DNA of 64,000 nucleotides from Eubacteriales bacterium (GTDB lineage Bacteria > Bacillota > Clostridia > Christensenellales > CAG-138). The stretch's first letter is position 1, and every line of letters begins with the position of its first letter. The stretch lies in the NCBI GenBank assembly GCA_021373115.1, contig JAJFTI010000036.1:12524-76523 (forward strand). The letters run 5' to 3'. Under the pieces are notes generated by a model, which did not search any database, had not been told where the DNA came from, and saw only the letters and a program-made list of their open reading frames with translations. Both the position numbers and the translations under genes were made by a program. Positions 1 to 64,000 of the stretch are shown in pieces.

Positions 1-777
1 ATCGAGCAAATCCGCATCCTGCTCGGAATACAGTCCTTGCAGCTTCTTGTCGTGCGCGATTTCTTCGATCAGGCTTTTCTCGTAGACGCCGACCGGCTGA
101 ATTTCTATCTGCGTGAATCCTGCCCGACGGAGCGTATCCTCATACGCCTCCAGCGTAAGCGCGCCGGAGACACAACCCACCCATAGTTCGATGCTCTTTT
201 TCACCGAATCCGGCACCGGCTTGAGCTGAACGATATCCGCTATCGCGAGCCTGCCGCCCTTCTTCAGCACGCGGTATGTTTCGGAGAGGGCGACGAACTT
301 ATCCTCCGTCAGGTTGATCACGCAGTTGGAGGTGACGACGTCCACCGTTTCGTTCTCCAGCGGAATGGATTCGATATACCCTTTGAGAAACGTTACGTTC
401 GTCAGCCCGCTCTTTTTTAAGTTCCGGTTGGCAAGGCGAAGCATGTCGTCCGTCATATCCAGACCATACGCTCTGCCGGTCTCGCCGACGAGCCGCGCGG
501 AAAGCAGCACGTCGATGCCTCCGCCGCTGCCGAGATCCAGTACCGTTTCGCCGGGCTGCAGGTTCGCCAGCGCAACGGGGTTGGAGCAGCCGAGCGACGC
601 GCGGATCGCGTCCTCCGGCAGGTCGGCCAACTCGCTTGCGCGGTATCCGTTCGCTTCCGCCGGTGGCGTCGGGCAGCAACCGCCCGCGCCGCAGCCGCAA
701 CCGCCGCTTCGTTTCCCGGATACGCGCCTGGCGATCCGTCCGTAACGCTTTTTGATTTCCTCCTGAATTCGAGCCAT
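1..777 (-). CDS. arsM: Arsenite S-adenosylmethionine methyltransferase (ArsM), first 259 codons; C-terminus runs off the left edge
   Basis: Absent from the ORF track because there is no stop in the window. My minus-strand translation from ATG 777-775 reads MARIQEEIKKRYGRIARRVSGKRSGGCGCGAGGCCPTPP...ETVLDLGSGGGIDVLLSA (SAM motif I)...SNCVINL...LWVGCVSGAL (Cys positions typical of ArsM). RBS AAAGGAGAGG lies upstream. Confidence 0.8.
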   Translation of the reverse strand, partial: MARIQEEIKKRYGRIARRVSGKRSGGCGCGAGGCCPTPPAEANGYRASELADLPEDAIRASLGCSNPVALANLQPGETVLDLGSGGGIDVLLSARLVGETGRAYGLDMTDDMLRLANRNLKKSGLTNVTFLKGYIESIPLENETVDVVTSNCVINLTEDKFVALSETYRVLKKGGRLAIADIVQLKPVPDSVKKSIELWVGCVSGALTLEAYEDTLRRAGFTQIEIQPVGVYEKSLIEEIAHDKKLQGLYSEQDADLLD

Positions 778-792
778 TTGTTTCCTCTCCTT

Positions 793-1242
793 TTAATCGT
801 ACTGCCCGCAGCAGGTCGTGTGTTCTATTGCGGCGGTGATGAGCAGCACGCTTTCCTCCACCTGGCCACGTTTTTCCGCCGGTATGGCGTTGAGGATCGA
901 CCCATAATACCGGCTGAGTTTCCCGTCCAAATCCTGAAAAATCGCTTCGCCGCGCTCCGTCAGGCGCACTTTGACGTAACGGCGGTTTTCGGCGCCCTGC
1001 TTTCGCTCGGCCAGCCGCGCGTGCACCAGTCGATCGACCGTTCGGCTCATCGTGCTTTTATCAACGCCCAGCTGCTCCGCCAGCTCAATCAGCGAAACGC
1101 TGCCACTGTAGCCCAGTTCGAGCAGCGTCCGGCTCTGCGCCGTCGTCACCCCGCAGCAGGTCGCCTCGCTTTTGTCAAAGAGACCCAGATCGCGCGCGAC
1201 CGTACGAAACAAATCCCGCAGCGCGCCGACTCCACGTTCCAT
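793..1242 (-). CDS. MarR-family transcriptional regulator with two vicinal Cys pairs (ATCCG near the N-terminus, TTCCGQYD at the C-terminus)
   Basis: ORF 793..1257. Start moved to MERG (ATG 1242), which is preceded by GGGAGGTG. Winged-helix core reads SRTLLELGYSGSVSLIELAEQLGVDKSTMSRTVDRLV. The stop lies 15 nt upstream of the arsM ATG. Confidence 0.85.
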   Translation of the reverse strand: MERGVGALRDLFRTVARDLGLFDKSEATCCGVTTAQSRTLLELGYSGSVSLIELAEQLGVDKSTMSRTVDRLVHARLAERKQGAENRRYVKVRLTERGEAIFQDLDGKLSRYYGSILNAIPAEKRGQVEESVLLITAAIEHTTCCGQYD

Positions 1243-1275
1243 GCTTGCACCTCCCAATCTCCTTTAACCACGATG

Positions 1276-1306
1276 ATTGTAACATGCATCCGTTGCAATA
1301 TGCAAC
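1276..1306 (-). promoter_or_regulatory. Candidate promoter (TTGCAT-18-TACAAT, minus strand) overlapped by the perfect palindrome GTTGCAataTGCAAC (1292-1306)
   Basis: Hand-read hexamers at 1300-1305 and 1276-1281. The 15-nt palindrome covers the -35 and spacer, about 35-65 nt upstream of the MarR ATG. Confidence 0.4.
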
Positions 1307-1449
1307 TATAATTTTTGCCGCTCGTTCTTTCCTGCTCCAATCTGGCATTCCTTGTGAAAATCCTCTACAATAGGTATAGACGGAACGAAGTTCTTCGAAA
1401 CAACCTTCCAATTCCGTACTCCAGCAATGATCCGACGGAGGAACTTTTC

Positions 1450-1938
1450 ATGGAGATTCATTTCGAGTACCTTCGGGAATACGAGTCGCTCCTGCAATCA
1501 ACGCCGCTGCAGCGGGACTATCAGGAGTTCCTCAGGTTCTTTAAGTACCTTCGCGCAGATTTGGAGCAGGCGTTTCCGTCCTGCGCGTTCCTTGGCGGCG
1601 CGGTGGAAAATGGCATGGACTACTCCTATTTCCAGTTCACAGACGACGCGCTGCGTACACACGGGCTGAAAATCGTTATTGCATACGTGCACAAAGCCTG
1701 TTCGCTCGAAATCTGGCTCTCCGGGGTCAACCGAAAAACGCAGGCCGATGTGTTTTCCCGCCTGCAAAAAACCGGCACGGACTACGAGCAAACGCCCGAT
1801 CCGAACCGGTTTGACTATATCCTGAAAGCAAAACTTCTGCCCGAAGGGGGATTCTCCGGCGGGGATTCGTTATTCGGTGAAATCCGCGTAAACGTCCGCC
1901 GCTTTCTTGAAGATGTTACTGTTCTTTGCGCCGGGTGA
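1450..1938 (+). CDS. Hypothetical protein (about 162 aa), no family confidently recognised
   Basis: ORF 1315..1938. Start moved to MEIHFEYLREYE (ATG 1450), preceded by GGAGGAAC. Composition looks like a normal globular protein. Confidence 0.55.
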   Translation: MEIHFEYLREYESLLQSTPLQRDYQEFLRFFKYLRADLEQAFPSCAFLGGAVENGMDYSYFQFTDDALRTHGLKIVIAYVHKACSLEIWLSGVNRKTQADVFSRLQKTGTDYEQTPDPNRFDYILKAKLLPEGGFSGGDSLFGEIRVNVRRFLEDVTVLCAG

Positions 1939-1966
1939 GCGGCGTTCCGTCCCGCGCCCCGTTCGC

Positions 1967-2311
1967 TCAATAGAGCCGCGCGGGATCGTACTGTTCCAGC
2001 CGCATCGACAGAAGCGTTTCGAGGTCGTTCATAAACTCGCGGTCGGTCTGGGTTTCCTTTTTCTCCAGCTCCTCTAACACGGTAAAGGTAAACGCGCCGT
2101 TGCCATAGATTTCCGCGTCCCGCTGGAGCTTGGGGTGGAAACAACCGCCGGTCATTTCGGCAAATTCGTAGCGTTTCCGGATTCCGCGCAGATCCGCGCT
2201 GGCGAGCACGAGGGATTTGCCCGTTTTCGTATTGGTTACGGCATAGATGCCGCCGATCTGCTTGCGCTGCTTATAGGCCGCGAGGAGGTCTTTTCTGTTT
2301 TGGGGTTTCAT
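1967..2311 (-). CDS. Small stand-alone GIY-YIG domain protein (114 aa)
   Basis: N-terminal GGIYAVTNTKTGKSLVLASADLRG matches the GIY beta-hairpin, followed by conserved Arg/Glu-containing segments. No other domain is present. Confidence 0.7.
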   Translation of the reverse strand: MKPQNRKDLLAAYKQRKQIGGIYAVTNTKTGKSLVLASADLRGIRKRYEFAEMTGGCFHPKLQRDAEIYGNGAFTFTVLEELEKKETQTDREFMNDLETLLSMRLEQYDPARLY

Positions 2312-2493
2312 GATGGTTGTGCTCCCGTGGGCGGCGTGGGGATTTTTGGGGATGTGCGTACGCCGACGAGAGTATTATACATCATCGGGGTGTGGGGTGG
2401 GGTCTACGGGTGGTAGAGTGGGGCGAAATAACGGATGACGCCAAAAGATCGGGAGCGCTCGTTTTAGTTAGATGATAACAAATGCAACGCAAA

Positions 2494-2535
2494 TAAAAGG
2501 GTTCCTTCGGCTCAATGCCAAAAGAACCCTTTATA
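2494..2535 (-). terminator. Intrinsic terminator downstream of the BMP lipoprotein gene
   Basis: Stem aaagggttc (2496-2504) / gaacccttt (2524-2532). On the minus strand it is followed by TTTATTTG. Confidence 0.5.
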
Positions 2536-2566
2536 TCGTGTATATGAACGAAAACGCTGGATTCGG

Positions 2567-3808
2567 TTACGGTGCTACGGATTGAATTAATTCTTCAATC
2601 TTTTCATCATCCATAGCTTCCAGGCCGTCAAGATTAATCTCTTTCGACTTAATCTTCTCTTCAATATCCGCCAGTTTTGTAATGATTTCTGGATCAATCT
2701 GGTTATAATAACTGTTTTTCACGATGCCAACCGCATCCTCAGCGATACCCAGGTAGTAACCTTTGCCAAACTCCAGCGTATCCGCCGCATATTGATCAAT
2801 TGCCCAATATACAGCCCCGTCATACTTACGAAGTACGGAAGTGATGATATGGGCCGCCTTCTCGGGATAATCCTTTTCCAATTCTTGCGCCTGATCATTA
2901 TCAACGCCAATCACATACCGGTCGGCTGCTTCTGCGCCGTTTATCACGCCATAACCGGTTTTCCCTGCTGCTTGAAAAATAACATCAGCGCCTTCTGAAT
3001 ACTGTTTCGCCGCATGTCGTTCACCCAAACTCCTATTCTCAAAATTCTCCGTATACGAAATCATGATTTTAATATCTTCATTGATGTACTTTGCGCCTTC
3101 AATATAACCAAGCATATATTGGTTTTTGATTGCATTGATACTCATACCACCAATAAACCCAATGAGCGGTTGCTCGTTCGCCAGCTTCATGTCCGATGTC
3201 GTTACCAGTGCAGCACATGCGCCTGCAAGAAATGTCGCTTCGTTCAAATTGTAGTTCATCGTTACGACATTTGGAGGAATGATTTCGCTATATCCCCATA
3301 AAAAGATAAATTTCTTCTCCGGATACAAAGGCGCGTTCATGCTAACCAGATTGGTCATGACTTTCATAGTCTCGTCATTTGTAAAATCATTCAATGTAAT
3401 AATAAAGTCCCAGTCTTCTTCCAATGCGCTTAAAAACTGCGCCTTCCACACTTGTGGGTTTTTGCCCATCTCAACGCATGAAATTGTTGAACCGTATTCT
3501 GCTTCAACTTTCTTTAATCCCAAATATGCAGAATTGTAAATGGGATTCTCTAGAGTCCCGGGTATAAGAAAAACGAATTTTAAATCCTTCACCCGCTGTT
3601 CTTTTGCTAGATGTTCTTGCGCCGCAAGTTCGGCTTCAATTCGTGCCAGCTCGGCAGCCTCTTCTTCCGGGCTCAACGTTGGCTCTGGCGTCGGGGTCGG
3701 TACGGACGTCGGAGTCGGTTCGGACATCAGCCCCGTAACCAGGCTGCTGCAACCAGAGGTAAGCAGAATAAGAACTACGATCACCACAATAAACCGTCTC
3801 GTTTTCAT
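2567..3808 (-). CDS. BMP-family (PnrA/Med-like) ABC-transporter substrate-binding lipoprotein; orphan, with no permease or ATPase adjacent
   Basis: Signal peptide with a lipobox-like LLTSGC, then a Pro/Thr/Glu-rich linker. Body carries typical BMP segments (FIGGMSINAIKNQYMLGYIEGAKY, IFQAAGKTGYGVINGA, VIGVDNDQ). The gene is visibly AT-richer than its surroundings. Confidence 0.85.
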   Translation of the reverse strand: MKTRRFIVVIVVLILLTSGCSSLVTGLMSEPTPTSVPTPTPEPTLSPEEEAAELARIEAELAAQEHLAKEQRVKDLKFVFLIPGTLENPIYNSAYLGLKKVEAEYGSTISCVEMGKNPQVWKAQFLSALEEDWDFIITLNDFTNDETMKVMTNLVSMNAPLYPEKKFIFLWGYSEIIPPNVVTMNYNLNEATFLAGACAALVTTSDMKLANEQPLIGFIGGMSINAIKNQYMLGYIEGAKYINEDIKIMISYTENFENRSLGERHAAKQYSEGADVIFQAAGKTGYGVINGAEAADRYVIGVDNDQAQELEKDYPEKAAHIITSVLRKYDGAVYWAIDQYAADTLEFGKGYYLGIAEDAVGIVKNSYYNQIDPEIITKLADIEEKIKSKEINLDGLEAMDDEKIEELIQSVAP

Positions 3809-4142
3809 GCTCTTTTCCTTTCTTATACCGTTTTACAAAAAAACTACTCAGGATTGAACGGATCCAATATGAATAGTAATATTCCGGCTTGGATTTTTTC
3901 AAATATATCCGGAGCAATCGGCAAAATGATCAAGGCAAAGCAGAACCGAGTGTCTTCATTTATTCAGGTACAAGAATAAAGAAAACACATCCATGAACAT
4001 TATTTCTATGCTTTTTAATGACATGCGTCAATCGTTACAGTCTGTATTAATGACTATACCAGCAATTAACGAATAATACTACCGGTAATTTCTTCAAAAT
4101 TGGTCGTATTGTTTAAACGAATTTGTTTCCTCCCCCTCCCCC

Positions 4143-4172
4143 TTGCACTCCCCCCTTTCCATATCGTATAAT
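4143..4172 (+). promoter_or_regulatory. Candidate putP promoter TTGCAC-18-TATAAT
   Basis: Hand-read hexamers at 4143-4148 and 4167-4172, about 65 nt upstream of ATG 4237. Confidence 0.4.
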
Positions 4173-4236
4173 ACTGGCAACTATTTGCATTTTTATCCAA
4201 ACACGAAAATTTAAAGGGATGGGTGGTATTTTTCGT

Positions 4237-5781
4237 ATGCCTGCTGCAAACATTCAGCATTTGATCGCCATTGTCGCGTACATGGCGGTCGTTATCGTCA
4301 TCGGTATCGTCTTTGCCAAACGCGCGAACAAAAACACCGAGGCGTACTTCCTCGGCGGGCGCACACTCGGCCCCTGGGTCTCCGCCTTCAGCGCGGAAGC
4401 CTCGGATATGTCCGGCTGGCTCCTCATGGGTCTGCCCGGTCTTGCGTACTGGAGCGGTCTGGCCGACGCGGGCTGGACGGCAATCGGCCTTGCGATCGGC
4501 ACCTACCTCAACTGGCTGATCGTCTCCAAGCGCCTGCGCCGCTACAGCGTTGCGACGGACTCCATCACGATTCCGGACTTCTTCTCCCGCCGGTTCCATG
4601 AGAACAAGCGCGTGCTGATGACCATCGCCTCCGTGATGATCATTGTCTTCTTCACGCCCTACGCGGGCAGCTGCCTCATGGCCTGCGGCAAGCTCTTTTC
4701 GCAGCTCTTCGGCGCGGATTACAGCACGATGGTCGTCGTTGCCGCGCTGTTCGTGCTGACGTATACCTTCCTCGGCGGCTTCCTCGCGGAAAGCACGTCC
4801 GACTTTATGCAGGCAATCGTAATGATTCTGGCGCTCGTGCTCGTTGTCGTCCTCGGCGTGGTTGCCGCGGGCGGACTCAACGCGGTTATCTCGAACGCGG
4901 AGAAAATCCCCGGATTTTTAAGTCTGTTCACCTCGGCAGCCCCAACGGGCGAGGCGGCAAACGGCGTTGCCCTCTTCGGGGACGCGAGCAAGTATACCGG
5001 CCTTACGATCGTCTCCACCATGGCCTGGGGCCTCGGTTACTTCGGTATGCCACAGGTTCTGCTCCGCTTCATGGGAATCCGCTCCGAGCATGAACTGACC
5101 CGCTCGCGCCGCGTCGCAACCGTTTGGGTCGTTATCTCGCTCGCCGCCGCCGTGTTCATCGGCATCGTCGGCCGCGTTCTCTATTCGGACGCCTATATGG
5201 TCTATGGCTCCGGCAACACGGAGAACATCTTCATCCTTCTGGCAACCAAGATGCTGCCGCCGCTGCTGGCGGGTCTCGTCTGCGCGGGCATTCTCGCCGC
5301 GGCCATCAGCTCTTCGGACTCCTACCTGCTGATCTCCGCCTCCGCCATCTCGAAGAACGTCTGGCAGGGTCTGATCCGCAAAAACGCTTCGGATAAAGAA
5401 ACCATGTGGGTTTCCCGCATCGTGCTGGTTCTGATTACGTTCTTCGCCATCTTTGTTGCGACCGGAAAGAACCAGATCATCTTCCGCATTGTTGACTTCG
5501 CCTGGGCGGGATTCGGCGCGACCTTCGGCCCGCTGATGCTCTTCTCGCTCTTCTGGAAGCGGACGACCTATGCCGGCGCAATCGCGGGCATGATCGCAGG
5601 CGGCGGCATGGTCTTTGCCTGGAACTTCTTCATCAGCAAACTCGGCGGCGTCTGGGGTATCTACGAGCTGCTGCCCGCGTTCCTCTTCTCCTGCATCGTG
5701 ATTGTCGTGGTTTCGCTGCTGACCAGCAAACCCAGCGAAGCGATTCAAAAGGAGTTCGATTCCATCCGCGTCAAGGCATAA
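4237..5781 (+). CDS. putP: Sodium:proline symporter (SSS family)
   Basis: ORF 4123..5781. Start moved to MPAANIQHLIA (ATG 4237). Signature GGRTLGPWVSAFSAEASDMSGWLLMGLPGLAY, with about 13 hydrophobic spans. Confidence 0.85.
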   Translation: MPAANIQHLIAIVAYMAVVIVIGIVFAKRANKNTEAYFLGGRTLGPWVSAFSAEASDMSGWLLMGLPGLAYWSGLADAGWTAIGLAIGTYLNWLIVSKRLRRYSVATDSITIPDFFSRRFHENKRVLMTIASVMIIVFFTPYAGSCLMACGKLFSQLFGADYSTMVVVAALFVLTYTFLGGFLAESTSDFMQAIVMILALVLVVVLGVVAAGGLNAVISNAEKIPGFLSLFTSAAPTGEAANGVALFGDASKYTGLTIVSTMAWGLGYFGMPQVLLRFMGIRSEHELTRSRRVATVWVVISLAAAVFIGIVGRVLYSDAYMVYGSGNTENIFILLATKMLPPLLAGLVCAGILAAAISSSDSYLLISASAISKNVWQGLIRKNASDKETMWVSRIVLVLITFFAIFVATGKNQIIFRIVDFAWAGFGATFGPLMLFSLFWKRTTYAGAIAGMIAGGGMVFAWNFFISKLGGVWGIYELLPAFLFSCIVIVVVSLLTSKPSEAIQKEFDSIRVKA

Positions 5782-5798
5782 TCAACGCATTTTCTTCC

Positions 5799-5836
5799 GC
5801 AGAACGTCGCTTACCCAGGCGGCGTTCTGTTTTTCT
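5799..5836 (+). terminator. Intrinsic terminator after putP
   Basis: Stem cagaacgtcgc / gcggcgttctg (one G-U pair) followed by TTTTT. Confidence 0.55.
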
Positions 5837-5867
5837 ATCTACCCTTTGTAGGATTGCTTAAAACCGC

Positions 5868-5896
5868 TTGCAATGGATTTTTATTGCATGTACAAT
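5868..5896 (+). promoter_or_regulatory. Candidate promoter TTGCAA-17-TACAAT for the MarR/ABC operon
   Basis: Hand-read hexamers at 5868-5873 and 5891-5896. Confidence 0.4.
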
Positions 5897-5948
5897 AGCG
5901 CAAGATAGTAATTTGCTTGGTACAGAGCGATTTTGGAGGACATGTTGC

Positions 5949-6416
5949 ATGGAGAACCGGCAGAATCATATACTTGCCATTCGACTGAAGGCATGCGGCC
6001 GGTTCCTGTTTTATCAGGTTGGGGGCAAAGCGGGTCAACAGCGAATCCTCATGACGCTGCTTGCGCTCGATCGCATGACGCAAAAGGAATTGCAGGATCG
6101 TTTGGAAGTCAGTTCCGGCGCTATGAGCGAAATCCTCCAGAAAATGGAGGATGCGAACCTGATTGCCCGCAGCAAGAGCGCGGACGACAAACGCCAGGTG
6201 GATCTGTCGTTGAGCGAATACGGAAAAACCGTTGCGCTACAGGTGAGAACACAGTATCACCAGTCGCTCGATCGCGTCTTCGAGTGCCTCAGCGCAGAAA
6301 AAAAGGATCAGTTGGAAAGCATTCTCGGCGAACTGGTCTTTCATCTCGACGAGCTGAAGACGGACCCGTTGTTTGCCCCGGCCATGGAGGCCATGTGCTG
6401 CGGTGCGCAGCGCTGA
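5949..6416 (+). CDS. MarR-family transcriptional regulator with a C-terminal vicinal Cys pair (MEAMCCGAQR)
   Basis: ORF 5868..6416. Start moved to MENRQNH (ATG 5949). Winged helix reads MTQKELQDRLEVSSGAMSEILQKMEDANLIARS. Confidence 0.8.
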   Translation: MENRQNHILAIRLKACGRFLFYQVGGKAGQQRILMTLLALDRMTQKELQDRLEVSSGAMSEILQKMEDANLIARSKSADDKRQVDLSLSEYGKTVALQVRTQYHQSLDRVFECLSAEKKDQLESILGELVFHLDELKTDPLFAPAMEAMCCGAQR

Positions 6417-6484
6417 CGAAGCCAGCGCACGTTCTATTTCGGCGGAGGAATTCCAGCGCCGTTGTTTGAGGAGTAGGAACCCAC

Positions 6485-8224
6485 ATGTGGAAATACCTGT
6501 TAAAAAGTATCCGCGAATACAAAAAACCCTCGATCCTCGCCCCCGTCTATGTGACGATCGAGGTGATGATTGAATGCGCCATCCCGTTTATTACGGCGCT
6601 GCTGGTCAACCAGATCAAGGCCGGGTGCGGGCTTTCCGTCATAATAAAGTACGGCCTTGCGCTGCTCGTTCTGGCGGGCCTTTCGCTCAACTTCGGGCGG
6701 CTTTCCGGCACATCCGCGGCGCTGGCGGCAAGCGGCTTTTCGCGCAACCTGCGCAAGGATATGTTCTACGGCATTCAATCCTTTTCGTTTGAAAATATCG
6801 ACCGGTTTTCCAGCTCATCGCTCGTTACCCGGCTGACCACGGACGTAAGCAACGTTCAGATGGCGTATATGATGATCATCCGCGTTGCAATCCGCAGCCC
6901 GCTCATGCTCATTTTTGCGGTCATCATGTCGTTCATCATGGGCGGAAAGCTCGCGCTGGTCTTCGTCGTGGTGATTCCGATGCTGGGAATCGGGCTGTAC
7001 GTCGTGATTCGAAAGGCGTTTCCGATCTTCCGGCGCGTATTCCGGCAGTACGATGCGCTCAACCGCTCAATTCAGGAAAACGTTCAGGGTATCCGCGTGG
7101 TGAAGTCCTTCGTTCGCGAGGATTATGAGAAGCAGAAGTTTGGGTCCGCCGCGGAAAACCTGCGCGGGGAATTCACCAGGGCGGAAAAAATCCTCGCGTT
7201 CAATGGGCCCATGATGCAGTTTTGCCTGTACATCAACATGGTGTTCATCCTCACGTTTGGCGCGTATACCATCGCGACAACGCAGGGGCTCAACTTCAAC
7301 GTCGGTCAGCTCTCCTCGCTGATGGTCTACAGTTTCCAAACGCTCATGAGTCTGATGATGCTCTCCATGGTGTTTGTCATGATCACCATCGCGGAGGAAT
7401 CCGGGCGGCGCATCGTCGAGGTGCTCTCCGAATCCAGCACGCTGAAAAACCCCGACCATCCGGTTTACGAAGTGCAAAACGGCTCCATTGTGTTTGAAAA
7501 CGTACGGTTCCGTTACTCGGAAAAGGCCAGCCGGATGGCTCTGGAGCGCATCAATTTAATGATCCGTTCCGGCGAGACCATCGGTATCCTTGGCGGGACG
7601 GGTTCTTCCAAGACGTCGCTCGTGCAGCTGATCCCCCGCCTTTACGACGCGACGGAGGGCGTTGTCCGCGTCGGCGGGCTGGATGTGAAAGCATACGACA
7701 TTGAAGCCCTGCGCAACCAGGTATCCATGGTGCTGCAAAATAATCTGCTCTTTTCGGGCACCATTGCCGAAAACCTCCGCTGGGGAAATCCCGAAGCGAC
7801 GGACGAGGAGCTCCGCGCGGCCTGCCGCCTTGCGCAGGCGGACGACTTCGTATCCCAATTTCCCGAAGGGTACGCAACGCACATCGAACAGGGCGGAACG
7901 AACGTTTCCGGCGGGCAGAAGCAGCGTCTCTGTATTGCGCGCGCCTTGCTCAAACGTCCGAAAATCCTGATTCTCGACGATTCCACAAGCGCCGTGGACA
8001 CGCATACCGACGCGAAGATCCGCGCGGCGCTGCGCGAGTATCTTCCAGAAACCACGAAGATCATCATTGCGCAGCGCGTCGCCTCCGTTTTGGATGCAGA
8101 CCGTATCGTGCTGATGGATAAGGGTGAAATCGTCGCGATCGGCACGCATGCGGAGTTGCTCCAAACGAACGAAATCTACCGCGAGGTGTACGAATCCCAA
8201 AACAAGGCGGGTGAGACGAAATGA
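6485..8224 (+). CDS. ABC exporter, fused permease/ATPase half-transporter (subunit 1 of a heterodimer)
   Basis: Six N-terminal TM spans. Walker A GGTGSSKTS, signature VSGGQKQRLCIARA, Walker B ILILDDSTSAVD. Confidence 0.9.
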   Translation: MWKYLLKSIREYKKPSILAPVYVTIEVMIECAIPFITALLVNQIKAGCGLSVIIKYGLALLVLAGLSLNFGRLSGTSAALAASGFSRNLRKDMFYGIQSFSFENIDRFSSSSLVTRLTTDVSNVQMAYMMIIRVAIRSPLMLIFAVIMSFIMGGKLALVFVVVIPMLGIGLYVVIRKAFPIFRRVFRQYDALNRSIQENVQGIRVVKSFVREDYEKQKFGSAAENLRGEFTRAEKILAFNGPMMQFCLYINMVFILTFGAYTIATTQGLNFNVGQLSSLMVYSFQTLMSLMMLSMVFVMITIAEESGRRIVEVLSESSTLKNPDHPVYEVQNGSIVFENVRFRYSEKASRMALERINLMIRSGETIGILGGTGSSKTSLVQLIPRLYDATEGVVRVGGLDVKAYDIEALRNQVSMVLQNNLLFSGTIAENLRWGNPEATDEELRAACRLAQADDFVSQFPEGYATHIEQGGTNVSGGQKQRLCIARALLKRPKILILDDSTSAVDTHTDAKIRAALREYLPETTKIIIAQRVASVLDADRIVLMDKGEIVAIGTHAELLQTNEIYREVYESQNKAGETK

Positions 8225-10110
8225 AACCGAAACAGCTCTATCAAAAAGGCACGATGAAGCGGCTGCTGCGCATGCTGTTTTCGTTTTATCCGGTCGCCCT
8301 GCCGCTCGTTTTGCTCTGCGTCGTCTTTTCGGCGATGATTTCCTCTATTCCGTCTATTTTCATGCAGAACATCATTGCCGTGCTCGAGCAGAATCCGGGC
8401 GCGGGCTGGCCGGTCATCGGCCCGCAGGTGCTGCGCCTTACTTCGATCCTCGCCGGATTGTATGTTCTCGCGCTCGTATCCTCGTTTACCTACAACCGCG
8501 CGCTGGCGGTGATGACGCAGGGCGCCCTGAAAAAAATGCGCGAAACGCTCTTCCAACATATGGAAGATCTGCCGATTCCGTATTTCGACAAACACCCGCA
8601 CGGCGACATCATGAGCCACTATACGAACGATATCGATACCCTGCGCCAGCTTATTTCGCAAAGTCTGCCGCAGCTTCTTGTTTCGGGCGTTATCGTATTG
8701 ACCCTGTTTTCCATCATGCTCTACTTCAGCGTCTGGATGGCGCTTGTTGTGCTCGGCGGCGTTGCGTTTATGCTCTTTGTGGTCAAGCAGGTAGGCGGCA
8801 ATTCCGCGAAATTCTTCATCCGCCAGCAGCGCTCGCTCGGCAAGGCCGAGGGCTATGTGGAGGAAATGATGAGCGGGCAAAAGGTCGTCAAGGTGTTTTG
8901 CCACGAGAAGGAAGCCGGCGCGGCGTTCGACGCATTCAACGACGCGCTGTTTCACGACTCCAACCAGGCGAATAAGTTCGCCAATATACTGCCGCCGATC
9001 CTCATGAACATCGGCAATCTCATCTATGTGATGGTTGCGATGGCGGGCGGCATCTTCCTGCTGGCAAAGGCGCAGAATGTAAGCCTTTCGGGTCTGGCGT
9101 TCAGCATCAGCATCGTCGTTCCGTTCCTCAACATGACGCGGCAGTTCTCGGGCAACATCAATCAGGTGTCCCAGCAGCTCAACGCGGTGATCATGGGTCT
9201 CGCGGGAGCGGACCGCATCTTCCAGCTGCTGGACGAATCCGTCGAAGCGGATGCGGGATTCGTTTCCCTTGTTAACGCAACGCAGGAAAACGGCGAATTT
9301 GTCGAAAGTGAAACCCGCACGGGACTTTGGGCCTGGAAACAGCCGCAGCCCGACGGAACCGTGCGCTATACGCGTCTTACGGGCGATGTGCGCCTGCAAA
9401 ACGTGGATTTCAGCTACGAACCGGACAAACCGGTGCTAAGCGACATCTCACTCTTTGCCGAACCCGGCCAGAAGGTGGCGTTCGTCGGCGCAACCGGCGC
9501 GGGAAAAACCACGATAACAAACCTGCTGAACCGGTTTTACGACATTGCCGACGGAAAGATCCGCTACGACGGAATCAACATCAATAAAATCCAAAAATCC
9601 TCGCTCCGCCGCGCAATCGGCATGGTGCTGCAGGATACCAACCTGTTTACCGGAACGGTGCTCGAAAACATCCGCTACGGCCGTCTGGACGCAACGGACG
9701 CGGAATGTATGGAAGCGGCGCGGCTCGCTGGCGCGGACGACTTTATCGCGAGGCTGCCGGAAGGATACCAAACGATGCTTTCCAGCAACGGCGCGAATCT
9801 CTCGCAGGGGCAGCGCCAGCTCATCGCGATTGCGCGCGCGGCGGTTGCCGATCCGCCCGTGATGATTCTCGACGAGGCGACCTCCTCGATTGATACGCGA
9901 ACGGAGGCGATCGTGCAGCGCGGCATGGACGCGCTCATGAAAGGGCGCACGGTGTTCGTCATTGCACACCGTCTCTCTACGGTGCAGAATTCGGATGTAA
10001 TCATGGTGCTGGAGCATGGCCGAATCATTGAGCGCGGCAGTCATGCGCATTTGATCGAGCAAAAGGGCAAGTATTACCAGCTCTATACCGGCGCGTTCGA
10101 GCTGGAATAG
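8221..10110 (+). CDS. ABC exporter, fused permease/ATPase half-transporter (subunit 2)
   Basis: ATGA overlap with the previous gene. Walker A GATGAGKTT, signature LSQGQRQLIAIARA, Walker B VMILDEATSSID. Confidence 0.9.
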   Translation: MKPKQLYQKGTMKRLLRMLFSFYPVALPLVLLCVVFSAMISSIPSIFMQNIIAVLEQNPGAGWPVIGPQVLRLTSILAGLYVLALVSSFTYNRALAVMTQGALKKMRETLFQHMEDLPIPYFDKHPHGDIMSHYTNDIDTLRQLISQSLPQLLVSGVIVLTLFSIMLYFSVWMALVVLGGVAFMLFVVKQVGGNSAKFFIRQQRSLGKAEGYVEEMMSGQKVVKVFCHEKEAGAAFDAFNDALFHDSNQANKFANILPPILMNIGNLIYVMVAMAGGIFLLAKAQNVSLSGLAFSISIVVPFLNMTRQFSGNINQVSQQLNAVIMGLAGADRIFQLLDESVEADAGFVSLVNATQENGEFVESETRTGLWAWKQPQPDGTVRYTRLTGDVRLQNVDFSYEPDKPVLSDISLFAEPGQKVAFVGATGAGKTTITNLLNRFYDIADGKIRYDGININKIQKSSLRRAIGMVLQDTNLFTGTVLENIRYGRLDATDAECMEAARLAGADDFIARLPEGYQTMLSSNGANLSQGQRQLIAIARAAVADPPVMILDEATSSIDTRTEAIVQRGMDALMKGRTVFVIAHRLSTVQNSDVIMVLEHGRIIERGSHAHLIEQKGKYYQLYTGAFELE

Positions 10111-10203
10111 ACCGCCGCAGCGCGGCAAAGCACCTTGCCGAAAAAATCACTATGGTCGTTTTCCATCGCAAAACCGCGCGCCGCGTGAACGGAGAGGGCT
10201 ATC

Positions 10204-11172
10204 ATGAACGCTTATGATTTCGACGGATGCATTTACGAGGGGGACAGTACGCTGGACTTCTATTTCTTCTGCGTAAAACGGCAGCCAAAGCTGCTTCGGT
10301 TTCTCGGGCGGCAGATTGGAGGCTTTCTGCTGATTGCCTTCGGTTTCATGAATAAAACACAGTATAAACAACGTTTTTTCTCCTTTTTACAGGGTCTGGA
10401 CAACGTGGATGACACCGTGCGCGCCTTCTGGCAGACGCATATTCAAAAAATCAGCAAATGGTATCTTGCCCAGAAAAGCGAGCAGGATCTCGTTGTTTCC
10501 GCCTCACCGGAGTTCCTGCTGCGCCCCTGCTGCGATCAAATTGGCGTCCATCGTCTGGTCGCGTCCCGCGTCGATCCGGCGACCGGCCGGTTCACGGGCG
10601 AAAACTGCTATGGCGCGGAAAAACCCGCGCGCCTGAAGAGCCAGCTCGGCGTGGAGCAAGTTGGGGCGTTCTATTCCGATTCACTCTCCGACCTGCCGAT
10701 GGCGCAAATCGCCGGGCAGAGTTATCTTGTTCAAAATGGCCGAATTCTTCCCTGGACCGAATACCGCCCGAATGTATGGCAGAAGATCAAGCGGCATGCG
10801 TTTTCGTTTGAGTTTTTTCGTTTTCTGGTCGTCGGTTGCGTCAACACGCTCAACGGCGTTGTTTTTTCCTACTTGTTTTCGAAACTGCTGCCCGCGCAGG
10901 TTGCGTTCTGGTGCGGATACCTGGCCAGCCTGACGATTTCCTATCTGCTCAACAGCGTGTTTACGTTTCACGAGTCGATGAGCTTTCGTAAAATGCTGAA
11001 GTTCTTCGTTTCCTATATCCCGAATTTTCTGATTCAGAATATCGTTGTTTTCCTCGTCAACGGCGTATTCGGGCTGCCGGAGCTCTACGCCTATATCCTC
11101 GCCGCCGCAATCGGCATCCCCGTTACGTTTCTGTTGCTCAAGATATTTGCGTTTCGGAAAAAAATAAAATAG
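10204..11172 (+). CDS. Fusion protein: HAD-IB-type phosphatase domain (N) + GtrA-like 4-TM domain (C)
   Basis: HAD motif I YDFDGCIY, motif II VVSASP, motif IV YSDSLSDLPM. The C-terminal about 130 aa read FFRFLVVGCVNTLNGVVFSYLFSKLL..., with four hydrophobic spans typical of GtrA. Confidence 0.8.
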   Translation: MNAYDFDGCIYEGDSTLDFYFFCVKRQPKLLRFLGRQIGGFLLIAFGFMNKTQYKQRFFSFLQGLDNVDDTVRAFWQTHIQKISKWYLAQKSEQDLVVSASPEFLLRPCCDQIGVHRLVASRVDPATGRFTGENCYGAEKPARLKSQLGVEQVGAFYSDSLSDLPMAQIAGQSYLVQNGRILPWTEYRPNVWQKIKRHAFSFEFFRFLVVGCVNTLNGVVFSYLFSKLLPAQVAFWCGYLASLTISYLLNSVFTFHESMSFRKMLKFFVSYIPNFLIQNIVVFLVNGVFGLPELYAYILAAAIGIPVTFLLLKIFAFRKKIK

Positions 11173-11267
11173 AATAGTACCGCTTATATCGCTCGCACGG
11201 CGCGCGCCGCATACGCATCCGTGTACCGGGATATCGCTGATCCGACTATATTATCGGGAGGACTGAC

Positions 11268-13196
11268 ATGATCGCAATAATCCTGTTCTTTCTTATCCTT
11301 TGTTCGGGGAGTACGTTTGCGTGCTCATTCTCCACGGCGCGCTTTGAAAAGGTCGCGCCGCTCACCGTCTTTGCGATCATTGCCATCCTATACGTTTTCG
11401 GCCTGTTCAACCGTCTTGCCATGGGAGCGTGGGTGGTTTTACTGCTGGGCGCGGCGCTTTGGGTGTTCGCTGTTGTTCATGTTGCGGCAAAGCGCTCGTA
11501 TCTCGCTTTTGTAACACGATTCTTCACGCCCGCCTTTGCCTTTTTTATGCTCGCGTTCCTTTTTCTGCTCTATTCCAACTATGGTCGTCTGGTCTCCAAC
11601 CGCGACGATCTTGCGCACTGGGCCGACACGGTTAAAATACTGTTTTTCGCCGACCGGCTTGCAACGGCTCCATCCTTATTCGCGCAATACCAGAGTTATC
11701 CGCCTGCAATGTCGCTGCTGCAGTATCTGCCGCAGTTCATCGGCCGATTGTTCCGCGGCGGGTTCTCCGAGTGGCAGCTTTACGTCGCATTTGAAAGCGC
11801 GGTTCTTGTGCTGTTCGTTCCCGCTTTTTCCAGGCTGGAGTGGAACAAGTTGCACGCTCTTAGCATAGCCGCCATGTTCGTTTGTGCCTGCTGTGTGCCG
11901 GGAATACTGCACACGGATGTCTACCGGACGCTCATGATCGATCCTTACCTGGGACTCGTTGCAGGCTTCGGTTTCGCGACCCTCCTGCTCAACGAAAAGC
12001 GCGGCACGCTCGACACCGCCACACTTGCCCTTTGCTGTTTTGTTGTCACGCTTTCCAAACAAGCAGGCGCGGTACTCGCGATATTTCTTTGTGCCGCCGT
12101 GCTTCTCGATGCGCTGTGTACCCGTAAGCAAAGCGCGGAACCCGTTCGGCACAGCCGCCTGCGCGGCTCCGGTACCGCGGCGCTTTGCATCGCCGCAACC
12201 GCCGGTGCTTATGCTTCCTGGCAGTGGAAGCTCCGCCTGGACGGCTCTGTAAAGCTCTTTTCAAATCCGGTCGATCTATCCGTTTTCTGGAGAGCGGTCA
12301 CCGGAGAAGACGCCGGTTATCGAGGACAATCGCTGGAAGCATTCTTCCGCGCACTTTTCACCGGGCGGCAGGATATTGGAGTCGCGGGTTATGCCGGCAT
12401 TCCATTCAGCTTTGCGGCACTGTTTCTCGGTTTGCTCGTATTTGCCATTTTAATCGCACTGGCATATCGCGCGCGCGGCAAGGACATGCGCCGCTTCAAC
12501 GCGACGCTTGCCGTGCTTTTTGTCGGTTGTATTCTCTTTGTCATCGGCCTTGCCGTCAGTTATCTTTTCCAATTTTCGCAGGCAGAAGCGCTGAATCTGG
12601 CGTCGTTCGACCGGTATGTCAATATCCCGCTGGCAATGATTGTTCTTGTTTTGTTTTTACTGGCTGCGAATCTTATCTCGCAACCCGGCCGCGAAAGCCG
12701 GCGTATCACAATCGCGTTGCTTGCGATTGTGCTTTTGCTGTCTCCTCTGAAAGAACTCGGCAATTTTGCCCTGCGGCGGAACACCGCCTATTCAAAGAGC
12801 GTTCGCGCGCCGTATGAAGCTTCCGTCCGTCTTATACCTGAATTGATCGACAAGCAGGGCGCAAAAATCAGCGTCGTTTCCATCGGCTCACGTGATTTTG
12901 ATCTACAGATGCTCGCATTTTGCATGCGGCCGCTGCATGTTGCAGATTATGGGTCCAGTGCGCTTACATTGACGGAGGACGACATCTGCTCTGTTAACCT
13001 GAGTGCAAAAGACTGGATTGCACTATTAAATCGCGACGGGTTCGACTACGCCCTTCTCTATCGGCTGAATGATCGCTTTGCTTCCGTTTTTTCCGCCGCC
13101 TTTGCCGCGCCGGAAACGATAGCGCAGGGCGGGCTCTACCGGTTGAACAAGGATACGCAACTTCTGGAGTTCGTTGGCAGCGCGAACGAATCATAA
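11268..13196 (+). CDS. Large polytopic membrane protein, GT-C-like glycosyltransferase candidate (642 aa)
   Basis: More than 12 hydrophobic spans. An early loop has an acidic motif (SNRDDLAHWADT) and a YPPA motif (QSYPPAMSLLQY), reminiscent of the DxD/(K,H)PP loop motifs of GT-C enzymes. A soluble C-terminal domain of about 130 aa follows. Confidence 0.55.
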   Translation: MIAIILFFLILCSGSTFACSFSTARFEKVAPLTVFAIIAILYVFGLFNRLAMGAWVVLLLGAALWVFAVVHVAAKRSYLAFVTRFFTPAFAFFMLAFLFLLYSNYGRLVSNRDDLAHWADTVKILFFADRLATAPSLFAQYQSYPPAMSLLQYLPQFIGRLFRGGFSEWQLYVAFESAVLVLFVPAFSRLEWNKLHALSIAAMFVCACCVPGILHTDVYRTLMIDPYLGLVAGFGFATLLLNEKRGTLDTATLALCCFVVTLSKQAGAVLAIFLCAAVLLDALCTRKQSAEPVRHSRLRGSGTAALCIAATAGAYASWQWKLRLDGSVKLFSNPVDLSVFWRAVTGEDAGYRGQSLEAFFRALFTGRQDIGVAGYAGIPFSFAALFLGLLVFAILIALAYRARGKDMRRFNATLAVLFVGCILFVIGLAVSYLFQFSQAEALNLASFDRYVNIPLAMIVLVLFLLAANLISQPGRESRRITIALLAIVLLLSPLKELGNFALRRNTAYSKSVRAPYEASVRLIPELIDKQGAKISVVSIGSRDFDLQMLAFCMRPLHVADYGSSALTLTEDDICSVNLSAKDWIALLNRDGFDYALLYRLNDRFASVFSAAFAAPETIAQGGLYRLNKDTQLLEFVGSANES

Positions 13197-13336
13197 TCCG
13201 TTTCCGAAAATCGTTTCTTGCTTCCTATCCGGAAAAATCGGCTTATTCTCTATGCTTCGCTTTGTCTTTATATAACCTGCTGGTGATCCAACCCGCTGGG
13301 CAGGCCATAAACGCCCACGCGGCGCGCGCCGCTCGA

Positions 13337-13366
13337 TTGTCAGCATAAGCCGGAATATGCTATAAT
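13337..13366 (+). promoter_or_regulatory. Candidate internal promoter TTGTCA-18-(TGc)TATAAT
   Basis: Hand-read hexamers at 13337-13342 and 13361-13366, inside the 253-nt gap between the two membrane-protein genes. Confidence 0.45.
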
Positions 13367-13449
13367 GACCCAGTATTTCATTTGGCAAACGCGGAATTAT
13401 ATGTGCGGCGAATCGACTCTTCGGTTCCGCTTGCGCGCGAGGTGCGACG

Positions 13450-15111
13450 ATGAACAACTGGCTATTCGGGCGGGACGGCAAGCCGACCAGGGCTTTTCGC
13501 TGGCTGTTCCTGCTCTCGGCAACGGCGCTGGCGGGGCTTTTATCCGTGAAAGGCGACCTTATCTGGATTGCGTTCAGTATTCCGCTCGTTCTTGTCGCAC
13601 TCATATTTCTCGTGTTTCGTTTTCACTTCCTGGAAAAGACGTTCTCTTCCCTGCAAATCGGGCGCGCGGCGCTGAGCTATGTTCTCGCGGCGTATGCGGC
13701 GCAGTGCTATTCCGGCCTGTTTCTCGAACACCTGCGGAGTTTTGCCGCGGAAAACGCAAATCCTTTGTTTTCCGGCCTGATCGATCGGTTCGGCGCGGCC
13801 GGTTCCATCGTCGCCGGGCTGGTTTCCGTTCTGGCGCTGTTCGTCTATCTCTACTGGTTCATCGGCTGGTTTTCCGCGCAGATGCTTGACGTTTTCCGGC
13901 GGCTGGACGCCGTGGAGCGCTGGTACCTCGTTGTCGCGCTTACGGTTTCTGTCGTTTTACTCGTCGTTTTGTATCAACGAACAAGCGTTTTCTGCAATCC
14001 GAACGCATCCGCAGACAACGTTTGGAGCAAGGTGGACATTCTCTATTCCAGCGACACCTCTTCCCTGACGGAACAAAACGTATTCTACAATATTGCCGCA
14101 TCGGAGAACGATATCCGGCAGCCGCTCTTCGGCGCATTCGCCGCGCCTTTTGCGCTGAGCGCGTCGCTGATTACGCGCCTGCTGCTCCTGCCGGGCGCAT
14201 ATTACACGCTGCTGCAGATCGTTCAGGCGGCTCTGCTGTTCGTCAGCCTCGTGCTTGTTGCCCGAATGACCGGCGTATCCGGCGCGGAAAAGGCGCTCCT
14301 GCTGGCGTTGTTGACGCTGCTGTTTCCGACACTGCTGTTTTTGCTGAATATGGAGCAGTATATCTTCTCCGTGTTCTGGCTGGTTCTGCTCGTCTGGCTG
14401 TTTATGAGCCATGATGCGGCAGGGCGGGATGTCGCCTGGATTGCGGCCACCGGTTCCATCGCCACCAGCGGGCTGTTCCTCGTTCTTGTTCCGGGCAGCG
14501 GCTCGCTGCGCGAACGGTTCAAGCAAGCCGCGCTCGCCGTAGTCCGGTTCGGCGTAATCGCCCTCTTGCTCGGGCGCGCGGCCATGGCCATGACTTCCGT
14601 CGCGAACATCCGGTTCCTGCTTCAGTTCGCGGGCGAGAAACTGCCTTTTCTGGAGCGGCTGATGCAGTATGTCCGGTTTGCGGCTTCCTGTTTTGTCGCG
14701 CCTGCCGGCGAAGTGCTGCGCTATGAATCCGGTATGGCAGTCTATCACCAAGCCGCGGTAAGCGGCTGGAGCATTGGCGGCATCGTGTGCATCGTCTCTT
14801 CGATCGCCGGATTCCTGCTCAACCGGAAGAGCGCATATGCGCGCGTCTGCGCGTTTTGGGTCGCGTGTTCGTTCCTGCTGCTCTGCGTCGCAGGCTGGGG
14901 TACGTCGGAAAACGGGCTCGTTCTGTACACGCTATACTTCGCATGGGCGTTTGTTTCGCTGCTTGTTCTGCTTGTTACCAAGCTGTTCCAACGCGCGAAA
15001 GCGCTGCGTCTCGGCGCGTTTTCCGCCGGAATCATCGCCCTCGTCCTGTTGAATATGCGCGGAATTGCCGAGATCGTCCGCTTTGGCCTGCAATACTATC
15101 CCAAGCACTGA
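13450..15111 (+). CDS. Large polytopic membrane protein of unknown function (553 aa), possible GT-C-like or polymerase-like enzyme
   Basis: More than 12 hydrophobic spans. One polar loop reads DILYSSDTSSLTEQNVFYNIAASENDIRQPLFG. No soluble domain. Confidence 0.5.
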   Translation: MNNWLFGRDGKPTRAFRWLFLLSATALAGLLSVKGDLIWIAFSIPLVLVALIFLVFRFHFLEKTFSSLQIGRAALSYVLAAYAAQCYSGLFLEHLRSFAAENANPLFSGLIDRFGAAGSIVAGLVSVLALFVYLYWFIGWFSAQMLDVFRRLDAVERWYLVVALTVSVVLLVVLYQRTSVFCNPNASADNVWSKVDILYSSDTSSLTEQNVFYNIAASENDIRQPLFGAFAAPFALSASLITRLLLLPGAYYTLLQIVQAALLFVSLVLVARMTGVSGAEKALLLALLTLLFPTLLFLLNMEQYIFSVFWLVLLVWLFMSHDAAGRDVAWIAATGSIATSGLFLVLVPGSGSLRERFKQAALAVVRFGVIALLLGRAAMAMTSVANIRFLLQFAGEKLPFLERLMQYVRFAASCFVAPAGEVLRYESGMAVYHQAAVSGWSIGGIVCIVSSIAGFLLNRKSAYARVCAFWVACSFLLLCVAGWGTSENGLVLYTLYFAWAFVSLLVLLVTKLFQRAKALRLGAFSAGIIALVLLNMRGIAEIVRFGLQYYPKH

Positions 15112-15153
15112 ACCCGGTTCCCTCCCTCCCGAAATCGTCCTGTGGGGTAACGT

Positions 15154-16032
15154 ATGAAGCCGTATATCAAACTAATGCGCGTAAAGCATTACAGCAAGAA
15201 CATCCTGCTCTTCCTTCCGCTCGTCTTCGGACGGAAACTGATCGACGCGACGCTGCTGCTGCACGTTCTGCTCGGTTTTGTCGCGTTTTCGCTGCTCTCG
15301 TCCGTCGTCTATATCGTAAACGACATTCGGGATATAGAGAAAGACCGGCTCCACCCAACCAAGAAAAATCGGCCCATCGCAAGCGGAGTGGTTCCTGTTT
15401 CCGGCGCGCGCGTGATGGCGGGCGTCCTTTTCGCACTCGCGCTTGCAATCAACGCGCTGGCCTGCGGCGGGGCCGTCCTGCCGTGGGCGCTCATGGGCGC
15501 ATACCTGCTCTGCAACATAGGTTACAGTATGGGGCTGAAAAACATCGCGATTCTGGATATTACGATCCTGATGCTTGGATTCCTGCTGCGGCTGCTGTAT
15601 GGTTCCGCTCTGGTTCAAATTGAAATTTCACAGTGGCTGTATCTAACCGTTGTTGCGTTTTCATTCTTTATGGTGCTCGGCAAGCGCAGGAACGAATTAC
15701 TTGCGCAGCAGTCCGGCGAAATGCGGGGCGAAACCCGCGCGGTGCTGAACCGGTATTCCTATTCCTTCCTCGATAAGGGCATGTATATGTGTCTGACGCT
15801 CGGCATTCTGTTCTATTCGCTCTGGTGCGTCGATGTTTCGTCCGCCGGGCAGATTCCCGGTAAATACCTGTTATGGACGGTTCCGTTGGTGATTCTGATC
15901 TGTTTGAAATACAGCCTGACCGCCGAAGGAAAATCGGACGGCGATCCCGTTGAAGTGCTCTTTGGCGACCGCTGGCTGCTGGGTATGGTCGGCTTGCTGG
16001 TCTGCGCCATGCTGGCGATCCTTTATCTGTAG
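15154..16032 (+). CDS. UbiA-family polyprenyl-phosphate phosphoribosyltransferase (decaprenyl-phosphate PRTase-like)
   Basis: N-terminus MKPYIKLMRVKHYSKNILLFLPLVFG and first Asp-rich motif NDIRDIEKDRLHPTKKNRPIASG are the pattern seen in Rv3806c-type enzymes. About 8 TM spans. Confidence 0.75.
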   Translation: MKPYIKLMRVKHYSKNILLFLPLVFGRKLIDATLLLHVLLGFVAFSLLSSVVYIVNDIRDIEKDRLHPTKKNRPIASGVVPVSGARVMAGVLFALALAINALACGGAVLPWALMGAYLLCNIGYSMGLKNIAILDITILMLGFLLRLLYGSALVQIEISQWLYLTVVAFSFFMVLGKRRNELLAQQSGEMRGETRAVLNRYSYSFLDKGMYMCLTLGILFYSLWCVDVSSAGQIPGKYLLWTVPLVILICLKYSLTAEGKSDGDPVEVLFGDRWLLGMVGLLVCAMLAILYL

Positions 16033-16108
16033 GGCAAATCCTCGGTGCAGGGTCTTCCGCGCAGATCCGCGCCAACCAGTCTCTTCCTGGAAAAAGGTGA
16101 AAAAACCC

Positions 16109-17812
16109 GTGAAATACTCCGGTAATTCGAAGAACATACAAACAACGTCCCGTCCCGGGCGTACCCTGCTGGCCGTCTTCGTTAGCGCGATCGGCCTGGT
16201 TTTTCTGCTGTCCGCCGGCTGCGCGGCGCAAGCGCTGGATCGCACCGCGGACACCATTGTGATCACCAGCCTGAATCAGGCTGAGTCGGAAACATTTGAA
16301 GGATTCGATTCGCTGAAAACGCTGGATTTGCGATCTGTGGAAGCGGACGCCGCGCTGGTGGATCGTCTGAGCACCGCGCTGCCCGGCTGCACAATTCTCT
16401 GGAACGTACCGCTCTGCAACGAGCATTATCCCAGCGAAGCAACCGAACTGACGCTGCCAACGGGCTGTACGGCGGGCGATTTATCCATGCTGCGGTTTTT
16501 CCCCGCGCTGACGCGTGTGGACGCGACGCAGTGCAGCGTGAACGAAACGTTTGCCAAAGCGGCGGCGGCGTTTCCCGGCGTCGCTTTCGTGTGGAATGTG
16601 TCTCTCGGCGGCGTAACGGTGCAGAGCAGCGATACGTCGCTTAAACTCACAAACAATTACGCACTCACGCCGGAGCAGCTCGGCATGTTCCTGTTCGGGC
16701 TGCCCGCGCTAAAGCAGATCGACCTGAACGATACGGGCTGGACGGCGGAACAGATTGCTTCGCTCCAGAGCGCATATCCGGAAAAAACGTTTCTTTCCAG
16801 CGTAACCGTTTTTGGCGAGTCCTTCCCGTCATCGGTGGAATCGCTCGACCTTTCCGCGACGCAGGACGTTGATATAAACGCTCTGACGGAGCTTCTCCCA
16901 TCCTTTCCCGCGCTGAAGCAGGTGAACCTTCTGGGGCATGCCGTTACGTTCGAACAGATGGACGCGCTGCGGGCGGCGTTTCCGGATATCGCGTTCTCCT
17001 TCTCCTTCGAGCTCTTCGGCCAGCAGGTCACAACGGATACGACGCTGCTTGCGCTGAACGGGTATCCGCTGGCCTCGCCGGAGGAAGTAATCGAGCAGCT
17101 GAACTACCTGCCGAAACTTACCGAAGCGCATTTCTTTGACTGCGGGCTGACAAACGAACAGATGGAGCAGCTTGTGGCGGCGGTTCCATCCGTAAAATTC
17201 GTCTGGATGATTCAGGTTGGCGCATGGGAAATGCGAACCGATATTACGGCGTTTTCCAAAGGGAACCGGAAGATATTTCCAAACAACATGGGCCGGTTTG
17301 TGGATGAAGCAGAAGCGAACCTGCACAACGAGGATATCGAACCGCTGAAATATTGCACCGATCTTGTTTACCTTGATCTTGGACACGGCAATCGAATCTC
17401 CGATCTATCCGTGCTGACGGGGCTGAAAAATCTTCGGGTGCTCATCGTATCCATGAATAAAATCGAGGATATTTCCCCGCTGGCGGAGCTGAAGAATCTG
17501 GAATGCCTTGAGATTTACCAAAACCCCATTACGGATATCTCCCCCGTCGCTTCGCTGCCCAAGCTGCGGTTTCTCAATTGCAGCGCAACGCTGTTTACGG
17601 ATATCACGCCGCTTTTGGGCATGACGAATCTGAAAATGCTGTGGTTTGTGAGCGTAAAGAATGTCAGCAAGGAACAGCGCGCGCAGCTGGTGGAAGCGCT
17701 GCCGGACTGTAGCATCTGCTTCAAGGCGAGCAGTTCCGGGGAAGGCGGCTGGACGGGGAACGATCTGTATATCGAGTACCAAACCGCTTTCGGCCTGCCC
17801 TATAATCAATAG
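16109..17812 (+). CDS. Secreted or lipid-anchored leucine-rich-repeat (internalin-like) protein
   Basis: ORF 15950..17812 overlaps the UbiA gene, so the start was re-picked at in-frame GTG 16109 (AAGGTGA 8 nt upstream; GTG 16097 is an alternative). Signal sequence LLAVFVSAIGLVFLLSAGC. C-terminal 22-residue LRRs read LKNLRVLIVSMNKIEDISPLAELKNLECLEIYQNPITDISPVASLPKLRFL. Confidence 0.7.
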   Translation: MKYSGNSKNIQTTSRPGRTLLAVFVSAIGLVFLLSAGCAAQALDRTADTIVITSLNQAESETFEGFDSLKTLDLRSVEADAALVDRLSTALPGCTILWNVPLCNEHYPSEATELTLPTGCTAGDLSMLRFFPALTRVDATQCSVNETFAKAAAAFPGVAFVWNVSLGGVTVQSSDTSLKLTNNYALTPEQLGMFLFGLPALKQIDLNDTGWTAEQIASLQSAYPEKTFLSSVTVFGESFPSSVESLDLSATQDVDINALTELLPSFPALKQVNLLGHAVTFEQMDALRAAFPDIAFSFSFELFGQQVTTDTTLLALNGYPLASPEEVIEQLNYLPKLTEAHFFDCGLTNEQMEQLVAAVPSVKFVWMIQVGAWEMRTDITAFSKGNRKIFPNNMGRFVDEAEANLHNEDIEPLKYCTDLVYLDLGHGNRISDLSVLTGLKNLRVLIVSMNKIEDISPLAELKNLECLEIYQNPITDISPVASLPKLRFLNCSATLFTDITPLLGMTNLKMLWFVSVKNVSKEQRAQLVEALPDCSICFKASSSGEGGWTGNDLYIEYQTAFGLPYNQ

Positions 17813-17827
17813 AAAACCAAATCTTCC

Positions 17828-17875
17828 AAAAACAACACTGCGCATCTCCAAAGCCGAGATGCGCAGTTGTTTTTT
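17828..17875. terminator. Bidirectional intrinsic terminator between the LRR gene (+) and aor (-)
   Basis: A-run, stem aacaacactgcgcatctc / gagatgcgcagttgtt (one bulge), then T-run. Confidence 0.6.
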
Positions 17876-19676
17876 ACGATGCAGGCTCTTCCGCCGAATC
17901 TTTTTTCGATCCCGAATCCTCCGGGCCGTCATACTTTTTCATCAGCGCGTTGGTCATCGCATTGAACTTTCGCTGCGCCTCGTAAGCGGTTGTTTCGTCC
18001 AGAAGTCCGTGCAGACTGGGCGTTTCGAAAAAGCGTTTCGGAAACTCCACCTTCTCCTGCTCAAATCCCATTGCCCGCTTGACGCGGATCTTCGTAGCGT
18101 AGATCTTTTCTGCCACGCGCGTGAGATCGTCGCTGGAGAACGTGTATCCAACGGAGTTCAGCGCCATTAGAATCGTCTCTCGGTCGTAGACCTTTCTGGC
18201 AAACAGGCACATCACAAGCGAATTCAGCATGCAGCGGTCGATCTCTTCCTGAAACAGCTTGCCGACCAGCAGATCGATATCCAGCGTCTTCATTCCTTGA
18301 TCAATCGAGTATCCGCCGTTGCAAAGGTGCGAATGTCTCGCCCCGCAGGACATGCCAATCAACGCGCCATAACCCGTATGATATCCCGCCATTTCATTGC
18401 CGGCAATCTGCATCGCAAAGTCCTTGCCGCCGTATATACTCGCGGCATGGGCGGCGCCCTTTCCCAGGGCGATGTAAAAATCGTTCTCCTGGTATGCGAT
18501 ATAGCGCAAAGCCTTAATGTAGTTTTCCTTATCGCCGAATTTTAGCGGAATGACCGTTTCCTTTTCGCTGATCAGCCCTTTTTGCAGCGCTTCCGTCGCC
18601 CAGCCGAGCACAACTCCGGCGGACATCGCGTCCATGCCGAGCTCCTCGACCTCGTCGATCAGTTCCAGAATCTCGTCGGTCGTCTTAATGCCAAGATAAC
18701 TGCCGAGCGCGAAGATCAGTTCATAATCGTAGCTCACGCTGATCGACTCATACTCGTGCCCAGCCTTGTCGAACTCACGGCGAAACTGGCCGATATGGAT
18801 GCAACCGACCGGGCAGCCAACGCAAGCCATCTTGCGGACTAAATTGCACTCCGCAAACTGTTCGCCGCTGATCTTGTCGCCATGTTCGAATACGGCCTGT
18901 TTGAGGTTCTTCGTCGGCAGAACGCCGAGCGCGTTCAGCGGTTCAATATTGATGGAAGTGCCGAGGTCGTGATACTTCTGCATCAGCTCGGTGTCCGTAC
19001 ACTTTTTATAGATTTCACGGTATGCTTTCCAGTAGGACGGAAAATCCTTGATCGGAATCGACGTCGTGCCATAAACCTGCATCGCCTTGATGTTTTTCGA
19101 CCCCAGCACCGCGCCAAGCCCGAGTCGGCCGAAATGACGATAGGTGTCCACGCAAACGCTCGAGTAGGAAACGCCGTTCTCGCCCGCCGGACCGATGCGG
19201 ATGATGCTCCGTTTGCCGGGCCCCGGCTCCCGCTCGCGGATAATGCGTCCGATCACCGTGCTGGGCAGCCCCCAAAGGGCGCGCGCATCCCGAAACGACA
19301 CGTTGTCCGAACGGACCGAAATATAGGTCGGCTTCTTCGATTTGCCGGTCAGTACGATCGCGTCGTATCCGGCGTCCATCATGGCGAAAGCGAGCCTGCC
19401 TCCGGCGTAGCTTTCTCCCAGCTCGCCCGTATGCGGCGAACGGAACACAGCGACGGTTTTCGTCATAACCGGGAAAATCGAAGTAATCGCGCCAACCGCG
19501 AAGACCACAGGCTGACTTTCATGCAACGGTGGAAGCTGCGGATGAACGTTTTCCTCGAACAGCTTGATCGCGATTCCGATTCCGCCGAGATACTCGTTGA
19601 GATCCGGCCTCTTTTCAATTCGAAGTTTTTCGGTATTTAAATCGATAAACAAAACGCGTTTGTCTTCATGAAACAT
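17874..19676 (-). CDS. aor: Aldehyde:ferredoxin oxidoreductase family (tungsto/molybdopterin) enzyme
   Basis: 600 aa. The N-terminal AOR_N pattern is MFHEDKRVLFIDLNTEKLRIEKRPDLNEYLGGIGIAIKLF. A Cys-containing 4Fe-4S segment reads KMACVGCPVGCIH. Confidence 0.9.
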   Translation of the reverse strand: MFHEDKRVLFIDLNTEKLRIEKRPDLNEYLGGIGIAIKLFEENVHPQLPPLHESQPVVFAVGAITSIFPVMTKTVAVFRSPHTGELGESYAGGRLAFAMMDAGYDAIVLTGKSKKPTYISVRSDNVSFRDARALWGLPSTVIGRIIREREPGPGKRSIIRIGPAGENGVSYSSVCVDTYRHFGRLGLGAVLGSKNIKAMQVYGTTSIPIKDFPSYWKAYREIYKKCTDTELMQKYHDLGTSINIEPLNALGVLPTKNLKQAVFEHGDKISGEQFAECNLVRKMACVGCPVGCIHIGQFRREFDKAGHEYESISVSYDYELIFALGSYLGIKTTDEILELIDEVEELGMDAMSAGVVLGWATEALQKGLISEKETVIPLKFGDKENYIKALRYIAYQENDFYIALGKGAAHAASIYGGKDFAMQIAGNEMAGYHTGYGALIGMSCGARHSHLCNGGYSIDQGMKTLDIDLLVGKLFQEEIDRCMLNSLVMCLFARKVYDRETILMALNSVGYTFSSDDLTRVAEKIYATKIRVKRAMGFEQEKVEFPKRFFETPSLHGLLDETTAYEAQRKFNAMTNALMKKYDGPEDSGSKKDSAEEPAS

Positions 19677-19679
19677 GGC

Positions 19680-20087
19680 TCAGACCTCCTCCATTGTCAA
19701 GCACTCGTGCGGGCAGAACTGGGCACAGATTCCGCAATGTTTGCAGACAATCGGCACCTTCAAATCCTCGTCGAAGTTTACGGCTCCAACGATGCAAGCG
19801 TCGATGCACTTGCGGCAGCCGATGCACTTCTCCTGCTCCAGAATCACGCCGCCGCCTTTACGAGGTTTTAAAGCGCCTGTCGGACAGGCTTCCGCACAGG
19901 CGCGCTCGTCCGTGCAGCCAAGGCAGACAATTCCTACGAAACTGCTCGTCAGTCCGCCGGTGGTGCGAACGCGAATCGCACTCTTAAATGTCGTATGTTC
20001 CTTTTTATTGACCGCGGCGCATGAAAGCATGCAGGTAAAACAACCGATGCATTTGTTCATGCCGTTTGCTCGCAATATCTTTGCCAT
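19680..20087 (-). CDS. 4Fe-4S dicluster electron-transfer protein (AOR partner)
   Basis: Multiple CxxCxxCxxxC motifs (CIGCFTCMLSC, CLGCTDERACAEAC, CIGCRKCIDAC, CKHCGICAQFC). Its stop lies 3 nt before the aor ATG. Confidence 0.85.
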   Translation of the reverse strand: MAKILRANGMNKCIGCFTCMLSCAAVNKKEHTTFKSAIRVRTTGGLTSSFVGIVCLGCTDERACAEACPTGALKPRKGGGVILEQEKCIGCRKCIDACIVGAVNFDEDLKVPIVCKHCGICAQFCPHECLTMEEV

Positions 20088-20135
20088 ATATCCTCCTCGC
20101 CTGAATGCCGTTTAATCAATTACCAATTATCGATT

Positions 20136-20163
20136 AGTATACACGTAGATCTTCCTTTGTCAA
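20136..20163 (-). promoter_or_regulatory. Candidate promoter TTGACA-16-TATACT for the FeS-aor pair
   Basis: Hand-read on the minus strand in the 145-nt gap upstream of the FeS gene. Confidence 0.4.
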
Positions 20164-20232
20164 CCGTTCGCCTTCGCCGTCTCATGAACCTCTATGCCTG
20201 TTTCACACGTCCAATCTGTATTCGCCTGCTCC

Positions 20233-20499
20233 TCAGCCGCCGAGTATCGGACCAATCACGCTGATCTGCTGCCCTTCCGTAAGCGGTTCGTCCGGAAGCA
20301 GCATTCTTCCGTTTGACGCGAAAATTGTTTGATCCCGCAGGCTGTTTTGCTCGTCCTCCGTGCCGGTCCCCGTTTCCTTCCAGTTCTCTTGGATCGCATT
20401 CAGCAGCCCTTCCATGGTGGAGCGGTCCGGCAGGGAAAACGGAGTAATCCGATTTGATTTCTGGCTGGAAAACGCCACAAACCGTAAGAATACAATCAT
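20233..20499 (-). CDS. MoaD/ThiS-family ubiquitin-like sulfur-carrier protein (88 aa)
   Basis: ORF 20233..20766 trimmed to MIVFLRF (ATG 20499, GAGGCGGGAA upstream). C-terminus ...GQQISVIGPILGG ends in the diagnostic Gly-Gly. Confidence 0.6.
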   Translation of the reverse strand: MIVFLRFVAFSSQKSNRITPFSLPDRSTMEGLLNAIQENWKETGTGTEDEQNSLRDQTIFASNGRMLLPDEPLTEGQQISVIGPILGG

Positions 20500-20666
20500 G
20501 TCTGTTCCCGCCTCGTCAATGAAATAGAAATCTCGCAGCCTTAATAAAACTGCACGGTTCATACAATTCATTCTACCATATCCGCCGCGGCGATTCCATC
20601 CGTCGCGCTCATGTTCCACCAGCCGCACGCCCATCCGGAATCGCCTATACGCCGGAGAACTCTGCC

Positions 20667-20706
20667 ATATAAAGACAAACGGAACCACCTGTTTGCGGTT
20701 CCGTTT
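20667..20706 (-). terminator. Intrinsic terminator after the CoADR-rhodanese gene
   Basis: Minus strand reads AAACGGAACC-gcaaacag-GGTTCCGTTT, followed by GTCTTTAT. Confidence 0.5.
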
Positions 20707-20817
20707 GAGGATTTCGCCGGCTCGGCAGCGGCGGATGTTCGATTCTTTCGTTTTTCTCTTTTCCAAACAGAAATGGTTCTTTCAAACCCGTTGGAATGGA
20801 TTACCCAATTCGGTTTT

Positions 20818-22461
20818 TCAATGTTTTTTTCGCACCGCGGAATACTGCTTCATTCCGCCGGAAAGATTATAAACGCGCTTGAACCCATTGTTGATCAGAA
20901 TATTCTGCGCGGCGTTTCCGGTCGTGCCTTTATTGCAATAGGTCACGACGATCGCATCCTTATTCAGCGAGGCCACGGAACCACGCAGATCCGAATGGGG
21001 AATGTTCCGCGCGCCTTCCACGTGCGACTGTTCAAATTGCGCCACGGTACGCGCGTCGATTACCGTAACCGGTTCGCCTGCTCTCTGCAGCGCAATCAGC
21101 TCATCCGCCGCCATCAGCGGCCGGCCGCCGTGAAGCGCATTTTCGAGGATCATCCCCGTATAGATCACGGGGTCCTTCGTCGTGGAAAACGGCGGCGCGT
21201 ACGCAAGATCCAGGTAAAACAAATCCTCCGCCTTTGCGCCGTAGGTAATCGCGGTGGCAAACACGTCGATGCGCTTATCCACGCCTTCATGCCCAACGAT
21301 TTGTGCGCCGAGCACACGCCCGTTAGCACGATCCGCAATCGCCTTTATCGTCATTTCCCGGCCGCCGAAATATTCCGGCTTATCAGGTTTTGTGTTATGA
21401 CAAACGACAACATCGTACCCCGCTTCGCGCGCTTCCCGCTCGGAAAGGCCCGTCTGCGCGACGCTAAGACCCAGTACGCGAAAAATGCCCGTGCCGAGCG
21501 TCCCGCGATAGCGCAGCGCCCCGCCTGTGGCGCAGTCCCCCGCGATGCGTCCCGTTTTATTCGCCGTGGAACCCAGCGGACGGTAAACCTGCTTTCCAGT
21601 TACCACATGGAACTGCTCTATACAGTCCCCGCAGGCGGAGATATCGGGCAGGTTGGTCTCCATCCGGTCGTTGACCAGGATTGCGCCGGACGCGCCAAGC
21701 TGAACCCCGGCCTCTGCGGCGAGTTCGGCATTCGGGCGTACGCCGGTGGAAAGCAGCACCAGCTCCGCTGAAATGCTTGTTCCATCCGCAAGCAAAACCT
21801 CATGCCCGGCAATTCGGTCAATTGAAACGCCGGTGAGCACCGTGATTCCGCTCTTTTTCAAATGATCCTCTACCAGAACCGCCATGTCCGGGTCCAGCCC
21901 CGGCGTGACCTGCGGCAGTTTTTCGAGCAGCGTCACCGTTACGCCGAGACGGCTCAGGCTCTCGCACATCTCCAGCCCGATGAACCCCGTACCAATAATA
22001 ACCGCCGATTTCGGCTTGCTCTCATCGAGAAACGACCGGATGCGAAGCATGTCGTTGATGTTCCGCAGGGTAAATACATGCTCGAGTTCCCGCCCGGGAA
22101 TCGGCGGCGTTACCGCGCGCGCTCCCGTAGCAAAGATGAGCTTGTCATACACATCCGTAAAAAATTCTCCCGTGCGCAGATTTTTCACCGAAAGACTCTT
22201 CGTTCCCGGCGAAACGGCAAGCACCTCGTGCTCCGTTTTGATCTCGACGTTATACTTGCTGCGGAAGAATTCGGGGTCGCGCGGGGTCAGTTCCTCGGCA
22301 TGTTCCACTTCGCCGCCGAGGAAGTACGGCATGCCGCAGCCGGAGTAGGAGATAAAACGATCCTGCTCATAGACCGTGATCTGTGCGTCCTCACTGTTTC
22401 GCCGCGCTTTTGCCGCGGCGGAAGTGCCCGCCGCAACCGCGCCGATGATGACAATTTTCAT
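20818..22461 (-). CDS. CoA-disulfide/persulfide reductase-type FAD oxidoreductase with a C-terminal rhodanese domain (CoADR-RHD)
   Basis: GxGxxG segment MKIVIIGAVAAGTSAAAK. Redox Cys in SYSGCGMPYF. C-terminal rhodanese segment VTVIDARTVAQFEQSHVEGARNIP...VVTYCNKGTTGNAAQ. Confidence 0.85.
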   Translation of the reverse strand: MKIVIIGAVAAGTSAAAKARRNSEDAQITVYEQDRFISYSGCGMPYFLGGEVEHAEELTPRDPEFFRSKYNVEIKTEHEVLAVSPGTKSLSVKNLRTGEFFTDVYDKLIFATGARAVTPPIPGRELEHVFTLRNINDMLRIRSFLDESKPKSAVIIGTGFIGLEMCESLSRLGVTVTLLEKLPQVTPGLDPDMAVLVEDHLKKSGITVLTGVSIDRIAGHEVLLADGTSISAELVLLSTGVRPNAELAAEAGVQLGASGAILVNDRMETNLPDISACGDCIEQFHVVTGKQVYRPLGSTANKTGRIAGDCATGGALRYRGTLGTGIFRVLGLSVAQTGLSEREAREAGYDVVVCHNTKPDKPEYFGGREMTIKAIADRANGRVLGAQIVGHEGVDKRIDVFATAITYGAKAEDLFYLDLAYAPPFSTTKDPVIYTGMILENALHGGRPLMAADELIALQRAGEPVTVIDARTVAQFEQSHVEGARNIPHSDLRGSVASLNKDAIVVTYCNKGTTGNAAQNILINNGFKRVYNLSGGMKQYSAVRKKH

Positions 22462-22507
22462 AATCCGCGCCTCTCTTTCCCCGCAATATCTATTTTTCTA
22501 TTTTACT

Positions 22508-23569
22508 CTATTTCTTCGGTTCAGGGAACCAGTGCGTCGTCCGGTTTGCGATCCGAACGAGAATCAGCATCACCGGCACCTCCGTCAGCACGCCGACAAT
22601 CGTCGCCAGAGCGGCGGGCGAGGACGTGCCAAACAGGGAAATCGCGACCGCGACCGAAAGCTCAAAGAAATTCGACGCGCCGATCATGCCCGCGGGCGCA
22701 GCGATATCGTGCGGCAGTTTGAGCAATTTGCTCGCGCCATACGCAATAAAGAAGATCAGGAACGTCTGAATCACGAGCGGAACCGCGATCAGCACGATAT
22801 GCAGCGGGTTTTCGAGAATCACCTTACCCTGGAATGAAAAGATGATCACGAGCGTGAGCAGCAGCCCAACGATGGTGACATTGCTGAATTTTGGCAGAAA
22901 TCTCTTTTCGAAGTACTCCATCCCCCGTTTCTTGATCACGGAGTTGCGCGTGAGCATTCCGCCGACCAGCGGAATTACGACGAACAGCCCTACGGAGAGC
23001 AGCAGCGTATCCCAGGGAATCTTCACGCCGCCAATGCCGAGCAGCAGCGCGACGATCGGCGTGAACGCAACAAGAATGATGAGGTCATTCGTCGCAACCT
23101 GCACTACGGTGTAAGCCGCGTTTCCTTTGGTCAGGTGACTCCAGACGAAGACCATCGCCGTGCAGGGCGCGGCGCCCAGCAAAATCGCCCCGGCGAGATA
23201 GTCCTTTGCAAGATCGGCGGGGATCAGCGTTTTAAAGATGACGAAGAAAAACAGCCATGCGATGCCGAACATCGTAAACGGCTTGATCAGCCAGTTGGTC
23301 ACCCAGGTGACAAACAGGCCCTTCGGGTTTTTCCCGACGTTTTTAATGCTCTGGAAATCCACCTTGAGCATCATGGGATAGATCATCAGCCAAATGAGGA
23401 TCGCAATCGGAATCGATACGTTGGCGTATTCAAACTTGCCCAGAAACGCCGGAATGCCGGGCAGGAACCGCCCGATCAGCACACCCGCAACCATGCAGAG
23501 TATCACCCAGAGCGTCAGGTATTTTTCAAAGAAGCCAATCCCGGAACTTTTTTTCTCTTCCATAATCAT
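22508..23569 (-). CDS. acr3: ACR3-family arsenite efflux transporter
   Basis: Segments FFEKYLTLWVILCMVAGVLIGRF...IAILIWLMIYPMMLKVDF...GAAPCTAMVFVW are the typical ACR3 pattern. 10 TM spans. Confidence 0.9.
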   Translation of the reverse strand: MIMEEKKSSGIGFFEKYLTLWVILCMVAGVLIGRFLPGIPAFLGKFEYANVSIPIAILIWLMIYPMMLKVDFQSIKNVGKNPKGLFVTWVTNWLIKPFTMFGIAWLFFFVIFKTLIPADLAKDYLAGAILLGAAPCTAMVFVWSHLTKGNAAYTVVQVATNDLIILVAFTPIVALLLGIGGVKIPWDTLLLSVGLFVVIPLVGGMLTRNSVIKKRGMEYFEKRFLPKFSNVTIVGLLLTLVIIFSFQGKVILENPLHIVLIAVPLVIQTFLIFFIAYGASKLLKLPHDIAAPAGMIGASNFFELSVAVAISLFGTSSPAALATIVGVLTEVPVMLILVRIANRTTHWFPEPKK

Positions 23570-23597
23570 CCCTCTTTCCCTTATTGATGCGTTTTGA

Positions 23598-23951
23598 TTA
23601 TCGAATCTTTTTCAGAATCGCGACGACCTCGTCGGTTTTGAGCACCTTGCCATAGGAGACCACCTTGCCGTCCACAACGAGCGCGGGCGTACTCATGACG
23701 CCGTAGGACGCGATCTTTGCAAAATCCGTTACGTGATCAATCGTTGTGTCCATACCAAGTTGAGCAAGCGCTTCCTTCACCGCCGCTTCCAGCGCGTTGC
23801 ATTTTGCGCAGCCGCTGCCGAGTACCTTGACGGACGCCCCTTCCGACTTTGCGCTCTCCGCCTGTTTCATGCTTTCGCAGTCGCAGCCCGCGCCGCAGCA
23901 GCAGGAGGATTTTACCTCTTCTTTTTCTTTTCTTCTTCCAAAAAGTGCCAT
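23598..23951 (-). CDS. Thioredoxin-fold 'redox-active disulfide protein 2'-type protein with a poly-Cys N-terminal extension
   Basis: Core VKVLGSGCAKCNALEAAVKEA...VMSTPALVVDGKVV. N-terminal extension KSSCCCGAGCDCES. Confidence 0.8.
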   Translation of the reverse strand: MALFGRRKEKEEVKSSCCCGAGCDCESMKQAESAKSEGASVKVLGSGCAKCNALEAAVKEALAQLGMDTTIDHVTDFAKIASYGVMSTPALVVDGKVVSYGKVLKTDEVVAILKKIR

Positions 23952-24020
23952 TGCCTTATTTTCCTTTCGAATCGGTTTTCATGGTTATATTTTTTCAGAT
24001 TCCATATTGTTCGTTCAAAA

Positions 24021-24710
24021 TTAAAATCCCAGATAAAACAGATACAGTCCGATCAGCAGGATCGCTGCGCCCAGCACGATTTTCAGCCCGCGGGAGAGCG
24101 CGCCGTAACGTCCGCTTTGCGCGATCCGGCTGACCGCCCCAACCGACGACCCGGCCAAAACCGCCAGCGCGCCGTGACCAACGCCATAGAGCAGCAGCAG
24201 CAGCGCGCCGCGAAACAGGTTCCCGCTTCCCGCGGCGATCGCCAGCAGGGCAACGAGCACGGGCGTTGCGCAGGGGGAGGAAAACAACCCGCCGAGCATT
24301 CCGGTGAGCAGCGCGCCGATATATCCGCGTCGTTTACTCTTTCCGGTCAGGTATGTCGAGGGAATCAGGCGGAGAACCTCCCATGTTTGCAGCGCCATGA
24401 GCACCATCAGCGCGCCGAGCACGAGATACCACCACTTTGCCCCAACGCCGATCAGATACCCGACGCTCGCGGCCGTAACGCCCAGCGCCGTAAACACGAG
24501 CGCCGAGCCGAGCGCAAACACGAGCGACAGCCGAACCGCCTTCCCCGGCGCAACGTCCCTGCCGCCGACATAAGCGATCACGAGCGGAACGCTGGACAGC
24601 GCGCAAGGCGTAACCGACGTCAGAATTCCCGCAAGCAGCGCAAGCACCGGCGCGAGCCAGAGATTTTGACCGATTGCCTGCCCGATTTGTTCCAGCCAGA
24701 GGTCGATCAT
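24021..24710 (-). CDS. ccdA: CcdA/DsbD-family transmembrane thiol-disulfide electron transporter
   Basis: Six TM spans. Conserved Cys in TSVTPCALSSVPLV and GGLFSSPCATPVLV. Confidence 0.85.
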   Translation of the reverse strand: MIDLWLEQIGQAIGQNLWLAPVLALLAGILTSVTPCALSSVPLVIAYVGGRDVAPGKAVRLSLVFALGSALVFTALGVTAASVGYLIGVGAKWWYLVLGALMVLMALQTWEVLRLIPSTYLTGKSKRRGYIGALLTGMLGGLFSSPCATPVLVALLAIAAGSGNLFRGALLLLLYGVGHGALAVLAGSSVGAVSRIAQSGRYGALSRGLKIVLGAAILLIGLYLFYLGF

Positions 24711-25371
24711 TCGCCCGCTCCCATATCCGCGAGGATCGCGCGCATCTGTTCCTCCGTCAGTCCGCCCTGATGCGCGGTAAATACGTGTTTCTGCGTATCC
24801 TTCGCGCTGTAGAAGATGAACTCCACATCGATTCCCTCCCCGGGCTTATAGGGCGTCCCGTCCGCATTGATAAAAATCTGCGTCGGGATCACCTGTATGG
24901 GAAAACTTGCAACCGCGTCGGGGTATTTCCGAACATCCACGAATTTACGATCGCCTTGCCGCGGTAGTCCTCGTTGGCGCTCTTCAGCACCGGCGCCATC
25001 TCCTGGCAGGGTATGCAGGAGTCCGACCCGAAATCAATGACGATCGGCAGACGATACGGTAGCAGCGCGGCAAGATCGATGCTTTCCACCTCCAGCGCAA
25101 AGTCGTCGGCACTCTGTTCCGCTGCATCCGCGGCGGAAGCGCTCTGCGTCGGGCTCGCCGTACTTTCGTCTTGCTTCTTCAAAACGCCGTTTTTCATCAG
25201 CCAGACCGTTGCTACAGCCGCCAGAACCGCAACAGAAATCAGGATTTTCAGCAGAATGCCTCTTTTATCGGATTTTTCCTCATCCACAGCAGCTTCCTCC
25301 ACCGCAGGAGCAAGCCCCGTCGCTTTCCGCTTTTTTGCCGTTCGGCGGAGTCCAACCCGTGTCGTCGCCAA
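24707..25371 (-). pseudogene. Membrane-anchored TlpA/ResA-like thioredoxin, interrupted by a 1-nt frameshift
   Basis: ORFs 24889..25371 and 24707..24940 are in different frames. Joined, they read ...DFGSDSCIPCQEMAPVLKSANEDYRGKAIV|KFVDVRKYPDAVASFPIQVIPTQIFINADG. The break is at the A/T homopolymer 24944-24946. The N-terminal boundary is uncertain because it overlaps the ferredoxin gene. Confidence 0.65.
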
Positions 25372-25561
25372 TATACGTGATCGCGCCGGACGGGCAGCGG
25401 TTTCCGCAGCCGTGGCAGTGATCGACGCAGGAATCCGGAACTTTCACGACCGGGGTCGGCGCTTTTTTGGTGTCGTATACGCTATGCGGGCACATCGACA
25501 CGCAGGTTCCGCACTCCGTGCAGACGGAATAATCGACAACGGGATACCAGGTTTTTGCCAT
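25280..25561 (-). CDS. Small 4Fe-4S ferredoxin-like protein with a poly-Cys C-terminal tail
   Basis: Motifs CTECGTCVSMCP and CVDHCHGCGNRCP. Tail DGACSCGGGSCCG. Confidence 0.7.
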   Translation of the reverse strand: MAKTWYPVVDYSVCTECGTCVSMCPHSVYDTKKAPTPVVKVPDSCVDHCHGCGNRCPSGAITYIGDDTGWTPPNGKKAESDGACSCGGGSCCG

Positions 25562-25570
25562 ATGTTCCTC

Positions 25571-26584
25571 CTATGCAATCAACGGCTGAAGCGCGTTGAA
25601 CAAATAACCGACCAGAATGATGCCAACGGTACAGATTGCGATGAACAGCGCCAGCAGCTTTGGTTTGACCGCTTTCCGGAGCATGATCATCGAAGGCAGC
25701 GAAAGCGTTGTAACCGCCATCATGAACGAAAGCACGGAGCCGAGCTGCGCGCCCTTTGCGAACAATGCTTCCGCGATGGGAATCGTGCCGAATATATCCG
25801 CGTACATCGGCACGCCGATGAGCGTAGCCAGCACCACGCCGAAGGGGTTTTTATTGCCGAGCACGGTAACGATCCAGTCTTCCGGAATCCAGTTGTGGAT
25901 CACCGCGCCGACGCCGACGCCGATCAGGACATACGGAAACACCTTTTTGAACGTATTAACCATCTGCTCTTTGGCATAGATCAGCCGCTCCCGAACGGTC
26001 AGCTCGGGCGAATCGATATCCACGCTGCCCGCGGTCAGGATAAAGCTCTCCACATATCGTTCCATTTTCATTTTTTCAATCAGCGTGCCGCCGAGCACCG
26101 CGATCACCAGCCCGAAGACAACGTAGATCACCGCGACTCTCGCGCCGAAGATGCTCATCAGCAGCACCAGCGAACCGAGATCAACCATAGGCGACGAAAT
26201 CAGAAACGAAAACGTAACCCCGACCGGAAGGCCGGCAGAGGTAAAGCCGATGAACAGCGGAATCGACGAGCAGGAGCAAAACGGCGTTACCGTGCCCAGC
26301 AGCGCGGCGATGATATTCGCGCCGATGCCGCGAAAGCGCCCGAGAATCTTTTTACTGCGCTCCGGCGGAAAAAAGCTCTGTATATAGCTGATGATAAAAA
26401 TCAGCGTGCACAACAGCACCGTAATCTTAATCACGTCATAAAAAAAGAATTGCAGGCTGCCTGCCCAGCGGCCCGTAATATCCAGGCCAAGGGCGGTCAG
26501 CGCGCGGCCGATCAGATCGTTCAGCCATTTCATGGCGAGCACCTGATTCTGAAAGAAATCCCAAATGTTTTTGAATATTTGCAT
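25571..26584 (-). CDS. COG0701-type permease (ArsP-like putative organoarsenical/metalloid permease)
   Basis: Multi-TM protein. Motif GTVTPFCSCSSIPLFIGF is typical of this permease family, which commonly sits next to ArsR and the thioredoxin-like protein. Confidence 0.75.
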   Translation of the reverse strand: MQIFKNIWDFFQNQVLAMKWLNDLIGRALTALGLDITGRWAGSLQFFFYDVIKITVLLCTLIFIISYIQSFFPPERSKKILGRFRGIGANIIAALLGTVTPFCSCSSIPLFIGFTSAGLPVGVTFSFLISSPMVDLGSLVLLMSIFGARVAVIYVVFGLVIAVLGGTLIEKMKMERYVESFILTAGSVDIDSPELTVRERLIYAKEQMVNTFKKVFPYVLIGVGVGAVIHNWIPEDWIVTVLGNKNPFGVVLATLIGVPMYADIFGTIPIAEALFAKGAQLGSVLSFMMAVTTLSLPSMIMLRKAVKPKLLALFIAICTVGIILVGYLFNALQPLIA

Positions 26585-26642
26585 GTTTTTCCTGTCCCAA
26601 CCGATCGTTCAACCGGTTTTTCTGTAATTCTGTTCTACCGCT

Positions 26643-26963
26643 TTATGCCTGCTTTTCGCAGCAATCGTTCTCCTCCGGCGTTTCCTCCGGCGTTGTAATC
26701 GCGCGCAGCAGCGCGAGAGCATATGCGCTGCCCGCCTCGCGGATACTGTAGTGCGTCCACTTGCCCTCCTGCCGCGCGGCAACCACGCCGGACTCCACGA
26801 GAATTTTCATATGGTACGAGAGCGCGGACTGTCCGATGCCAATGTCCTCGATCAACGCGCAGGCGCATTTCTCCCCGCCGCGCAGCCGCTCCAGGATGCG
26901 CAGCCTGTTTTCATCGCAAAACGCTTTAAAAACCTTTGCGTCACGTTCGTAAGACGATTCCAT
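26643..26963 (-). CDS. arsR: ArsR/SmtB-family metalloregulator
   Basis: Segments FKAFCDENRLRILERLRGGEKCACALIEDIGIGQSALSYHMKIL carry a CxC site in helix 3. An extra C-terminal CC (ENDCCEKQA) is present. Confidence 0.9.
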   Translation of the reverse strand: MESSYERDAKVFKAFCDENRLRILERLRGGEKCACALIEDIGIGQSALSYHMKILVESGVVAARQEGKWTHYSIREAGSAYALALLRAITTPEETPEENDCCEKQA

Positions 26964-26984
26964 GTATTCTCCTCACATCAAAAT

Positions 26985-27021
26985 AACTTGATCTATTTCA
27001 TCATATCCGTCAAATCAAGTT
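26985..27021. promoter_or_regulatory. Inverted repeat AACTTGAT-N21-ATCAAGTT upstream of arsR (candidate operator/promoter region)
   Basis: Hand-read 8-nt perfect arms, 22-58 nt upstream of the arsR ATG in an AT-rich gap. Confidence 0.35.
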
Positions 27022-27040
27022 TTGTCAATCTGAAATTTTC

Positions 27041-27079
27041 GAAAAAATAAACCGCGCGGATTTTCGCTTCCGCGCGGCA
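27041..27079 (-). terminator. Intrinsic terminator ending the acc/fab operon
   Basis: Minus strand reads CCGCGCGGA-agcgaaaa-TCCGCGCGG, followed by TTATTTTTTC. Confidence 0.55.
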
Positions 27080-27126
27080 TATGGTTCTATCGTCTTCCGG
27101 CAGGAACCAAACGGTTGGCTGAATTC

Positions 27127-27561
27127 TTACGCGTCCTGAATCGCGAACACAAGCTCGCACTCCGCGACCTTTCGGCCAGCTACGCTTGCAATGCCCGCGC
27201 CGGTGCCGAACCCGCCGTTGACCGCATCAATCTTTGTTTCCAACTCCAGCAGGTCGCCCGGAACGACGGGGGCAAAAAACCGCGCGTTGCGGATGCGCCC
27301 GAGGAACGCGAGCTTCCCGCGCACGGCGTCCAGCGTTAAAAGCGCGATGCCGCCCGTCTGCGCGAGCGCCTCGACAATCAGCACGCCCGGCATCACTTTG
27401 GTTTCGGCAAAGTGCCCCAGAAAGAACCATTCGTTTGCGGAGACGGATTTCACCGCCTTTGCGTATTCGCCGGGAACGTAGTCCTCCACGCGATCCAGCA
27501 TCAAAAACGGCTCGCGGTGCGGCAGAATTTCTTTAATTTCTTCCACGCGCAGTTTCATCAT
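27127..27561 (-). CDS. fabZ: 3-hydroxyacyl-ACP dehydratase
   Basis: Segments ILPHREPFLMLDRV...FFLGHF...PGVLIVEALAQTG. Confidence 0.9.
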   Translation of the reverse strand: MMKLRVEEIKEILPHREPFLMLDRVEDYVPGEYAKAVKSVSANEWFFLGHFAETKVMPGVLIVEALAQTGGIALLTLDAVRGKLAFLGRIRNARFFAPVVPGDLLELETKIDAVNGGFGTGAGIASVAGRKVAECELVFAIQDA

Positions 27562-28805
27562 GCCAGTTTTCCGCCGTTCGCCTGTTTTTTGAGTACAAGG
27601 CAGCTGTTGTGCCCGCCAAAACCAAAGGAGTTTGAAAGCGCATAGTCGCAGTCCAGCGGCTGCGCCTTACCTTTCACGTAGTTGAGGCGGCAGTCCTCCG
27701 CCTCTTGTGTCAGTCCGATGGTCGGCGGCGCGACGCCCATATTCAGCGCCAGCAGCGAGAGGATCGCCTCAAACGCGCCCGCCGCGCCGAGCATATGCCC
27801 GGTCATCGACTTGGTCGAACTGACCTTGAGCCTTTTGGCATGTTCGCCGAAGCAGGTCTCGATTGCCGCGCTTTCGCCTGCGTCGTTGAGCGGTGTGCTC
27901 GTACCGTGCGCGTTGATGTAGCCAATCTGTTCCTTGTTGATCCCCGCGTCGCGAATCGCCTCCGCCATCGCGCGGGCGGCTTGCTTGCCCTCCGGCTGCG
28001 GGGCGGTGATGTGGTGCGCGTCGCAAGTCTGCGCGTATCCGGCGAGCTCGCCAAGCACGGTTGCGCCGCGCTTACGCGCGGAAGCCTCGCTTTCGAGCAA
28101 CAGAAACGCCGCGCCTTCGCCCATCACGAACCCCTGTCGCTCCTGATCGAACGGAATGCTCGCGCGAGCCGGATCAAGGCTCTCCGAGAGCGCGCCCATC
28201 TGATGGAACCCCTGCACGGCGAGTTCCGTCATCACCGATTCCGCGCCGCCGACAAGCATCGCGTCCACGCGCCCCTCGCGGATGGCATAGTACGCATGCC
28301 CGATCGCGTCCGCGCCGGAAGCGCAGGCGGTTACGAGCGAAAAGCACGGCCCGACGAGGCCGTAGCGAATCGCGATCAGCCCGGCGGTCGTGTTGATAAT
28401 CGTCTTCGGGATAAAGAGCGAGGAAACGCTCCTCGGCCCGTTGGTGCGCAGTTCTTCATGCTGTTCGCAGATGACGTCCAGGCCGCCCATGCCGCTGCCG
28501 AGTACAACGCCGACCCGCTCCGGGTCGAACCCGGCGTTTTGCAGGCCGCTCTGTTCCCAGGCCTGCGCCGCTGCGACAATCGCCATCTGCGTAAAGCGCG
28601 CCATACGTTTTGCCTCGCGCTTGTTAATGTACGGCTCCGGATTAAAATCCTTGACCTCGCCTGCGGCGAAGATCTGCGTTTCCTCGGCGGAAAATAACGT
28701 CGGCGCGCCGATTCCGCTCTTGCCCGCCGCCGCCGAAGCAAAGCTCTCCGCGGCGGACATGCCAATAGGGGACACCGCGCCCATACCGGTAATCCAAACG
28801 TTCAT
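27558..28805 (-). CDS. fabF: 3-oxoacyl-ACP synthase II
   Basis: 415 aa KAS II. Active-site region VTACASGADAIG, His motifs NAHGTSTPLND and KSMTGHMLGAAG. Confidence 0.9.
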   Translation of the reverse strand: MNVWITGMGAVSPIGMSAAESFASAAAGKSGIGAPTLFSAEETQIFAAGEVKDFNPEPYINKREAKRMARFTQMAIVAAAQAWEQSGLQNAGFDPERVGVVLGSGMGGLDVICEQHEELRTNGPRSVSSLFIPKTIINTTAGLIAIRYGLVGPCFSLVTACASGADAIGHAYYAIREGRVDAMLVGGAESVMTELAVQGFHQMGALSESLDPARASIPFDQERQGFVMGEGAAFLLLESEASARKRGATVLGELAGYAQTCDAHHITAPQPEGKQAARAMAEAIRDAGINKEQIGYINAHGTSTPLNDAGESAAIETCFGEHAKRLKVSSTKSMTGHMLGAAGAFEAILSLLALNMGVAPPTIGLTQEAEDCRLNYVKGKAQPLDCDYALSNSFGFGGHNSCLVLKKQANGGKLA

Positions 28806-28829
28806 GTTATCCCTTCCCTTTCGAAATAG

Positions 28830-29564
28830 CTAAATCGCCATGCCGCCGTCCACCACGAAGACCTGCCCCGTCACATAGGACGCGCCATCCGAGCAGAGGA
28901 AGGCGACCATGTTCGCAACATCCTCCGGCCGGCCGAGCCGGCGCAGCGGAATGCTCTGCTGCATCGCGTCCCGTGCGGCTTGCGGCATCTTCTGCGTCAT
29001 GGCGGTTTCAATAAACCCCGGAGCAACCGCATTGACGCAGATGCCCCAGCGAGCGACCTCTTTCGCGCCCGACTTCGTCAGCCCGATGATACCCGCCTTG
29101 GACGCGGCATAGTTCGCCTGGCCGATGTTGCCGGTCATGCCGACGACGGATGTGATGTTCACGATTCGCCCGCGTTTTTCTTTCGCCATGGCGGAAATTC
29201 CCTCGCGCGTGCAGTAAAAGCAGCTGTCGAGGTTTGCCCTTAGCACACTCTGGTACTGCTCGTCCGTCATGCGAAGCAGCAGGCCGTCGTTCGTTATCCC
29301 CGCGTTGTTAACCAGCGCGTAGAGCCCGCCGAGTTGCTGAACGCAGACCTCGACCAGCCGCACGCACTCCTTTGAGTCCGTCAAGTCCGCCTGAACCGCA
29401 AGCGCATGTTGCCCCAGCGCGCGAATCTGTTCGCAGGCCGTCTCCGCCTCTTGCGCGTTGCCGCGGTAATGCACGGCAACGTCAAATCCGTCTTGTGCCA
29501 ACCTGCGGCAGATCGCGCGGCCTATGCCGCCCGACCCGCCGGTGACCAGCGCCGCGCGGCTCAC
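28830..29564 (-). CDS. fabG: 3-oxoacyl-ACP reductase (SDR)
   Basis: Motifs [15 protein letters not shown] and YAASKAG. Confidence 0.9.
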
Positions 29565-30496
29565 TTGGATTCTCCTGAAACCGCCTGCAGAAACGCTTCC
29601 AGCGAAGCGGCGTTCGAAACGGAATAGACCTCCGCGCCCGCTGCCACGCGCCGCTTGAGCATTTTGCCGAGCACGTTGCCGGGGCCGATTTCGACAAATC
29701 GGGTAACGCCGCTATTGAGCATATGCTCCACGCAGTCGTGCCAGCGCACGCGAACACGCATCTGCTCGCAGAGCAGCGCGCGCACGTCCGCCCCCGGCGG
29801 ATACGGCGAGCCAAGGGCGTTGCTGTAGACCGTCTTTGAGACCGCGCCAAACTGCTCGCTTTCCAGCACGGCGGCGAACCGCTCCGCCGCCTCGCCCAGC
29901 AGCGGGCAGTGTGACGGCCCTCTCATCGTGAGCAGCGACACCATGCGCGCGCCCGCCGCTTCCAGCGTGGGTTTGAGCGAATCCAGCTCCGGCAGCAGCC
30001 CGCCGAGCACCAGCAGGGTCTCGTTCAGATGGTTTGAAACATACACATTCCGGCAGGAAACGATGCAGGCTTCCGCCTGCTCCATCGTCAAGCCGACGAC
30101 GGAGAGCATGCCGCCCGTGCCGGGAGGCACCGCGCCGTCCATAATCGCGCCGCGCTGCCGCACAATCGCCGCGCCGCGCGCCGCGTCGAATACGCCCGCC
30201 GCCGCGAGCGCGCCGTATTCGCCGAGCGAAAGCCCCGCGAACACATCCGCATCCACGCCCGCCGCGCGAATGGCGCTGAGCAGCGAAACGGTGTGCGTAT
30301 AGATTGCCGTCTGAATCGCGTCGCTGCCTTCCATGCCCGCGCCTCCGAAGCAGGCGGCTTTCAGGTTCAGTCCGGTCTTCTCCTGGCACGCGTCAAACAT
30401 CTGCCGGTAAGGAATAGAAGATTCGTATAAGTCCGCTCCCATGCCGACCGCCTGCGCGCCCTGGCCGGGAAATAGAAATGCCGTTTTCATGCTCAA
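29561..30496 (-). CDS. fabD: Malonyl-CoA:ACP transacylase
   Basis: Motifs [14 protein letters not shown] and active-site GLSLGEY. Confidence 0.9.
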
Positions 30497-31449
30497 CCCT
30501 CCAGAAGTACCGAAGCTCCGCCCAGCGCCGCGCGGATGCCGTCCGCATCAAACAGCTCGCGGACGATTTCGGCGGCGGGCTGAATGCGGTCCACCATGCA
30601 GGCGCACTGCCCCGCCATGAACGAACCGCGTTCTTTGTCGCCGTGCAGCACCGCGCGCATCAGCGAACCCTCGCCGAGTTTTTCCACATGCTGCAGGCCG
30701 TCCGGTTCGTATTCCGCGCTGGCCAATTCGCGCTGCAGGGGGCTGCGCAGCACGCGCACCGGATGGCCGGTGATGCGCCCCGTCACCTTGCTGTCGATAT
30801 CCTTGGCGCGGATCACGCGATCCTTATACTCCGTGTGCGCCATGCACTCCTCCGCGAGAATGAAGCGCGTGCCGACCTGAACGCCCTTTGCGCCGAGCAC
30901 AAATGCCGCCGCAACCGTCGCCGCGTCAAACACACCGCCCGCCGCGACGACCGGAATCTTCACGTTACGAACGATGTCCGGCCAGAGCACCATGGAGGTC
31001 AGTTCCCCGATGTGCCCGCCCGCTTCGCAGCCCTCCGCAATCACGAAATCCGCGCCCATGCGTTCCATCAGCTGCGCAAGCGCGCGGCTCGCGACCACGG
31101 GCGCAACCACGCAGCCCGCCGCCTTCCAGCGCGCAACGTACGCGTCCGGATTGCCCGCCCCAGTGATAACCACCGGAACGCGCAGCTCCGCGGCCAGCGC
31201 CGCCACCTCCGCCACATAGGGGCTCAGCAACATAACGTTAAGTCCGAACGGCCGGTCGGTCTTTTCGCGCAGCAGCCGAATCTGCGTTTCCACCCAGTCC
31301 GGCGGCGCGTTGCCCGCGGCGATAACGCCAAGTCCGCCCGCCATCGAGACGGCGGCTGCGAGGTTCGCGTCGGACACCCAGGCCATGCCGCCTTGAATGA
31401 GCGGAAACTCCGTCTTCGTCAGCGCCGAGATGGTGCCGCCATACTTCAT
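30493..31449 (-). CDS. fabK: Enoyl-ACP reductase II (FMN, nitronate monooxygenase fold)
   Basis: Segments PLIQGGMAWVSDANLAAAVSMAGGLGVI...AEGCEAGGHIG. Its position between acpP and fabD supports the call. Confidence 0.85.
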   Translation of the reverse strand: MKYGGTISALTKTEFPLIQGGMAWVSDANLAAAVSMAGGLGVIAAGNAPPDWVETQIRLLREKTDRPFGLNVMLLSPYVAEVAALAAELRVPVVITGAGNPDAYVARWKAAGCVVAPVVASRALAQLMERMGADFVIAEGCEAGGHIGELTSMVLWPDIVRNVKIPVVAAGGVFDAATVAAAFVLGAKGVQVGTRFILAEECMAHTEYKDRVIRAKDIDSKVTGRITGHPVRVLRSPLQRELASAEYEPDGLQHVEKLGEGSLMRAVLHGDKERGSFMAGQCACMVDRIQPAAEIVRELFDADGIRAALGGASVLLEG

Positions 31450-31673
31450 GCCTGCTTGCCCTCAAGGTGCTTGATGAGTTCGCCGACGGTGTGGATGTCG
31501 CCGACTTCCTCCACGGGAACCTTGATGCCCGTTTCCTTTTCGAGATCGATCAGCATCTCGACCATGTCCAGCGAGTCCATCGAGAAGTCCTCGACAAACC
31601 GGCTTTCCGGCTTGATCGCGTCCCGCTCCAGATCCAGTTGCGCCATAAGATTCTTGATAATAATTTCCTGCAT
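31446..31673 (-). CDS. acpP: Acyl carrier protein
   Basis: 75 aa. Phosphopantetheine site FSMDSLDMVE. Confidence 0.9.
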   Translation of the reverse strand: MQEIIIKNLMAQLDLERDAIKPESRFVEDFSMDSLDMVEMLIDLEKETGIKVPVEEVGDIHTVGELIKHLEGKQA

Positions 31674-31728
31674 AAATAAGTTCTCCTTTGTTTTTATATT
31701 TCACGACGACTCGTAAAGATCCATTGTG

Positions 31729-32715
31729 TTATGGTTTGTCCGGCAGATCCCAGTCGATCACCACGCCGCCGCTCGTGAGTCCGGAGCCGAATCCGGCGAG
31801 CGCTACGCGATCTCCCTGCCGCAGCCAACCCGCTTCCCAGGCGTCGCAAAGCGCGATCGGGATCGTCGCGGACGAGGTGTTTGCGTAGCTCGCGATGTTG
31901 AGAAAAAACGCGTCGCGGCCCATGTTCATCGTCCGCATGACGTAATCGATGATCTTTTCGTTCGCCTGATGCGGAATCACCTTCGTAAACGGCTTATCTG
32001 CGCAGAACGCAGACAGCCGTTTCAACGTGTCTTCCAGCACGCCGACCGCGTAGGTGAATACGTCCGCGCCCTTCATGCGGATGTACTCCGTTGCCGTATT
32101 CCGCGCGGGCGAAAACGGTGTGCTGCGTGAATCTTTCCGAAGTACAATCACGTCGTTCGTATCCGGCGTCGCGCTCAAGATTGGGTACAACACCCGCGCC
32201 GTTTCACTGCGGCGGAGCACCACCGCGCCCGCGCCGTCCCCGAAGAGTACGCAGGTGGAACGGTCGTTCCAGTCGGTAAATCGGGACATCGCCTCGCTTG
32301 CGACGACGATTGCCGCCTCCGCGCCGAGCGTCTCCATGAGGGAGGCCGCGGCGACCAGCGCGTAAATGAAGCCAGTGCATCCGGCGGAGACGTCAAACGC
32401 CGCGCAGTTCTGAATACCGAGCGCCTTTTGAACGCTGCTCGCCATGGAAGGCGTCAGATCCTCGCCGGTGATTGTGCAGGCGACGATCAGGCCGACCGAC
32501 TCGCGGAGCACGCCGGACATCGCCAGCGCCTTTGCCGCGGAATCGGCCGCCATCCCCACAGCCGTTTCCCCCACCGCAACATGGCGCGTACGTATGCCCG
32601 TGCGCTTCGTGATCCATTCGTCGCTCGTTTCCACCAGCGATTCCAATTCCGTGTTCGTAACCACTTTTTCCGGAATCGAGCTGGCAACGCCAGCAATCGT
32701 CACATTCGCCAACAA
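31729..32715 (-). CDS. fabH: 3-oxoacyl-ACP synthase III
   Basis: Motifs AFDVSAGCTGFIYAL, HQAN and GFGSGLT. Confidence 0.9.
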   Translation of the reverse strand: MLANVTIAGVASSIPEKVVTNTELESLVETSDEWITKRTGIRTRHVAVGETAVGMAADSAAKALAMSGVLRESVGLIVACTITGEDLTPSMASSVQKALGIQNCAAFDVSAGCTGFIYALVAAASLMETLGAEAAIVVASEAMSRFTDWNDRSTCVLFGDGAGAVVLRRSETARVLYPILSATPDTNDVIVLRKDSRSTPFSPARNTATEYIRMKGADVFTYAVGVLEDTLKRLSAFCADKPFTKVIPHQANEKIIDYVMRTMNMGRDAFFLNIASYANTSSATIPIALCDAWEAGWLRQGDRVALAGFGSGLTSGGVVIDWDLPDKP

Positions 32716-33555
32716 TTAGAACCCCCTCATATTCAGGAATTTTTGCTGCCGGTTTTCCACCAGCCGGTCGGGCGAAAGCCGCGTCAGTTGCTTGAGCGAA
32801 ACGCGAATCGCCTTTCGTATCTCGTCCGTGCTTTCGTCCATTTGCGTGCGCGAAAACCCGCTTTGTTCGCGAATCACCGCGTCCACGATGTGAAAGCTTT
32901 TCAGATCGCTCGCGGTGAGCTTTAGGTTCTTCGCCGCTTCGGAGGCCATCGAGCTGTCCTTAAACAGAATCGACGCCGCACCCTCCGGCGAAATCACCGA
33001 GAAGTAGCTGTTTTCGAGCATGATCAGTCGATCCGCAAGCGAGAGCGCAAGCGCGCCGCCGCTTCCGCCTTCGCCAATGATAATCGAAATACAGGGTGTC
33101 TTTACCGTCGCCATGGCGCGGAGGTGTTCCGCAATCACGCGCCCCTGCCCCTTCGCCTCCGCCTCGACGCCGCAAAACGCGCCCGGCGTATCAACGAGGC
33201 AGATAACGGGGCGCTGAAACTTCTCCGCCTGTTTAAGCGCTCGCATCGATTTTCGATAACCCTCCGGCGAGGGCATGCCGAAATTGCAGCGCATGCGTTC
33301 CTCAAGAGTATGCCCCTTCTGCTGGCCGATTACCGTCACAGGAAACGTCTCAAACCACGCGATTGCGGTAACAATTGCCTCGTCGTTACCCATGCATTGA
33401 TCGCCCTGCACCTCGAACACGCCACGGAAGAGCTTTTCCATATAGTCCCGCGCCTGCGGTCGGTCCTCCTTGCGCGCGTTCATCACCCGCTCCCAGGCAG
33501 GTTCCAGCGGCGCGGCGGCGGCTGGATTCGATCCCGTTTTCTTAAGAGACGCCAC
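32716..33555 (-). CDS. accA: Acetyl-CoA carboxylase carboxyltransferase alpha subunit
   Basis: Segments FGMPSPEGYRKSMRALKQAEKFQRPVICLVDTPGAFCG...IIIGEGGSGGALAL. Confidence 0.9.
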   Translation of the reverse strand: MASLKKTGSNPAAAAPLEPAWERVMNARKEDRPQARDYMEKLFRGVFEVQGDQCMGNDEAIVTAIAWFETFPVTVIGQQKGHTLEERMRCNFGMPSPEGYRKSMRALKQAEKFQRPVICLVDTPGAFCGVEAEAKGQGRVIAEHLRAMATVKTPCISIIIGEGGSGGALALSLADRLIMLENSYFSVISPEGAASILFKDSSMASEAAKNLKLTASDLKSFHIVDAVIREQSGFSRTQMDESTDEIRKAIRVSLKQLTRLSPDRLVENRQQKFLNMRGF

Positions 33556-34426
33556 CGTCGAACACCCCCTTGCCGTACGTTCTTAAACTGCCGTCGCCGT
33601 TGTGCAGCGCGAGCAGCGCAGCCAGCGTTTCCCGCAGATCCCTGCGCTCGACTATGCGGTCGATCAGCCCGTGCTCGTAGAGATACTCCGCCGTCTGGAA
33701 TCCCTCCGGCAGTTTGTCCCGTACGGTCTGCTCAATCACGCGCGGCCCGGCAAAACCGATCAGCGCGCCCGGCTCCGCAAGCGTAATATCCCCCTGCATG
33801 GCGAAGCTCGCGGTCACGCCGCCCGTGGTCGGGTGTGTGAGTACGTTGACGTGCAATAAGCCCGCGGCGCTGTGCCGCGCAAGCGCAATGGTCGTGCGCG
33901 ACATCTGCATGAGCGAGAGAATCCCCTCCTGCATGCGCGCCCCGCCGGATGCGCAGAAGATCACAAGCGGCAGGCGGTTCGTCAGCGCGAATTCCGCGAG
34001 AATCACGATTTTTTCACCGACCACGGTGCCCATGCTGCCCATCATAAAGTAGGAGTCCATCACGGCGAGCGCCGTGCGCAGGCCCTTGATCGTCGCCTTG
34101 CCGATGACGACGCCCTCCTGCATCTTGGACTTCATTCGCTCTTTTTCAATTTTCGTCTTGTAGCCGGGAAATGAGAGCGGATCCCGTCCTTCCGCTTCGC
34201 GCTCAATTTCAATAAAGCTGCCGCTGTCCACAATCGCCTCGATCCGGCGGTAGGCGGGCTGGCGAAAAAGGCTGCCGCAATACGGGCAGGCCGCGTCTCC
34301 GGCAAGCACCACGTCCGCAACCATGTCGCGCCCGCAGCCTGAACAGCGGAGCATGTCCGGCGCGTCCGCCAAAACGGCCTGTTCGGACGAAACGGCGGTG
34401 TTCAGTTCCTCCATAAACAGATTCAT
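33542..34426 (-). CDS. accD: Acetyl-CoA carboxylase carboxyltransferase beta subunit
   Basis: ORF trimmed to MNLFMEEL (ATG 34426, ATGA overlap with the accC stop). Zn-ribbon CSGCGRDM...CPYCG. Motif FMMGSMG. Confidence 0.9.
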   Translation of the reverse strand: MNLFMEELNTAVSSEQAVLADAPDMLRCSGCGRDMVADVVLAGDAACPYCGSLFRQPAYRRIEAIVDSGSFIEIEREAEGRDPLSFPGYKTKIEKERMKSKMQEGVVIGKATIKGLRTALAVMDSYFMMGSMGTVVGEKIVILAEFALTNRLPLVIFCASGGARMQEGILSLMQMSRTTIALARHSAAGLLHVNVLTHPTTGGVTASFAMQGDITLAEPGALIGFAGPRVIEQTVRDKLPEGFQTAEYLYEHGLIDRIVERRDLRETLAALLALHNGDGSLRTYGKGVFDGGVS

Positions 34427-35784
34427 ACGTTTGCCCTCAGATAACGATTCAGAAACGTCTCTTCGATCCACTTCGTGTGCACCCTGCCCGCGCGCACGTC
34501 CGGATCGGCCAGCATGGCACGCGCGAACTCCGCGTTGTGGAGAATGCCGTCGATGCGCAGCTCCGCAAGCGCCGCGCCGCATAGACGAATCGCCTCTTCG
34601 CGGTCGTCTCCCGTTGCAATCAGCTTGAGTACCATGGAGTCGTAAAAGGGCGAAATCTCGTCCCCGGCCATATAGCCGCTGTCAATGCGGATTCCCTGCC
34701 CGCCCGGAAGAACCATGGCCTGCAGCACACCGGGCGATGGCCGGAACTGCTCCGCCGGGCACTCCGCATTGATGCGGCACTCTATCGCATGCCCGCGCGA
34801 AACAAGCTGTTCCTGGCTTACGCGAATATGGTGCGACAGCGCAACCTGAATCTGTGCTTTGATTAAGTCGATGCCGAAGATGCTCTCCGTCACCGGATGT
34901 TCCACCTGAATGCGTGCGTTCATCTCCATAAAGAAGAAACGTCCGTCCTGCGCCAGCAGGAATTCAACCGTGCCCGCGTTCCGATAATCCACGCAGCGGG
35001 CAATCTCCACCGCGGTTTGCTCCATGGCCGAACGCGTCGCGGGGTCTATGTTTGCGGCGGGCGCTTCCTCCAGCAGTTTCTGGTTCTTTCGCTGGAGCGT
35101 ACACTCCCGCGTCCCGAGGTGGAGTATATTTTCGTGCTCGTCCGCCAGAATCTGCACCTCGATGTGCCGGGCATTCGGCAGATAGGCTTCGAGGTATACG
35201 CTTCCGTCGCCAAAGGCCAGCTCCGCCTCGCGGCGCACCAGCGCGTATTCGCGTTCCAGCGCGGCGCAGTCCTCGACGACGCGGATGCCTTTTCCACCGC
35301 CGCCGCGCGCCGCCTTGATCATCAGCGGAAAGCCGACCGATTTGGCGACGACCTGCGCTTCCTTCAGGCTGTCCACCGTTCCGTCGGAGCCGGGCACCAC
35401 CGGAAAGCCGTTTGCGATCATTGTCTTTCGCGCCATCTGCTTGTCGCCAAGCAGCAGCATGGTCTCCGGCGCGGGGCCGATGAACCGGATGCCCGCCTCC
35501 GCGCAGGCCAGTGCGAACGCCTCGTTCTCCGAGAGAAAGCCGACGCCGGGATGAATCAGATCCGCGCGGTAGGCCTTTGCCGCGGCGAGGATGCTGTCGA
35601 TGTTGAGATAGCTCTTCTCCGCCGGGCGCGGGCCGATGCAGACGCTCTCGTCCGCCAGGCGTACGGGAAGACCGCCCTCGTCGTTTTCCGAATAGACGGC
35701 AACCGTTCGAAGACCGAGTTTTTTACAGGTTCGAATCACGCGAATCGCGATTTCGCCGCGATTGGCAATCAGTACGGTCTGCAT
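34423..35784 (-). CDS. accC: Biotin carboxylase
   Basis: ORF trimmed to MQTVLIANRGEIAIRVIRTCK (ATG 35784). ATP-grasp segment KAARGGGGKGIRVV. Confidence 0.9.
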   Translation of the reverse strand: MQTVLIANRGEIAIRVIRTCKKLGLRTVAVYSENDEGGLPVRLADESVCIGPRPAEKSYLNIDSILAAAKAYRADLIHPGVGFLSENEAFALACAEAGIRFIGPAPETMLLLGDKQMARKTMIANGFPVVPGSDGTVDSLKEAQVVAKSVGFPLMIKAARGGGGKGIRVVEDCAALEREYALVRREAELAFGDGSVYLEAYLPNARHIEVQILADEHENILHLGTRECTLQRKNQKLLEEAPAANIDPATRSAMEQTAVEIARCVDYRNAGTVEFLLAQDGRFFFMEMNARIQVEHPVTESIFGIDLIKAQIQVALSHHIRVSQEQLVSRGHAIECRINAECPAEQFRPSPGVLQAMVLPGGQGIRIDSGYMAGDEISPFYDSMVLKLIATGDDREEAIRLCGAALAELRIDGILHNAEFARAMLADPDVRAGRVHTKWIEETFLNRYLRANV

Positions 35785-35786
35785 GT

Positions 35787-36206
35787 TTAGTTTCCTTCGG
35801 CGAGCAGGAAGAGCGTGTCCCCGGCGGTGACCGTTGCGCTGTCCTTCGCGAGAATGGCGGATACAACGCCCACGCGCGGTGCGCAAATCTCGTTCATCGT
35901 CTTCATCGCCTCAATAATGCAGAGGATGTCCCCCTTGTTCACGCGGCTCCCCGGTTGGACAAACGGCTCCGCGCCGGGCTCCTTCGCCAGGTAAAAAACG
36001 CCGGAGATCGGCGAACGCACCGCGTCCTTGCCGCCCGTTTCACTCGCTTCTTCTGCAGGCGGCGCGGGGACGGCGGCGGTAGCTGCCGCAGACGCTGCCG
36101 CGCCCCGCTCCAGCAGCACCCTGACCTCGCCAATCTGCACTTCAACCTTCGAGAAAGAGGACGATTCCGCACAGTCCATCAGCCGGAAGATTGCGTCTAG
36201 CTCCAT
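35787..36206 (-). CDS. accB: Biotin carboxyl carrier protein
   Basis: C-terminal biotinylation motif CIIEAMKTMNEI. Confidence 0.9.
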   Translation of the reverse strand: MELDAIFRLMDCAESSSFSKVEVQIGEVRVLLERGAAASAAATAAVPAPPAEEASETGGKDAVRSPISGVFYLAKEPGAEPFVQPGSRVNKGDILCIIEAMKTMNEICAPRVGVVSAILAKDSATVTAGDTLFLLAEGN

Positions 36207-36251
36207 TTGGTGGATTCCTTTCGGTGTAAAAAAAGTATAATTCCATTATTC

Positions 36252-36378
36252 GTTCGTACTACTAACTATTAGGGCGCAAGGCTCGTTGTTAAATAGATAA
36301 AAATAATGATCCCGCGCTTTTGTTAGTACTACTAACGAACTTGCGCAGAATCATAACACGGTGATTTTGGCTTGTCAA
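36252..36378 (-). promoter_or_regulatory. acc/fab promoter (TTGACA-17-TATGAT, 36373-36378 / 36350-36355) with two 15-nt operator-like palindromes (36322-36336 GTTAGTAcTACTAAC; 36252-36266 GTTCGTAcTACTAAC)
   Basis: Hand-read. Site 2 sits just downstream of the -10. Site 1 is in the 5' UTR, 46 nt before the accB ATG. A third related site lies at 37045-37059, upstream of the MarR gene. Confidence 0.45.
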
Positions 36379-36558
36379 GACTGTGCCGTTTGTCCGGCAT
36401 TCAAATGTGAAGTTGCCGTTTTTATATACTGGCTTCTTTTTTATGTGAAGGAATGTGTTGTTTCTGGTGGAATACGCCTCGAACCTGCCGGATTGCGCGG
36501 CGTTCTCCGTTTTACCGCCGCCCGGCGGTAACCGGCTTACCCTTCCCGTTCTGCAGTT

Positions 36559-37008
36559 TTACACACGCAAATGGTTGAAAAAGTTCACAAGCGCCTGCAT
36601 CGATTTGAGCACCTCCGGGTACTCGGCCACCCGAAACTCCCGCATAACGCTGTGGATCAGCATATCGTGAAACTGCGTATGCTTTTTGCACATCGCCTCG
36701 CCGGATTCGGTCAAGCGGAGAATGCTCTTGCGCCCGTCCGTTTCCGCGCGGTGCTTTTCCAGATAGCCCTTCTCCACAAGGCGGTTGACGGAAACACTCA
36801 CCGTCGCCTTTGTAATCCCCAGAATATCGGAAATCTGCGTAAGCGTCGCTTCCGGAATATCCTGCACAATCTCCAGCGCGTGCATCTCCGTTCGGCTCAG
36901 GTTTCCGTTGGCAAGCTTCGAAACGCTCTGCTCCTGCAGGCGCAGCACACTGTAAAACATGTCCTTGAGCGCCTGATTCAGCAGCCGTTCAATCTCCTGA
37001 TCGGTCAT
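36559..37008 (-). CDS. MarR-family regulator, FabT-like by position (immediately upstream of acc/fab)
   Basis: ORF trimmed to MTDQEIERL (ATG 37008, AAGGAGAG upstream). Winged helix LSRTEMHALEIVQDIPEATLTQISDILGITKATVSVSVNRLVEKGYL. Confidence 0.75.
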   Translation of the reverse strand: MTDQEIERLLNQALKDMFYSVLRLQEQSVSKLANGNLSRTEMHALEIVQDIPEATLTQISDILGITKATVSVSVNRLVEKGYLEKHRAETDGRKSILRLTESGEAMCKKHTQFHDMLIHSVMREFRVAEYPEVLKSMQALVNFFNHLRV

Positions 37009-37266
37009 AATTGATCTCTCCTTCTGCCCGGGCAAGGCAAACTCGTTTGTACTGCGAACGAAAAAAGGATAACACATGTTTTCAAAAAAGCAAATCAAAA
37101 AGCATCGAACATCGATTCGTAGTCTCATTCTGCCAAATAAGGCCTATTGTGGTTCGATTCGGCATGCTCTATAATGAGTCCAGCCAGCAAGCGTGCAATA
37201 CCGTTCTATTTGGTTCAATTCCGTGGAATGATTCGATGTTGCGACACAAGTTGAGGGGGATACATC

Positions 37267-37764
37267 ATGTACTGTAAATCCTGCGGCGCATCGTTTTATG
37301 GCAATGTGGCCAGATGCCCGTCCTGCGGAAGCGAGCTGACCTATACCGGACAGCTGGGCAGCGAAATCGGCACGGTTATCCTGCCAAACGAAACGACCGG
37401 CTGGCTTGCCAGGCGCGTGCAGGCAAACGGTTTTGTCTGGCTGCTGATCGCGCTTTACCAAATCATTGCCGGTATCTTCCTGATATCGGTCGGCTATGGC
37501 ATTCCGATGCTCGCCTGCGGTTTATGGAACATTGTCCAAAGCATTAAAAACTTCCGCTTCGCCAGACAGATCCGCACCTGCGACAATCCCGATCTGGCGC
37601 AATCCATCGTACAAGCGATTGACCGGAGCAAGAGCAGCACCATTCTCTTTCTGTTCATCAACCTGTTTCTCGGCGGCGTTCTCGGCGTTATCGGCTGCAT
37701 CATCTGGCTTGCGCTGCGCTCCCGTGTTCTGGACCGCGCGCCGGAATTGGGCGTTTACGACTGA
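37267..37764 (+). CDS. Zinc-ribbon (CxxC...CxxC) membrane protein, unknown function
   Basis: N-terminus MYCKSCGASFYGNVARCPSCGSEL, followed by 3-4 hydrophobic spans. Confidence 0.6.
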   Translation: MYCKSCGASFYGNVARCPSCGSELTYTGQLGSEIGTVILPNETTGWLARRVQANGFVWLLIALYQIIAGIFLISVGYGIPMLACGLWNIVQSIKNFRFARQIRTCDNPDLAQSIVQAIDRSKSSTILFLFINLFLGGVLGVIGCIIWLALRSRVLDRAPELGVYD

Positions 37765-37817
37765 ACCATTCGCCGCAAGCCGCGCGCCCTGCCTGCGGGC
37801 GTTTGAATGTATTTTAC

Positions 37818-37856
37818 GAAAAAAGCCCCGATTCCATTGGATTCGGGGCTTTTCGT
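37818..37856. terminator. Bidirectional intrinsic terminator
   Basis: A-run, stem aagccccga / tcggggctt, then TTTCGTTATT. Lies between the convergent zinc-ribbon gene and the trkA-like gene. Confidence 0.6.
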
Positions 37857-37868
37857 TATTACAACGAC

Positions 37869-38528
37869 TTACCGGAACAGTAGATTCAGCTTTTGCTGCG
37901 TCGCTTCATCCGTAAACGCAAGAATCACGTCACCCGCGGCAAAGACCGTATCGCCGTGCGGAATCACGGTCTTCTCGCCACGGTACACGGCAATGAACAC
38001 CACCTGCTCCGGAAGGGCAAGCGCGCGGATCGACTGGCCTACCGCGCCGGCCGAATCGCTGAGTTTATACTGCACAATCGAGTGGCTGCCGCGGCTGATC
38101 TTCATCAGCGTCAGCATAGCGGTTTGATCCATCTCCTCAACGACGAGATGTGCCATCAGATCCGCCTGATTAATCGCAACATCCACACCCATGCCCGCGT
38201 TGAACAGCCAAGCGTTTTTCGGGTTGTTCACGCGCGCAATCACGCGGGGCACGTCGAACTCAAACCGCGCAATCGTCGAGGCCACGAGATTGGTCTCATC
38301 CTCGCCCGTTACGGCGGCCAGCACGTCCGCTTTGTTGATGCCGGCTTTTTCCAGAACATTGGGGTCGGTGCCGTTACCAAGCAGAATGCACTTTGCGGGA
38401 ATATCCCGCTTGAGCTTCTCATAAACATGCTCCCGGTTTTCAACGACCGTTACCTCGCATTTGTTCGCCAGCAGTATGTTCGCAATATACGCGCCGGTTT
38501 GACCGCCGCCAATAATAATTACCTTCAT
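37869..38528 (-). CDS. TrkA/KtrA-type RCK protein (TrkA-N + TrkA-C), copy 2
   Basis: ORF trimmed to MKVIIIGGGQTGAYIANIL (ATG 38528). Rossmann GxGxxG present. C-terminal TrkA-C segment GDVILAF. Confidence 0.85.
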   Translation of the reverse strand: MKVIIIGGGQTGAYIANILLANKCEVTVVENREHVYEKLKRDIPAKCILLGNGTDPNVLEKAGINKADVLAAVTGEDETNLVASTIARFEFDVPRVIARVNNPKNAWLFNAGMGVDVAINQADLMAHLVVEEMDQTAMLTLMKISRGSHSIVQYKLSDSAGAVGQSIRALALPEQVVFIAVYRGEKTVIPHGDTVFAAGDVILAFTDEATQQKLNLLFR

Positions 38529-38548
38529 AAAGCGTTCGCCTCCCCCTC

Positions 38549-39199
38549 TCACAGCCAGCCGAGCATATGCTTGAGTTTCTTTTGCGACGTCCCCAGCACG
38601 GAGAAGTAGGCAACGTCGCCTTTTTGCAGCTGCGTGCCGAGCGTCGGCAAAAACGTTTGATTCTGACGGCTGACGGCGACAATGTGGAACTCGCCCGGCG
38701 CCGTCAGGTCGGCAACCTTCTTGCCCACCAGCATTTCCGTTGTTTCAACGCGTATGATGTCCACATCCCCGTTGCCCAACGAGGTCACGCCGTCAAGCTG
38801 GTCGTAGCTGAGCAGCTCAATTGCGTGTTTCACGCCCCAGGAGGTCGTCGCGATGGTCTGAATGCCCAAGGACCGATAGATCTCCGCCTTGCGTGGATCG
38901 TAAAGTCGACTGATGACGCGCGGAACCTTGTAGATATTGCGCGAAATGCGTCCGATCACCGCGTTGGTCTCGTCGCTCTTCGTGCAGGCGACAATCGCGT
39001 CCGCACGCTGGATCCCCGCCTGTTCCAGCACCTGCCGGTCGAACCCGACGCCTACGATGGTTTCACCCTGAAACCCCTTCCCCAGCATGGAGAATTCGTC
39101 GATCGATGCGCCGACCACCGTGACCTGATGGCCTTTTTTTACCAGTTCCAGCGCGAGACCGGAACCCATTTTTCCACAGCCGACAATGATTACCTTCAT
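38549..39199 (-). CDS. TrkA/KtrA-type RCK protein (TrkA-N + TrkA-C), copy 1
   Basis: N-terminus MKVIIVGCGKMGSGLALELVKKGHQVTVV. Its start overlaps the ATPase stop (ATGA). Confidence 0.85.
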   Translation of the reverse strand: MKVIIVGCGKMGSGLALELVKKGHQVTVVGASIDEFSMLGKGFQGETIVGVGFDRQVLEQAGIQRADAIVACTKSDETNAVIGRISRNIYKVPRVISRLYDPRKAEIYRSLGIQTIATTSWGVKHAIELLSYDQLDGVTSLGNGDVDIIRVETTEMLVGKKVADLTAPGEFHIVAVSRQNQTFLPTLGTQLQKGDVAYFSVLGTSQKKLKHMLGWL

Positions 39200-42024
39200 A
39201 GCGACCGCCCTCCTTTACGATTCTTTTTCGCCGAACGAACCAGGAACTTACGCAGTTCCTCCAGCAGCAGGACCGGGAACGGCAGAACCGCCAACATCAG
39301 CCAATCCGACCAGCCCAGAGGCGCGGTGTTGAAGATTCCCTGTAAAAACGGCACGTAGCTCAACGCGCAGATCAGCGCGAGTTCCACCCCTATGCCAAGC
39401 AGTACGCGCTTGTTTTTAAACACGCCGACCGAGAACACACTCTCGCGTTCGGTGCGGCAGTTCAGCACCGCGCCTATCTGGCAAAACACGATGGAAGCCA
39501 GCGTCATCGTTGTCGCCTGCTGATAGATAATCCCGCTCGAAGCAAGCGGTACCGCAGGCCAGCCATGCACCCAGTTGGCATAATAATAGGCGATCATGCA
39601 GATAACGCCTTCCAGCATACCATACCAGAGAAACGCCTTTACAAACAGTTTACCATTCAGCAGCCGGCTCTTCAAGGAGCGCGGCGGCTGATCCATAATT
39701 CCTTTTTCCGGCAATTCGGTGCCAAGGCCGAGCGCGGGCATCATATCCGTGCCAAGATCGATGCTAAGGATCTGCATCACCGTCAAAGGCAGCGGAATTC
39801 CGCCTCTCGAGAAGAGGAACGCCGCGGAGGGAACCGCTTCCGGCACGTTGCTGTTCAGAATATAGAGAATGAACTTGCGAATGTTGCTGTAGACCGCGCG
39901 CCCTTCCTCTATGGCACGAACGATCGATGCAAAATTGTCGTCCGTCAGGATCATATCCGCCGCTTCTTTCGCAACGTCCGTGCCGGAGATGCCCATCGCA
40001 ACGCCGATATCCGCCTTTTTGAGCGCGGGCGCGTCGTTTACGCCGTCGCCGGTCACGGCAACCACATGGCCCATTTCCTGCAGCGCGCAGACCACGCGAT
40101 ATTTCTGCTCGGGCGCCACGCGCGCAAAGATCACCTCGTTAGCAAGCGCCTCTTTCAGCTCCGCGTCCGACAGCGCTTCCAGCTCCACGCCGGAAACCAC
40201 GCGCGGGTGTTCGCCCTCGACAATGCCAATTCGCTTGGCAATGCTCTCCGCCGTCAGGCCGTAGTCGCCCGTAATCATGATGATGCGAATGTTCGCGCGG
40301 TGGCAGAGCTTCACCGCGTCCGCCACCTCGGGGCGCGGCGGATCCGCCATCACCGTCAGTCCGAGGAAGGTCATCTCCCGCTCAATCGGCTCCGGTGTAT
40401 ACGCGCTGAGCGCCGCGGGCAGGTTCATCTCCTTCGAGAGGTAACGACAGGCAATCGCGATTACGCGAAGCCCGTTTCTCGCATAGCAGTCGTTTTCCGC
40501 CATGATCTGATCGCGTTGTTCCTGCGTCAGCGGAATAATTTCGCCATTGACCGAAATCGTACCGCTCAGTTCCAGCACCTCTTTCGGGGCACCCTTAATA
40601 TACGCAACGCGGCGGCAGCCCTGGACGGGCGTCTCCAGCGCGTGGATGGTGGTCATGCGCTTTCTTCGCGAGTCAAACGGCAGCTCGCGCACGCGCGGCA
40701 TGCTTTTTAAAACCGCATCCAGGTCCAACCCCGCCTTCTGGGCGACCACGCCAAGGCAGGCCTCCGTCGGATCGCCCAGCACGGTATACCGGTCGGAACC
40801 CGGTTCCGGCGGTACCACGCGCGCGTTACTGCAAAGCGCCGCCGCGGTAAGCAGCCGCTTTAAATCGCCGTTTTGATCCACGGTAACGGGTGTTTTTCCA
40901 TCAAACACCTGGCCCTTTGGCGCGTACCCAAGACCGGTTACGGTCAGTTCCCCGCCCGGCAGCCAGAGGTTGTTTACGGTCATCTCGTTCTGCGTAAGTG
41001 TGCCCGTTTTATCCGAGCAGATCACGGAGGTGCAGCCCAGCGTCTCTACGGCGGAAAGCCGCTTCACCAGCGCGTGTTCCTTCACCATCCGCTGCACGGC
41101 CATGGCCAGCGCAAGGGTCACGGTCGGGAGCAGACCTTCCGGAATGAACGCGACGATCATGCCCAGCGCGAAGACAAAGCTCTTTGCAACGGGATCGTGC
41201 ACCAGAAAGACCGACGCAAGAAAGAACAGCACGCCCGCGCTGACAGCCATTGCGGAAACCTGCTTCGTCACACGGTCGAGCTCCTTCTGCAGCGGGCTCT
41301 TTTCTTCTTTCAACGTTTGCGTCAGCTTGGCAATTTTGCCGAACTCTGTCTGCATTGCGGTTGCAATGACCACAGCCTTCGCCGTTCCGCTGGCAACGCT
41401 AGTTCCCGCGAACACGAGGTTTGGCACTTCGGAGCGCGAAAGGCCCTCGCGGAGAACCGCGTCGTGCGTTTTACGGACAGGGTTGGATTCCCCGGTCAGG
41501 GTCGATTGATTCACCTGAAAATCGCTCGTTTCAATCAGCCGCGCGTCCGCGGAGATCTTGTCCCCTTCGGCAAGCAGCATCACATCCCCCGGAACAAGCT
41601 CCTGCGCAAGGATGCGTTCCTCCGCGCCGTTGCGAACGACGCGCGCATAGCTCGGCAGCATGTTTCTGAGCGCTTCCGTCGCCTTGCCCGCGCGGAATTC
41701 CTGCCAGAAGCTGAACAGGCCGTTGATCACGTTCACCAGCCAGATGGCGACCGCAAGCTCAACCATGTTGGCAAAGAACGCAATAATGCCGCCAACCCAG
41801 AGTAAGATCGCCATCAGGCTCACAAAATTGGCCAGCAAAGTAAGAATGACCGGCTTCCCCTTCTTTTCGCTGATGACGTTCATGCCGTATCTTTGGCGCG
41901 TGTCCTCAACTTCATTGTTGGTTAATCCGCTCATTCTGGAATTCATGGCTGGCCAGACATCCGCGACCGCCAGCTTTTGAATCGTTTGGATCAATGGATC
42001 GCTGTATTCGGTTTTCTGTTCCAT
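39196..42024 (-). CDS. P2-type cation-transporting P-type ATPase (942 aa)
   Basis: Motifs TGES (LTGESNPV), PEGL (IPEGLLPTVTLALAMAV), phosphorylation site CSDKTGTLTQN and hinge TGDGVNDAPALKKADIGVAMG. 10 TM spans. Confidence 0.9.
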   Translation of the reverse strand: MEQKTEYSDPLIQTIQKLAVADVWPAMNSRMSGLTNNEVEDTRQRYGMNVISEKKGKPVILTLLANFVSLMAILLWVGGIIAFFANMVELAVAIWLVNVINGLFSFWQEFRAGKATEALRNMLPSYARVVRNGAEERILAQELVPGDVMLLAEGDKISADARLIETSDFQVNQSTLTGESNPVRKTHDAVLREGLSRSEVPNLVFAGTSVASGTAKAVVIATAMQTEFGKIAKLTQTLKEEKSPLQKELDRVTKQVSAMAVSAGVLFFLASVFLVHDPVAKSFVFALGMIVAFIPEGLLPTVTLALAMAVQRMVKEHALVKRLSAVETLGCTSVICSDKTGTLTQNEMTVNNLWLPGGELTVTGLGYAPKGQVFDGKTPVTVDQNGDLKRLLTAAALCSNARVVPPEPGSDRYTVLGDPTEACLGVVAQKAGLDLDAVLKSMPRVRELPFDSRRKRMTTIHALETPVQGCRRVAYIKGAPKEVLELSGTISVNGEIIPLTQEQRDQIMAENDCYARNGLRVIAIACRYLSKEMNLPAALSAYTPEPIEREMTFLGLTVMADPPRPEVADAVKLCHRANIRIIMITGDYGLTAESIAKRIGIVEGEHPRVVSGVELEALSDAELKEALANEVIFARVAPEQKYRVVCALQEMGHVVAVTGDGVNDAPALKKADIGVAMGISGTDVAKEAADMILTDDNFASIVRAIEEGRAVYSNIRKFILYILNSNVPEAVPSAAFLFSRGGIPLPLTVMQILSIDLGTDMMPALGLGTELPEKGIMDQPPRSLKSRLLNGKLFVKAFLWYGMLEGVICMIAYYYANWVHGWPAVPLASSGIIYQQATTMTLASIVFCQIGAVLNCRTERESVFSVGVFKNKRVLLGIGVELALICALSYVPFLQGIFNTAPLGWSDWLMLAVLPFPVLLLEELRKFLVRSAKKNRKGGRSL

Positions 42025-42197
42025 ACTGTTTGCTTACACACCGTTGCGATAAACGCCGAAAGGGTGTTTTCCTCGCGGGCATTGATGCGGTGGTATGGCA
42101 GCTGTTTTCCCCCTCTAATGAGACATTCTTGGAATCGATACACAATCATAGCACTTTTGCTGATTTTTGCAACGGAAATTTATCCGGTATCCTATCT

Positions 42198-42237
42198 AAA
42201 AAAGCAGGGAGGGATATCTCTTTTCGAGTATCCCTCC
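42198..42237 (-). terminator. Intrinsic terminator after the methyltransferase gene
   Basis: Minus strand reads GGAGGGATA-ctcgaaaagaga-TATCCCTCC, followed by CTGCTTTTTTAG. Confidence 0.5.
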
Positions 42238-42292
42238 ACCAAATCCGTTTGTACGCTTGTGCTGCGCTTTCCCGCGCGAAAACAAGCCGTAT

Positions 42293-42904
42293 TCAGGTTT
42301 CGCCTTCCGCGCACGATTCCGCGCGCTTCCGGCCCGAAACAACATAGATCTCGTCGCTGGATTCGACAACGTCCACGTCCATCCACACGCGCATCAGTTC
42401 GGCAAGCGCCGTTTCGCTGAGCAGTCCAATGGAAACCCGGCAAGCCGAGCCGGTATGATGGCGGTTGATATCCGCGCGGCTCATGCCATGCGCAACCGTC
42501 AGCCGTCCGCCCGGAACGAGCTGGCTGGCCAGGTGGCGAAGCAGCCGCTCCGGCTCCGGAAAATGCGGAAAAGCGTTGTAAATGACACAGCGGTCAAACG
42601 CGCAGGAAAACTCCAGCTCCTCGATATCCGCCGCCAGCAGCTGAATGCGCGGATCGGTAAACTTTTCCTTTGCGCGCGCAATCATCGCGGGCGAAAGATC
42701 AACCGCCGTAACAGCCGCAGCGCCCCTGTCCAGATAATCCCCCAGCAATACACCCGTTCCGCAGGCAACGTCCAGCACGGATACGCCCGCGCGGATATCC
42801 GCATAGTCGAGAATCCTCTTGAGCCGCTGTTCGTTTCGCACCTGATTCGCATCCCAGGTTGGAGCCAGTTGGTCGAAATACCGAATTACGTCACCTTTAT
42901 GCAA
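42293..42904 (-). CDS. Class I SAM-dependent methyltransferase, substrate unknown
   Basis: Motif I VLDVACGTGVL and motif post-I AVDLSPAMI. Confidence 0.8.
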   Translation of the reverse strand: MHKGDVIRYFDQLAPTWDANQVRNEQRLKRILDYADIRAGVSVLDVACGTGVLLGDYLDRGAAAVTAVDLSPAMIARAKEKFTDPRIQLLAADIEELEFSCAFDRCVIYNAFPHFPEPERLLRHLASQLVPGGRLTVAHGMSRADINRHHTGSACRVSIGLLSETALAELMRVWMDVDVVESSDEIYVVSGRKRAESCAEGET

Positions 42905-43048
42905 ACTGCGTGTATCCTTTTCTTGTATTTGAAAGGGGAATCTGCGAGCCGTTCCTACAGGTTGTAATTATAGTGGATTCCAGAAGCGTTGTCCACACGA
43001 GCGCCATTTCACCATGAACGTGCCTTCCTTTGGAACCAAAATTCGTTA

Positions 43049-43077
43049 TTGACAAACGTCCGCATATCTTGTATTCT
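43049..43077 (+). promoter_or_regulatory. Candidate pyr operon promoter TTGACA-17-TATTCT
   Basis: Hand-read hexamers at 43049-43054 and 43072-43077. Confidence 0.5.
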
Positions 43078-43116
43078 ACTCAAAATGAGTTTAATAGGAA
43101 CAGGAGGCGAACCGGT

Positions 43117-43224
43117 ATGAGTCCGCGCAGAGTGCAACATGTTAAGAAAAAATGCGCTTGCGGCATCCGTGTTTCATCCAATTCCATTCCACTTTCTATT
43201 TCGTTTTCAAACACTGGTTTTTAA
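43117..43224 (+). CDS. Candidate 35-codon pyr leader peptide (MSPRRVQHVKKKCACGIRVSSNSIPLSISFSNTGF)
   Basis: AGGAGG (43102-43107) lies 9 nt before the ATG. The ORF is the 3' part of track ORF 43030..43224. Its TAA sits at the apex of the terminator hairpin. Confidence 0.4.
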   Translation: MSPRRVQHVKKKCACGIRVSSNSIPLSISFSNTGF

Positions 43225-43239
43225 CCAGTGTTTTTTTTT
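43208..43239 (+). terminator. Attenuator terminator in the pyrB leader
   Basis: Stem aaacactggtt (43209-43219) / aaccagtgttt (43223-43233), with a run of 9 T (43231-43239). It lies 39 nt upstream of the pyrB ATG. Confidence 0.7.
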
Positions 43240-43277
43240 GCCCGAATCTATATTCAACAAAGGAGAGTGCCGCACCT

Positions 43278-44210
43278 ATGCTGGAATGTAAAAGCCTGAT
43301 CGCCCCAAGCGACCTATCCCTGACGGAACTGGAAAAACTGATCGCGCTGGCCCGGCGCATCATCCAAAACCCCGCGCGTTATGCGGAGGTCTGCAAGGGA
43401 AAGATCCTCGCAAGCCTGTTTTATGAACCTTCTACCCGAACGAAATTCTCCTTCGACGCGGCGATGCTCCGCCTCGGCGGCAGCACGCTGGGGTTTTCCG
43501 ATCCCAGTACCTCCAGCACGGCCAAGGGCGAAACCATTGCGGACAGCGCGCGGACGGTTGGCCAGTATGCCGATTTAATCGTCGTGCGGCACCCCAAGGA
43601 AGGCACGGCAAAGCTCATGAGCCGCTACGCCGCCTGCCCCGTCATCAACGCGGGCGACGGCGGACATCACCACCCGACGCAGACGCTCACGGATCTACTA
43701 ACCATCGATCATTATAAAGGAAACTTCAGCGGGCTTACGGTCGGCGTTTGCGGCGATCTCAAGTTCGGCCGGACGATCCACTCGCTGACCACTTGCCTCG
43801 CGCGGTTCCAGAACGTGCGATTCCTCTTCATCTCTCCGGAGGAGCTGGCCATGCCCGTCTTCGTGAAGGAGGAGTTGGACGCAAAGGGCGTATCCTACAC
43901 GGAAACAACCAGTCTGGAAGGCTGCATCGGTGAGCTGGACGTGCTCTACATGTCCCGCGTGCAGCGCGAGCGGTTCATCAGCGAAGAGGAATACCTGCGG
44001 CTGAAGGACTACTTCGTCCTCACCACCGAAAAAATGGCGCTGGCCAAGCCGGATATGATCGTAATGCATCCCCTGCCGCGCGTCAACGAAATTGCCACCG
44101 AGGTGGATGCGGACCCGCGGGCGGTATACTTCGATCAGGTCAAGTTCGGCATGTACATCCGCATGGCACTCATCATGAAACTGCTCGGCATGGAAGAACC
44201 GCACGCCTGA
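43278..44210 (+). CDS. pyrB: Aspartate carbamoyltransferase catalytic subunit
   Basis: ORF trimmed to MLECKSLI (ATG 43278, AAAGGAGAG upstream). Motifs EPSTRTKFSF, HPTQ and HPLPR. Confidence 0.9.
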   Translation: MLECKSLIAPSDLSLTELEKLIALARRIIQNPARYAEVCKGKILASLFYEPSTRTKFSFDAAMLRLGGSTLGFSDPSTSSTAKGETIADSARTVGQYADLIVVRHPKEGTAKLMSRYAACPVINAGDGGHHHPTQTLTDLLTIDHYKGNFSGLTVGVCGDLKFGRTIHSLTTCLARFQNVRFLFISPEELAMPVFVKEELDAKGVSYTETTSLEGCIGELDVLYMSRVQRERFISEEEYLRLKDYFVLTTEKMALAKPDMIVMHPLPRVNEIATEVDADPRAVYFDQVKFGMYIRMALIMKLLGMEEPHA

Positions 44211-44236
44211 ACGGGAAGAAAGGGAGAGAACACGAT

Positions 44237-44659
44237 ATGATCAACGTTTCAAAACTGAAAGAGGGCATCGTGATCGACCATATTCGCGCGGGTCACGGAT
44301 ACAAGATTTTTCTCCAGCTCGGTCTGGACGCGCTGGACGATGTGGTGGTGCTCATGCGGAACGTGGAGAGCACCAAAATGGGTCGCAAGGACCTGATTAA
44401 AATCGAAACGAATCTGGATTTGAACCTGGACGTGCTCGGTCTGATCGATCCGGACGTGACGATTACCTACGTAAAAGAAGGCAAGTGCGTGCAGAAAATC
44501 AAGCTCTCGCCGCCGAAGACCGTAACGGGCATTCTTTCCTGCAAAAATCCACGCTGCATCACGAATCAGGAACATATTTCCGACGTACGGTTCCATCTCG
44601 TGGACGCAAAGACGAATCTGTATGCCTGCGAATATTGCGACGCGCGGACGCGCCTGTAA
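44237..44659 (+). CDS. pyrI: Aspartate carbamoyltransferase regulatory subunit
   Basis: 140 aa. N-terminal segment VIDHIRAGHG. C-terminal Zn site CKNPRCITN...CEYCD. Confidence 0.9.
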   Translation: MINVSKLKEGIVIDHIRAGHGYKIFLQLGLDALDDVVVLMRNVESTKMGRKDLIKIETNLDLNLDVLGLIDPDVTITYVKEGKCVQKIKLSPPKTVTGILSCKNPRCITNQEHISDVRFHLVDAKTNLYACEYCDARTRL

Positions 44660-44668
44660 GGAGAAACG

Positions 44669-45829
44669 ATGATTACGCAATACCGAAATGCCAGGCTGAT
44701 CGACGCAGCGGGGGAACGCTGCGGCGATCTTTGCGTTGAAGACGGCACCATTGTCTTCTGCGGCCCGTTGAACTGGCAGCGCGCGGATCGGACGGTGGAT
44801 GTGCGCGGGCTTGTGCTGATGCCCGCGTTTATCGACCTGCACTGCCACCTGCGCGATCCGGGTTTTCCGGAAAAGGAAACCATGGAAAGCGGCATGAAGG
44901 CGGCGCTTGCGGGCGGCTATGCGCACCTGTGCGCAATGGCAAACACGAACCCCGTCATCGATTCGCCGTCGCTGGTCGTAACAAATCTGAATCAGGCAAA
45001 ATCCCTCCGGCTCTGCCGGCTGACGCAGGCAGCCGCGGCGGGCAGGCAGCTCGGCGACGAAATGCCGACCGACCGCACCGCGCTCAGCCGTGTAACCAAC
45101 CTTGTCAGTAACGACGGCAAGACCATTCTTTCCGGCGACTTCATGCGGCAGCTGCTCCGGGATTCGGCTCGATACGGGTTTGTTGTCAGCACGCATTGCC
45201 AGCCGGAGCGCGCGACCGTTGCGCGGGACATCGCGCTCTTGCGCGAAGTCGGCGGCAACCTGCACGTCGGCCATGTCAGCCGCGCGGAAACGGTGGAAAT
45301 GATCCGCAAAGCGAAGGCGGAAGGGCTGCCCATCACCTGTGAGGTAACCCCACACCATCTGATTGGATTTGACAGCGATTATAAAGTGAATCCTCCGCTG
45401 CGAACCAAAGAGGATACGCTCGCACTGATCGCGGGCATTCGGGACGGCACAATCGACTGCCTCGCCACCGACCACGCGCCGCATACCGAGGCGGACAAGC
45501 GAAACGGAGCAGCCGGGATTTCGAATATCGAATATGCTATGCAGGTCTACCTGAAGGTCTTTTCCGAGCACGGCATTCCGCTCACGCGCCTCTCCGAAAT
45601 GGCTTCGCTCGCACCCGCAAAGCGCCTTGGCCGAAAAGCCGGGCTGTTGCAGGCGGGATATCCGGCGGACGTTACCATTCTTTCCACCGAAGAGGAAAGT
45701 GTGATTCACAGTAAGCAGATGCTCTCGCGCTCACACAATACGCCGTTCGACGGCTGGCGGGTACGCGGCAGAGTTCAAGCCACAATTATTGAAGGGGAGA
45801 CACGATATGAGTATGGAAAAATTGGTTAA
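44669..45829 (+). CDS. pyrC: Dihydroorotase
   Basis: Motifs FIDLHCHLRDPG and ATDHAPH. Confidence 0.9.
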   Translation: MITQYRNARLIDAAGERCGDLCVEDGTIVFCGPLNWQRADRTVDVRGLVLMPAFIDLHCHLRDPGFPEKETMESGMKAALAGGYAHLCAMANTNPVIDSPSLVVTNLNQAKSLRLCRLTQAAAAGRQLGDEMPTDRTALSRVTNLVSNDGKTILSGDFMRQLLRDSARYGFVVSTHCQPERATVARDIALLREVGGNLHVGHVSRAETVEMIRKAKAEGLPITCEVTPHHLIGFDSDYKVNPPLRTKEDTLALIAGIRDGTIDCLATDHAPHTEADKRNGAAGISNIEYAMQVYLKVFSEHGIPLTRLSEMASLAPAKRLGRKAGLLQAGYPADVTILSTEEESVIHSKQMLSRSHNTPFDGWRVRGRVQATIIEGETRYEYGKIG

Positions 45830-46658
45830 CGCGGCTCGAAGGAAAGGCCCCGTTTGCGTTGGTCTCGACACGCAGCTTTCCTTTTTGCCGGAGTACCTCA
45901 AGGCGAAGGACTGGTCCGACGGCGAAAAAATTTTTGAGTTTAACCGCGCAATCATCGAAGCGACCGAGGACGAGGCGGGCTGTTTTAAACTCCAGATCGC
46001 GTTTTACGAAGCGCTCGGGCTGGACGGCATGGCGGCGTTTTCCAAAACGCTCCGCTACGCGCGAGGCCGCGGCAACGTTACCATTACGGACGCGAAGCGC
46101 GGGGATATCTCCTCCACCGCGGAACAGTACGCAAAGGCGCACTTTTCCGGCGATTTCGAAACGGACGTGATGACGATCAACGTCTTCATGGGCGAGGACG
46201 CGGTCTCTCCGTATTATCCCTACCTCGCGAAGGATAAGGGCGTGTTCGCGCTGGTGAAAACCAGCAATCCCAGCGGAAAGGATTTTCAGGACTTGCGCAT
46301 CGACGGCGAAACGCTCTACGAGCGCACCGCGCGGAAGGTCTCCGAGTGGGGCGAACGCTTTCTTGGCGAAAGCGGGTTTTCCGCCATCGGCGCGGTCACG
46401 GGGCTGACCTATCCGGAGGAGTTCGAGCGCATCCGCCCGCTATTGCCGCATACCTTTCTGCTCATTCCCGGTTACGGCGCACAGGGCGGAACGGGCAAGG
46501 ACATCGCCGGATTCTTTCAGGGCGGCGTCCGCGGCGTGGTCAACTCCTCGCGCGGGCTGATCACCGCGCACAAGGGTAAAACGGAAGGCGAGGATTTTGT
46601 TAAGTATGTCCGCCAGGCCGTGCTCGACATGAAGAAGGATATCCTCCAGTGGCTGTAA
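45807..46658 (+). CDS. pyrF: Orotidine-5'-phosphate decarboxylase (long, type 2)
   Basis: Start taken at ATG 45807 (GAAGGGGAG upstream). Motifs VCVGLDT and DAKRGDI. Confidence 0.85.
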   Translation: MSMEKLVNAARRKGPVCVGLDTQLSFLPEYLKAKDWSDGEKIFEFNRAIIEATEDEAGCFKLQIAFYEALGLDGMAAFSKTLRYARGRGNVTITDAKRGDISSTAEQYAKAHFSGDFETDVMTINVFMGEDAVSPYYPYLAKDKGVFALVKTSNPSGKDFQDLRIDGETLYERTARKVSEWGERFLGESGFSAIGAVTGLTYPEEFERIRPLLPHTFLLIPGYGAQGGTGKDIAGFFQGGVRGVVNSSRGLITAHKGKTEGEDFVKYVRQAVLDMKKDILQWL

Positions 46659-47365
46659 TACGAAGCAACCATCGCATCGCGGCGGGTGTCTACCGCATGA
46701 CGGTCTCCGGCGTTCCGCTTGGCCGCGCGGGGCAGTTCTTCATGCTGCGGGTTTCCGGCGTGCTTGATCCGCTGCTTGGTCGGCCGATCAGCATTTTCGG
46801 TGCGGATGCCGGAACCGGTGAAACGACATTTGTCTACCAGACGCCGGGGCGCGGCACGGCGCTGTTCGCCGACCTGCTGCCCGGGCAGGCGATTGACGCG
46901 CAGGGGCCTTATGGAAACGGTTTCCCGCTGGAATCCGGCGGAGCGGTGATTCTTGGCGGCGGCATCGGCGTCGCCCCCCTGCATCAGCTTGCAAAGGAAT
47001 TGCGCGCCAGCGACCCAAAACGGCGCATCGACGTGTTCCTCGGCTTTCGCGAGGAAGCCTATTGTGTCGCGGACTTCGAGCAGCTTTCCGACTCGGTTAC
47101 GGTGAGCGTTGGCGGAATCGTGACCAACGACGTCGATTTTTCGGAAAATGCCGTTTACTATGCCTGCGGCCCCGCGCCCATGCTTCATACGGCGGCTGAG
47201 CAGGCGCGGGCAGCGAACGCGCGGTTTTTCGTTTCGCTCGAAAAGCATATGGCCTGCGGCGTCGGCGCCTGCCTCGGCTGCACCTGCGAAACGACAAACG
47301 GCAGAAAACGCGTCTGCAAGGACGGGCCGGTATTCGAATACTCGGAGGTGCAGCATGTCCTATAA
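46649..47365 (+). CDS. pyrK: Dihydroorotate dehydrogenase B electron-transfer subunit
   Basis: FAD/NAD(P)-binding fold. C-terminal 2Fe-2S motif MACGVGACLGCTC. Confidence 0.85.
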   Translation: MAVIRSNHRIAAGVYRMTVSGVPLGRAGQFFMLRVSGVLDPLLGRPISIFGADAGTGETTFVYQTPGRGTALFADLLPGQAIDAQGPYGNGFPLESGGAVILGGGIGVAPLHQLAKELRASDPKRRIDVFLGFREEAYCVADFEQLSDSVTVSVGGIVTNDVDFSENAVYYACGPAPMLHTAAEQARAANARFFVSLEKHMACGVGACLGCTCETTNGRKRVCKDGPVFEYSEVQHVL

Positions 47366-48263
47366 TCCGCTTTCGCTCGAACTCTGCGGCGTTTCGCTGA
47401 AGAATCCGGTCATTGCCGCAAGCGGCACCTTCGGGTTCGGGCGCGAATACGCCGAACGGATGGAAGTTTCCCGTCTTGGTGGCATCTGCGGCAAGGGGCT
47501 GACGCTGCGCGGCAGCGCGGGAAACGCCGGTGAGCGCGTTTACGAAACCCGCTCTAGCATGCTTAACAGCATCGGTCTGGAAAACCCCGGCGTGAAGCAC
47601 TTTGTGGAACACGAAGCGGCATTCATGCGCTCGCTCGGACCCGCGGTCATCGCAAACCTCGGCGGACACAGCGAGGCGGACTATTTAGAGGGCGCGGAGC
47701 TGCTCAACGAAGCGGATATCGATCTGCTGGAGCTCAACATCTCCTGTCCGAATGTCAAAGCGGGCGGCATGGCTTTCGGTATACTGCCGGAGACGGCGGC
47801 GGACATTACGCGAAGAGTCAAGGCGATCTCGCGACATCCGCTGATGGTTAAACTTTCGCCAAACGCGCCGGATCTCACTGCCGTTGCGCGCGCTTGCGAA
47901 GAAGCGGGCGCGGACGCGCTGAGCCTCGTAAATACTTTTCTCGGTATGGCGATCGACGTGAAGCGCAGACGTCCGGTGTTCGACAATGTCTACGCCGGGC
48001 TTTCCGGACCCGCGATCTTCCCGCTTGCGCTGCGAATGGTGCACCAGGTGTGCAAGAGCGTATCGATTCCCGTGGTCGGAATGGGCGGCATCGCATCGGC
48101 GGAGGACGCGATCCGGATGATTTTAGCGGGCGCGCGGGCGGTGCAGGTCGGCACGATGACGTTTGCCAGCCCGAACACCCTGCTGGAAATCATAGACGGA
48201 CTTTCTGCCTGGTGCGCCAAAGAGAGAATCTCAAATCTGCAGGAAATCTGCGGGATTATATAA
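47355..48263 (+). CDS. pyrD: Dihydroorotate dehydrogenase B catalytic subunit
   Basis: ORF trimmed to MSYNPLSLELCGVSLKNPVIAASGTFGFG (ATG 47355). Motifs NISCPN and GGI. Confidence 0.9.
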   Translation: MSYNPLSLELCGVSLKNPVIAASGTFGFGREYAERMEVSRLGGICGKGLTLRGSAGNAGERVYETRSSMLNSIGLENPGVKHFVEHEAAFMRSLGPAVIANLGGHSEADYLEGAELLNEADIDLLELNISCPNVKAGGMAFGILPETAADITRRVKAISRHPLMVKLSPNAPDLTAVARACEEAGADALSLVNTFLGMAIDVKRRRPVFDNVYAGLSGPAIFPLALRMVHQVCKSVSIPVVGMGGIASAEDAIRMILAGARAVQVGTMTFASPNTLLEIIDGLSAWCAKERISNLQEICGII

Positions 48264-48276
48264 GGAGACTGGTATT

Positions 48277-48858
48277 ATGAACGATCATTTGAAGGTTATG
48301 AAACAGTGTGAAGCGTTTCTGGAGGGGCATTTTCTGCTCTCCTCCGGGCGGCACAGCGGCGGCTATTGCCAGTGCGCCAAGCTTCTGCGCTTTCCCGCGC
48401 TCGCGGAGCAGGTGCTCTCCGCCGTGGTCGAACAGGTGAAGAACCTGCCGATCACCAAGGTCTGCGGACCTGCGATGGGAGGGATTATCGTTTCCTACGA
48501 GCTCGCGCGTCAGCTTGGTGTCGAGAGCATCTTCACCGAGCGCAAGGACGACGTTATGCAACTCCGGCGGGGTTTCTCGGTTGGTCCAGGCGACCGGGTT
48601 CTGATTGCGGAGGACGTGATCACCACCGGAAAATCCACGATGGAAACGGTAGAAGCACTGGAAGCCATGGGCGCGGAAGTGATCGGCGCCGCCTGCATTG
48701 CGGATCGCCGCGCGGCAGGCTGCGACTTTCCCCTCCCTGTTTACGCGGCGCTGAAACTCTCCATCGAGTCCTATGAAGCAGACGCCTGCCCCATTTGCCA
48801 GGAGGGAATTCTCCCTCTCGAAAAACCAGGCAGCCGCGAAATGCCCGCATTAAAATAG
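48277..48858 (+). CDS. pyrE: Orotate phosphoribosyltransferase
   Basis: PRPP-binding motif VLIAEDVITTGKS. Confidence 0.9.
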   Translation: MNDHLKVMKQCEAFLEGHFLLSSGRHSGGYCQCAKLLRFPALAEQVLSAVVEQVKNLPITKVCGPAMGGIIVSYELARQLGVESIFTERKDDVMQLRRGFSVGPGDRVLIAEDVITTGKSTMETVEALEAMGAEVIGAACIADRRAAGCDFPLPVYAALKLSIESYEADACPICQEGILPLEKPGSREMPALK

Positions 48859-48871
48859 CGCTTACCGGCAT

Positions 48872-48920
48872 CAGAAAACCGGCTCCTGTTACTTCGGAAG
48901 CCGGTTTTCTGTGTTTCGCT
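48872..48920. terminator. Terminator shared by convergent pyrE and eno
   Basis: Stem cagaaaaccggct / agccggttttctg, followed by a T-rich tail on the plus strand. Confidence 0.6.
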
Positions 48921-48923
48921 TTG

Positions 48924-50450
<1,527 letters not shown>

Positions 50451-53400
50451 TTATTTCACCGCACCGTTTTGCTCTTCCTCTTCCTTCCGGCGTTTTGCCA
50501 GCAGCAGTAAAAACCAGAGCAAGCCCATTCCCAGCAGACCCGCGCCAGCCAGAATGATCCAGAGCGGGATTCCGCCCTTCCCGGCAAGAGGCGTCTGCTC
50601 GTCTCCAATCCGCTCCGTCAGCGGTTCCGCGGGCGCCTGAAGAACCGTCATTGCGCCGTAGACCGTCATTCCGCCTTCCGGAACGGTGGTCGGCAGTCCG
50701 GTCCAGCCACCAAACGAATACCCGTCCAGCGTTGGTTCATCGGGAACCGGCATCGCGTCGCCATAGTGCAATCCGGTATAGGAAGCGTACGGCGAAGCGC
50801 CGTCAAGGCCCGTTCCGGTGCCGCCCGTTACGAAGTATGTTACGTCATATTCCAGCTGTTCCCACTGCGCATAGAAGTTCATCGCCGTAGTCGGCATGAT
50901 AAACGTATTTCCGGGCTGCCGTGAGATCGCGCCGGCCGGCGTGTCGCTCCAGCCGAGGAAGCGATATCCGCGGCGGGTAAAGCTGTTCGCCGCAACCGTA
51001 ACCGTGGAAAGGGTTGCGTGGGTTCCTTCCAGGAAGCTCCCGCCTCCGGCATAGTTCGCATAGTACGTAACCGGCGACAGGTTCGGCGTCCAGGCAGCGG
51101 TCATCACGGTCAGGTTGTTCGGCATAATGAAGGTCCCGTTTGCGCCGTAAGTATGGACGGTACCGTCCACATCACCGCTCAGCCAGCCGGCGAAGGTAAA
51201 CCCGGCACGCGTCGGCACATCGGCCGGCAGCTTTACCGTGGAGAGGTAGGCTGCGCCAAAGATGTTGGTCGGCATATTGGCGACCGCCGCACCCGTACCG
51301 GTACGGAAGAATACATCATAGCGCCGCGCTTCCCATTGTGCGGTCAGCTGCAGGTTCGCCTGAACCTCGGCAATCTCCGCGCCGAGCGGATAGAGCGTCT
51401 TGGTCGTTTCGTCCAGCCAGCCCGTGAGGATATAGCCTGTCCGCGAAACATCCGCGCCCAGGCTGAGCGCCGCGTTTCCGCCAAACGGCGTCCAATGCGC
51501 TGTCGGCATGCCGGTGACCACATCCGTCGTACCCGTTATATAGGTAATCTGGGGATCAATCGTCAAGGAGCCGGCAATGGCATTGACTACATAGTTCCCG
51601 TTTCGAATTGTGGAACCCGTCCCCAGATCTATATAGAGTATCTCGGAGTGTAAGCCGGGGTCTTCTGCCGTTGGCAGCCCGGCGTCCGCACGGTATACGC
51701 TGATTGCGGTTCCCGCAAGATCCGCGGGGAGCACGTCGTAGTACATCCGCCCCCTGAATTCACCCGTACCGAAGTAATAGGTATAGGCGGGATCCGGATC
51801 GCCGAAGTTCTTTGTCTGATCATCCGTTATGATCATCACGTAACGCGGTTCCACCTTCAGCTTTCCATAATTCGTTTGGAAAGCGTAATCCCCCGCCTGT
51901 GTTCCTTCCGCCATAGCCGGTATGACAAACAGATTGTCCACTTCACCGGCATTTGTCCGCGAGGTGGTAGAACTCGGTTCCGTTTTGAATCCTTCGCCCG
52001 GTGCAAAGCCGTCTCCGCTTTGGGTTATCTTCGTCGCCATCAGCGGAAGACCGTCGTAGACCTTGCTTGCCGAGCCGGACTCGAGCGTTATGTTGCGCGG
52101 TGTGATCATCAAGAGCGCGCTGCCATACGCCGTTTTATAGTTCGGATTCACCGCCGCAACATAGATCCTGTTATAAACGGCGGTATGAACACCCTGGAAC
52201 TCACCCTTCGTATACTTGCTCAAATCGGTCCCGCCGATTCGATTGAAGTAATACTCCGTTCCGCTGGGAAGACTCGCTTTGTCAATTGCAACCGAGTGCG
52301 CCTCGCCATCGTAAAGCACAGTAACATCCTTAACGTTCAGTGTCGGCGCCTCCGCCGGCGTAACGGTCAGCGAACCGGGCAGTTTTGTGATGTTGTAGTT
52401 TTCCGGTTTCGTAGTATCCGTCAGCGTTACACTGGTAATCGTGTTCACTGCCGGGGAGGTAACATCCTTCACCTTGCTGTCCGGGTCGAACAATACGCCG
52501 GAAATACCCTCTCCCGCCACAAATTTCCCGGAGACAGTATCATATTCGAGCCAGTCATGCTCGTTTCCGTCATATACCCAGCTCTGATCCTGCGCTTTGA
52601 TCGTAATCGGAACAGACGTTATGTTTACTTCCGCGCTGCTGAAATACGAAATATAGTTCTTGTTGGTAACAACAAAGTAAACGGTTCCGCTTTCGCCAAC
52701 GTCCGTAAACGACGGATTCACCGTTTGTTTATAGTCTTCCGGATCATCATGCTCGCTGCTGCTGTAGCGAATCTGCGTATCCGCGGAATCGAGCGGAGAC
52801 GTCACGTTGACCGTAATACTGTGGCCGCTGCCATCGTACGGCTCGTTATATCCCGAGGACGATACCTTCATTGCGGCCGGCGTAATGGTCAACGTGCCCG
52901 GCTTGGTATCAACGTCGTACAGGTAGGTAACGTCCACGTGATCCTTAACGATCTTGACCGTTCCCAGCGTCACGGTGACCGTATATTTGTCAACATCGGT
53001 GCCCTTGCCGGAAACCGTGTATCCGGTGACCTCCAAATCCGGCTCGGAAAGATCCGCTTTATCTACCTTCTGTTCCTCGCCCGTATAAACAGTCTCCAGC
53101 GATTTTCCGGTGATGGTCAGTACTTTCTTATCCCCCCAGACGGCGTAGAGCGTCAGGTCGCTATTCGGCATCGTTACCTTATTGCCCGGCGTATACTTGG
53201 CGTCCGGCATTTCCGCGTCGAAGTCCTCGCTCCAGCCAAGGAAGTAATGCTTCGCCAAGGTGATGGGGAACGAAAGAACGGTAAACTCTGTGTTCCGCGC
53301 GACCGTCTGGGTTTCCTGCGCGGGTGTTCCGCCGTTGGCATCATAGAACACCGTGAAGTCTCTTTGCTCCAGCGTCACAACGACGCTGTGATTTCCTTCC

Positions 53401-56400
53401 AGCTTGGCAATCGAATAGGTGTCGCCGACCGGACTTACGGTTTCGCCGTTGTCCTCGATCTTCACCGTTTCAAAACCGGTTGCGGGCGTCCAGCTCAAGC
53501 TGGCTGTGTCATGGTAGCCGTAGGAACCCGCACCTTCTAGATCGGTTGCCGTGCCGGGCGTTGCCAGTGAAAGCGATACCGTGTAGGAAGCGGCTTTCCA
53601 CTGCGCGTAAAGGTCCTTAACCGGGGAGTTCGAATTCAGGCGAATCGAATCGCCCGCCTTGAATTTCGTACCGTCGCCATTTTCTTGCGTGGTCCAGCCG
53701 GTAAACTCGAAGCCCGCCCGTTCAAACGGGTTCCCGATTACGGTATGAATCGTATTGTTCGGAATCGGGGGAATCGTATAGGAGGTCGCCGTTCCGCCGG
53801 ATATCGTTCCGCCATGACCATAATAAGTAATGGAAACCAGCGAGGCTTGCGCGCCCCACTGCGCGATCAGCGTAACATTGGCCGTAATCTTTAAAACATT
53901 GCCCGGATAATAGAGCGTGCTGCCGCAGAGCCAGCCTAAAAAGACCTTTCCGGCAGGCGCTGTCACATCCGCGGTGAGCGCGCGTACTTTCGCTTCCGCG
54001 CCCGCGAGATACGCGGTCGTGTCTTCAAAAGATACCGTGCTGGTCGCGTCGCCGAGATCGTAGGTGACCTTATAAGTTGTTCCGCTGATCCAGACGGGAT
54101 AGAGCTCGACATTCGCATAAATCAGCGTACTCGGGCTGAACGTAACGAGCGAACCGCCGCGTTTGATCCGCCAACCGCCGAAAATATCGGAGTCATTCGG
54201 GTTTGCTTCAATGGCCGCGGCTCTCGCAGCAGCAAGCACATCCGCACTAATCGGCTTTCCGTATTCGAGGTTGCCAAGGTCGAAGGGGTTCGTGCTGGAA
54301 CCGTCCGTAGAGCAATACGCTTTACCGCTCAGCACCGGCGCTTTCCAGACGCCGAAGACGAGCAGGTCGCCCGCGGGCATCTTCCCTCCCCAGTTCATCT
54401 GGCTGCCATCCGTTCCTTCCGGCGTAGTATACCATCCGGCCCAAACGAAGCTGGAAGGCACGTTGCCCGGCCGCGCAGGCTGCGCCGCAGGCTGGTAGAT
54501 GGAAAGCGGCGCCTCATATTTTACAGAGATTGAGGAGCCCATCTGCACGCCATTATTATACAGTTTCAGCGAATAGCTGTTCCGCTCGTGGTAAACATTT
54601 ATCACGTCCGTGTCTGTGAAGATAGGAACCGATTCTACTTTAACCGTTGTTGAGCCCGGCTTGACCTTTATTAATTTGGGGTTCGTATTTGTACTGTATT
54701 TCGCGGCAGTAAAGCCGGCCATCAGATTGTCAATCGTGACCCATGCTTCGCCGAAGCCAAATGTGGTTGGATATTTCCCTGTGGTTGTTACGCGGTTGGA
54801 AGGGCTGTAATTGCTAGAAAGATCCTCGAAATAATTATTTATCGTATAGTTCGAGGCCATATTAAGGAACACGAATCTCGCGTAGAGCCGGAGGACGTGA
54901 ATATCCTTATCGAAAACAAAGACGGCTGGACCGCTATTGACAAATTTTTCCAGGCCGGTAACCTCCGCGCCTTTGTCGTTGCCGACACGCCATCCGAAAA
55001 AGTCATAACCATCGATCGGGTTTATTGCATCTTCGCTTGGCCAATAGCCAATATTCGAACCGTATAACCCTGATTTTGTTGAGCCATACTGCTGAAAGTC
55101 AGATGTATAAAATATACCATCTTTCTCTGGTACGTAGAATTCGAGGTACCACGTTTCGCGGTCAAAGTAAACGTTCAGCTGCGAACTGCCGTCCCCCGCA
55201 ACCGTAATGGAAGTGTTCTTCGTCGTGCTATAATCAAAGCCGACGTATTCCGTTTGTTTATCTTTGTTCGAAGCGGCTACCGTCGCGCCCGCGTTTGCTT
55301 CGCGCGTTTCCATAGACCCCGGAACCGCATTGTATTTGCTCGTGTCGTTCACGTCCTGCTGCCAGAAAACGACCGTATAGGTGACCTTTGCCGCCGTCCA
55401 GTCCGCGCTGAGCGTCACATCCGCACCCATGACATCGCCGAAATGGAAGCCGCTCCAGCCGTTGAAGGTATAACCGGTTTTCACGGGATCGCCGGCGCCG
55501 GTTTGCTGATTGACATAGGTATCAACCTTCTCTTCGGTCAGTTCGGTTCCGGGCGCAACCAGCATGGGCGAAATATAGGTGCCGCCGTTTGACTGGAAGG
55601 TAACCGTCAGCAAATTCTGAACCACGGGATACAGATTCATGCTCTCTTTATCGAGCGTTACGCTCCCGCCAACATTCACCTCGCCACTGGGATCGGTAGA
55701 CCAGCCCATCAGCACCTGAAGCGCATCCAGCTGGAGCGCCGAAACGCCCGTTGTTAAAACCACGCCGGTTTCATCCGCCTCGCGCGTTTCAATGACCGCG
55801 CCGCTCTGGTTGTGGAAGAAGACATATCGGGCGGGGGCGAACCAAGCGACCAGCTCGACCGTACCGGAAACTGTCACTTCCTGTGTGCCGTATGCGGTGA
55901 ACAGCGTCGTTCCGCTGTACCACCCGATAAACCGCTCGCCTTCATCCGCAGCCGGTGTTTCCGGTTCGTAGAGCGTATCCCGATCGGCAATGATCTGCGT
56001 GGATACAAGATTGCCCTTTGAAGTAAAGGTATAGGTCACGAGCGGCGTGGTATCCGCGCCGGTACTCTCCGGGGCAGCCGCAGACGATTTGCTGGAGCCG
56101 AGGGCGTCCAATCCGGCTTTTCTGGGATCACCACCCATGGTATCATCACCGCCCGTGGTAATTCCATCTTCAGCCGGTTTCTTGGCAAACATCGCATACA
56201 GGTCTAAATTATCGTGAACAGGGGTATTGAAGTCGTAAGGCGTACTGGAACCGGTCGCATACCAGCCCCGGAAAACCAGAACGGTGCCGTCCTCGGTTTC
56301 CGGCGGAGTTGGGTCTTTCGGTGCGGAAACCTTGTCTCCGTCCTTAACGGTCTCCTGGATCGTTTTCTGGCCTTCGGCGAAGAACTGCACCAAATGAGGC

Positions 56401-56660
56401 GCAGGCGTCTCGGAGGATCCACCCGTCTCCGTAGACCCGGACGTCTCCGTAGACCCGGACGTCTCCGTAGGCGTAGGCGTGGGCGTTGGCGTTGGCGTAG
56501 GCGTTGGCGTAGGCGTGGGCGTTGGCGTCGCATCTGCGCTGGCCGTAACGCCCGGCGTCGTTTCCGCAAGCGCGGTAACCGGAAACAGAGTGAATACCAT
56601 CATCAAGCAAAGCATAACGCTGATGATTTTAACGAGCCGCTTGCCTTTAAACATACTCAA
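50451..56660 (-). CDS. Giant cell-surface protein (2069 aa): signal peptide, (TP)n/(TETSGS)n linker, many Listeria-Bacteroides (Flg_new) repeats, a central block of MBG-like domains, and a C-terminal TM anchor
   Basis: Signal peptide MSMFKGKRLVKIISVMLCLMMVFTLFPVTALA. Recurrent units of the form ...F.GW.......F........LYA.W. Recurrent YDG-containing beta units (KVYDGLPL, VLYDGEAHSV, WVYDGNEHDW). C-terminus GIPLWIILAGAGLLGMGLLWFLLLLAKRRKEEEE. No LPxTG motif seen. Confidence 0.85.
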   Translation of the reverse strand: MSMFKGKRLVKIISVMLCLMMVFTLFPVTALAETTPGVTASADATPTPTPTPTPTPTPTPTPTPTETSGSTETSGSTETGGSSETPAPHLVQFFAEGQKTIQETVKDGDKVSAPKDPTPPETEDGTVLVFRGWYATGSSTPYDFNTPVHDNLDLYAMFAKKPAEDGITTGGDDTMGGDPRKAGLDALGSSKSSAAAPESTGADTTPLVTYTFTSKGNLVSTQIIADRDTLYEPETPAADEGERFIGWYSGTTLFTAYGTQEVTVSGTVELVAWFAPARYVFFHNQSGAVIETREADETGVVLTTGVSALQLDALQVLMGWSTDPSGEVNVGGSVTLDKESMNLYPVVQNLLTVTFQSNGGTYISPMLVAPGTELTEEKVDTYVNQQTGAGDPVKTGYTFNGWSGFHFGDVMGADVTLSADWTAAKVTYTVVFWQQDVNDTSKYNAVPGSMETREANAGATVAASNKDKQTEYVGFDYSTTKNTSITVAGDGSSQLNVYFDRETWYLEFYVPEKDGIFYTSDFQQYGSTKSGLYGSNIGYWPSEDAINPIDGYDFFGWRVGNDKGAEVTGLEKFVNSGPAVFVFDKDIHVLRLYARFVFLNMASNYTINNYFEDLSSNYSPSNRVTTTGKYPTTFGFGEAWVTIDNLMAGFTAAKYSTNTNPKLIKVKPGSTTVKVESVPIFTDTDVINVYHERNSYSLKLYNNGVQMGSSISVKYEAPLSIYQPAAQPARPGNVPSSFVWAGWYTTPEGTDGSQMNWGGKMPAGDLLVFGVWKAPVLSGKAYCSTDGSSTNPFDLGNLEYGKPISADVLAAARAAAIEANPNDSDIFGGWRIKRGGSLVTFSPSTLIYANVELYPVWISGTTYKVTYDLGDATSTVSFEDTTAYLAGAEAKVRALTADVTAPAGKVFLGWLCGSTLYYPGNVLKITANVTLIAQWGAQASLVSITYYGHGGTISGGTATSYTIPPIPNNTIHTVIGNPFERAGFEFTGWTTQENGDGTKFKAGDSIRLNSNSPVKDLYAQWKAASYTVSLSLATPGTATDLEGAGSYGYHDTASLSWTPATGFETVKIEDNGETVSPVGDTYSIAKLEGNHSVVVTLEQRDFTVFYDANGGTPAQETQTVARNTEFTVLSFPITLAKHYFLGWSEDFDAEMPDAKYTPGNKVTMPNSDLTLYAVWGDKKVLTITGKSLETVYTGEEQKVDKADLSEPDLEVTGYTVSGKGTDVDKYTVTVTLGTVKIVKDHVDVTYLYDVDTKPGTLTITPAAMKVSSSGYNEPYDGSGHSITVNVTSPLDSADTQIRYSSSEHDDPEDYKQTVNPSFTDVGESGTVYFVVTNKNYISYFSSAEVNITSVPITIKAQDQSWVYDGNEHDWLEYDTVSGKFVAGEGISGVLFDPDSKVKDVTSPAVNTITSVTLTDTTKPENYNITKLPGSLTVTPAEAPTLNVKDVTVLYDGEAHSVAIDKASLPSGTEYYFNRIGGTDLSKYTKGEFQGVHTAVYNRIYVAAVNPNYKTAYGSALLMITPRNITLESGSASKVYDGLPLMATKITQSGDGFAPGEGFKTEPSSTTSRTNAGEVDNLFVIPAMAEGTQAGDYAFQTNYGKLKVEPRYVMIITDDQTKNFGDPDPAYTYYFGTGEFRGRMYYDVLPADLAGTAISVYRADAGLPTAEDPGLHSEILYIDLGTGSTIRNGNYVVNAIAGSLTIDPQITYITGTTDVVTGMPTAHWTPFGGNAALSLGADVSRTGYILTGWLDETTKTLYPLGAEIAEVQANLQLTAQWEARRYDVFFRTGTGAAVANMPTNIFGAAYLSTVKLPADVPTRAGFTFAGWLSGDVDGTVHTYGANGTFIMPNNLTVMTAAWTPNLSPVTYYANYAGGGSFLEGTHATLSTVTVAANSFTRRGYRFLGWSDTPAGAISRQPGNTFIMPTTAMNFYAQWEQLEYDVTYFVTGGTGTGLDGASPYASYTGLHYGDAMPVPDEPTLDGYSFGGWTGLPTTVPEGGMTVYGAMTVLQAPAEPLTERIGDEQTPLAGKGGIPLWIILAGAGLLGMGLLWFLLLLAKRRKEEEEQNGAVK
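56425..56529 (-). repeat. In-frame tandem repeats inside the surface-protein gene: 18-nt unit (x2.7, TETSGS) followed by a 6-nt unit (about x10, TP)
   Basis: gtctccgtagacccggac at 56425-56442 and 56443-56460, with a partial third copy, then a ggcgtN hexamer array running to 56529. Confidence 0.75.
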
Positions 56661-57251
56661 GACCCCCTGCGAGATATTAAATGCCGAAAACCAGATACAT
56701 ATGTATACAACACATCGATTATTGATATGGAGTATATTCCATTGATATTACATTCTCGTTACTTTGTGACAGATTTATGCCCATTTTTACGGCTTTTTAC
56801 ATGTTTTTTTTCGATTTCTTCCTGAAAAAAATTAAAAGTATGAAACTATTTCACTTTGTTCTCTCCTAAACGCGAAAAAAACGCCATACGATTCCAGATC
56901 TCCCATAAAATCTGTAGTTTTCTTTGCATCTTCTATGCCGCCGACGCAAAGGGCAAAACCCCGTGCCGCTTTCCATACAGACAAAACAGTAAAAAACACG
57001 TTCTGGCTCTACCATACGTGGTATTACATTTCATGCGCACTCAATTCTCTTTCCGCTTCATGAGCAGCATAACTTCCACCCGAATCCGGTTGCGGCATGT
57101 ACCGTTTTTACAAATGTTTTTTACAGGTTATTCAGCGTTCCGCGACAGCCGGTTCCGCGCTGCAAACGTTTGGTCCCGGTTTTCCTTTCGCGGTGCGCGA
57201 CATCCTTCAAACGGAAACACGAGGCAGCGCGCACCGCTATTCGAGTAAACA

Positions 57252-57305
57252 AGAGAAAACAGCGCCCCGATTTTACCGCCAGACGGCGTTAAGTCGGGAC
57301 GCTTT
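57252..57305 (-). terminator. Candidate intrinsic terminator after ilvC
   Basis: Minus strand reads AGCGTCCCGA...TCGGGGCGCT (9/10 bp, long loop), followed by GTTTTCTCTTGTTT. Confidence 0.4.
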
Positions 57306-57389
57306 TAAATTGTAAATATACATGTTTATACAGTCGTTGAATTCCGTGTCAGCCCGGCCTTACGCCGATTACACCCGCGATGAGATCCT

Positions 57390-58382
57390 TTATTTCTTCA
57401 GAAAGGTCATCTGGCTGCGAAGTTGCTGGCCGACTTTCACCAGTTCCGTTTCAGCATTCTGCTTCTTCATTGCGTTGAAATGCGGGCGGCCGACGCGATT
57501 CTCCAGAATCCAGTCGCGTGCGAACGTGCCATCCTGAATTTCGGCGAGCACGCGTTTCATCTCTTTTCGCGTTTCCTCGGTGATGATACGCTTGCCGGTA
57601 ACGTAGTCGCCATACTCCGCCGTGTCGCTGATGGAATAACGCATGCGCTCGAATCCGCCCGCGTAGATAAGGTCCACGATGAGCTTCATCTCATGAATGC
57701 ACTCAAAGTACGCGTTCTCCGGCGCATAGCCCGCTTCCACCAGCGTTTCGAACCCGGCGCGCATGAGCTCCGTCACTCCGCCGCAGAGCACGGCCTGCTC
57801 GCCAAAAAGGTCGGTTTCCGTCTCCTCGCGGAAGGTCGTCTCCAGAATGCCCGCGCGCGCGGCGCCGATGCCCGCGGCATACGCCAGCGCGGTTTCCTTC
57901 GCCTTGCCCGTGTAGTCCTGCTGGACGGCAATCAGCGCCGGAACGCCCGCGCCGCGCTGATATTCGCTGCGGACGGTATGGCCGGGGCCCTTGGGCGCGA
58001 CCATGATCACGTCCACATTCGCAGGCGGAACGATCTGGCCGAAGTGGATGTTGAATCCGTGCGCAAACACGAGCGTGTTTCCCGCGGAGAGCCCGTCCGC
58101 AATGCTTTCGTAGTAGAGCGCGGACTGCTTTTCGTCGTTGACGAGGATCATGACCACGTCCGCTTCTTTCGCCGCGTCCTTCGCGGTTGCGACCTTCAGC
58201 CCCGCCTCCTCGGCGATCTTCCAGCTCTTGCTGCCATCATAGAGACCGACGATAACGTTTACGCCGCTCTCCTTGAGGTTCAGCGCGTGCGCGTGCCCCT
58301 GGCTGCCGTAGCCGATGACCGCGACGGTCTTGTTCTTGAGGTGCGCGAGGTTACAGTCCGCCTCGTAATACATCTTTGCCAT
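57390..58382 (-). CDS. ilvC: Ketol-acid reductoisomerase
   Basis: Segment [40 protein letters not shown]. Confidence 0.95.
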
Positions 58383-58430
58383 ATGATTTTCTCTCCTTAT
58401 CTATAATGAAATTCCTCCGGAATCCTCCGG

Positions 58431-58943
58431 TTATGCTTTCTGTGCCGCCATCACGTGCGCGTTCTCGATGGCGATGGTTCCCGTTCGAACCGTCTCCTGA
58501 ATGCCGTAACGCTCCAGCATCGTCTCCAGCCGCCGCACCTGATCGGAGGTATCGGCGTATTCGACAATCAGCATCTCATGCGATACGTCGATGACCTTTG
58601 CGCCGAAGATCTTTGTAATCTGCAAAAGGTCGCTGCGGTTTTCGGATGTCGCGCTCACCTTGAGCAGTATCAGTTCGCGGTTGATGAACTCGCCCTCGGT
58701 CAGAATCTTTACCTCGATGACGTCAATCAGCTTGCAGAGCTGTTTCTCCACCTGCTCAAAGATATCCTCATCCCCGTCCACCACGATGGTCATGCGCGAA
58801 ATTGCTGGGTCGCTCGTCGTGCCGACCGCGAGGCTGTGGATGTTGTACGCGCGGCGCGAGAACAGGCCGACGACCTTGTAGAGGATGCCCGCGTGGTTCT
58901 TAACCAGCACGGACATAGTCAGTTTCATGGGTCTTCCTTCCAT
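58431..58943 (-). CDS. ilvN: Acetolactate synthase small (regulatory, ACT-domain) subunit
   Basis: ORF trimmed to MEGRPMKLTMSVLVKNHAGIL (ATG 58943, TAAGGAGGA 8 nt upstream). ACT segment LVKNHAGILYKVVGLFSRRAYNIHSLAVG. Confidence 0.85.
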   Translation of the reverse strand: MEGRPMKLTMSVLVKNHAGILYKVVGLFSRRAYNIHSLAVGTTSDPAISRMTIVVDGDEDIFEQVEKQLCKLIDVIEVKILTEGEFINRELILLKVSATSENRSDLLQITKIFGAKVIDVSHEMLIVEYADTSDQVRRLETMLERYGIQETVRTGTIAIENAHVMAAQKA

Positions 58944-58956
58944 ATATATTTCCTCC

Positions 58957-60033
58957 TTACGCCGTCTCGATCCGGCGGCAGACGATATCGCCCATCTCGC
59001 GCGTGCCGACGGCGGGTTTGCCCGCGGCGATGTCCGCCGTGCGCCAGCCTTCTTCCAGCGCCTGCTGTACCGCGCGCTCGATCGCGCTCGCCGCATCCGG
59101 CTGGTTCAGCGAGTAGCGAAGCAGCATCGCACAGGAAAGAATCGTCGCCAGCGGGTTTGCGGCGCCCGTTCCCGCAATATCCGGCGCGGAACCGTGAATC
59201 GGTTCATACAACCCCAGCGTTCCGTTGCCGAGCGACGCGGAGGGCAGCATGCCGATGGAGCCGGTGATCATGCTCGCCTCGTCCGAAAGGATGTCGCCAA
59301 ACAGATTGCTCGTGACCACCACGTCGAACCGTGCGGGATTGCGGACAAGCTGCATGGCGCAGTTATCCACGAGCATATCGTCGTACGCCACATCCGAATA
59401 CTCCTTCGCAAGCTTATGCATTGTCTCCCGCCAGAGGCGCGAGCTTTCGAGCACATTTGCCTTGTCCACACTCGTAATCTTCCTGCGGCGTTTTCGCGCG
59501 GCCTCGAACCCGATGCGCCCGATGCGTTCCACTTCCATCACCGAGTACCGCTCGGTGTCGTAGGCTTCCTCGCCGTGCTCGCCTCTTTTTCTGCCGCGCT
59601 CGCCAAAGTAGATGCCGCCCGTGAGTTCGCGCACCATGAGGATGTCCAGCCCGCCGGAAACGATCTCCGGCTTGAGCGGACAAGCGTCCTTGAGCGGATC
59701 AAACAGCACCGCCGGACGCAGGTTTGCATAGAGCCCAAGCGCGGAACGGATGCCAAGCAAGCCCGCCTCCGGGCGCAGATGCCCCGGCAGAGTTTCCCAC
59801 TTTGGCCCGCCGACCGCGCCGAGCAGCACCGCGTCGCTGCTCTTGCAGGCGCTGATCGTATCCTGCGGCAACGGCGTGCCCAGCTCGTCCATCGCGCAGC
59901 CGCCCATCAGCACATCCCGATAGGCGAGCGTAAAGCCAAATCGCTTGGCCGCCGCGTTCAGCGCGCGGATGCCCTCCTCCACAATTTCGGGGCCGATACC
60001 ATCCCCGCGGATGACCGCAATGTTGTATTTCAT
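58957..60033 (-). CDS. leuB: 3-isopropylmalate dehydrogenase
   Basis: Start taken at [18 protein letters not shown] (ATG 60033; GGGAGG abuts the upstream ATG, so that ATG is unlikely to be used). Motif [25 protein letters not shown]. Confidence 0.9.
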
Positions 60034-60048
60034 GCGTTCCATCCTCCC

Positions 60049-60540
60049 TTACAGCATACCGTTCTTGATGGCGTTCATCAGCCCGCCCGCGGATATAATT
60101 CCCTGAATGAACGGCGGGAACGGTTCGCCCTGATAGGTTTCGTTCCGCGTTTCGTTCGTAATCACGCCCGTGTCGAAATCGACGCTGACGCGATCCCCCG
60201 CCTGAATCTTCGCGCTCGCCTCCGCGCACTCGACAATCGGCAATCCGATGTTGATCGCGTTGCGGTAAAAGATCCGCGCGAACGTCGCCGCAATCACGCA
60301 GGAGATGCCGCTTTCCTTAATCGCGATCGGCGCATGCTCGCGGGACGAGCCGCAGCCGAAGTTCGTGCCGCCGACCATGATGTCGCCTGGACGAACCCGT
60401 GCGGCAAAATCCCGGTCGATATCCTCCATGCAGTGGGAGGCAAGCTCCTTGGGATCGGTCGTGGTCAAATAGCGCGCGGGAATGATCACGTCCGTATCGA
60501 TGTTGTCGCCATACTTGATGGCTGTTCCGGTTGCGTTCAT
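60049..60540 (-). CDS. leuD: 3-isopropylmalate dehydratase small subunit
   Basis: ORF trimmed to [25 protein letters not shown] (ATG 60540, ATGA overlap with the leuC stop). Motif [13 protein letters not shown]. Confidence 0.9.
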
Positions 60541-61811
60541 GCGTTGCCTCCTAACACGGTCTCCGGGGAAACGAGCCTGCCTGCGATGGCAGAAGCGGCG
60601 GCGACGGCGGGCGAAGATAGATAGACCTCCGATTCCGTATGTCCCATGCGCCCGACGAAGTTGCGGTTTGTTGTAGCAACCGCGCGCTCGCCGCTCGCGA
60701 GAATGCCCATGTGTCCGCCGAGGCACGGCCCGCAGGTGGGGGTGCTGACCGCGCAGCCCGCGTCGATAAATATCTTGACGAGACCTTCCTCCATTGCCTG
60801 GAGCATGATCTTTTGCGTCGCGGGAATCACGATGCAGCGAACGCCCTCGTGCACCTGCCGCCCTTCAAACAGTTTCGCCGCCGCGCGCAAATCCTCCATA
60901 CGCCCGTTCGTGCAGCTGCCGATCACCACCTGGTCAATCTTGATTTCGCCTAATTCGGAGACGGGTTTCGCGTTATCCGGCAGATGCGGCAGGGAAACGG
61001 TCGGGTGAATGGCGGAGAGGTCGATCTCGTAGGTCGCGGTGTAGTCCGCGTCCGCGTCGGCCTTATAGACCGTCCAGTCCTTGCAGCCGTGGCCGGCGGC
61101 ATACGCGGCGGTCTGCTCGTCGTATTCAAACACGCCGTTCTTCGCGCCCGCCTCGATGGCCATGTTCGCCATGCAGAGGCGGTCCTCCATCGTCATGCTC
61201 TTGAGTCCTTCGCCGGTGAACTCCATGGATTGGTACAGCGCGCCGTCCACACCGATTTTGCCGATGATATGCAGAATCACGTCCTTGCCGGAGACCCAGG
61301 GCTTTAGTTTGCCCGTGAGGATAAAGCGGATCGCGGTCGGCACCTTGAGCCAGCAGGTTCCCGTCGCCATTCCCGCCGCCATGTCCGTGCTGCCAACGCC
61401 GGTGGAAAACGCGGCGAGCGCGCCGTAGGTGCAGGTGTGCGAGTCCGCGCCAATGACAAGATCGCCGGGCTTGACCAAGCCCAGTTCCGGAAGCAGCGCG
61501 TGCTCCACGCCAACCTTACCGACGTCGAAAAAGTTCGTAATCGCGTGTTTCTTCGCAAAGCCGCGAACCACCTTGCACTGCTCGGCGGCCTTGATGTCCT
61601 TATTCGGCGTAAAGTGGTCCATCACGAGCACGATTTTTTCGCGGTCGAACACGGACTCAATGCCAGCTTTCTCGAACTCCTTAATCGCGACCGGCGCGGT
61701 GATGTCGTTTCCCAGCACCAGATCGACTTTCGCGCGAATCAGTTGCCCCGCCGTTACGCTGGGTAATCCCGCGTGCGCGGCGAGAATTTTCTGCGTCATG
61801 GTCATTCCCAT
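60537..61811 (-). CDS. leuC: 3-isopropylmalate dehydratase large subunit
   Basis: ORF trimmed to [15 protein letters not shown]. Aconitase-family Cys motifs IGSCTNGR and CGPCLG. Confidence 0.9.
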
Positions 61812-61815
61812 TTCT

Positions 61816-63342
61816 TTACTGCTCCTCCCGCGCGTTCTCATAGATGAGGTTGTTAATCGCGTTGATGTAGGCAAGAATGCTCGCCTCAATCACGTCCGTG
61901 CTCAGGCCGTAGCCCTTGGCGATTGCGCCGTCGCAGGTGATCTTTACGCTGACCTCGCCCTGCGCGTCCCGCCCTTCCGTCACCGCGTCGATGGCGTATT
62001 CCTCCAGGCGGATCTGTTTTCCGACGATCTTGTTGATTGCGTTGAACGAAGCGTCCACGGGGCCAAATCCCTTGGCAACCTTCTCCGTAACCTCGCCGCC
62101 TCCGCTGGTAAGCGCAATGTTCGAGGTCGGCGTAATCGTATTGCCGGAGTTGATGACATAGCGCTGGAGCTCGTAGGTCTTCGGAATTTCCGAAACAAGG
62201 ATGCTCCGCACGAGCGCCTCAATATCCCGGTCGCTGACGGTTTTCTTCTTGTCCGCCAAATCCTTAAAGTTCTTGAAGAGCGTGTTGGAAATATCAAGGT
62301 CGACGTTGAAACCGAGGTCGTGGACGCGCTCGTTGAACGCGTGCCGCCCGCTGTGCTTGCCAAGCACCATCTTGTTCTTGGAAAGGCCGATGGATTCCGG
62401 GCTCATGATCTCGTAGGTCGCCTTGTTTGCCAACACCCCGTGCTGATGGATTCCGCTCTCGTGCGCAAACGCGTTTTCGCCGATGATCGCCTTGTTCGGT
62501 TGCACCTTCACGCCTGTAATACTCGAAAGCAAGCGGCTTGTTTTATAAATCTGCGTCGAATCGATCCCGCAGTCCGCATCGTAGTAGTCCGCGCGGGTCT
62601 TTAGGTTCATCACGATCTCCTCGAGCGCCGCGTTGCCCGCCCGCTCGCCAATGCCGTTGACCGTGCATTCCACCTGATCCGCGCCCGCCTTGATCGCCGC
62701 CAGCGAGTTGGCCACCGCCATACCGAGGTCGTCGTGGCAATGCGTCGCGATCTGCGCCATATGGATCCCCTTTACGTGCTCTTTCAGGTAGCAAATCAGG
62801 CTCGCTATCTCCTCCGGTGTGGTGTAGCCCACGGTATCCGGTATATTGAGCACGGTAGCGCCCGCTTCCAGCGCCGTTTCGCATACCCGCGCCAGAAACG
62901 CGGGGTCGCTCCGCGTTGCGTCTTCAGCGGAAAATTCCACATCCTCGCAGAGCTTCTTTGCGTAGCGAACCATTTCGCCCGTCTGCTCCAGCACCTCTTC
63001 ACGCGTCTTTTTGAGCTTGTACTCCATGTGGATGTCCGAGGTAGCGATGAACACATGAATCCGCGGGTATTTCGCGTAACGAATCGCCTCCCAGGAATTG
63101 TCGATGTCCTTCGCCAGCGCGCGGGAGAGGCTCGCGACACGGGTCTTTTGCAGTTCCTTGGCCACCGCGCGGACGGCGTTGAAGTCCCCCTGCGACGCGG
63201 CGGCAAATCCCGCCTCGATGACGTCCACGCCCAGCGCTTCCAGCTGGCGCGCCATGTCGATCTTTTCCTTTATATTCATGCTGCACCCCGGGGACTGTTC
63301 TCCGTCCCGCAGAGTGGTATCAAAAATCTGAATCCGTCTCAT
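61816..63342 (-). CDS. leuA: 2-isopropylmalate synthase
   Basis: Segments [22 protein letters not shown] and [16 protein letters not shown], plus a C-terminal LeuA dimerisation/regulatory domain. Confidence 0.9.
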
Positions 63343-63369
63343 TTCCTTCTCCTGTTCCTTGCTTCGATT

Positions 63370-64000
63370 CTATTTGACCACCGCTCCTTCCGAAGCGGAC
63401 GAGACCATTCTCGCATACCGCGCCAGATACCCCGTTTTGACCCTCGGTTCGGGCGGCTGCCAGCTCTTTCTGCGTTCATCCAGTTCCGCGCCGGATAGTC
63501 GAACGTTCAGCGTGCCCGCCGGAATGTCAATCTCAATCACGTCGCCTGTTCTCAGCAGCGCGATATTGCCGCCGCTCGCCGCCTCCGGCGAAACGTGGCC
63601 GATCGCCGCGCCGCGCGACGCGCCGGAGAAGCGCCCATCCGTAATCAGCGCGACGGTCGCGTCCAGCCCCATGCCCGCAATCGCGGAGGTCGGCCCCAGC
63701 ATTTCACGCATTCCCGGGCCGCCCTTCGGCCCTTCGTAACGGATCACGACCACATCGCCTTCCCGAATCTGCATGCCATAGATCGCGCTAATCGCCTCTT
63801 CCTCGGAGTCGAATACCTTTGCGGTTCCCGTGTGGCGCATCATGCTTTCCAGAACCGCCGCGCGCTTGACCACCGCGCCGTCCGGCGCGATGTTCCCTTT
63901 CAGGATCGCAATGCCCCCGGTCTTTGAATACGGCTCCTTGCAGGAGCGGATCACGCTTGCATTTCGAATGCTCGCCTGCTTCACCGCTTCTTCCATCGAT
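63370..64000 (-). CDS. ilvD: Dihydroxy-acid dehydratase, C-terminal part (N-terminus beyond the right edge)
   Basis: Segments [18 protein letters not shown]...[18 protein letters not shown]...[25 protein letters not shown]. The internal Met of track ORF 63370..63996 is not the real start. Confidence 0.9.

Follow-up and report, generated by a model that had tools for sequence, protein, structure and literature searches.

Five co-directional genes on the + strand (positions 10204-17812) of a 64-kb window from Christensenella, i.e., the whole stretch of DNA analyzed here, are likely to encode a Firmicutes-type version of the "three-component" pathway for extracytoplasmic pentofuranose glycosylation. 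In the pathway we propose, the UbiA-family enzyme (15154-16032) would use PRPP to make polyprenyl-P-5-phosphoribose, the HAD-IB domain of the first protein (10204-11172) would strip the 5-phosphate to yield polyprenyl-P-ribofuranose, and the GtrA domain fused to it would move the lipid-linked sugar, or pass it on, to the membrane's outer face. There, a 553-aa DUF6080-like GT-C-type transferase would place the pentofuranose on an acceptor, with a co-transcribed LRR lipoprotein on the outer face serving either as an acceptor-recruiting subunit, which would substitute for the carbohydrate-binding domains that other GT-C enzymes have in cis, or as the acceptor itself. A 642-aa GT-C would represent a second transferase, recruited in this lineage, whose donor may be that of the 553-aa protein or a polyprenyl-P-hexose synthesized elsewhere. 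What was directly established is the family assignments, the integrity of the catalytic motifs, the predicted folds, and how the genes are linked and their domains fused. The enzymatic activities are all inferred from these, as are the carrier lipid, the sugar transferred, the membrane topology of the catalytic loops and the acceptor. The functional logic of an earlier, sequence-only reading of this DNA was supported at each step that could be tested in silico (i.e., the PPPRS, the HAD motifs, the GT-C folds, the linkage of the core genes and the lack of an epimerase), and none of the three outcomes that this reading had named as refuting was observed.

The features identified in and around the cluster are as follows:

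10204..11172, + strand: fusion of a HAD-IB phosphatase to GtrA (Pfam and TIGR01488 matches)
11268..13196, + strand: 642-aa protein with a predicted GT-C glycosyltransferase fold, of an unclassified rare family (AF2 model, Foldseek, invariant residues)
13337..13366, + strand: promoter-like site (consensus match alone)
13450..15111, + strand: 553-aa polytopic membrane protein, putative divergent branch of DUF6080 (AF2, Foldseek, linkage)
15154..16032, + strand: UbiA enzyme assigned to the PPPRS/DPPRS clade (NF008978, PDB match, motifs)
16109..17812, + strand: 567-aa putative LRR lipoprotein (LRR_4, SD-like site, lipobox)
17837..17867, both strands: bidirectional intrinsic terminator (stem and T-runs on both strands)

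An ORF check recovered all five + strand ORFs at the coordinates of the sequence-only reading, and Pfam and NCBIfam scans returned the domain content it had described (HAD plus GtrA, two polytopic membrane proteins, UbiA and LRR). The genes have the structure of an operon, i.e., they share a strand, are separated by short gaps and are followed, after the LRR gene, by a terminator. This terminator (12-bp stem, 7 of its pairs GC, with T-runs on either strand) closes the cluster and is common to a convergent aldehyde:ferredoxin oxidoreductase gene. Upstream of the 553-aa gene, the 253-nt gap contains the promoter-like site (TTGTCA-18-TATAAT, 11/12 matches, extended TG), from which a conserved 553-UbiA-LRR sub-operon might be transcribed internally; the site is known from its consensus match only, and the total number of promoter-like sites in the region equals the expectation from shuffled sequence.

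The enzyme that would start the pathway, a stand-alone UbiA protein (PF01040) of 292 aa with approximately 9 predicted TM segments, is assigned by profile and motif comparisons to the polyprenyl-phosphate 5-phosphoribosyltransferases (PPPRS/DPPRS clade) and not to MenA, CyoE or UbiA proper. It exceeded the curated cut-off of NF008978, the NCBIfam model for decaprenyl-phosphate phosphoribosyltransferase (213.1 bits versus 207; E = 4.8e-63), while E values were at least 1e-12 for other UbiA-clade models and at least 2e-6 for the MenA, UbiA, CyoE, ChlG and EboC models. Two other DPPRS models scored below their own cut-offs (NF008977, 197.6 versus 234; NF008976, 164 versus 474). The sole matches in a PDB search were the Mtb/Msm DPPRS structures 8j8j (4e-35) and 8j8k. 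The resemblance to decaprenyl-phosphate phosphoribosyltransferase noticed in the sequence-only reading thus holds against both profiles and structures, with the DPPRS model outscoring the MenA, CyoE and UbiA clades. The NDIRDIEKD...KNRPIASG motif was confirmed, the active-site motifs NDxxDxxxD (loop II) and R..E within KRRxE (loop IV) are present, and N56, D57, D60 and D64 as well as K177, R178, R179 and E181 are kept in at least 95% of 47 homologues. Both C. youngae ORF15 and Mtb DPPRS have been shown to need the matching motif residues (PMC11127046).

The protein encoded at 10204-11172 combines a cytoplasmic HAD-IB domain (residues 1 to approximately 190; PF12710, 1.7e-19; TIGR01488 above cut-off) with a GtrA-type membrane domain (residues approximately 206-317; PF04138, GtrA_DPMS_TM, 3.8e-15), and both domains occur in all of its best 120 homologues. 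All four HAD catalytic motifs (D5xD7, S99, K140 and D159xxxD163) are intact and are kept in 27 to 29 of 29 homologues. We propose that this protein joins a polyprenyl-P-5-phosphoribose 5-phosphatase to a domain that flips or otherwise handles the lipid-linked sugar. In Citrobacter, a HAD domain fused to PPPRS has been shown to be a phosphoribose phosphatase (PMC11127046), and the flippase role of GtrA proteins is unproven and disputed (PMC7389260).

The genomic context of this phosphatase is variable. HAD-GtrA directly adjoins UbiA in loci L026, L028, L029, L031, L033-L035, L045, L048, L066, L089 and L090, and in L087 an IS66 insertion comes between the two, with HAD-GtrA 2.6 kb downstream. 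The same HAD subfamily stands alone beside UbiA in L027, L037, L041, L053, L057, L060, L070, L075 and L086, and the same phosphatase is fused to the 553-aa family in L082, P0261 (43% identity, 1e-53) and P0270. UbiA and HAD-GtrA form a portable pair, which also occurs next to other GT-C candidates and next to LtaS, TagF-like or polysaccharide genes; in Clostridium beijerinckii the same donor module adjoins teichoic-acid genes. A Paenibacillus cluster with UbiA and two 553-family genes has lost the place of HAD-GtrA to a small EamA/SMR-like protein together with a divergent PAP2 phosphatase. This is a non-orthologous replacement, which parallels the phosphatase type of Mtb Rv3807c.

With no epimerase linked to the cluster, ribofuranose is the most likely sugar to be transferred. 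A Pfam scan of essentially all long ORFs in the 64-kb window found no DprE1/DprE2, FAD_binding_4/ALO-type oxidase or sugar epimerase, which bears out the earlier statement that the window lacks DprE1/DprE2; the sole SDR in the window (28830-29564) is FabG, inside a fatty-acid synthesis operon. Nor was an epimerase or FAD oxidase found among the recurrent neighbours in 78 related loci. It is unlikely, given these results, that the same pathway carries a sugar other than ribose, i.e., that polyprenyl-P-ribose is epimerized to Araf or Xylf by a DprE1/DprE2-like enzyme or an ORF13-like NAD epimerase encoded elsewhere. Some weight is lent to such an arrangement by the extent of the search, which covered 64 kb of the genome, within a contig of 83 kb, by genomes in which the core genes are split over two distant loci (L010/L069, L013/L052 and L008/L056), so that unlinked accessory genes are plausible, and by the existence of epimerase-bearing variants, i.e., L086, which carries an in-cluster NAD epimerase, and the systems of Kelly et al. 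(PMC11127046). Yet in every documented Araf or Xylf system (PMC11127046), as in L086, the epimerase lies within the cluster, and no such enzyme recurs with the module across the 78 loci.

Both large membrane proteins resembled GT-C enzymes when their AF2 models were compared with the PDB by Foldseek, the 642-aa protein clearly and the 553-aa protein moderately. No sequence relationship was detected between the two families, or between either of them and DUF6044. Judged by its model (pLDDT 89.7, pTM 0.91), the 642-aa polytopic protein (11268-13196), which ends in an alpha/beta domain (approximately 530-642), clearly has the fold of a GT-C glycosyltransferase. Its ten best Foldseek matches were all GT-C enzymes (probability 0.97-1.00), including STT3 (E = 2.3e-4), AftA (8if8_C, 9.6e-4, TM 0.45/0.48), ArnT, Pmt4, DPY19 and EmbC. 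Residues D113, H117, W118, Y144 and P146 are invariant in the family, and a crude positive-inside count predicts that the loop containing them (104-169) lies outside the cytoplasm. The protein matched no Pfam or NCBIfam model, and no Pfam family was matched by any of 21 members. The family is rare (24 homologue clusters) and absent from all 78 related loci, and distant relatives adjoin hexose-type synthases (GT2-GtrA fusions); the 642-aa protein is therefore best viewed as a lineage-specific add-on with an uncertain donor.

The 553-aa protein (13450-15111) is proposed, from its model and its linkage, to be a GT-C-type pentofuranosyltransferase that uses the cluster's own lipid-linked donor. 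The protein itself matched no Pfam or NCBIfam model, including DUF6080 (PF19558) at E <= 0.1; DUF6080 was matched by 11 of 31 clear homologues (best 1.3e-10) and by the Paenibacillus paralogue (2.1e-5), and these profile matches place the family as a divergent sister branch of DUF6080. Profile comparisons tied the protein to no known GT family. Its model (pLDDT 91.2, pTM 0.92) moderately resembles GT-C glycosyltransferases; the best PDB matches were ALG12 (probability 1.00, TM 0.41/0.46), PIG-U, ALG9, Pmt4 and PimE, and matches overall were weak (probability 0.77-1.00, TM 0.29-0.47, E 0.15-0.8). We consider it quite improbable that this protein serves instead to transport or flip the lipid-linked sugar or as a scaffold for it, with the 642-aa GT-C as the true transferase here and other GT-Cs in that role elsewhere. 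Such a role would fit Foldseek E values that are not significant, the presence of PIG-U, a non-catalytic GT-C-like subunit, among the best matches, the clearer GT-C signature of the 642-aa protein, and loci that have a stand-alone HAD and no GtrA, where another protein must flip the sugar. However, most UbiA-bearing 553-family loci have no other recognizable large polytopic GT-C, and none of the 78 has a member of the 642-aa family, so that a non-catalytic 553-aa protein would leave those loci with no transferase. Moreover, the five highest-probability Foldseek matches all belong to the GT-C fold class, and the family, in which D202, N220, D221, R223, Q224, P225 and E487 are invariant, has invariant acidic and polar residues in loops, as is typical of GT-C catalytic loops.

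Linkage was assessed in 52 genomic 553-family loci flanked by 3 kb or more on each side, with UbiA counted as near if it lay within 4 kb. UbiA was near in 32 of the 52 loci, and UbiA or HAD in 37; grouping of the cluster genes thus exceeds chance. Eleven loci had no UbiA, HAD or LRR gene nearby, so the family may serve other donors or the donor genes may sit elsewhere. The sequence-only reading had considered all five genes as one neighbourhood to be sought in relatives; the core genes are indeed kept together in the related loci, but there is no uniform five-gene unit, as the 642-aa GT-C is missing from 78 of 78. A grouping of functionally unrelated genes around an ordinary aromatic or heme prenyltransferase is exceedingly improbable: UbiA-superfamily members are hard to assign by sequence alone and NF008977 and NF008976 stayed under their cut-offs, but NF008978 was passed at 5e-63 where the MenA, CyoE, UbiA and ChlG models gave 1e-6 or worse, DPPRS was the sole PDB return, and the linkage to HAD, GtrA and the 553-aa family persists across phyla, and these results effectively refute it already. 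A role in quinone biosynthesis is also unlikely because Christensenella genomes have been reported to lack quinone-biosynthesis genes (PMC7937921).

The LRR gene was matched by LRR_4 (5.9e-27; Pfam, ORF 15950-17812) and most likely starts at the GTG at 16109, preceded by an SD-like AAGGTGA, in agreement with the assembly annotation (567 aa); with this start, and not one at 15950, it does not overlap the UbiA gene. The product had been described as a secreted LRR protein. A signal peptide is present, but because it carries a lipobox by a PROSITE-type pattern (...LVFLLSAGC; under the strict pattern, 22 of 26 homologues keep it), the protein is predicted to be a lipoprotein and not simply secreted. 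In 19 of 52 loci, all of the Christensenellales type, an LRR homologue immediately adjoins, in the same direction, the 553-family gene or the UbiA gene next after it, and the DUF6080-like GT-C and LRR genes are often adjacent, with gaps or overlaps of a few bases. Some genomes have two separate 553+LRR pairs; L010/L069 and L012/L048 combine two pairs with a single donor module. We propose from this arrangement that the LRR lipoprotein is a surface-anchored partner of the 553-aa GT-C, i.e., an acceptor-binding subunit or an acceptor. That the two form a dedicated pair, either of enzyme and substrate (with the LRR protein ribofuranosylated) or of enzyme and adaptor (with the LRR protein as a trans-acting acceptor-recognition subunit), is a tentative and rather doubtful suggestion. 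We know of no trans-acting acceptor-recognition subunit described for any GT-C. If the pairing is real, the genomes represented by L010/L069 and L012/L048 would encode two target-specific glycosylation units served by one donor pool, and, with the LRR protein as substrate, gut Clostridia would have a form of protein glycosylation not known before, in which the pentofuranose derives from PRPP.

Biochemical work in Citrobacter by Kelly et al. (PNAS 2024) demonstrated that undecaprenyl-P-ribofuranose is produced by a PPPRS and serves a GT-C in glycosylation outside the cytoplasm; such three-component systems were found to be widespread, and Gram-positive candidates were noted (PMC11127046). The pathway that the sequence-only reading had considered undescribed has therefore been known since 2024 (PMC11127046), but the searched literature, including Kelly et al., covers no example from Clostridia, no HAD-GtrA fusion and neither of the two GT-C families. 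The locus is most likely a variant of the Kelly-type pathway, built from different and largely uncharacterized parts. It would share with ORF15-ORF14-ORF12 of Citrobacter youngae O1/O2 (PMC11127046) a PRPP-dependent PPPRS of the UbiA family, whose catalytic motifs are alike, as well as a phosphoribose phosphatase of the HAD family, a membrane protein dedicated to moving the sugar and a GT-C-fold transferase acting outside, and both point to ribofuranose by their lack of an epimerase. Conversely, HAD is fused here to GtrA and not to PPPRS (the HAD protein did not match NF006088, the HAD-UbiA fusion model, at E <= 0.1), and the putative flippase is of the GtrA and not the MATE type (no MatE domain was found in the cluster or any scanned ORF of the window). 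The candidate transferases belong to a DUF6080-like family and an orphan GT-C family, which were compared with GT-C enzymes at the level of fold, and the Kelly-type transferase belongs to CAZy GT136; the LRR lipoprotein is an extra conserved partner; and the host is Christensenella (class Clostridia). In C. youngae the acceptor is an O antigen.

The mycobacterial DPA pathway resembles the cluster in having a homologous UbiA enzyme (Rv3806c; 4e-35 to 8j8j), a GtrA-family protein (cf. Rv3789) and GT-Cs, with AftA giving the best TM-score to the 642-aa protein. It differs in that the window lacks DprE1/DprE2, the phosphatase here is of the HAD and not the PAP2 type (the divergent PAP2 being found in the Paenibacillus variant), and the GT-Cs here are not members of Emb/Aft by sequence; the carrier lipid here is probably C55. 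The GtrA/GtcA-CsbB-YfhO LTA/WTA systems and GtrABC of Shigella and Salmonella likewise couple a polyprenyl-monophosphate sugar made inside to GtrA handling and a GT-C outside (PMC8035078, PMC7389260). Their donor synthase is a nucleotide-sugar GT2 (GtrB/CsbB), whereas a PRPP-using UbiA enzyme plus phosphatase would make the donor here, and Pfam and NCBIfam scans found no GT2 gene or Glycos_transf_2 domain in the cluster. D-arabinofuranosylation of pilin in Pseudomonas aeruginosa, in which a GT-C (TfpW) transfers a PPPRS-derived lipid-linked pentofuranose to a surface protein, is a precedent for the LRR lipoprotein as acceptor; that system needs epimerases (DprE1/E2 homologues), targets pilin, and has neither an LRR partner nor a HAD-GtrA fusion.

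Fusions of HAD to GtrA, to the synthase and to the transferase provide "Rosetta-stone" evidence that GtrA proteins act directly on a PRPP-derived lipid-linked sugar, and the HAD-GtrA fusion is relevant to the debate on mycobacterial Rv3789 as a flippase or as an anchor protein. The proposed pathway would also supply the first functional hypothesis for Pfam DUF6080 (approximately 900 representative clusters) and for the orphan GT-C family, and the genetically tractable C. beijerinckii, which has the same donor module, offers a practical experimental way in. Christensenella is a heritable, health-associated genus whose surface chemistry is little known. Lipid-linked ribofuranose glycosylation, described in 2024 for Gram-negative O antigens, would thereby extend into abundant gut Firmicutes, among them Christensenella.

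The cluster is probably a glycosylation system that uses a PRPP-derived polyprenyl-phosphate-linked pentofuranose and has the 553-aa protein as its transferase. Five plus-strand reading frames were found, as first described from the sequence alone:

10204-11172, plus strand: HAD-IB phosphatase fused to GtrA (HAD-GtrA), 322 aa (PF12710, 1.7e-19; TIGR01488, above cut-off; full-length PF04138, 3.8e-15)
11268-13196, plus strand: 642-aa polytopic membrane protein without Pfam or NCBIfam match
13450-15111, plus strand: 553-aa polytopic membrane protein without Pfam or NCBIfam match
15154-16032, plus strand: UbiA-superfamily protein, 292 aa
From GTG at 16109, plus strand: LRR protein, 567 aa (LRR_4 repeats, 5.9e-27)

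The LRR gene was present, but its start had first been placed too early, in overlap with the UbiA gene; the start is most likely the GTG at 16109, which has a Shine-Dalgarno-like AAGGTGA ahead of it and is consistent with the 567-aa protein called in the source assembly, and there is therefore no overlap. A strong bidirectional terminator (17837-17867) ends the cluster. Within it, an unusually long gap of 253 nt (13197-13449) precedes the 553-aa gene and contains a near-consensus sigma-70-type promoter-like site (13337-13366; 11/12 plus TG), in a region whose total of such sites equals the shuffle expectation. The gap and this site suggest that 553-UbiA-LRR is the ancestral unit (compare the related loci L005, L018 and L019), and that the HAD-GtrA and 642-aa genes form an upstream unit with separate transcription.

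Pathways of this kind have been described by Kelly et al. (PNAS 2024, PMC11127046), in which Citrobacter youngae ORF15, a HAD-PPPRS fusion (PPPRS being polyprenyl-phosphate 5-phosphoribosyltransferase), turns PRPP into polyprenyl-phosphate-ribofuranose, a MATE protein and a GT-C glycosyltransferase (founding family GT136) complete periplasmic side-chain glycosylation, and in-cluster epimerases, where present, turn the donor into Xylf or Araf. Such systems are called widespread there, and one Gram-positive candidate, Bacillus sp. NP157, is named. The mechanism proposed in the sequence-only reading was therefore correct in substance, but the pathway is of a known kind and not, as had been claimed, an undescribed system. 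The HAD-GtrA architecture, the DUF6080-like and orphan GT-C families and the pairing with an LRR lipoprotein differ from those systems, and are found neither in PMC11127046 nor elsewhere in the searchable literature; the same sources contain no example from Clostridia, in agreement with the earlier supposition. Literature searches on Christensenella wall sugars, Firmicutes PPPRS and DUF6080 returned nothing specific.

The UbiA protein is the candidate PPPRS. It scored 213.1 bits on NF008978 (decaprenyl-phosphate phosphoribosyltransferase, DPPRS; cut-off 207), while models for MenA, UbiA, CyoE, ChlG and EboC gave E-values of at least 2e-6, and the only PDB sequences that matched it were two mycobacterial DPPR synthase entries (8j8j at 4e-35); these results bear out its assignment as DPPRS-like rather than MenA, CyoE or UbiA. 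The motifs N56-D57-x-x-D60-x-x-x-D64 and K177-R178-R179-x-E181, kept in 95% or more of 47 homologues, align with residues that M. tuberculosis DPPRS and C. youngae ORF15 have been shown to need (PMC11127046). Moreover, quinone-biosynthesis genes are reported to be absent from Christensenella genomes (PMC7937921), which removes the obvious alternative role of this protein.

The HAD domain has all four catalytic motifs (D5xD7, S99, K140 and D159xxxD163). In the Citrobacter synthase, the fused HAD-family domain was demonstrated to be a phosphoribose 5-phosphatase (PMC11127046); the window HAD did not match NF006088, the NCBIfam model of the HAD-synthase fusion type, and thus membership of both domains in the same subfamily is not established. 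The subfamily of the window HAD occurs in different architectures, i.e., stand-alone and adjoining UbiA (several loci, L086 among them), fused to GtrA as in the window (both domains in all of the best 120 database matches), and as an N-terminal fusion to the 553-aa family (9026-11236 in locus L082; proteins P0261 and P0270), with P0261 43% identical (1e-53). Many other members of the DUF6080-like family (about 650-710 aa) are extended at the N-terminus by about 150 aa that match no Pfam model. When HAD-GtrA homologues were sampled blind to GT-C, UbiA lay upstream in the same orientation in 3/3 loci; it directly precedes HAD-GtrA in L089 and L090, and in L087 an IS66 insertion lies within the 2.6 kb between the two.

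The 553-aa protein represents a divergent branch of Pfam DUF6080 (11/31 relatives match the model), in a family of 922 representative clusters. Of the family's genomic loci, 52 had flanks of 3 kb or more on each side; in 32 of these a PPPRS homologue lay within 4 kb of the 553-family gene, and in 37 a PPPRS or HAD. The taxa include Christensenellaceae, Oscillospiraceae, Paenibacillus, Acetanaerobacterium, Treponema, Planctomycetaceae and Bacilli MAGs. By our estimate, the probability of such adjacency by chance is well below 1% for each locus in a genome with one or a few UbiA-family genes; we therefore infer that the 553-aa family is the dedicated transferase of the module, which is the weakest link of the case. 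A GT-C fold had been expected for both large membrane proteins. The 553-aa AlphaFold model is confident (pLDDT 91.2), and its best structure matches are of GT-C class (ALG12, PIG-U, ALG9, Pmt4 and PimE; probabilities 0.77-1.00), with TM-scores of 0.29-0.47 and E-values of only 0.15-0.8.

The 642-aa protein is clearly GT-C by its predicted structure: the model is confident (pLDDT 89.7), and the ten best PDB structure matches are STT3, AftA, ArnT, Pmt4, DPY19 and EmbC (probabilities 0.97-1.00; best TM-score 0.45/0.48, AftA). Invariant D113, H117 and W118 lie in a loop predicted to be outside the membrane by positive-inside count, and a C-terminal alpha/beta domain is present. The family is very rare (24 clusters among 5.8 billion proteins), with no Pfam match in any member. 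Co-conservation, which the sequence-only reading had set as a test for the genes, was seen for the 553-aa gene with UbiA or HAD but not for the 642-aa gene, which was absent from all 78 related loci; a 74%-identical orthologue (L083) has no UbiA, HAD or 553-aa gene nearby. L083 (8277-19554) comes from a 3.58-Mb relative and is another kind of envelope-modification neighbourhood, one that lacks donor genes. There the orthologue has on its flanks an unannotated 556-aa protein, an 818-aa PIG-L/NAGPA protein, a paralogue of the LRR lipoprotein and a CotH/LTD protein. Distant relatives adjoin GT2-GtrA fusions, i.e., hexose-type lipid-sugar synthases (L084, 10001-14803; L085, 8963-11893); L084 also has a DUF6020 membrane protein, and DUF6020 recurs near some 553-family loci without UbiA (L039). 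A 570-aa Paenibacillus neighbour, considered as a 642-aa orthologue, was rejected as it is a second 553-family paralogue.

Sequence searches of both families against PDB gave nothing useful. Profile-profile comparison did not relate the 642-aa and 553-aa families to each other, either of them to a 551-aa protein of Clostridium beijerinckii, or the 553-aa family to DUF6044; these GT-C candidates are joined by fold and context only.

The sugar is most likely ribofuranose. Neither a DprE1-type flavoenzyme nor a sugar epimerase came up when essentially all long ORFs in the 64 kb were scanned with Pfam, which upholds the reported absence of the mycobacterial pair DprE1/DprE2 from the window; the sole SDR is FabG, within the fab operon. 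Among neighbours of the 78 loci, the recurrent families (enoate-reductase-like flavoprotein, AraC response regulator, FGGY kinase, BirA, LCP, DUF6020 and GT2) included no epimerase of the DprE type or the NAD-dependent Citrobacter ORF13 type.

The signal peptide and lipobox cysteine of the LRR protein are kept in 22/26 homologues. In 19 of the 52 loci, all from Christensenellales-type genomes, an LRR paralogue adjoins the 553-family gene or the UbiA gene following it, upstream or downstream and often with gaps or overlaps of a few bases only. In several complete genomes, 553+LRR pairs occur at two separate places, and the donor genes are split between the two or lie at only one (L010, HAD-GtrA+553+LRR, with L069, LRR+553+UbiA; L013 with L052; L008 with L056; L012 with L048). 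As a soluble extracytoplasmic domain is missing from the 553-aa model, the LRR protein may recognize the acceptor in trans or may itself be the acceptor.

The cluster is immediately preceded, on its own strand, by a MarR regulator and two heterodimer-type ABC exporter genes (5949-10110), probably an independent efflux unit. The exporter pair (6485-10110) was considered as a system member because a similar exporter lies ahead of UbiA in Paenibacillus, and was rejected, as its own MarR gene precedes it; ABC matches in other related loci were weak and on the opposite strand only. Convergent to the cluster (17874-22461, minus strand) are an aldehyde:ferredoxin oxidoreductase, a 4Fe-4S ferredoxin and a CoA-disulfide-reductase-like protein with a rhodanese domain. 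A 2069-aa ORF (50451-56660, minus strand) with Listeria-Bacteroides repeats (Flg_new, 4.9e-49) is a giant surface protein and conceivably a glycosylation target. The remainder is housekeeping (fab/acc operon, 27.5-36 kb; pyrimidine biosynthesis, 43-48 kb; enolase; leu/ilv, 57-64 kb), and neither an Rfam nor a tRNA scan of the window gave a match.

Variants of the module occur elsewhere. In Paenibacillus (L003, 6556-11632, Paenibacillus sp. JDR-2-like; same type in L020, L021 and L025), an ABC exporter is followed by UbiA, a small EamA/SMR-like protein, a divergent PAP2 phosphatase (DUF212, 8e-32) and two tandem 553-family paralogues. The PAP2 and EamA/SMR-like pair is a non-orthologous displacement of HAD-GtrA (phosphatase and putative flippase) that keeps the predicted chemistry, and this phosphatase resembles the mycobacterial PAP2-type Rv3807c. 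A phage collection searched for a GT136/ORF15-type reference yielded only MT837543, a different variant. This locus (L086; MT837543.1, an "UNVERIFIED bacteriophage" scaffold from human faeces) has its module on one strand (1228-5749):

1228-2925: 565-aa DUF6044 membrane protein
2936-3901: NAD-dependent epimerase
4259-4858: stand-alone HAD
4868-5749: PPPRS

This arrangement suggests that DUF6044 is another pentofuranosyl GT-C family and that the sugar is epimerized there.

In C. beijerinckii (L087; CP029329.1, 602655-623620), a TagGH-like ABC transporter, GT2 and GT2+TagF-like genes are followed by the 551-aa protein (weak PMT_2 match), UbiA, IS66, HAD-GtrA and a second IS66; the pentofuranose module comes last in a teichoic-acid-type cluster and may be disrupted by the insertion sequences. 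The donor module adjoins LtaS and a PMT_2 GT-C in L089, and in L090 it is embedded in a GT4/Bac_transf polysaccharide cluster. Overall, these contexts suggest wall polymers as common acceptors, and the C. beijerinckii locus places the module in a cultivable, tractable species.

Follow-up and report, generated by a model that had tools for sequence, protein, structure and literature searches.

Upstream of a clostridial pyrimidine operon, a compact leader combines a short open reading frame (ORF), led by a Shine-Dalgarno sequence, with an intrinsic terminator whose hairpin takes in the ORF's stop codon at its apex. We consider it likely, from comparative sequence evidence, that this leader acts as a ribosome-dependent and probably UTP-sensitive attenuator, analogous rather than homologous to the pyrL-pyrBI attenuator of E. 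coli. As judged from alignment with its relatives, the leader is deeply conserved and PyrR-free, and what it keeps is the reading frame and the register between ORF and terminator alone. Translation-coupled, UTP-sensitive pyrimidine attenuation is E. coli textbook material and is regarded as an enterobacterial speciality, with Firmicutes expected to be PyrR users. Firmicutes were also long thought to be nearly devoid of leader-peptide attenuators (PMC2965389).

The locus lies in the window, the 64,000-nucleotide stretch of DNA that we analysed, and measures 229 nt from the -35 box to pyrB (Table 1). The host is an uncultured Christensenellaceae bacterium. Downstream of the leader the operon runs in the order pyrB-I-C-F-K-D-E. 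The true start of pyrD lies near 47365: the listed ORF begins at 47148, and the NF005574 match sets in at residue 74 of that long ORF. A sequence-only reading had proposed most of the leader's anatomy, namely the promoter, a 35-codon ORF with AGGAGG 9 nt before its ATG, a TAA at the apex of a hairpin with 11-bp arms, a T-rich stretch before it and nine T after it. All of these are present, the promoter being recovered by a scan as well, and only the proposed distance from the last T to the pyrB ATG (43278) needs correction, from 39 to 38 nt.

Table 1. Coordinates of the pyr leader and operon features within the window
Feature	Position	Strand	Details
Sigma-70-type promoter, TTGACA-17-TATTCT	43049..43077	+	matches 10/12 positions; same site recovered by promoter scan
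-35 element, TTGACA	43049-43054	+	part of sigma-70-type promoter
-10 element, TATTCT	43072-43077	+	17-nt spacer after -35
A-rich initially transcribed region	43078..43090	+	ACTCAAAATGAGT (5-3-5 palindrome); conserved in alignments
Leader Shine-Dalgarno, AGGAGG	43102..43107	+	9 nt 5' of ATG (43117)
Leader ORF	43117..43224	+	35 sense codons + TAA (43222-43224); peptide MSPRRVQHVKKKCACGIRVSSNSIPLSISFSNTGF; from sequence, with orthologues across the genus
Pyrimidine/U-rich tract inside leader ORF	43166..43208	+	49% T, 79% pyrimidine; genome 22.5% T
Terminator (attenuator) hairpin	43209..43233	+	11-bp arms, 11 perfect pairs, 3-nt loop; dG -12.5 kcal/mol; covariation
Hairpin 5' arm	43209-43219	+	
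Hairpin loop	43220-43222	+	
Hairpin 3' arm	43223-43233	+	
Run of nine T, intrinsic terminator U-tract	43231..43239	+	columns invariant in two alignments
pyrB Shine-Dalgarno region	43260..43267	+	AAGGAGAG; AAAGGAG block conserved in alignment
pyrB, aspartate carbamoyltransferase catalytic chain	43278..44210	+	TIGR00670, 335 bits
pyrI, aspartate carbamoyltransferase regulatory chain	44237..44659	+	NF002063, 174 bits
pyrC, dihydroorotase	44669..45829	+	TIGR00857, 291 bits
pyrF, OMP decarboxylase	45789..46658	+	TIGR02127, 232 bits; start codon uncertain
pyrK, dihydroorotate dehydrogenase electron-transfer subunit	46649..47365	+	NF000798, 220 bits
pyrD, dihydroorotate dehydrogenase	47365..48263	+	NF005574, 391 bits
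pyrE, orotate phosphoribosyltransferase	48277..48858	+	TIGR01367, 207 bits; last operon gene

The -35 box, its spacing and the -10 box (TATTCT or TATACT) are kept in all same-genus leaders, and the position of the -10 box predicts a start site at about 43083-43085. The initially transcribed region reads CAAAATGAGT.. here, and the block AAATGAGTAAAA is nearly invariant in two leader alignments. At the far end of the leader, the final codons, AAC ACU GGU UUU UAA, supply the 5' arm and loop of the hairpin, the stop beginning on the final base of the loop and extending two bases into the 3' arm. The first three T of the T-run belong to the stem, and transcript release is predicted at about 43237-43239. 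Every leader aligned keeps a canonical hairpin with U9, and across 40 leaders pairing holds in 81.6% of the hairpin cells (slid controls reach 59% at most), with compensatory changes at four pairs.

Just before the hairpin lies the pyrimidine-rich tract, which contains only three G and is a candidate UTP-sensitive slow zone in which RNA polymerase may pause. Alignments place a T-rich tract 5' of the terminator in all genus leaders, which as a whole are strikingly U-rich (33-41% T). The leader ORF of a sister clade (MRLRLKYNRI..) is A-rich rather than U-rich, leaving the terminator U9 as its only U-rich candidate sensor, and this weakens the pause tract as an element of the model. Could the tract serve Rho instead? 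On that explanation Rho would be the main terminating agent on pyrimidine-rich, ribosome-free leader RNA, as in polarity, with the hairpin playing a minor part. The composition of the tract would suit it, the genome encodes Rho (581 bits), and pyrimidine-rich nascent RNA is a reported target of Rho in B. subtilis (PMC13323073). However, at roughly 45 nt the tract is short for Rho loading, a covarying hairpin with U9 is found in every leader, and what relatives multiply are hairpin modules, not C-rich tracts. We therefore regard Rho as a very improbable main agent; it could add to attenuation by the ribosome, and is unlikely to replace it.

The ORF would mean little if it were seen in this genome only: a single open frame of 35 codons is unremarkable by itself (P ~0.17 by shuffling), and the C-terminal residues of the peptide are dictated by the hairpin sequence and so are not independent evidence of coding. 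Its weight comes from 44 distinct related leaders, with PyrB at least 73% identical and 20 same-genus genomes included. All 44 carry a Shine-Dalgarno-led ATG ORF, 13-123 codons long, extending to the final terminator (orthologues across the genus span 30-123 codons), and a Shine-Dalgarno-like purine block precedes the leader ATG in all relatives. The stop falls inside the hairpin in 35 of the 44 and at most 11 nt 5' of it in seven; in one leader it lies in the U-run, and one ORF reads through. Three hairpin/stop registers occur (..NTGF-TAA/TAG, ..PTSVF-TAA and ..NTGS-TGA), and each places the stop either in the loop or where the 3' arm begins. Across 22 leaders the ORF has no stops in its frame, compared with 53 and 45 in the other two, and for long leaders the chance of an open frame by shuffling is 0.0004-0.04. 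By these comparisons, conservation of the leader ORF is far beyond chance. Two other ORFs that run through the terminator were considered and rejected: one from an ATG at 43139 (50 codons) and one from an ATG at 43152, in frame with pyrB. Each lacks a Shine-Dalgarno sequence and is not conserved in the nearest relative.

Conservation of the 5' half appears more coding-like than structural, since third positions are the most variable and conserved structure is lacking there: over the 20 conserved N-terminal codons the third position has an entropy of 0.78, against 0.61 and 0.47 at the other two (the three-base periodicity is marginal, with a permutation p of ~0.05), and RNAalifold returned 0 conserved pairs in the 5' leader. 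A single-sequence fold of the leader is weakly better than shuffles (z -1.9), and no structure competing with the terminator was found, either in the minimum-free-energy fold or as conserved pairs in the 5' leader.

Many relatives have gone further, carrying 1-4 extra modules of a hairpin followed by U6 inside the ORF (dG about -12 to -17 kcal/mol). These repeated modules, variable in number, encode KALTK..FLFDQSFFI, and the Phe-Phe pairs in the relatives' peptides coincide with terminator U-tracts. Module spacings are 51, 69 or 72 nt, and all 17 of the 17 counted, which include some leaders under two locus ids, are multiples of three; the frame thus survived every expansion.

The same modules speak against the possibility that the ORF is a small-protein gene in its own right, ended by a terminator of its own, or that the hairpin is a constitutive partial terminator or insulator, pyrB being unregulated here in either case. 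Small genes closely followed by terminators are common, and the amino-acid sequence of the N-terminus is conserved. Yet a second promoter, for pyrB alone, has neither space nor sequence support in the 38 nt after the U-run, so every transcript of pyrB has to cross the terminator, and a variable number of terminator-encoded modules is implausible as a functional polypeptide. In this genome, moreover, a crude genome-wide scan for genes preceded by a small ORF that ends in a strong terminator gave pyrB as the only convincing case. We give this explanation very little credence. BLAST found no paralogous leaders in the genome.

How, then, does this lineage do without PyrR? The sequence-only reading had found neither a PyrR consensus in the leader nor a pyrR gene in the window, and wider searches agree on both points. 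The Rfam PyrR model RF00515, which detected both positive controls (B. subtilis and L. lactis), matches nothing in the leader, whether at the gathering score or with the limit relaxed to E<=10, and nothing in the genome. A pyrR gene is absent from the window, and the best match in the genome, an assembly 89% complete, is Hpt, hypoxanthine phosphoribosyltransferase (TIGR01203, 173 bits), whose PyrR score of 34.7 bits falls short of the 138-bit cut-off. Of 31 genus genomes, 30 score below the cut-off for PyrR protein. Elsewhere in the order, 28 of 81 genomes have PyrR sites, some of them immediately before pyrB, and because other families of the order have them, the leader described here looks like a replacement. 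Weak Rfam matches to ST7-OT3, STnc260, STnc310 and isrK in the leader score far below their thresholds and are attributed to chance.

A replacement might also be a trans-acting RNA-binding protein or a small-molecule-binding RNA fold that acts at the terminator, with the ORF incidental. With PyrR the norm in the rest of the order, some functional replacement is needed; the 5' leader has conserved primary-sequence blocks (AAATGAGTAAAA, GGCAGGA and CGCCTCCGC), and the relatives' internal modules, as sequence-conserved hairpins, could be protein sites. We judge such a factor improbable: the leader matches no Rfam family, the folding results above offer no conserved structure in the 5' half, and the frame kept over 30-123 codons, the spacing in multiples of three and the stop-in-loop rule would all go unexplained.

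Ribosome-dependent attenuation, the reading we prefer, would work as follows. The default state of the 229-nt region would be termination at the hairpin and U9 (43209-43239). Transcription would start at about 43084, and a ribosome would load at the AGGAGG and ATG (43102-43119) and translate the 35-codon leader. With pyrimidine nucleotides plentiful, polymerase would cross the U/C-rich tract (43166-43208) and the U-run fast and outrun the ribosome; the hairpin would then form and the transcript end 5' of pyrB. With UTP, and perhaps CTP, scarce, polymerase would linger over the U-rich tract and again as it enters the U-run, the leading ribosome would catch up, and while decoding the final leader codons it would cover both hairpin arms, permitting read-through into pyrBICFKDE. 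Within the terminated RNA (ending at ~43237-43239), a stop could lie no further downstream than the loop if the terminating ribosome is to mask the whole hairpin. With the stop on the terminated RNA, ribosomes on terminated leaders could release normally. There is precedent for such an effect, as when a stop codon lies a few nucleotides from a terminator, a ribosome sitting on that codon represses the terminator (PMC4824070), and PMC5021804, citing Roland et al. 1988, attributes prevention of the pyrBI terminator to tight coupling across pyrL. Bacillota are classed phylum-wide as organisms of runaway transcription, with polymerase running ahead of the ribosomes (PMC13323073), so that coupling at the pyr leader would need to be created locally. 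Two uncalibrated genome-wide proxies, the spacing from stop codon to terminator and the purine content of the sense strand, point in the direction of 'coupled'.

Read-through could depend on the ribosome and still respond to something other than UTP. If the signal were the state of translation, either the supply of a charged tRNA or general translation capacity or growth rate, a slowed ribosome would miss the terminator and the operon would be off. In the tRNA version, the conserved Arg codons of MSPR..RLRTPR would link expression of the pyr genes to the common pool of carbamoyl phosphate. The N-terminal part is indeed conserved at the codon level and Arg-rich (three Arg codons here, four or five in relatives), the sister-clade leaders lack U-richness, and carAB in this genome has neither leader ORF nor terminator, so the carbamoyl-phosphate branch point is regulated separately. 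However, the leader lacks the repeated regulatory codons of trpL or hisL, its Arg codons being mixed (CGC, AGA, CGT, CGG), neither the fold nor RNAalifold yielded an alternative antiterminator structure, and the regulated genes are purely pyrimidine genes behind a genus leader of 33-41% T. A translation-state signal seems unlikely to us.

The sequence-only reading had likened this geometry to that of pyrBI, and it is conserved in the 44 leaders even though their lengths differ greatly; the match to E. coli, whose pyrL-pyrBI locus sequence we examined directly, is incomplete in the position of the stop. In both systems (and in Salmonella) the target genes are pyrB and pyrI, and both have a sigma-70 promoter, a Shine-Dalgarno-led leader ORF (35 codons here, 44 in E. 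coli), a pyrimidine/U-rich tract followed by an intrinsic terminator with U8-9 that overlaps the ORF just upstream of pyrB, and no need of an antiterminator structure. The E. coli ORF, by contrast, crosses the terminator and ends 3 nt short of the pyrB ATG, whereas here the stop sits in the hairpin loop. In relatives of the present locus the ORF also encloses as many as four additional terminators, and to our knowledge pyrL has none. The hosts are Bacillota in the one case and Gammaproteobacteria in the other. The peptides show no homology: BLASTP against E. coli PyrL gave E = 4.7, and neither the 35-aa peptide nor two relatives' peptides matched PF08052/NF007587, on which the E. coli PyrL control scored 117-120 bits. 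Three leader peptides looked up in a 15-billion-protein collection had no match and are not called as proteins publicly. E. coli pyrBI has a second control, reiterative transcription at a start-site T-run, without a conserved counterpart here. UTP-sensitive reiterative transcription takes at least three T just after the start site, as in AATTTG (PMC6524683). No T-run lies near the start site of the window leader or in the relatives' conserved block AAATGAGTAAAA, so this second E. coli mechanism is missing. The computational checks proposed with the sequence-only reading all came out favourably, and that reading is supported.

Other attenuators share some of these parts. In the E. coli rph-pyrE intercistronic attenuator, covered in a 2008 review by Turnbough and Switzer, a ribosome that ends an upstream ORF near the hairpin suppresses termination when scarce UTP slows polymerase. 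Seven related leaders resemble it in ending their ORF at most 11 nt before the hairpin (rph ends ~10 nt before), but the E. coli upstream ORF is a full enzyme gene, rph, rather than a dedicated leader with its own promoter, and its target is pyrE only. PyrR attenuation, as in B. subtilis and most Firmicutes, has in common with this locus the phylum, the type of pyr operon and a leader intrinsic terminator passed when pyrimidines are low; here, a translated ORF takes the place of the PyrR loop, the antiterminator/anti-antiterminator pair and the pyrR gene. The pyr operon leader of Thermus strain ZO5 is another non-enterobacterial case in which a leader peptide ORF overlaps a terminator ahead of pyr genes. 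The model for it, attributed to Van de Casteele et al. in 1997, reportedly has PyrR bind the leader and block leader translation, whereas PyrR is not present here. The B. subtilis tlrB (yxjB) leader differs in its signal, an antibiotic-stalled ribosome acting via alternative RNA structures, and in relying on NusG-dependent pausing at TTNTTT; it bears no relation to nucleotide sensing. Attenuators of the trpL/hisL/pheL type differ as well, the window peptide having no codon run and the leader no 2:3 antiterminator hairpin.

The expanded leaders of the relatives invite a more speculative extension, to which we give slightly less than an even chance. The lineage may have replaced PyrR by an expandable terminator-in-ORF cassette of one to five terminators, a multi-checkpoint UTP sensor with its gain set by copy number, in which the U-tracts read Phe-Phe-Ile and polymerase would be escorted through each terminator by the ribosome. 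If this is true, the cassette would provide natural evidence that physical or kinetic coupling can switch on locally in Bacillota, and the placing of the stop in the loop would serve to keep non-stop ribosomes off attenuated RNA.

The leader flags a class of unannotated small ORFs. If confirmed as a ribosome-dependent attenuator, it would represent convergent evolution of pyrBI logic in Clostridia. It would also mean that ribosome-polymerase proximity can be regulatory in Bacillota, and would make the leader a compact natural reporter for coupling.

Every element that the sequence-only reading described in the pyrB leader is present in the sequence, the one correction being the spacing from the T-run to pyrB, which is 38 nt rather than 39. 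The leader TAA takes up the final base of the loop and reaches two bases into the hairpin 3' arm. Thymine makes up 49% of the tract at 43166-43208 (22.5% genome-wide), and pyrimidines together 79%. Downstream lie pyrB, pyrI, pyrC, pyrF, pyrK, pyrD and pyrE, in that order and each with a strong NCBIfam match.

Coordinates of the pyrB leader features in the window
Feature	Position	Strand	Basis
Promoter, sigma-70-like boxes	TTGACA 43049-54, 17-nt spacer, TATTCT 43072-77	+	sequence; promoter scan, 10/12 matches
Shine-Dalgarno (SD) of leader ORF	AGGAGG 43102-07, 9 nt before ATG	+	sequence
Leader ORF	ATG 43117, 35 sense codons, TAA 43222-24	+	sequence
Terminator hairpin	arms 43209-19 and 43223-33, perfect 11 bp, 3-nt loop	+	dG -12.5 kcal/mol
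T-run	43231-39, nine T, three of them in the stem	+	sequence
pyrB start	43278, 38 nt past the last T	+	sequence

Upstream of the leader is a divergently transcribed class I SAM methyltransferase gene (42293-42904) with a strong promoter of its own (TGGACA-17-TATAAT, 42967-42995, minus strand, 11/12 matches); both promoters lie in one 373-nt intergenic region. Directly after the pyr -10 box, in the region 43078-43120, the conserved block is the 5-3-5 palindrome ACTCAAAATGAGT, with an ATG (43085-87) at or adjoining the predicted start site. From this ATG runs a mini-ORF of 11 codons, its TGA overlapping the ATG of the leader ORF (ATGA, 43117-20), an arrangement found also in the nearest relative and, with 4-5 codons, in other relatives. 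The block may represent an operator or a leaderless mini-ORF, or no more than conserved initially transcribed sequence. Two further ORFs cross the terminator, one in the pyrB frame from ATG 43152 (a 42-codon N-terminal extension) and one from ATG 43139; both lack an SD, are unconserved in relatives and are probably due to chance.

Is the leader ORF itself more than chance? Taken alone, barely: a 35-codon frame of this composition is open in 17% of shuffles, and the evidence comes from relatives. Searching the window's PyrB against 40 related genomes gave orthologues of 80-91% identity in 20 genomes of the same genus, and 80 loci were found by scanning named genome records, the nearest of them from uncultured Christensenellaceae or 'Christensenella sp.' MAGs. 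Alignment of the upstream regions shows that in all genus leaders both promoter boxes (-35 and -10) are conserved, together with the A-rich AAATGAGTAAAA where transcription is predicted to start. Also conserved in all of them are a purine-rich SD, an ATG with (A/C)xx-CCG-CGx after it, and the last hairpin, AACAYCGGTT..AACCGGTGTT, which runs into seven or more T. In every one the frame of the leader ATG is open as far as the final terminator, at ORF lengths of 30, 33, 35, 43, 72, 82, 95, 96, 105, 111, 119 and 123 codons; over 22 leaders the ORF frame contains 0 stops, versus 53 and 45 in the other two frames, and shuffling puts the chance of an open frame at 0.0004-0.04 for each long leader. 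Third positions are the most variable within the conserved stretch of the first 20 codons (entropy 0.78 versus 0.61 and 0.47, permutation p ~0.05).

RNAalifold found no conserved base pairs in the 5' half of the leader, and a single-sequence fold revealed no structure competing with the terminator. The terminator hairpin, by contrast, has good support: across relatives, 81.6% of its cells are paired, versus at most 59% with partners slid, and four of its pairs show compensatory double changes, one of them the window's own C-G to U-A (ACTGG/CCAGT).

Of the distinct leaders that share the conserved terminator motif, 44 in all, the ORF stops within the hairpin in 35 and at most 11 nt upstream of it in 7, with one stop in the U-run and one ORF reading through. 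Three different hairpin/frame registers (..NTGF-TAA/TAG, ..PTSVF-TAA and ..NTGS-TGA) each place the stop either within the loop or where the 3' arm begins. A sister clade, with PyrB 73-81% identical, has another hairpin (AACACTGGTGC..CCAAGTGTT plus T9) and a shorter, A-rich ORF (MRLRLKYNRI.., 13-31 codons), whose end lies either inside the loop (..NTGAF) or a few nucleotides 5' of the hairpin.

The window leader is the minimal form, with a single terminator; evidence for tandem terminators is drawn from relatives, in which 1-4 additional modules account for the extra length of long leaders. Each module, a hairpin GCTTTGAYGAAAGR...YCTTTTCGATCAAAGC (12-17 kcal/mol) followed by TTTTTTATT, is a further intrinsic-terminator-like element inside the ORF, translated as KALTK..FLFDQSFFI. 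The distance from one module to the next, counted 17 times, is always 51, 69 or 72 nt, a multiple of three. Most long-leader species also carry a GC-rich element, CCCCGCCCGCGCGCGGAGGAGCG, in the stretch from the final terminator to the pyrB SD (for example at L010:2413-2480, minus strand, in one related locus); it is conserved in the long-leader subclade, absent from the window, and may be a structure affecting pyrB translation.

The only features constant through all this variation are the promoter, an efficiently initiated ORF, at least one intrinsic terminator inside the ORF or at its end, and the placement of the stop; these are the features that ribosome-mediated suppression of termination requires. 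The siting of the stop codon would leave the final hairpin covered by the last translating ribosome. In E. coli, placing a stop codon 5 nt ahead of a terminator lowered termination from ~90% to <10%, an effect lost beyond ~27 nt (PMC4824070), and tight coupling across pyrL is described as preventing the pyrBI terminator (Roland et al. 1988, as cited in PMC5021804). With an operon that is purely pyrimidine-biosynthetic and genus leaders of 33-41% T, the variable behind read-through is most likely how fast polymerase moves, governed by UTP as it is in pyrBI. Why stop in the loop? The loop would be the most downstream stop position still on the terminated RNA, and therefore ribosomes on attenuated transcripts could terminate normally. 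The A-rich ORF of the sister clade indicates that a long U-rich tract is not essential; in that clade the sensor may be the U-run of the terminator itself.

PMC13323073 places the Bacillota, as a phylum, in the runaway-transcription class. In the window's own genome, 265 predicted intrinsic terminators were assigned to a gene end; the distance from stop codon to terminator is 0-5 nt for none of them, 6-11 nt for 21 and 12-20 nt for 97. Purines make up ~51-52% of the sense strand, versus 54% reported for B. subtilis, and Rho is present. The spacing and purine figures, which are crude and uncalibrated, hint that this lineage may be less 'runaway' and more 'coupled' than B. subtilis. A precedent from B. 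subtilis is the tlrB leader, in which pausing gives the ribosome time for leader-peptide translation (PMC12288461). BLAST found no similar leader elsewhere in the genome, and a crude scan for further SD-led ORFs that end within a strong terminator ahead of a gene gave no convincing case. No leader ORF or terminator precedes carA of the genome's carAB; its upstream region (contig C6, ~76,540-76,700, minus strand) has a plain promoter, TTGCAT-17-TATCAT, after AT-rich repeats ATAAATATAAATATATATAGCATAAATATAAT, a possible ArgR-type operator. Control of the carbamoyl-phosphate step thus seems to be separate from that of the pyr operon.

The Rfam PyrR covariance model, proposed as a check, matched nothing in the window, the leader (even at E<=10) or the genome, with B. 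subtilis and L. lactis controls positive. The reported lack of a pyrR gene in the window extends to the whole genome, where the ORF most like PyrR reaches only 34.7 bits, the cut-off being 138, and is hypoxanthine phosphoribosyltransferase; PyrR is absent from 30 of 31 genus genomes. The single genus genome with a true PyrR, G004 (240 bits, contig C1:33051-33575), yielded no close pyrB orthologue in the PyrB search, and its assembly is 83% complete; a different pyr locus, a mis-binned contig or incomplete assembly may be responsible. Elsewhere in the order, PyrR-element matches occur in 28 of 81 genomes; the element lies directly upstream of pyrB in two of these genomes (G025 and G028), and Anaerofustis-like relatives have PyrR-loop-like AGCACGAGAGGCU sequences. 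Given its absence from nearly all of the genus and presence elsewhere in the order, the leader-ORF design looks like a lineage-specific replacement of PyrR.

Read directly from the E. coli K-12 locus, pyrL (44 codons) shares with the window leader its pyrimidine-rich run-up to a hairpin and U8, but its ORF continues through the terminator to stop 3 nt before the pyrB ATG, whereas the window ORF stops in the loop, and the two peptides are unrelated. The T-run at the E. coli start site, which supports reiterative transcription (PMC6524683), has no conserved counterpart in the window or its relatives, whose tandem in-ORF terminators are a further departure. The element is not a member of the pyrL-pyrBI family. 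At two more distant loci (L080 and L085, PyrB 73-75% identical), unrelated SD-led leader ORFs of 48-53 codons cross a U-rich tract and a different terminator to end at the pyrB start, the E. coli-type register, which suggests that the principle extends beyond the family of homologous leaders. The ORF frame, stop register and hairpin covariation kept in relatives, along with the failure to find PyrR, support the original reading of a pyrBI-style attenuator; on these comparative grounds, the element is probably an analogue of the pyrL-pyrBI attenuator that evolved independently in a Christensenellaceae lineage free of PyrR.
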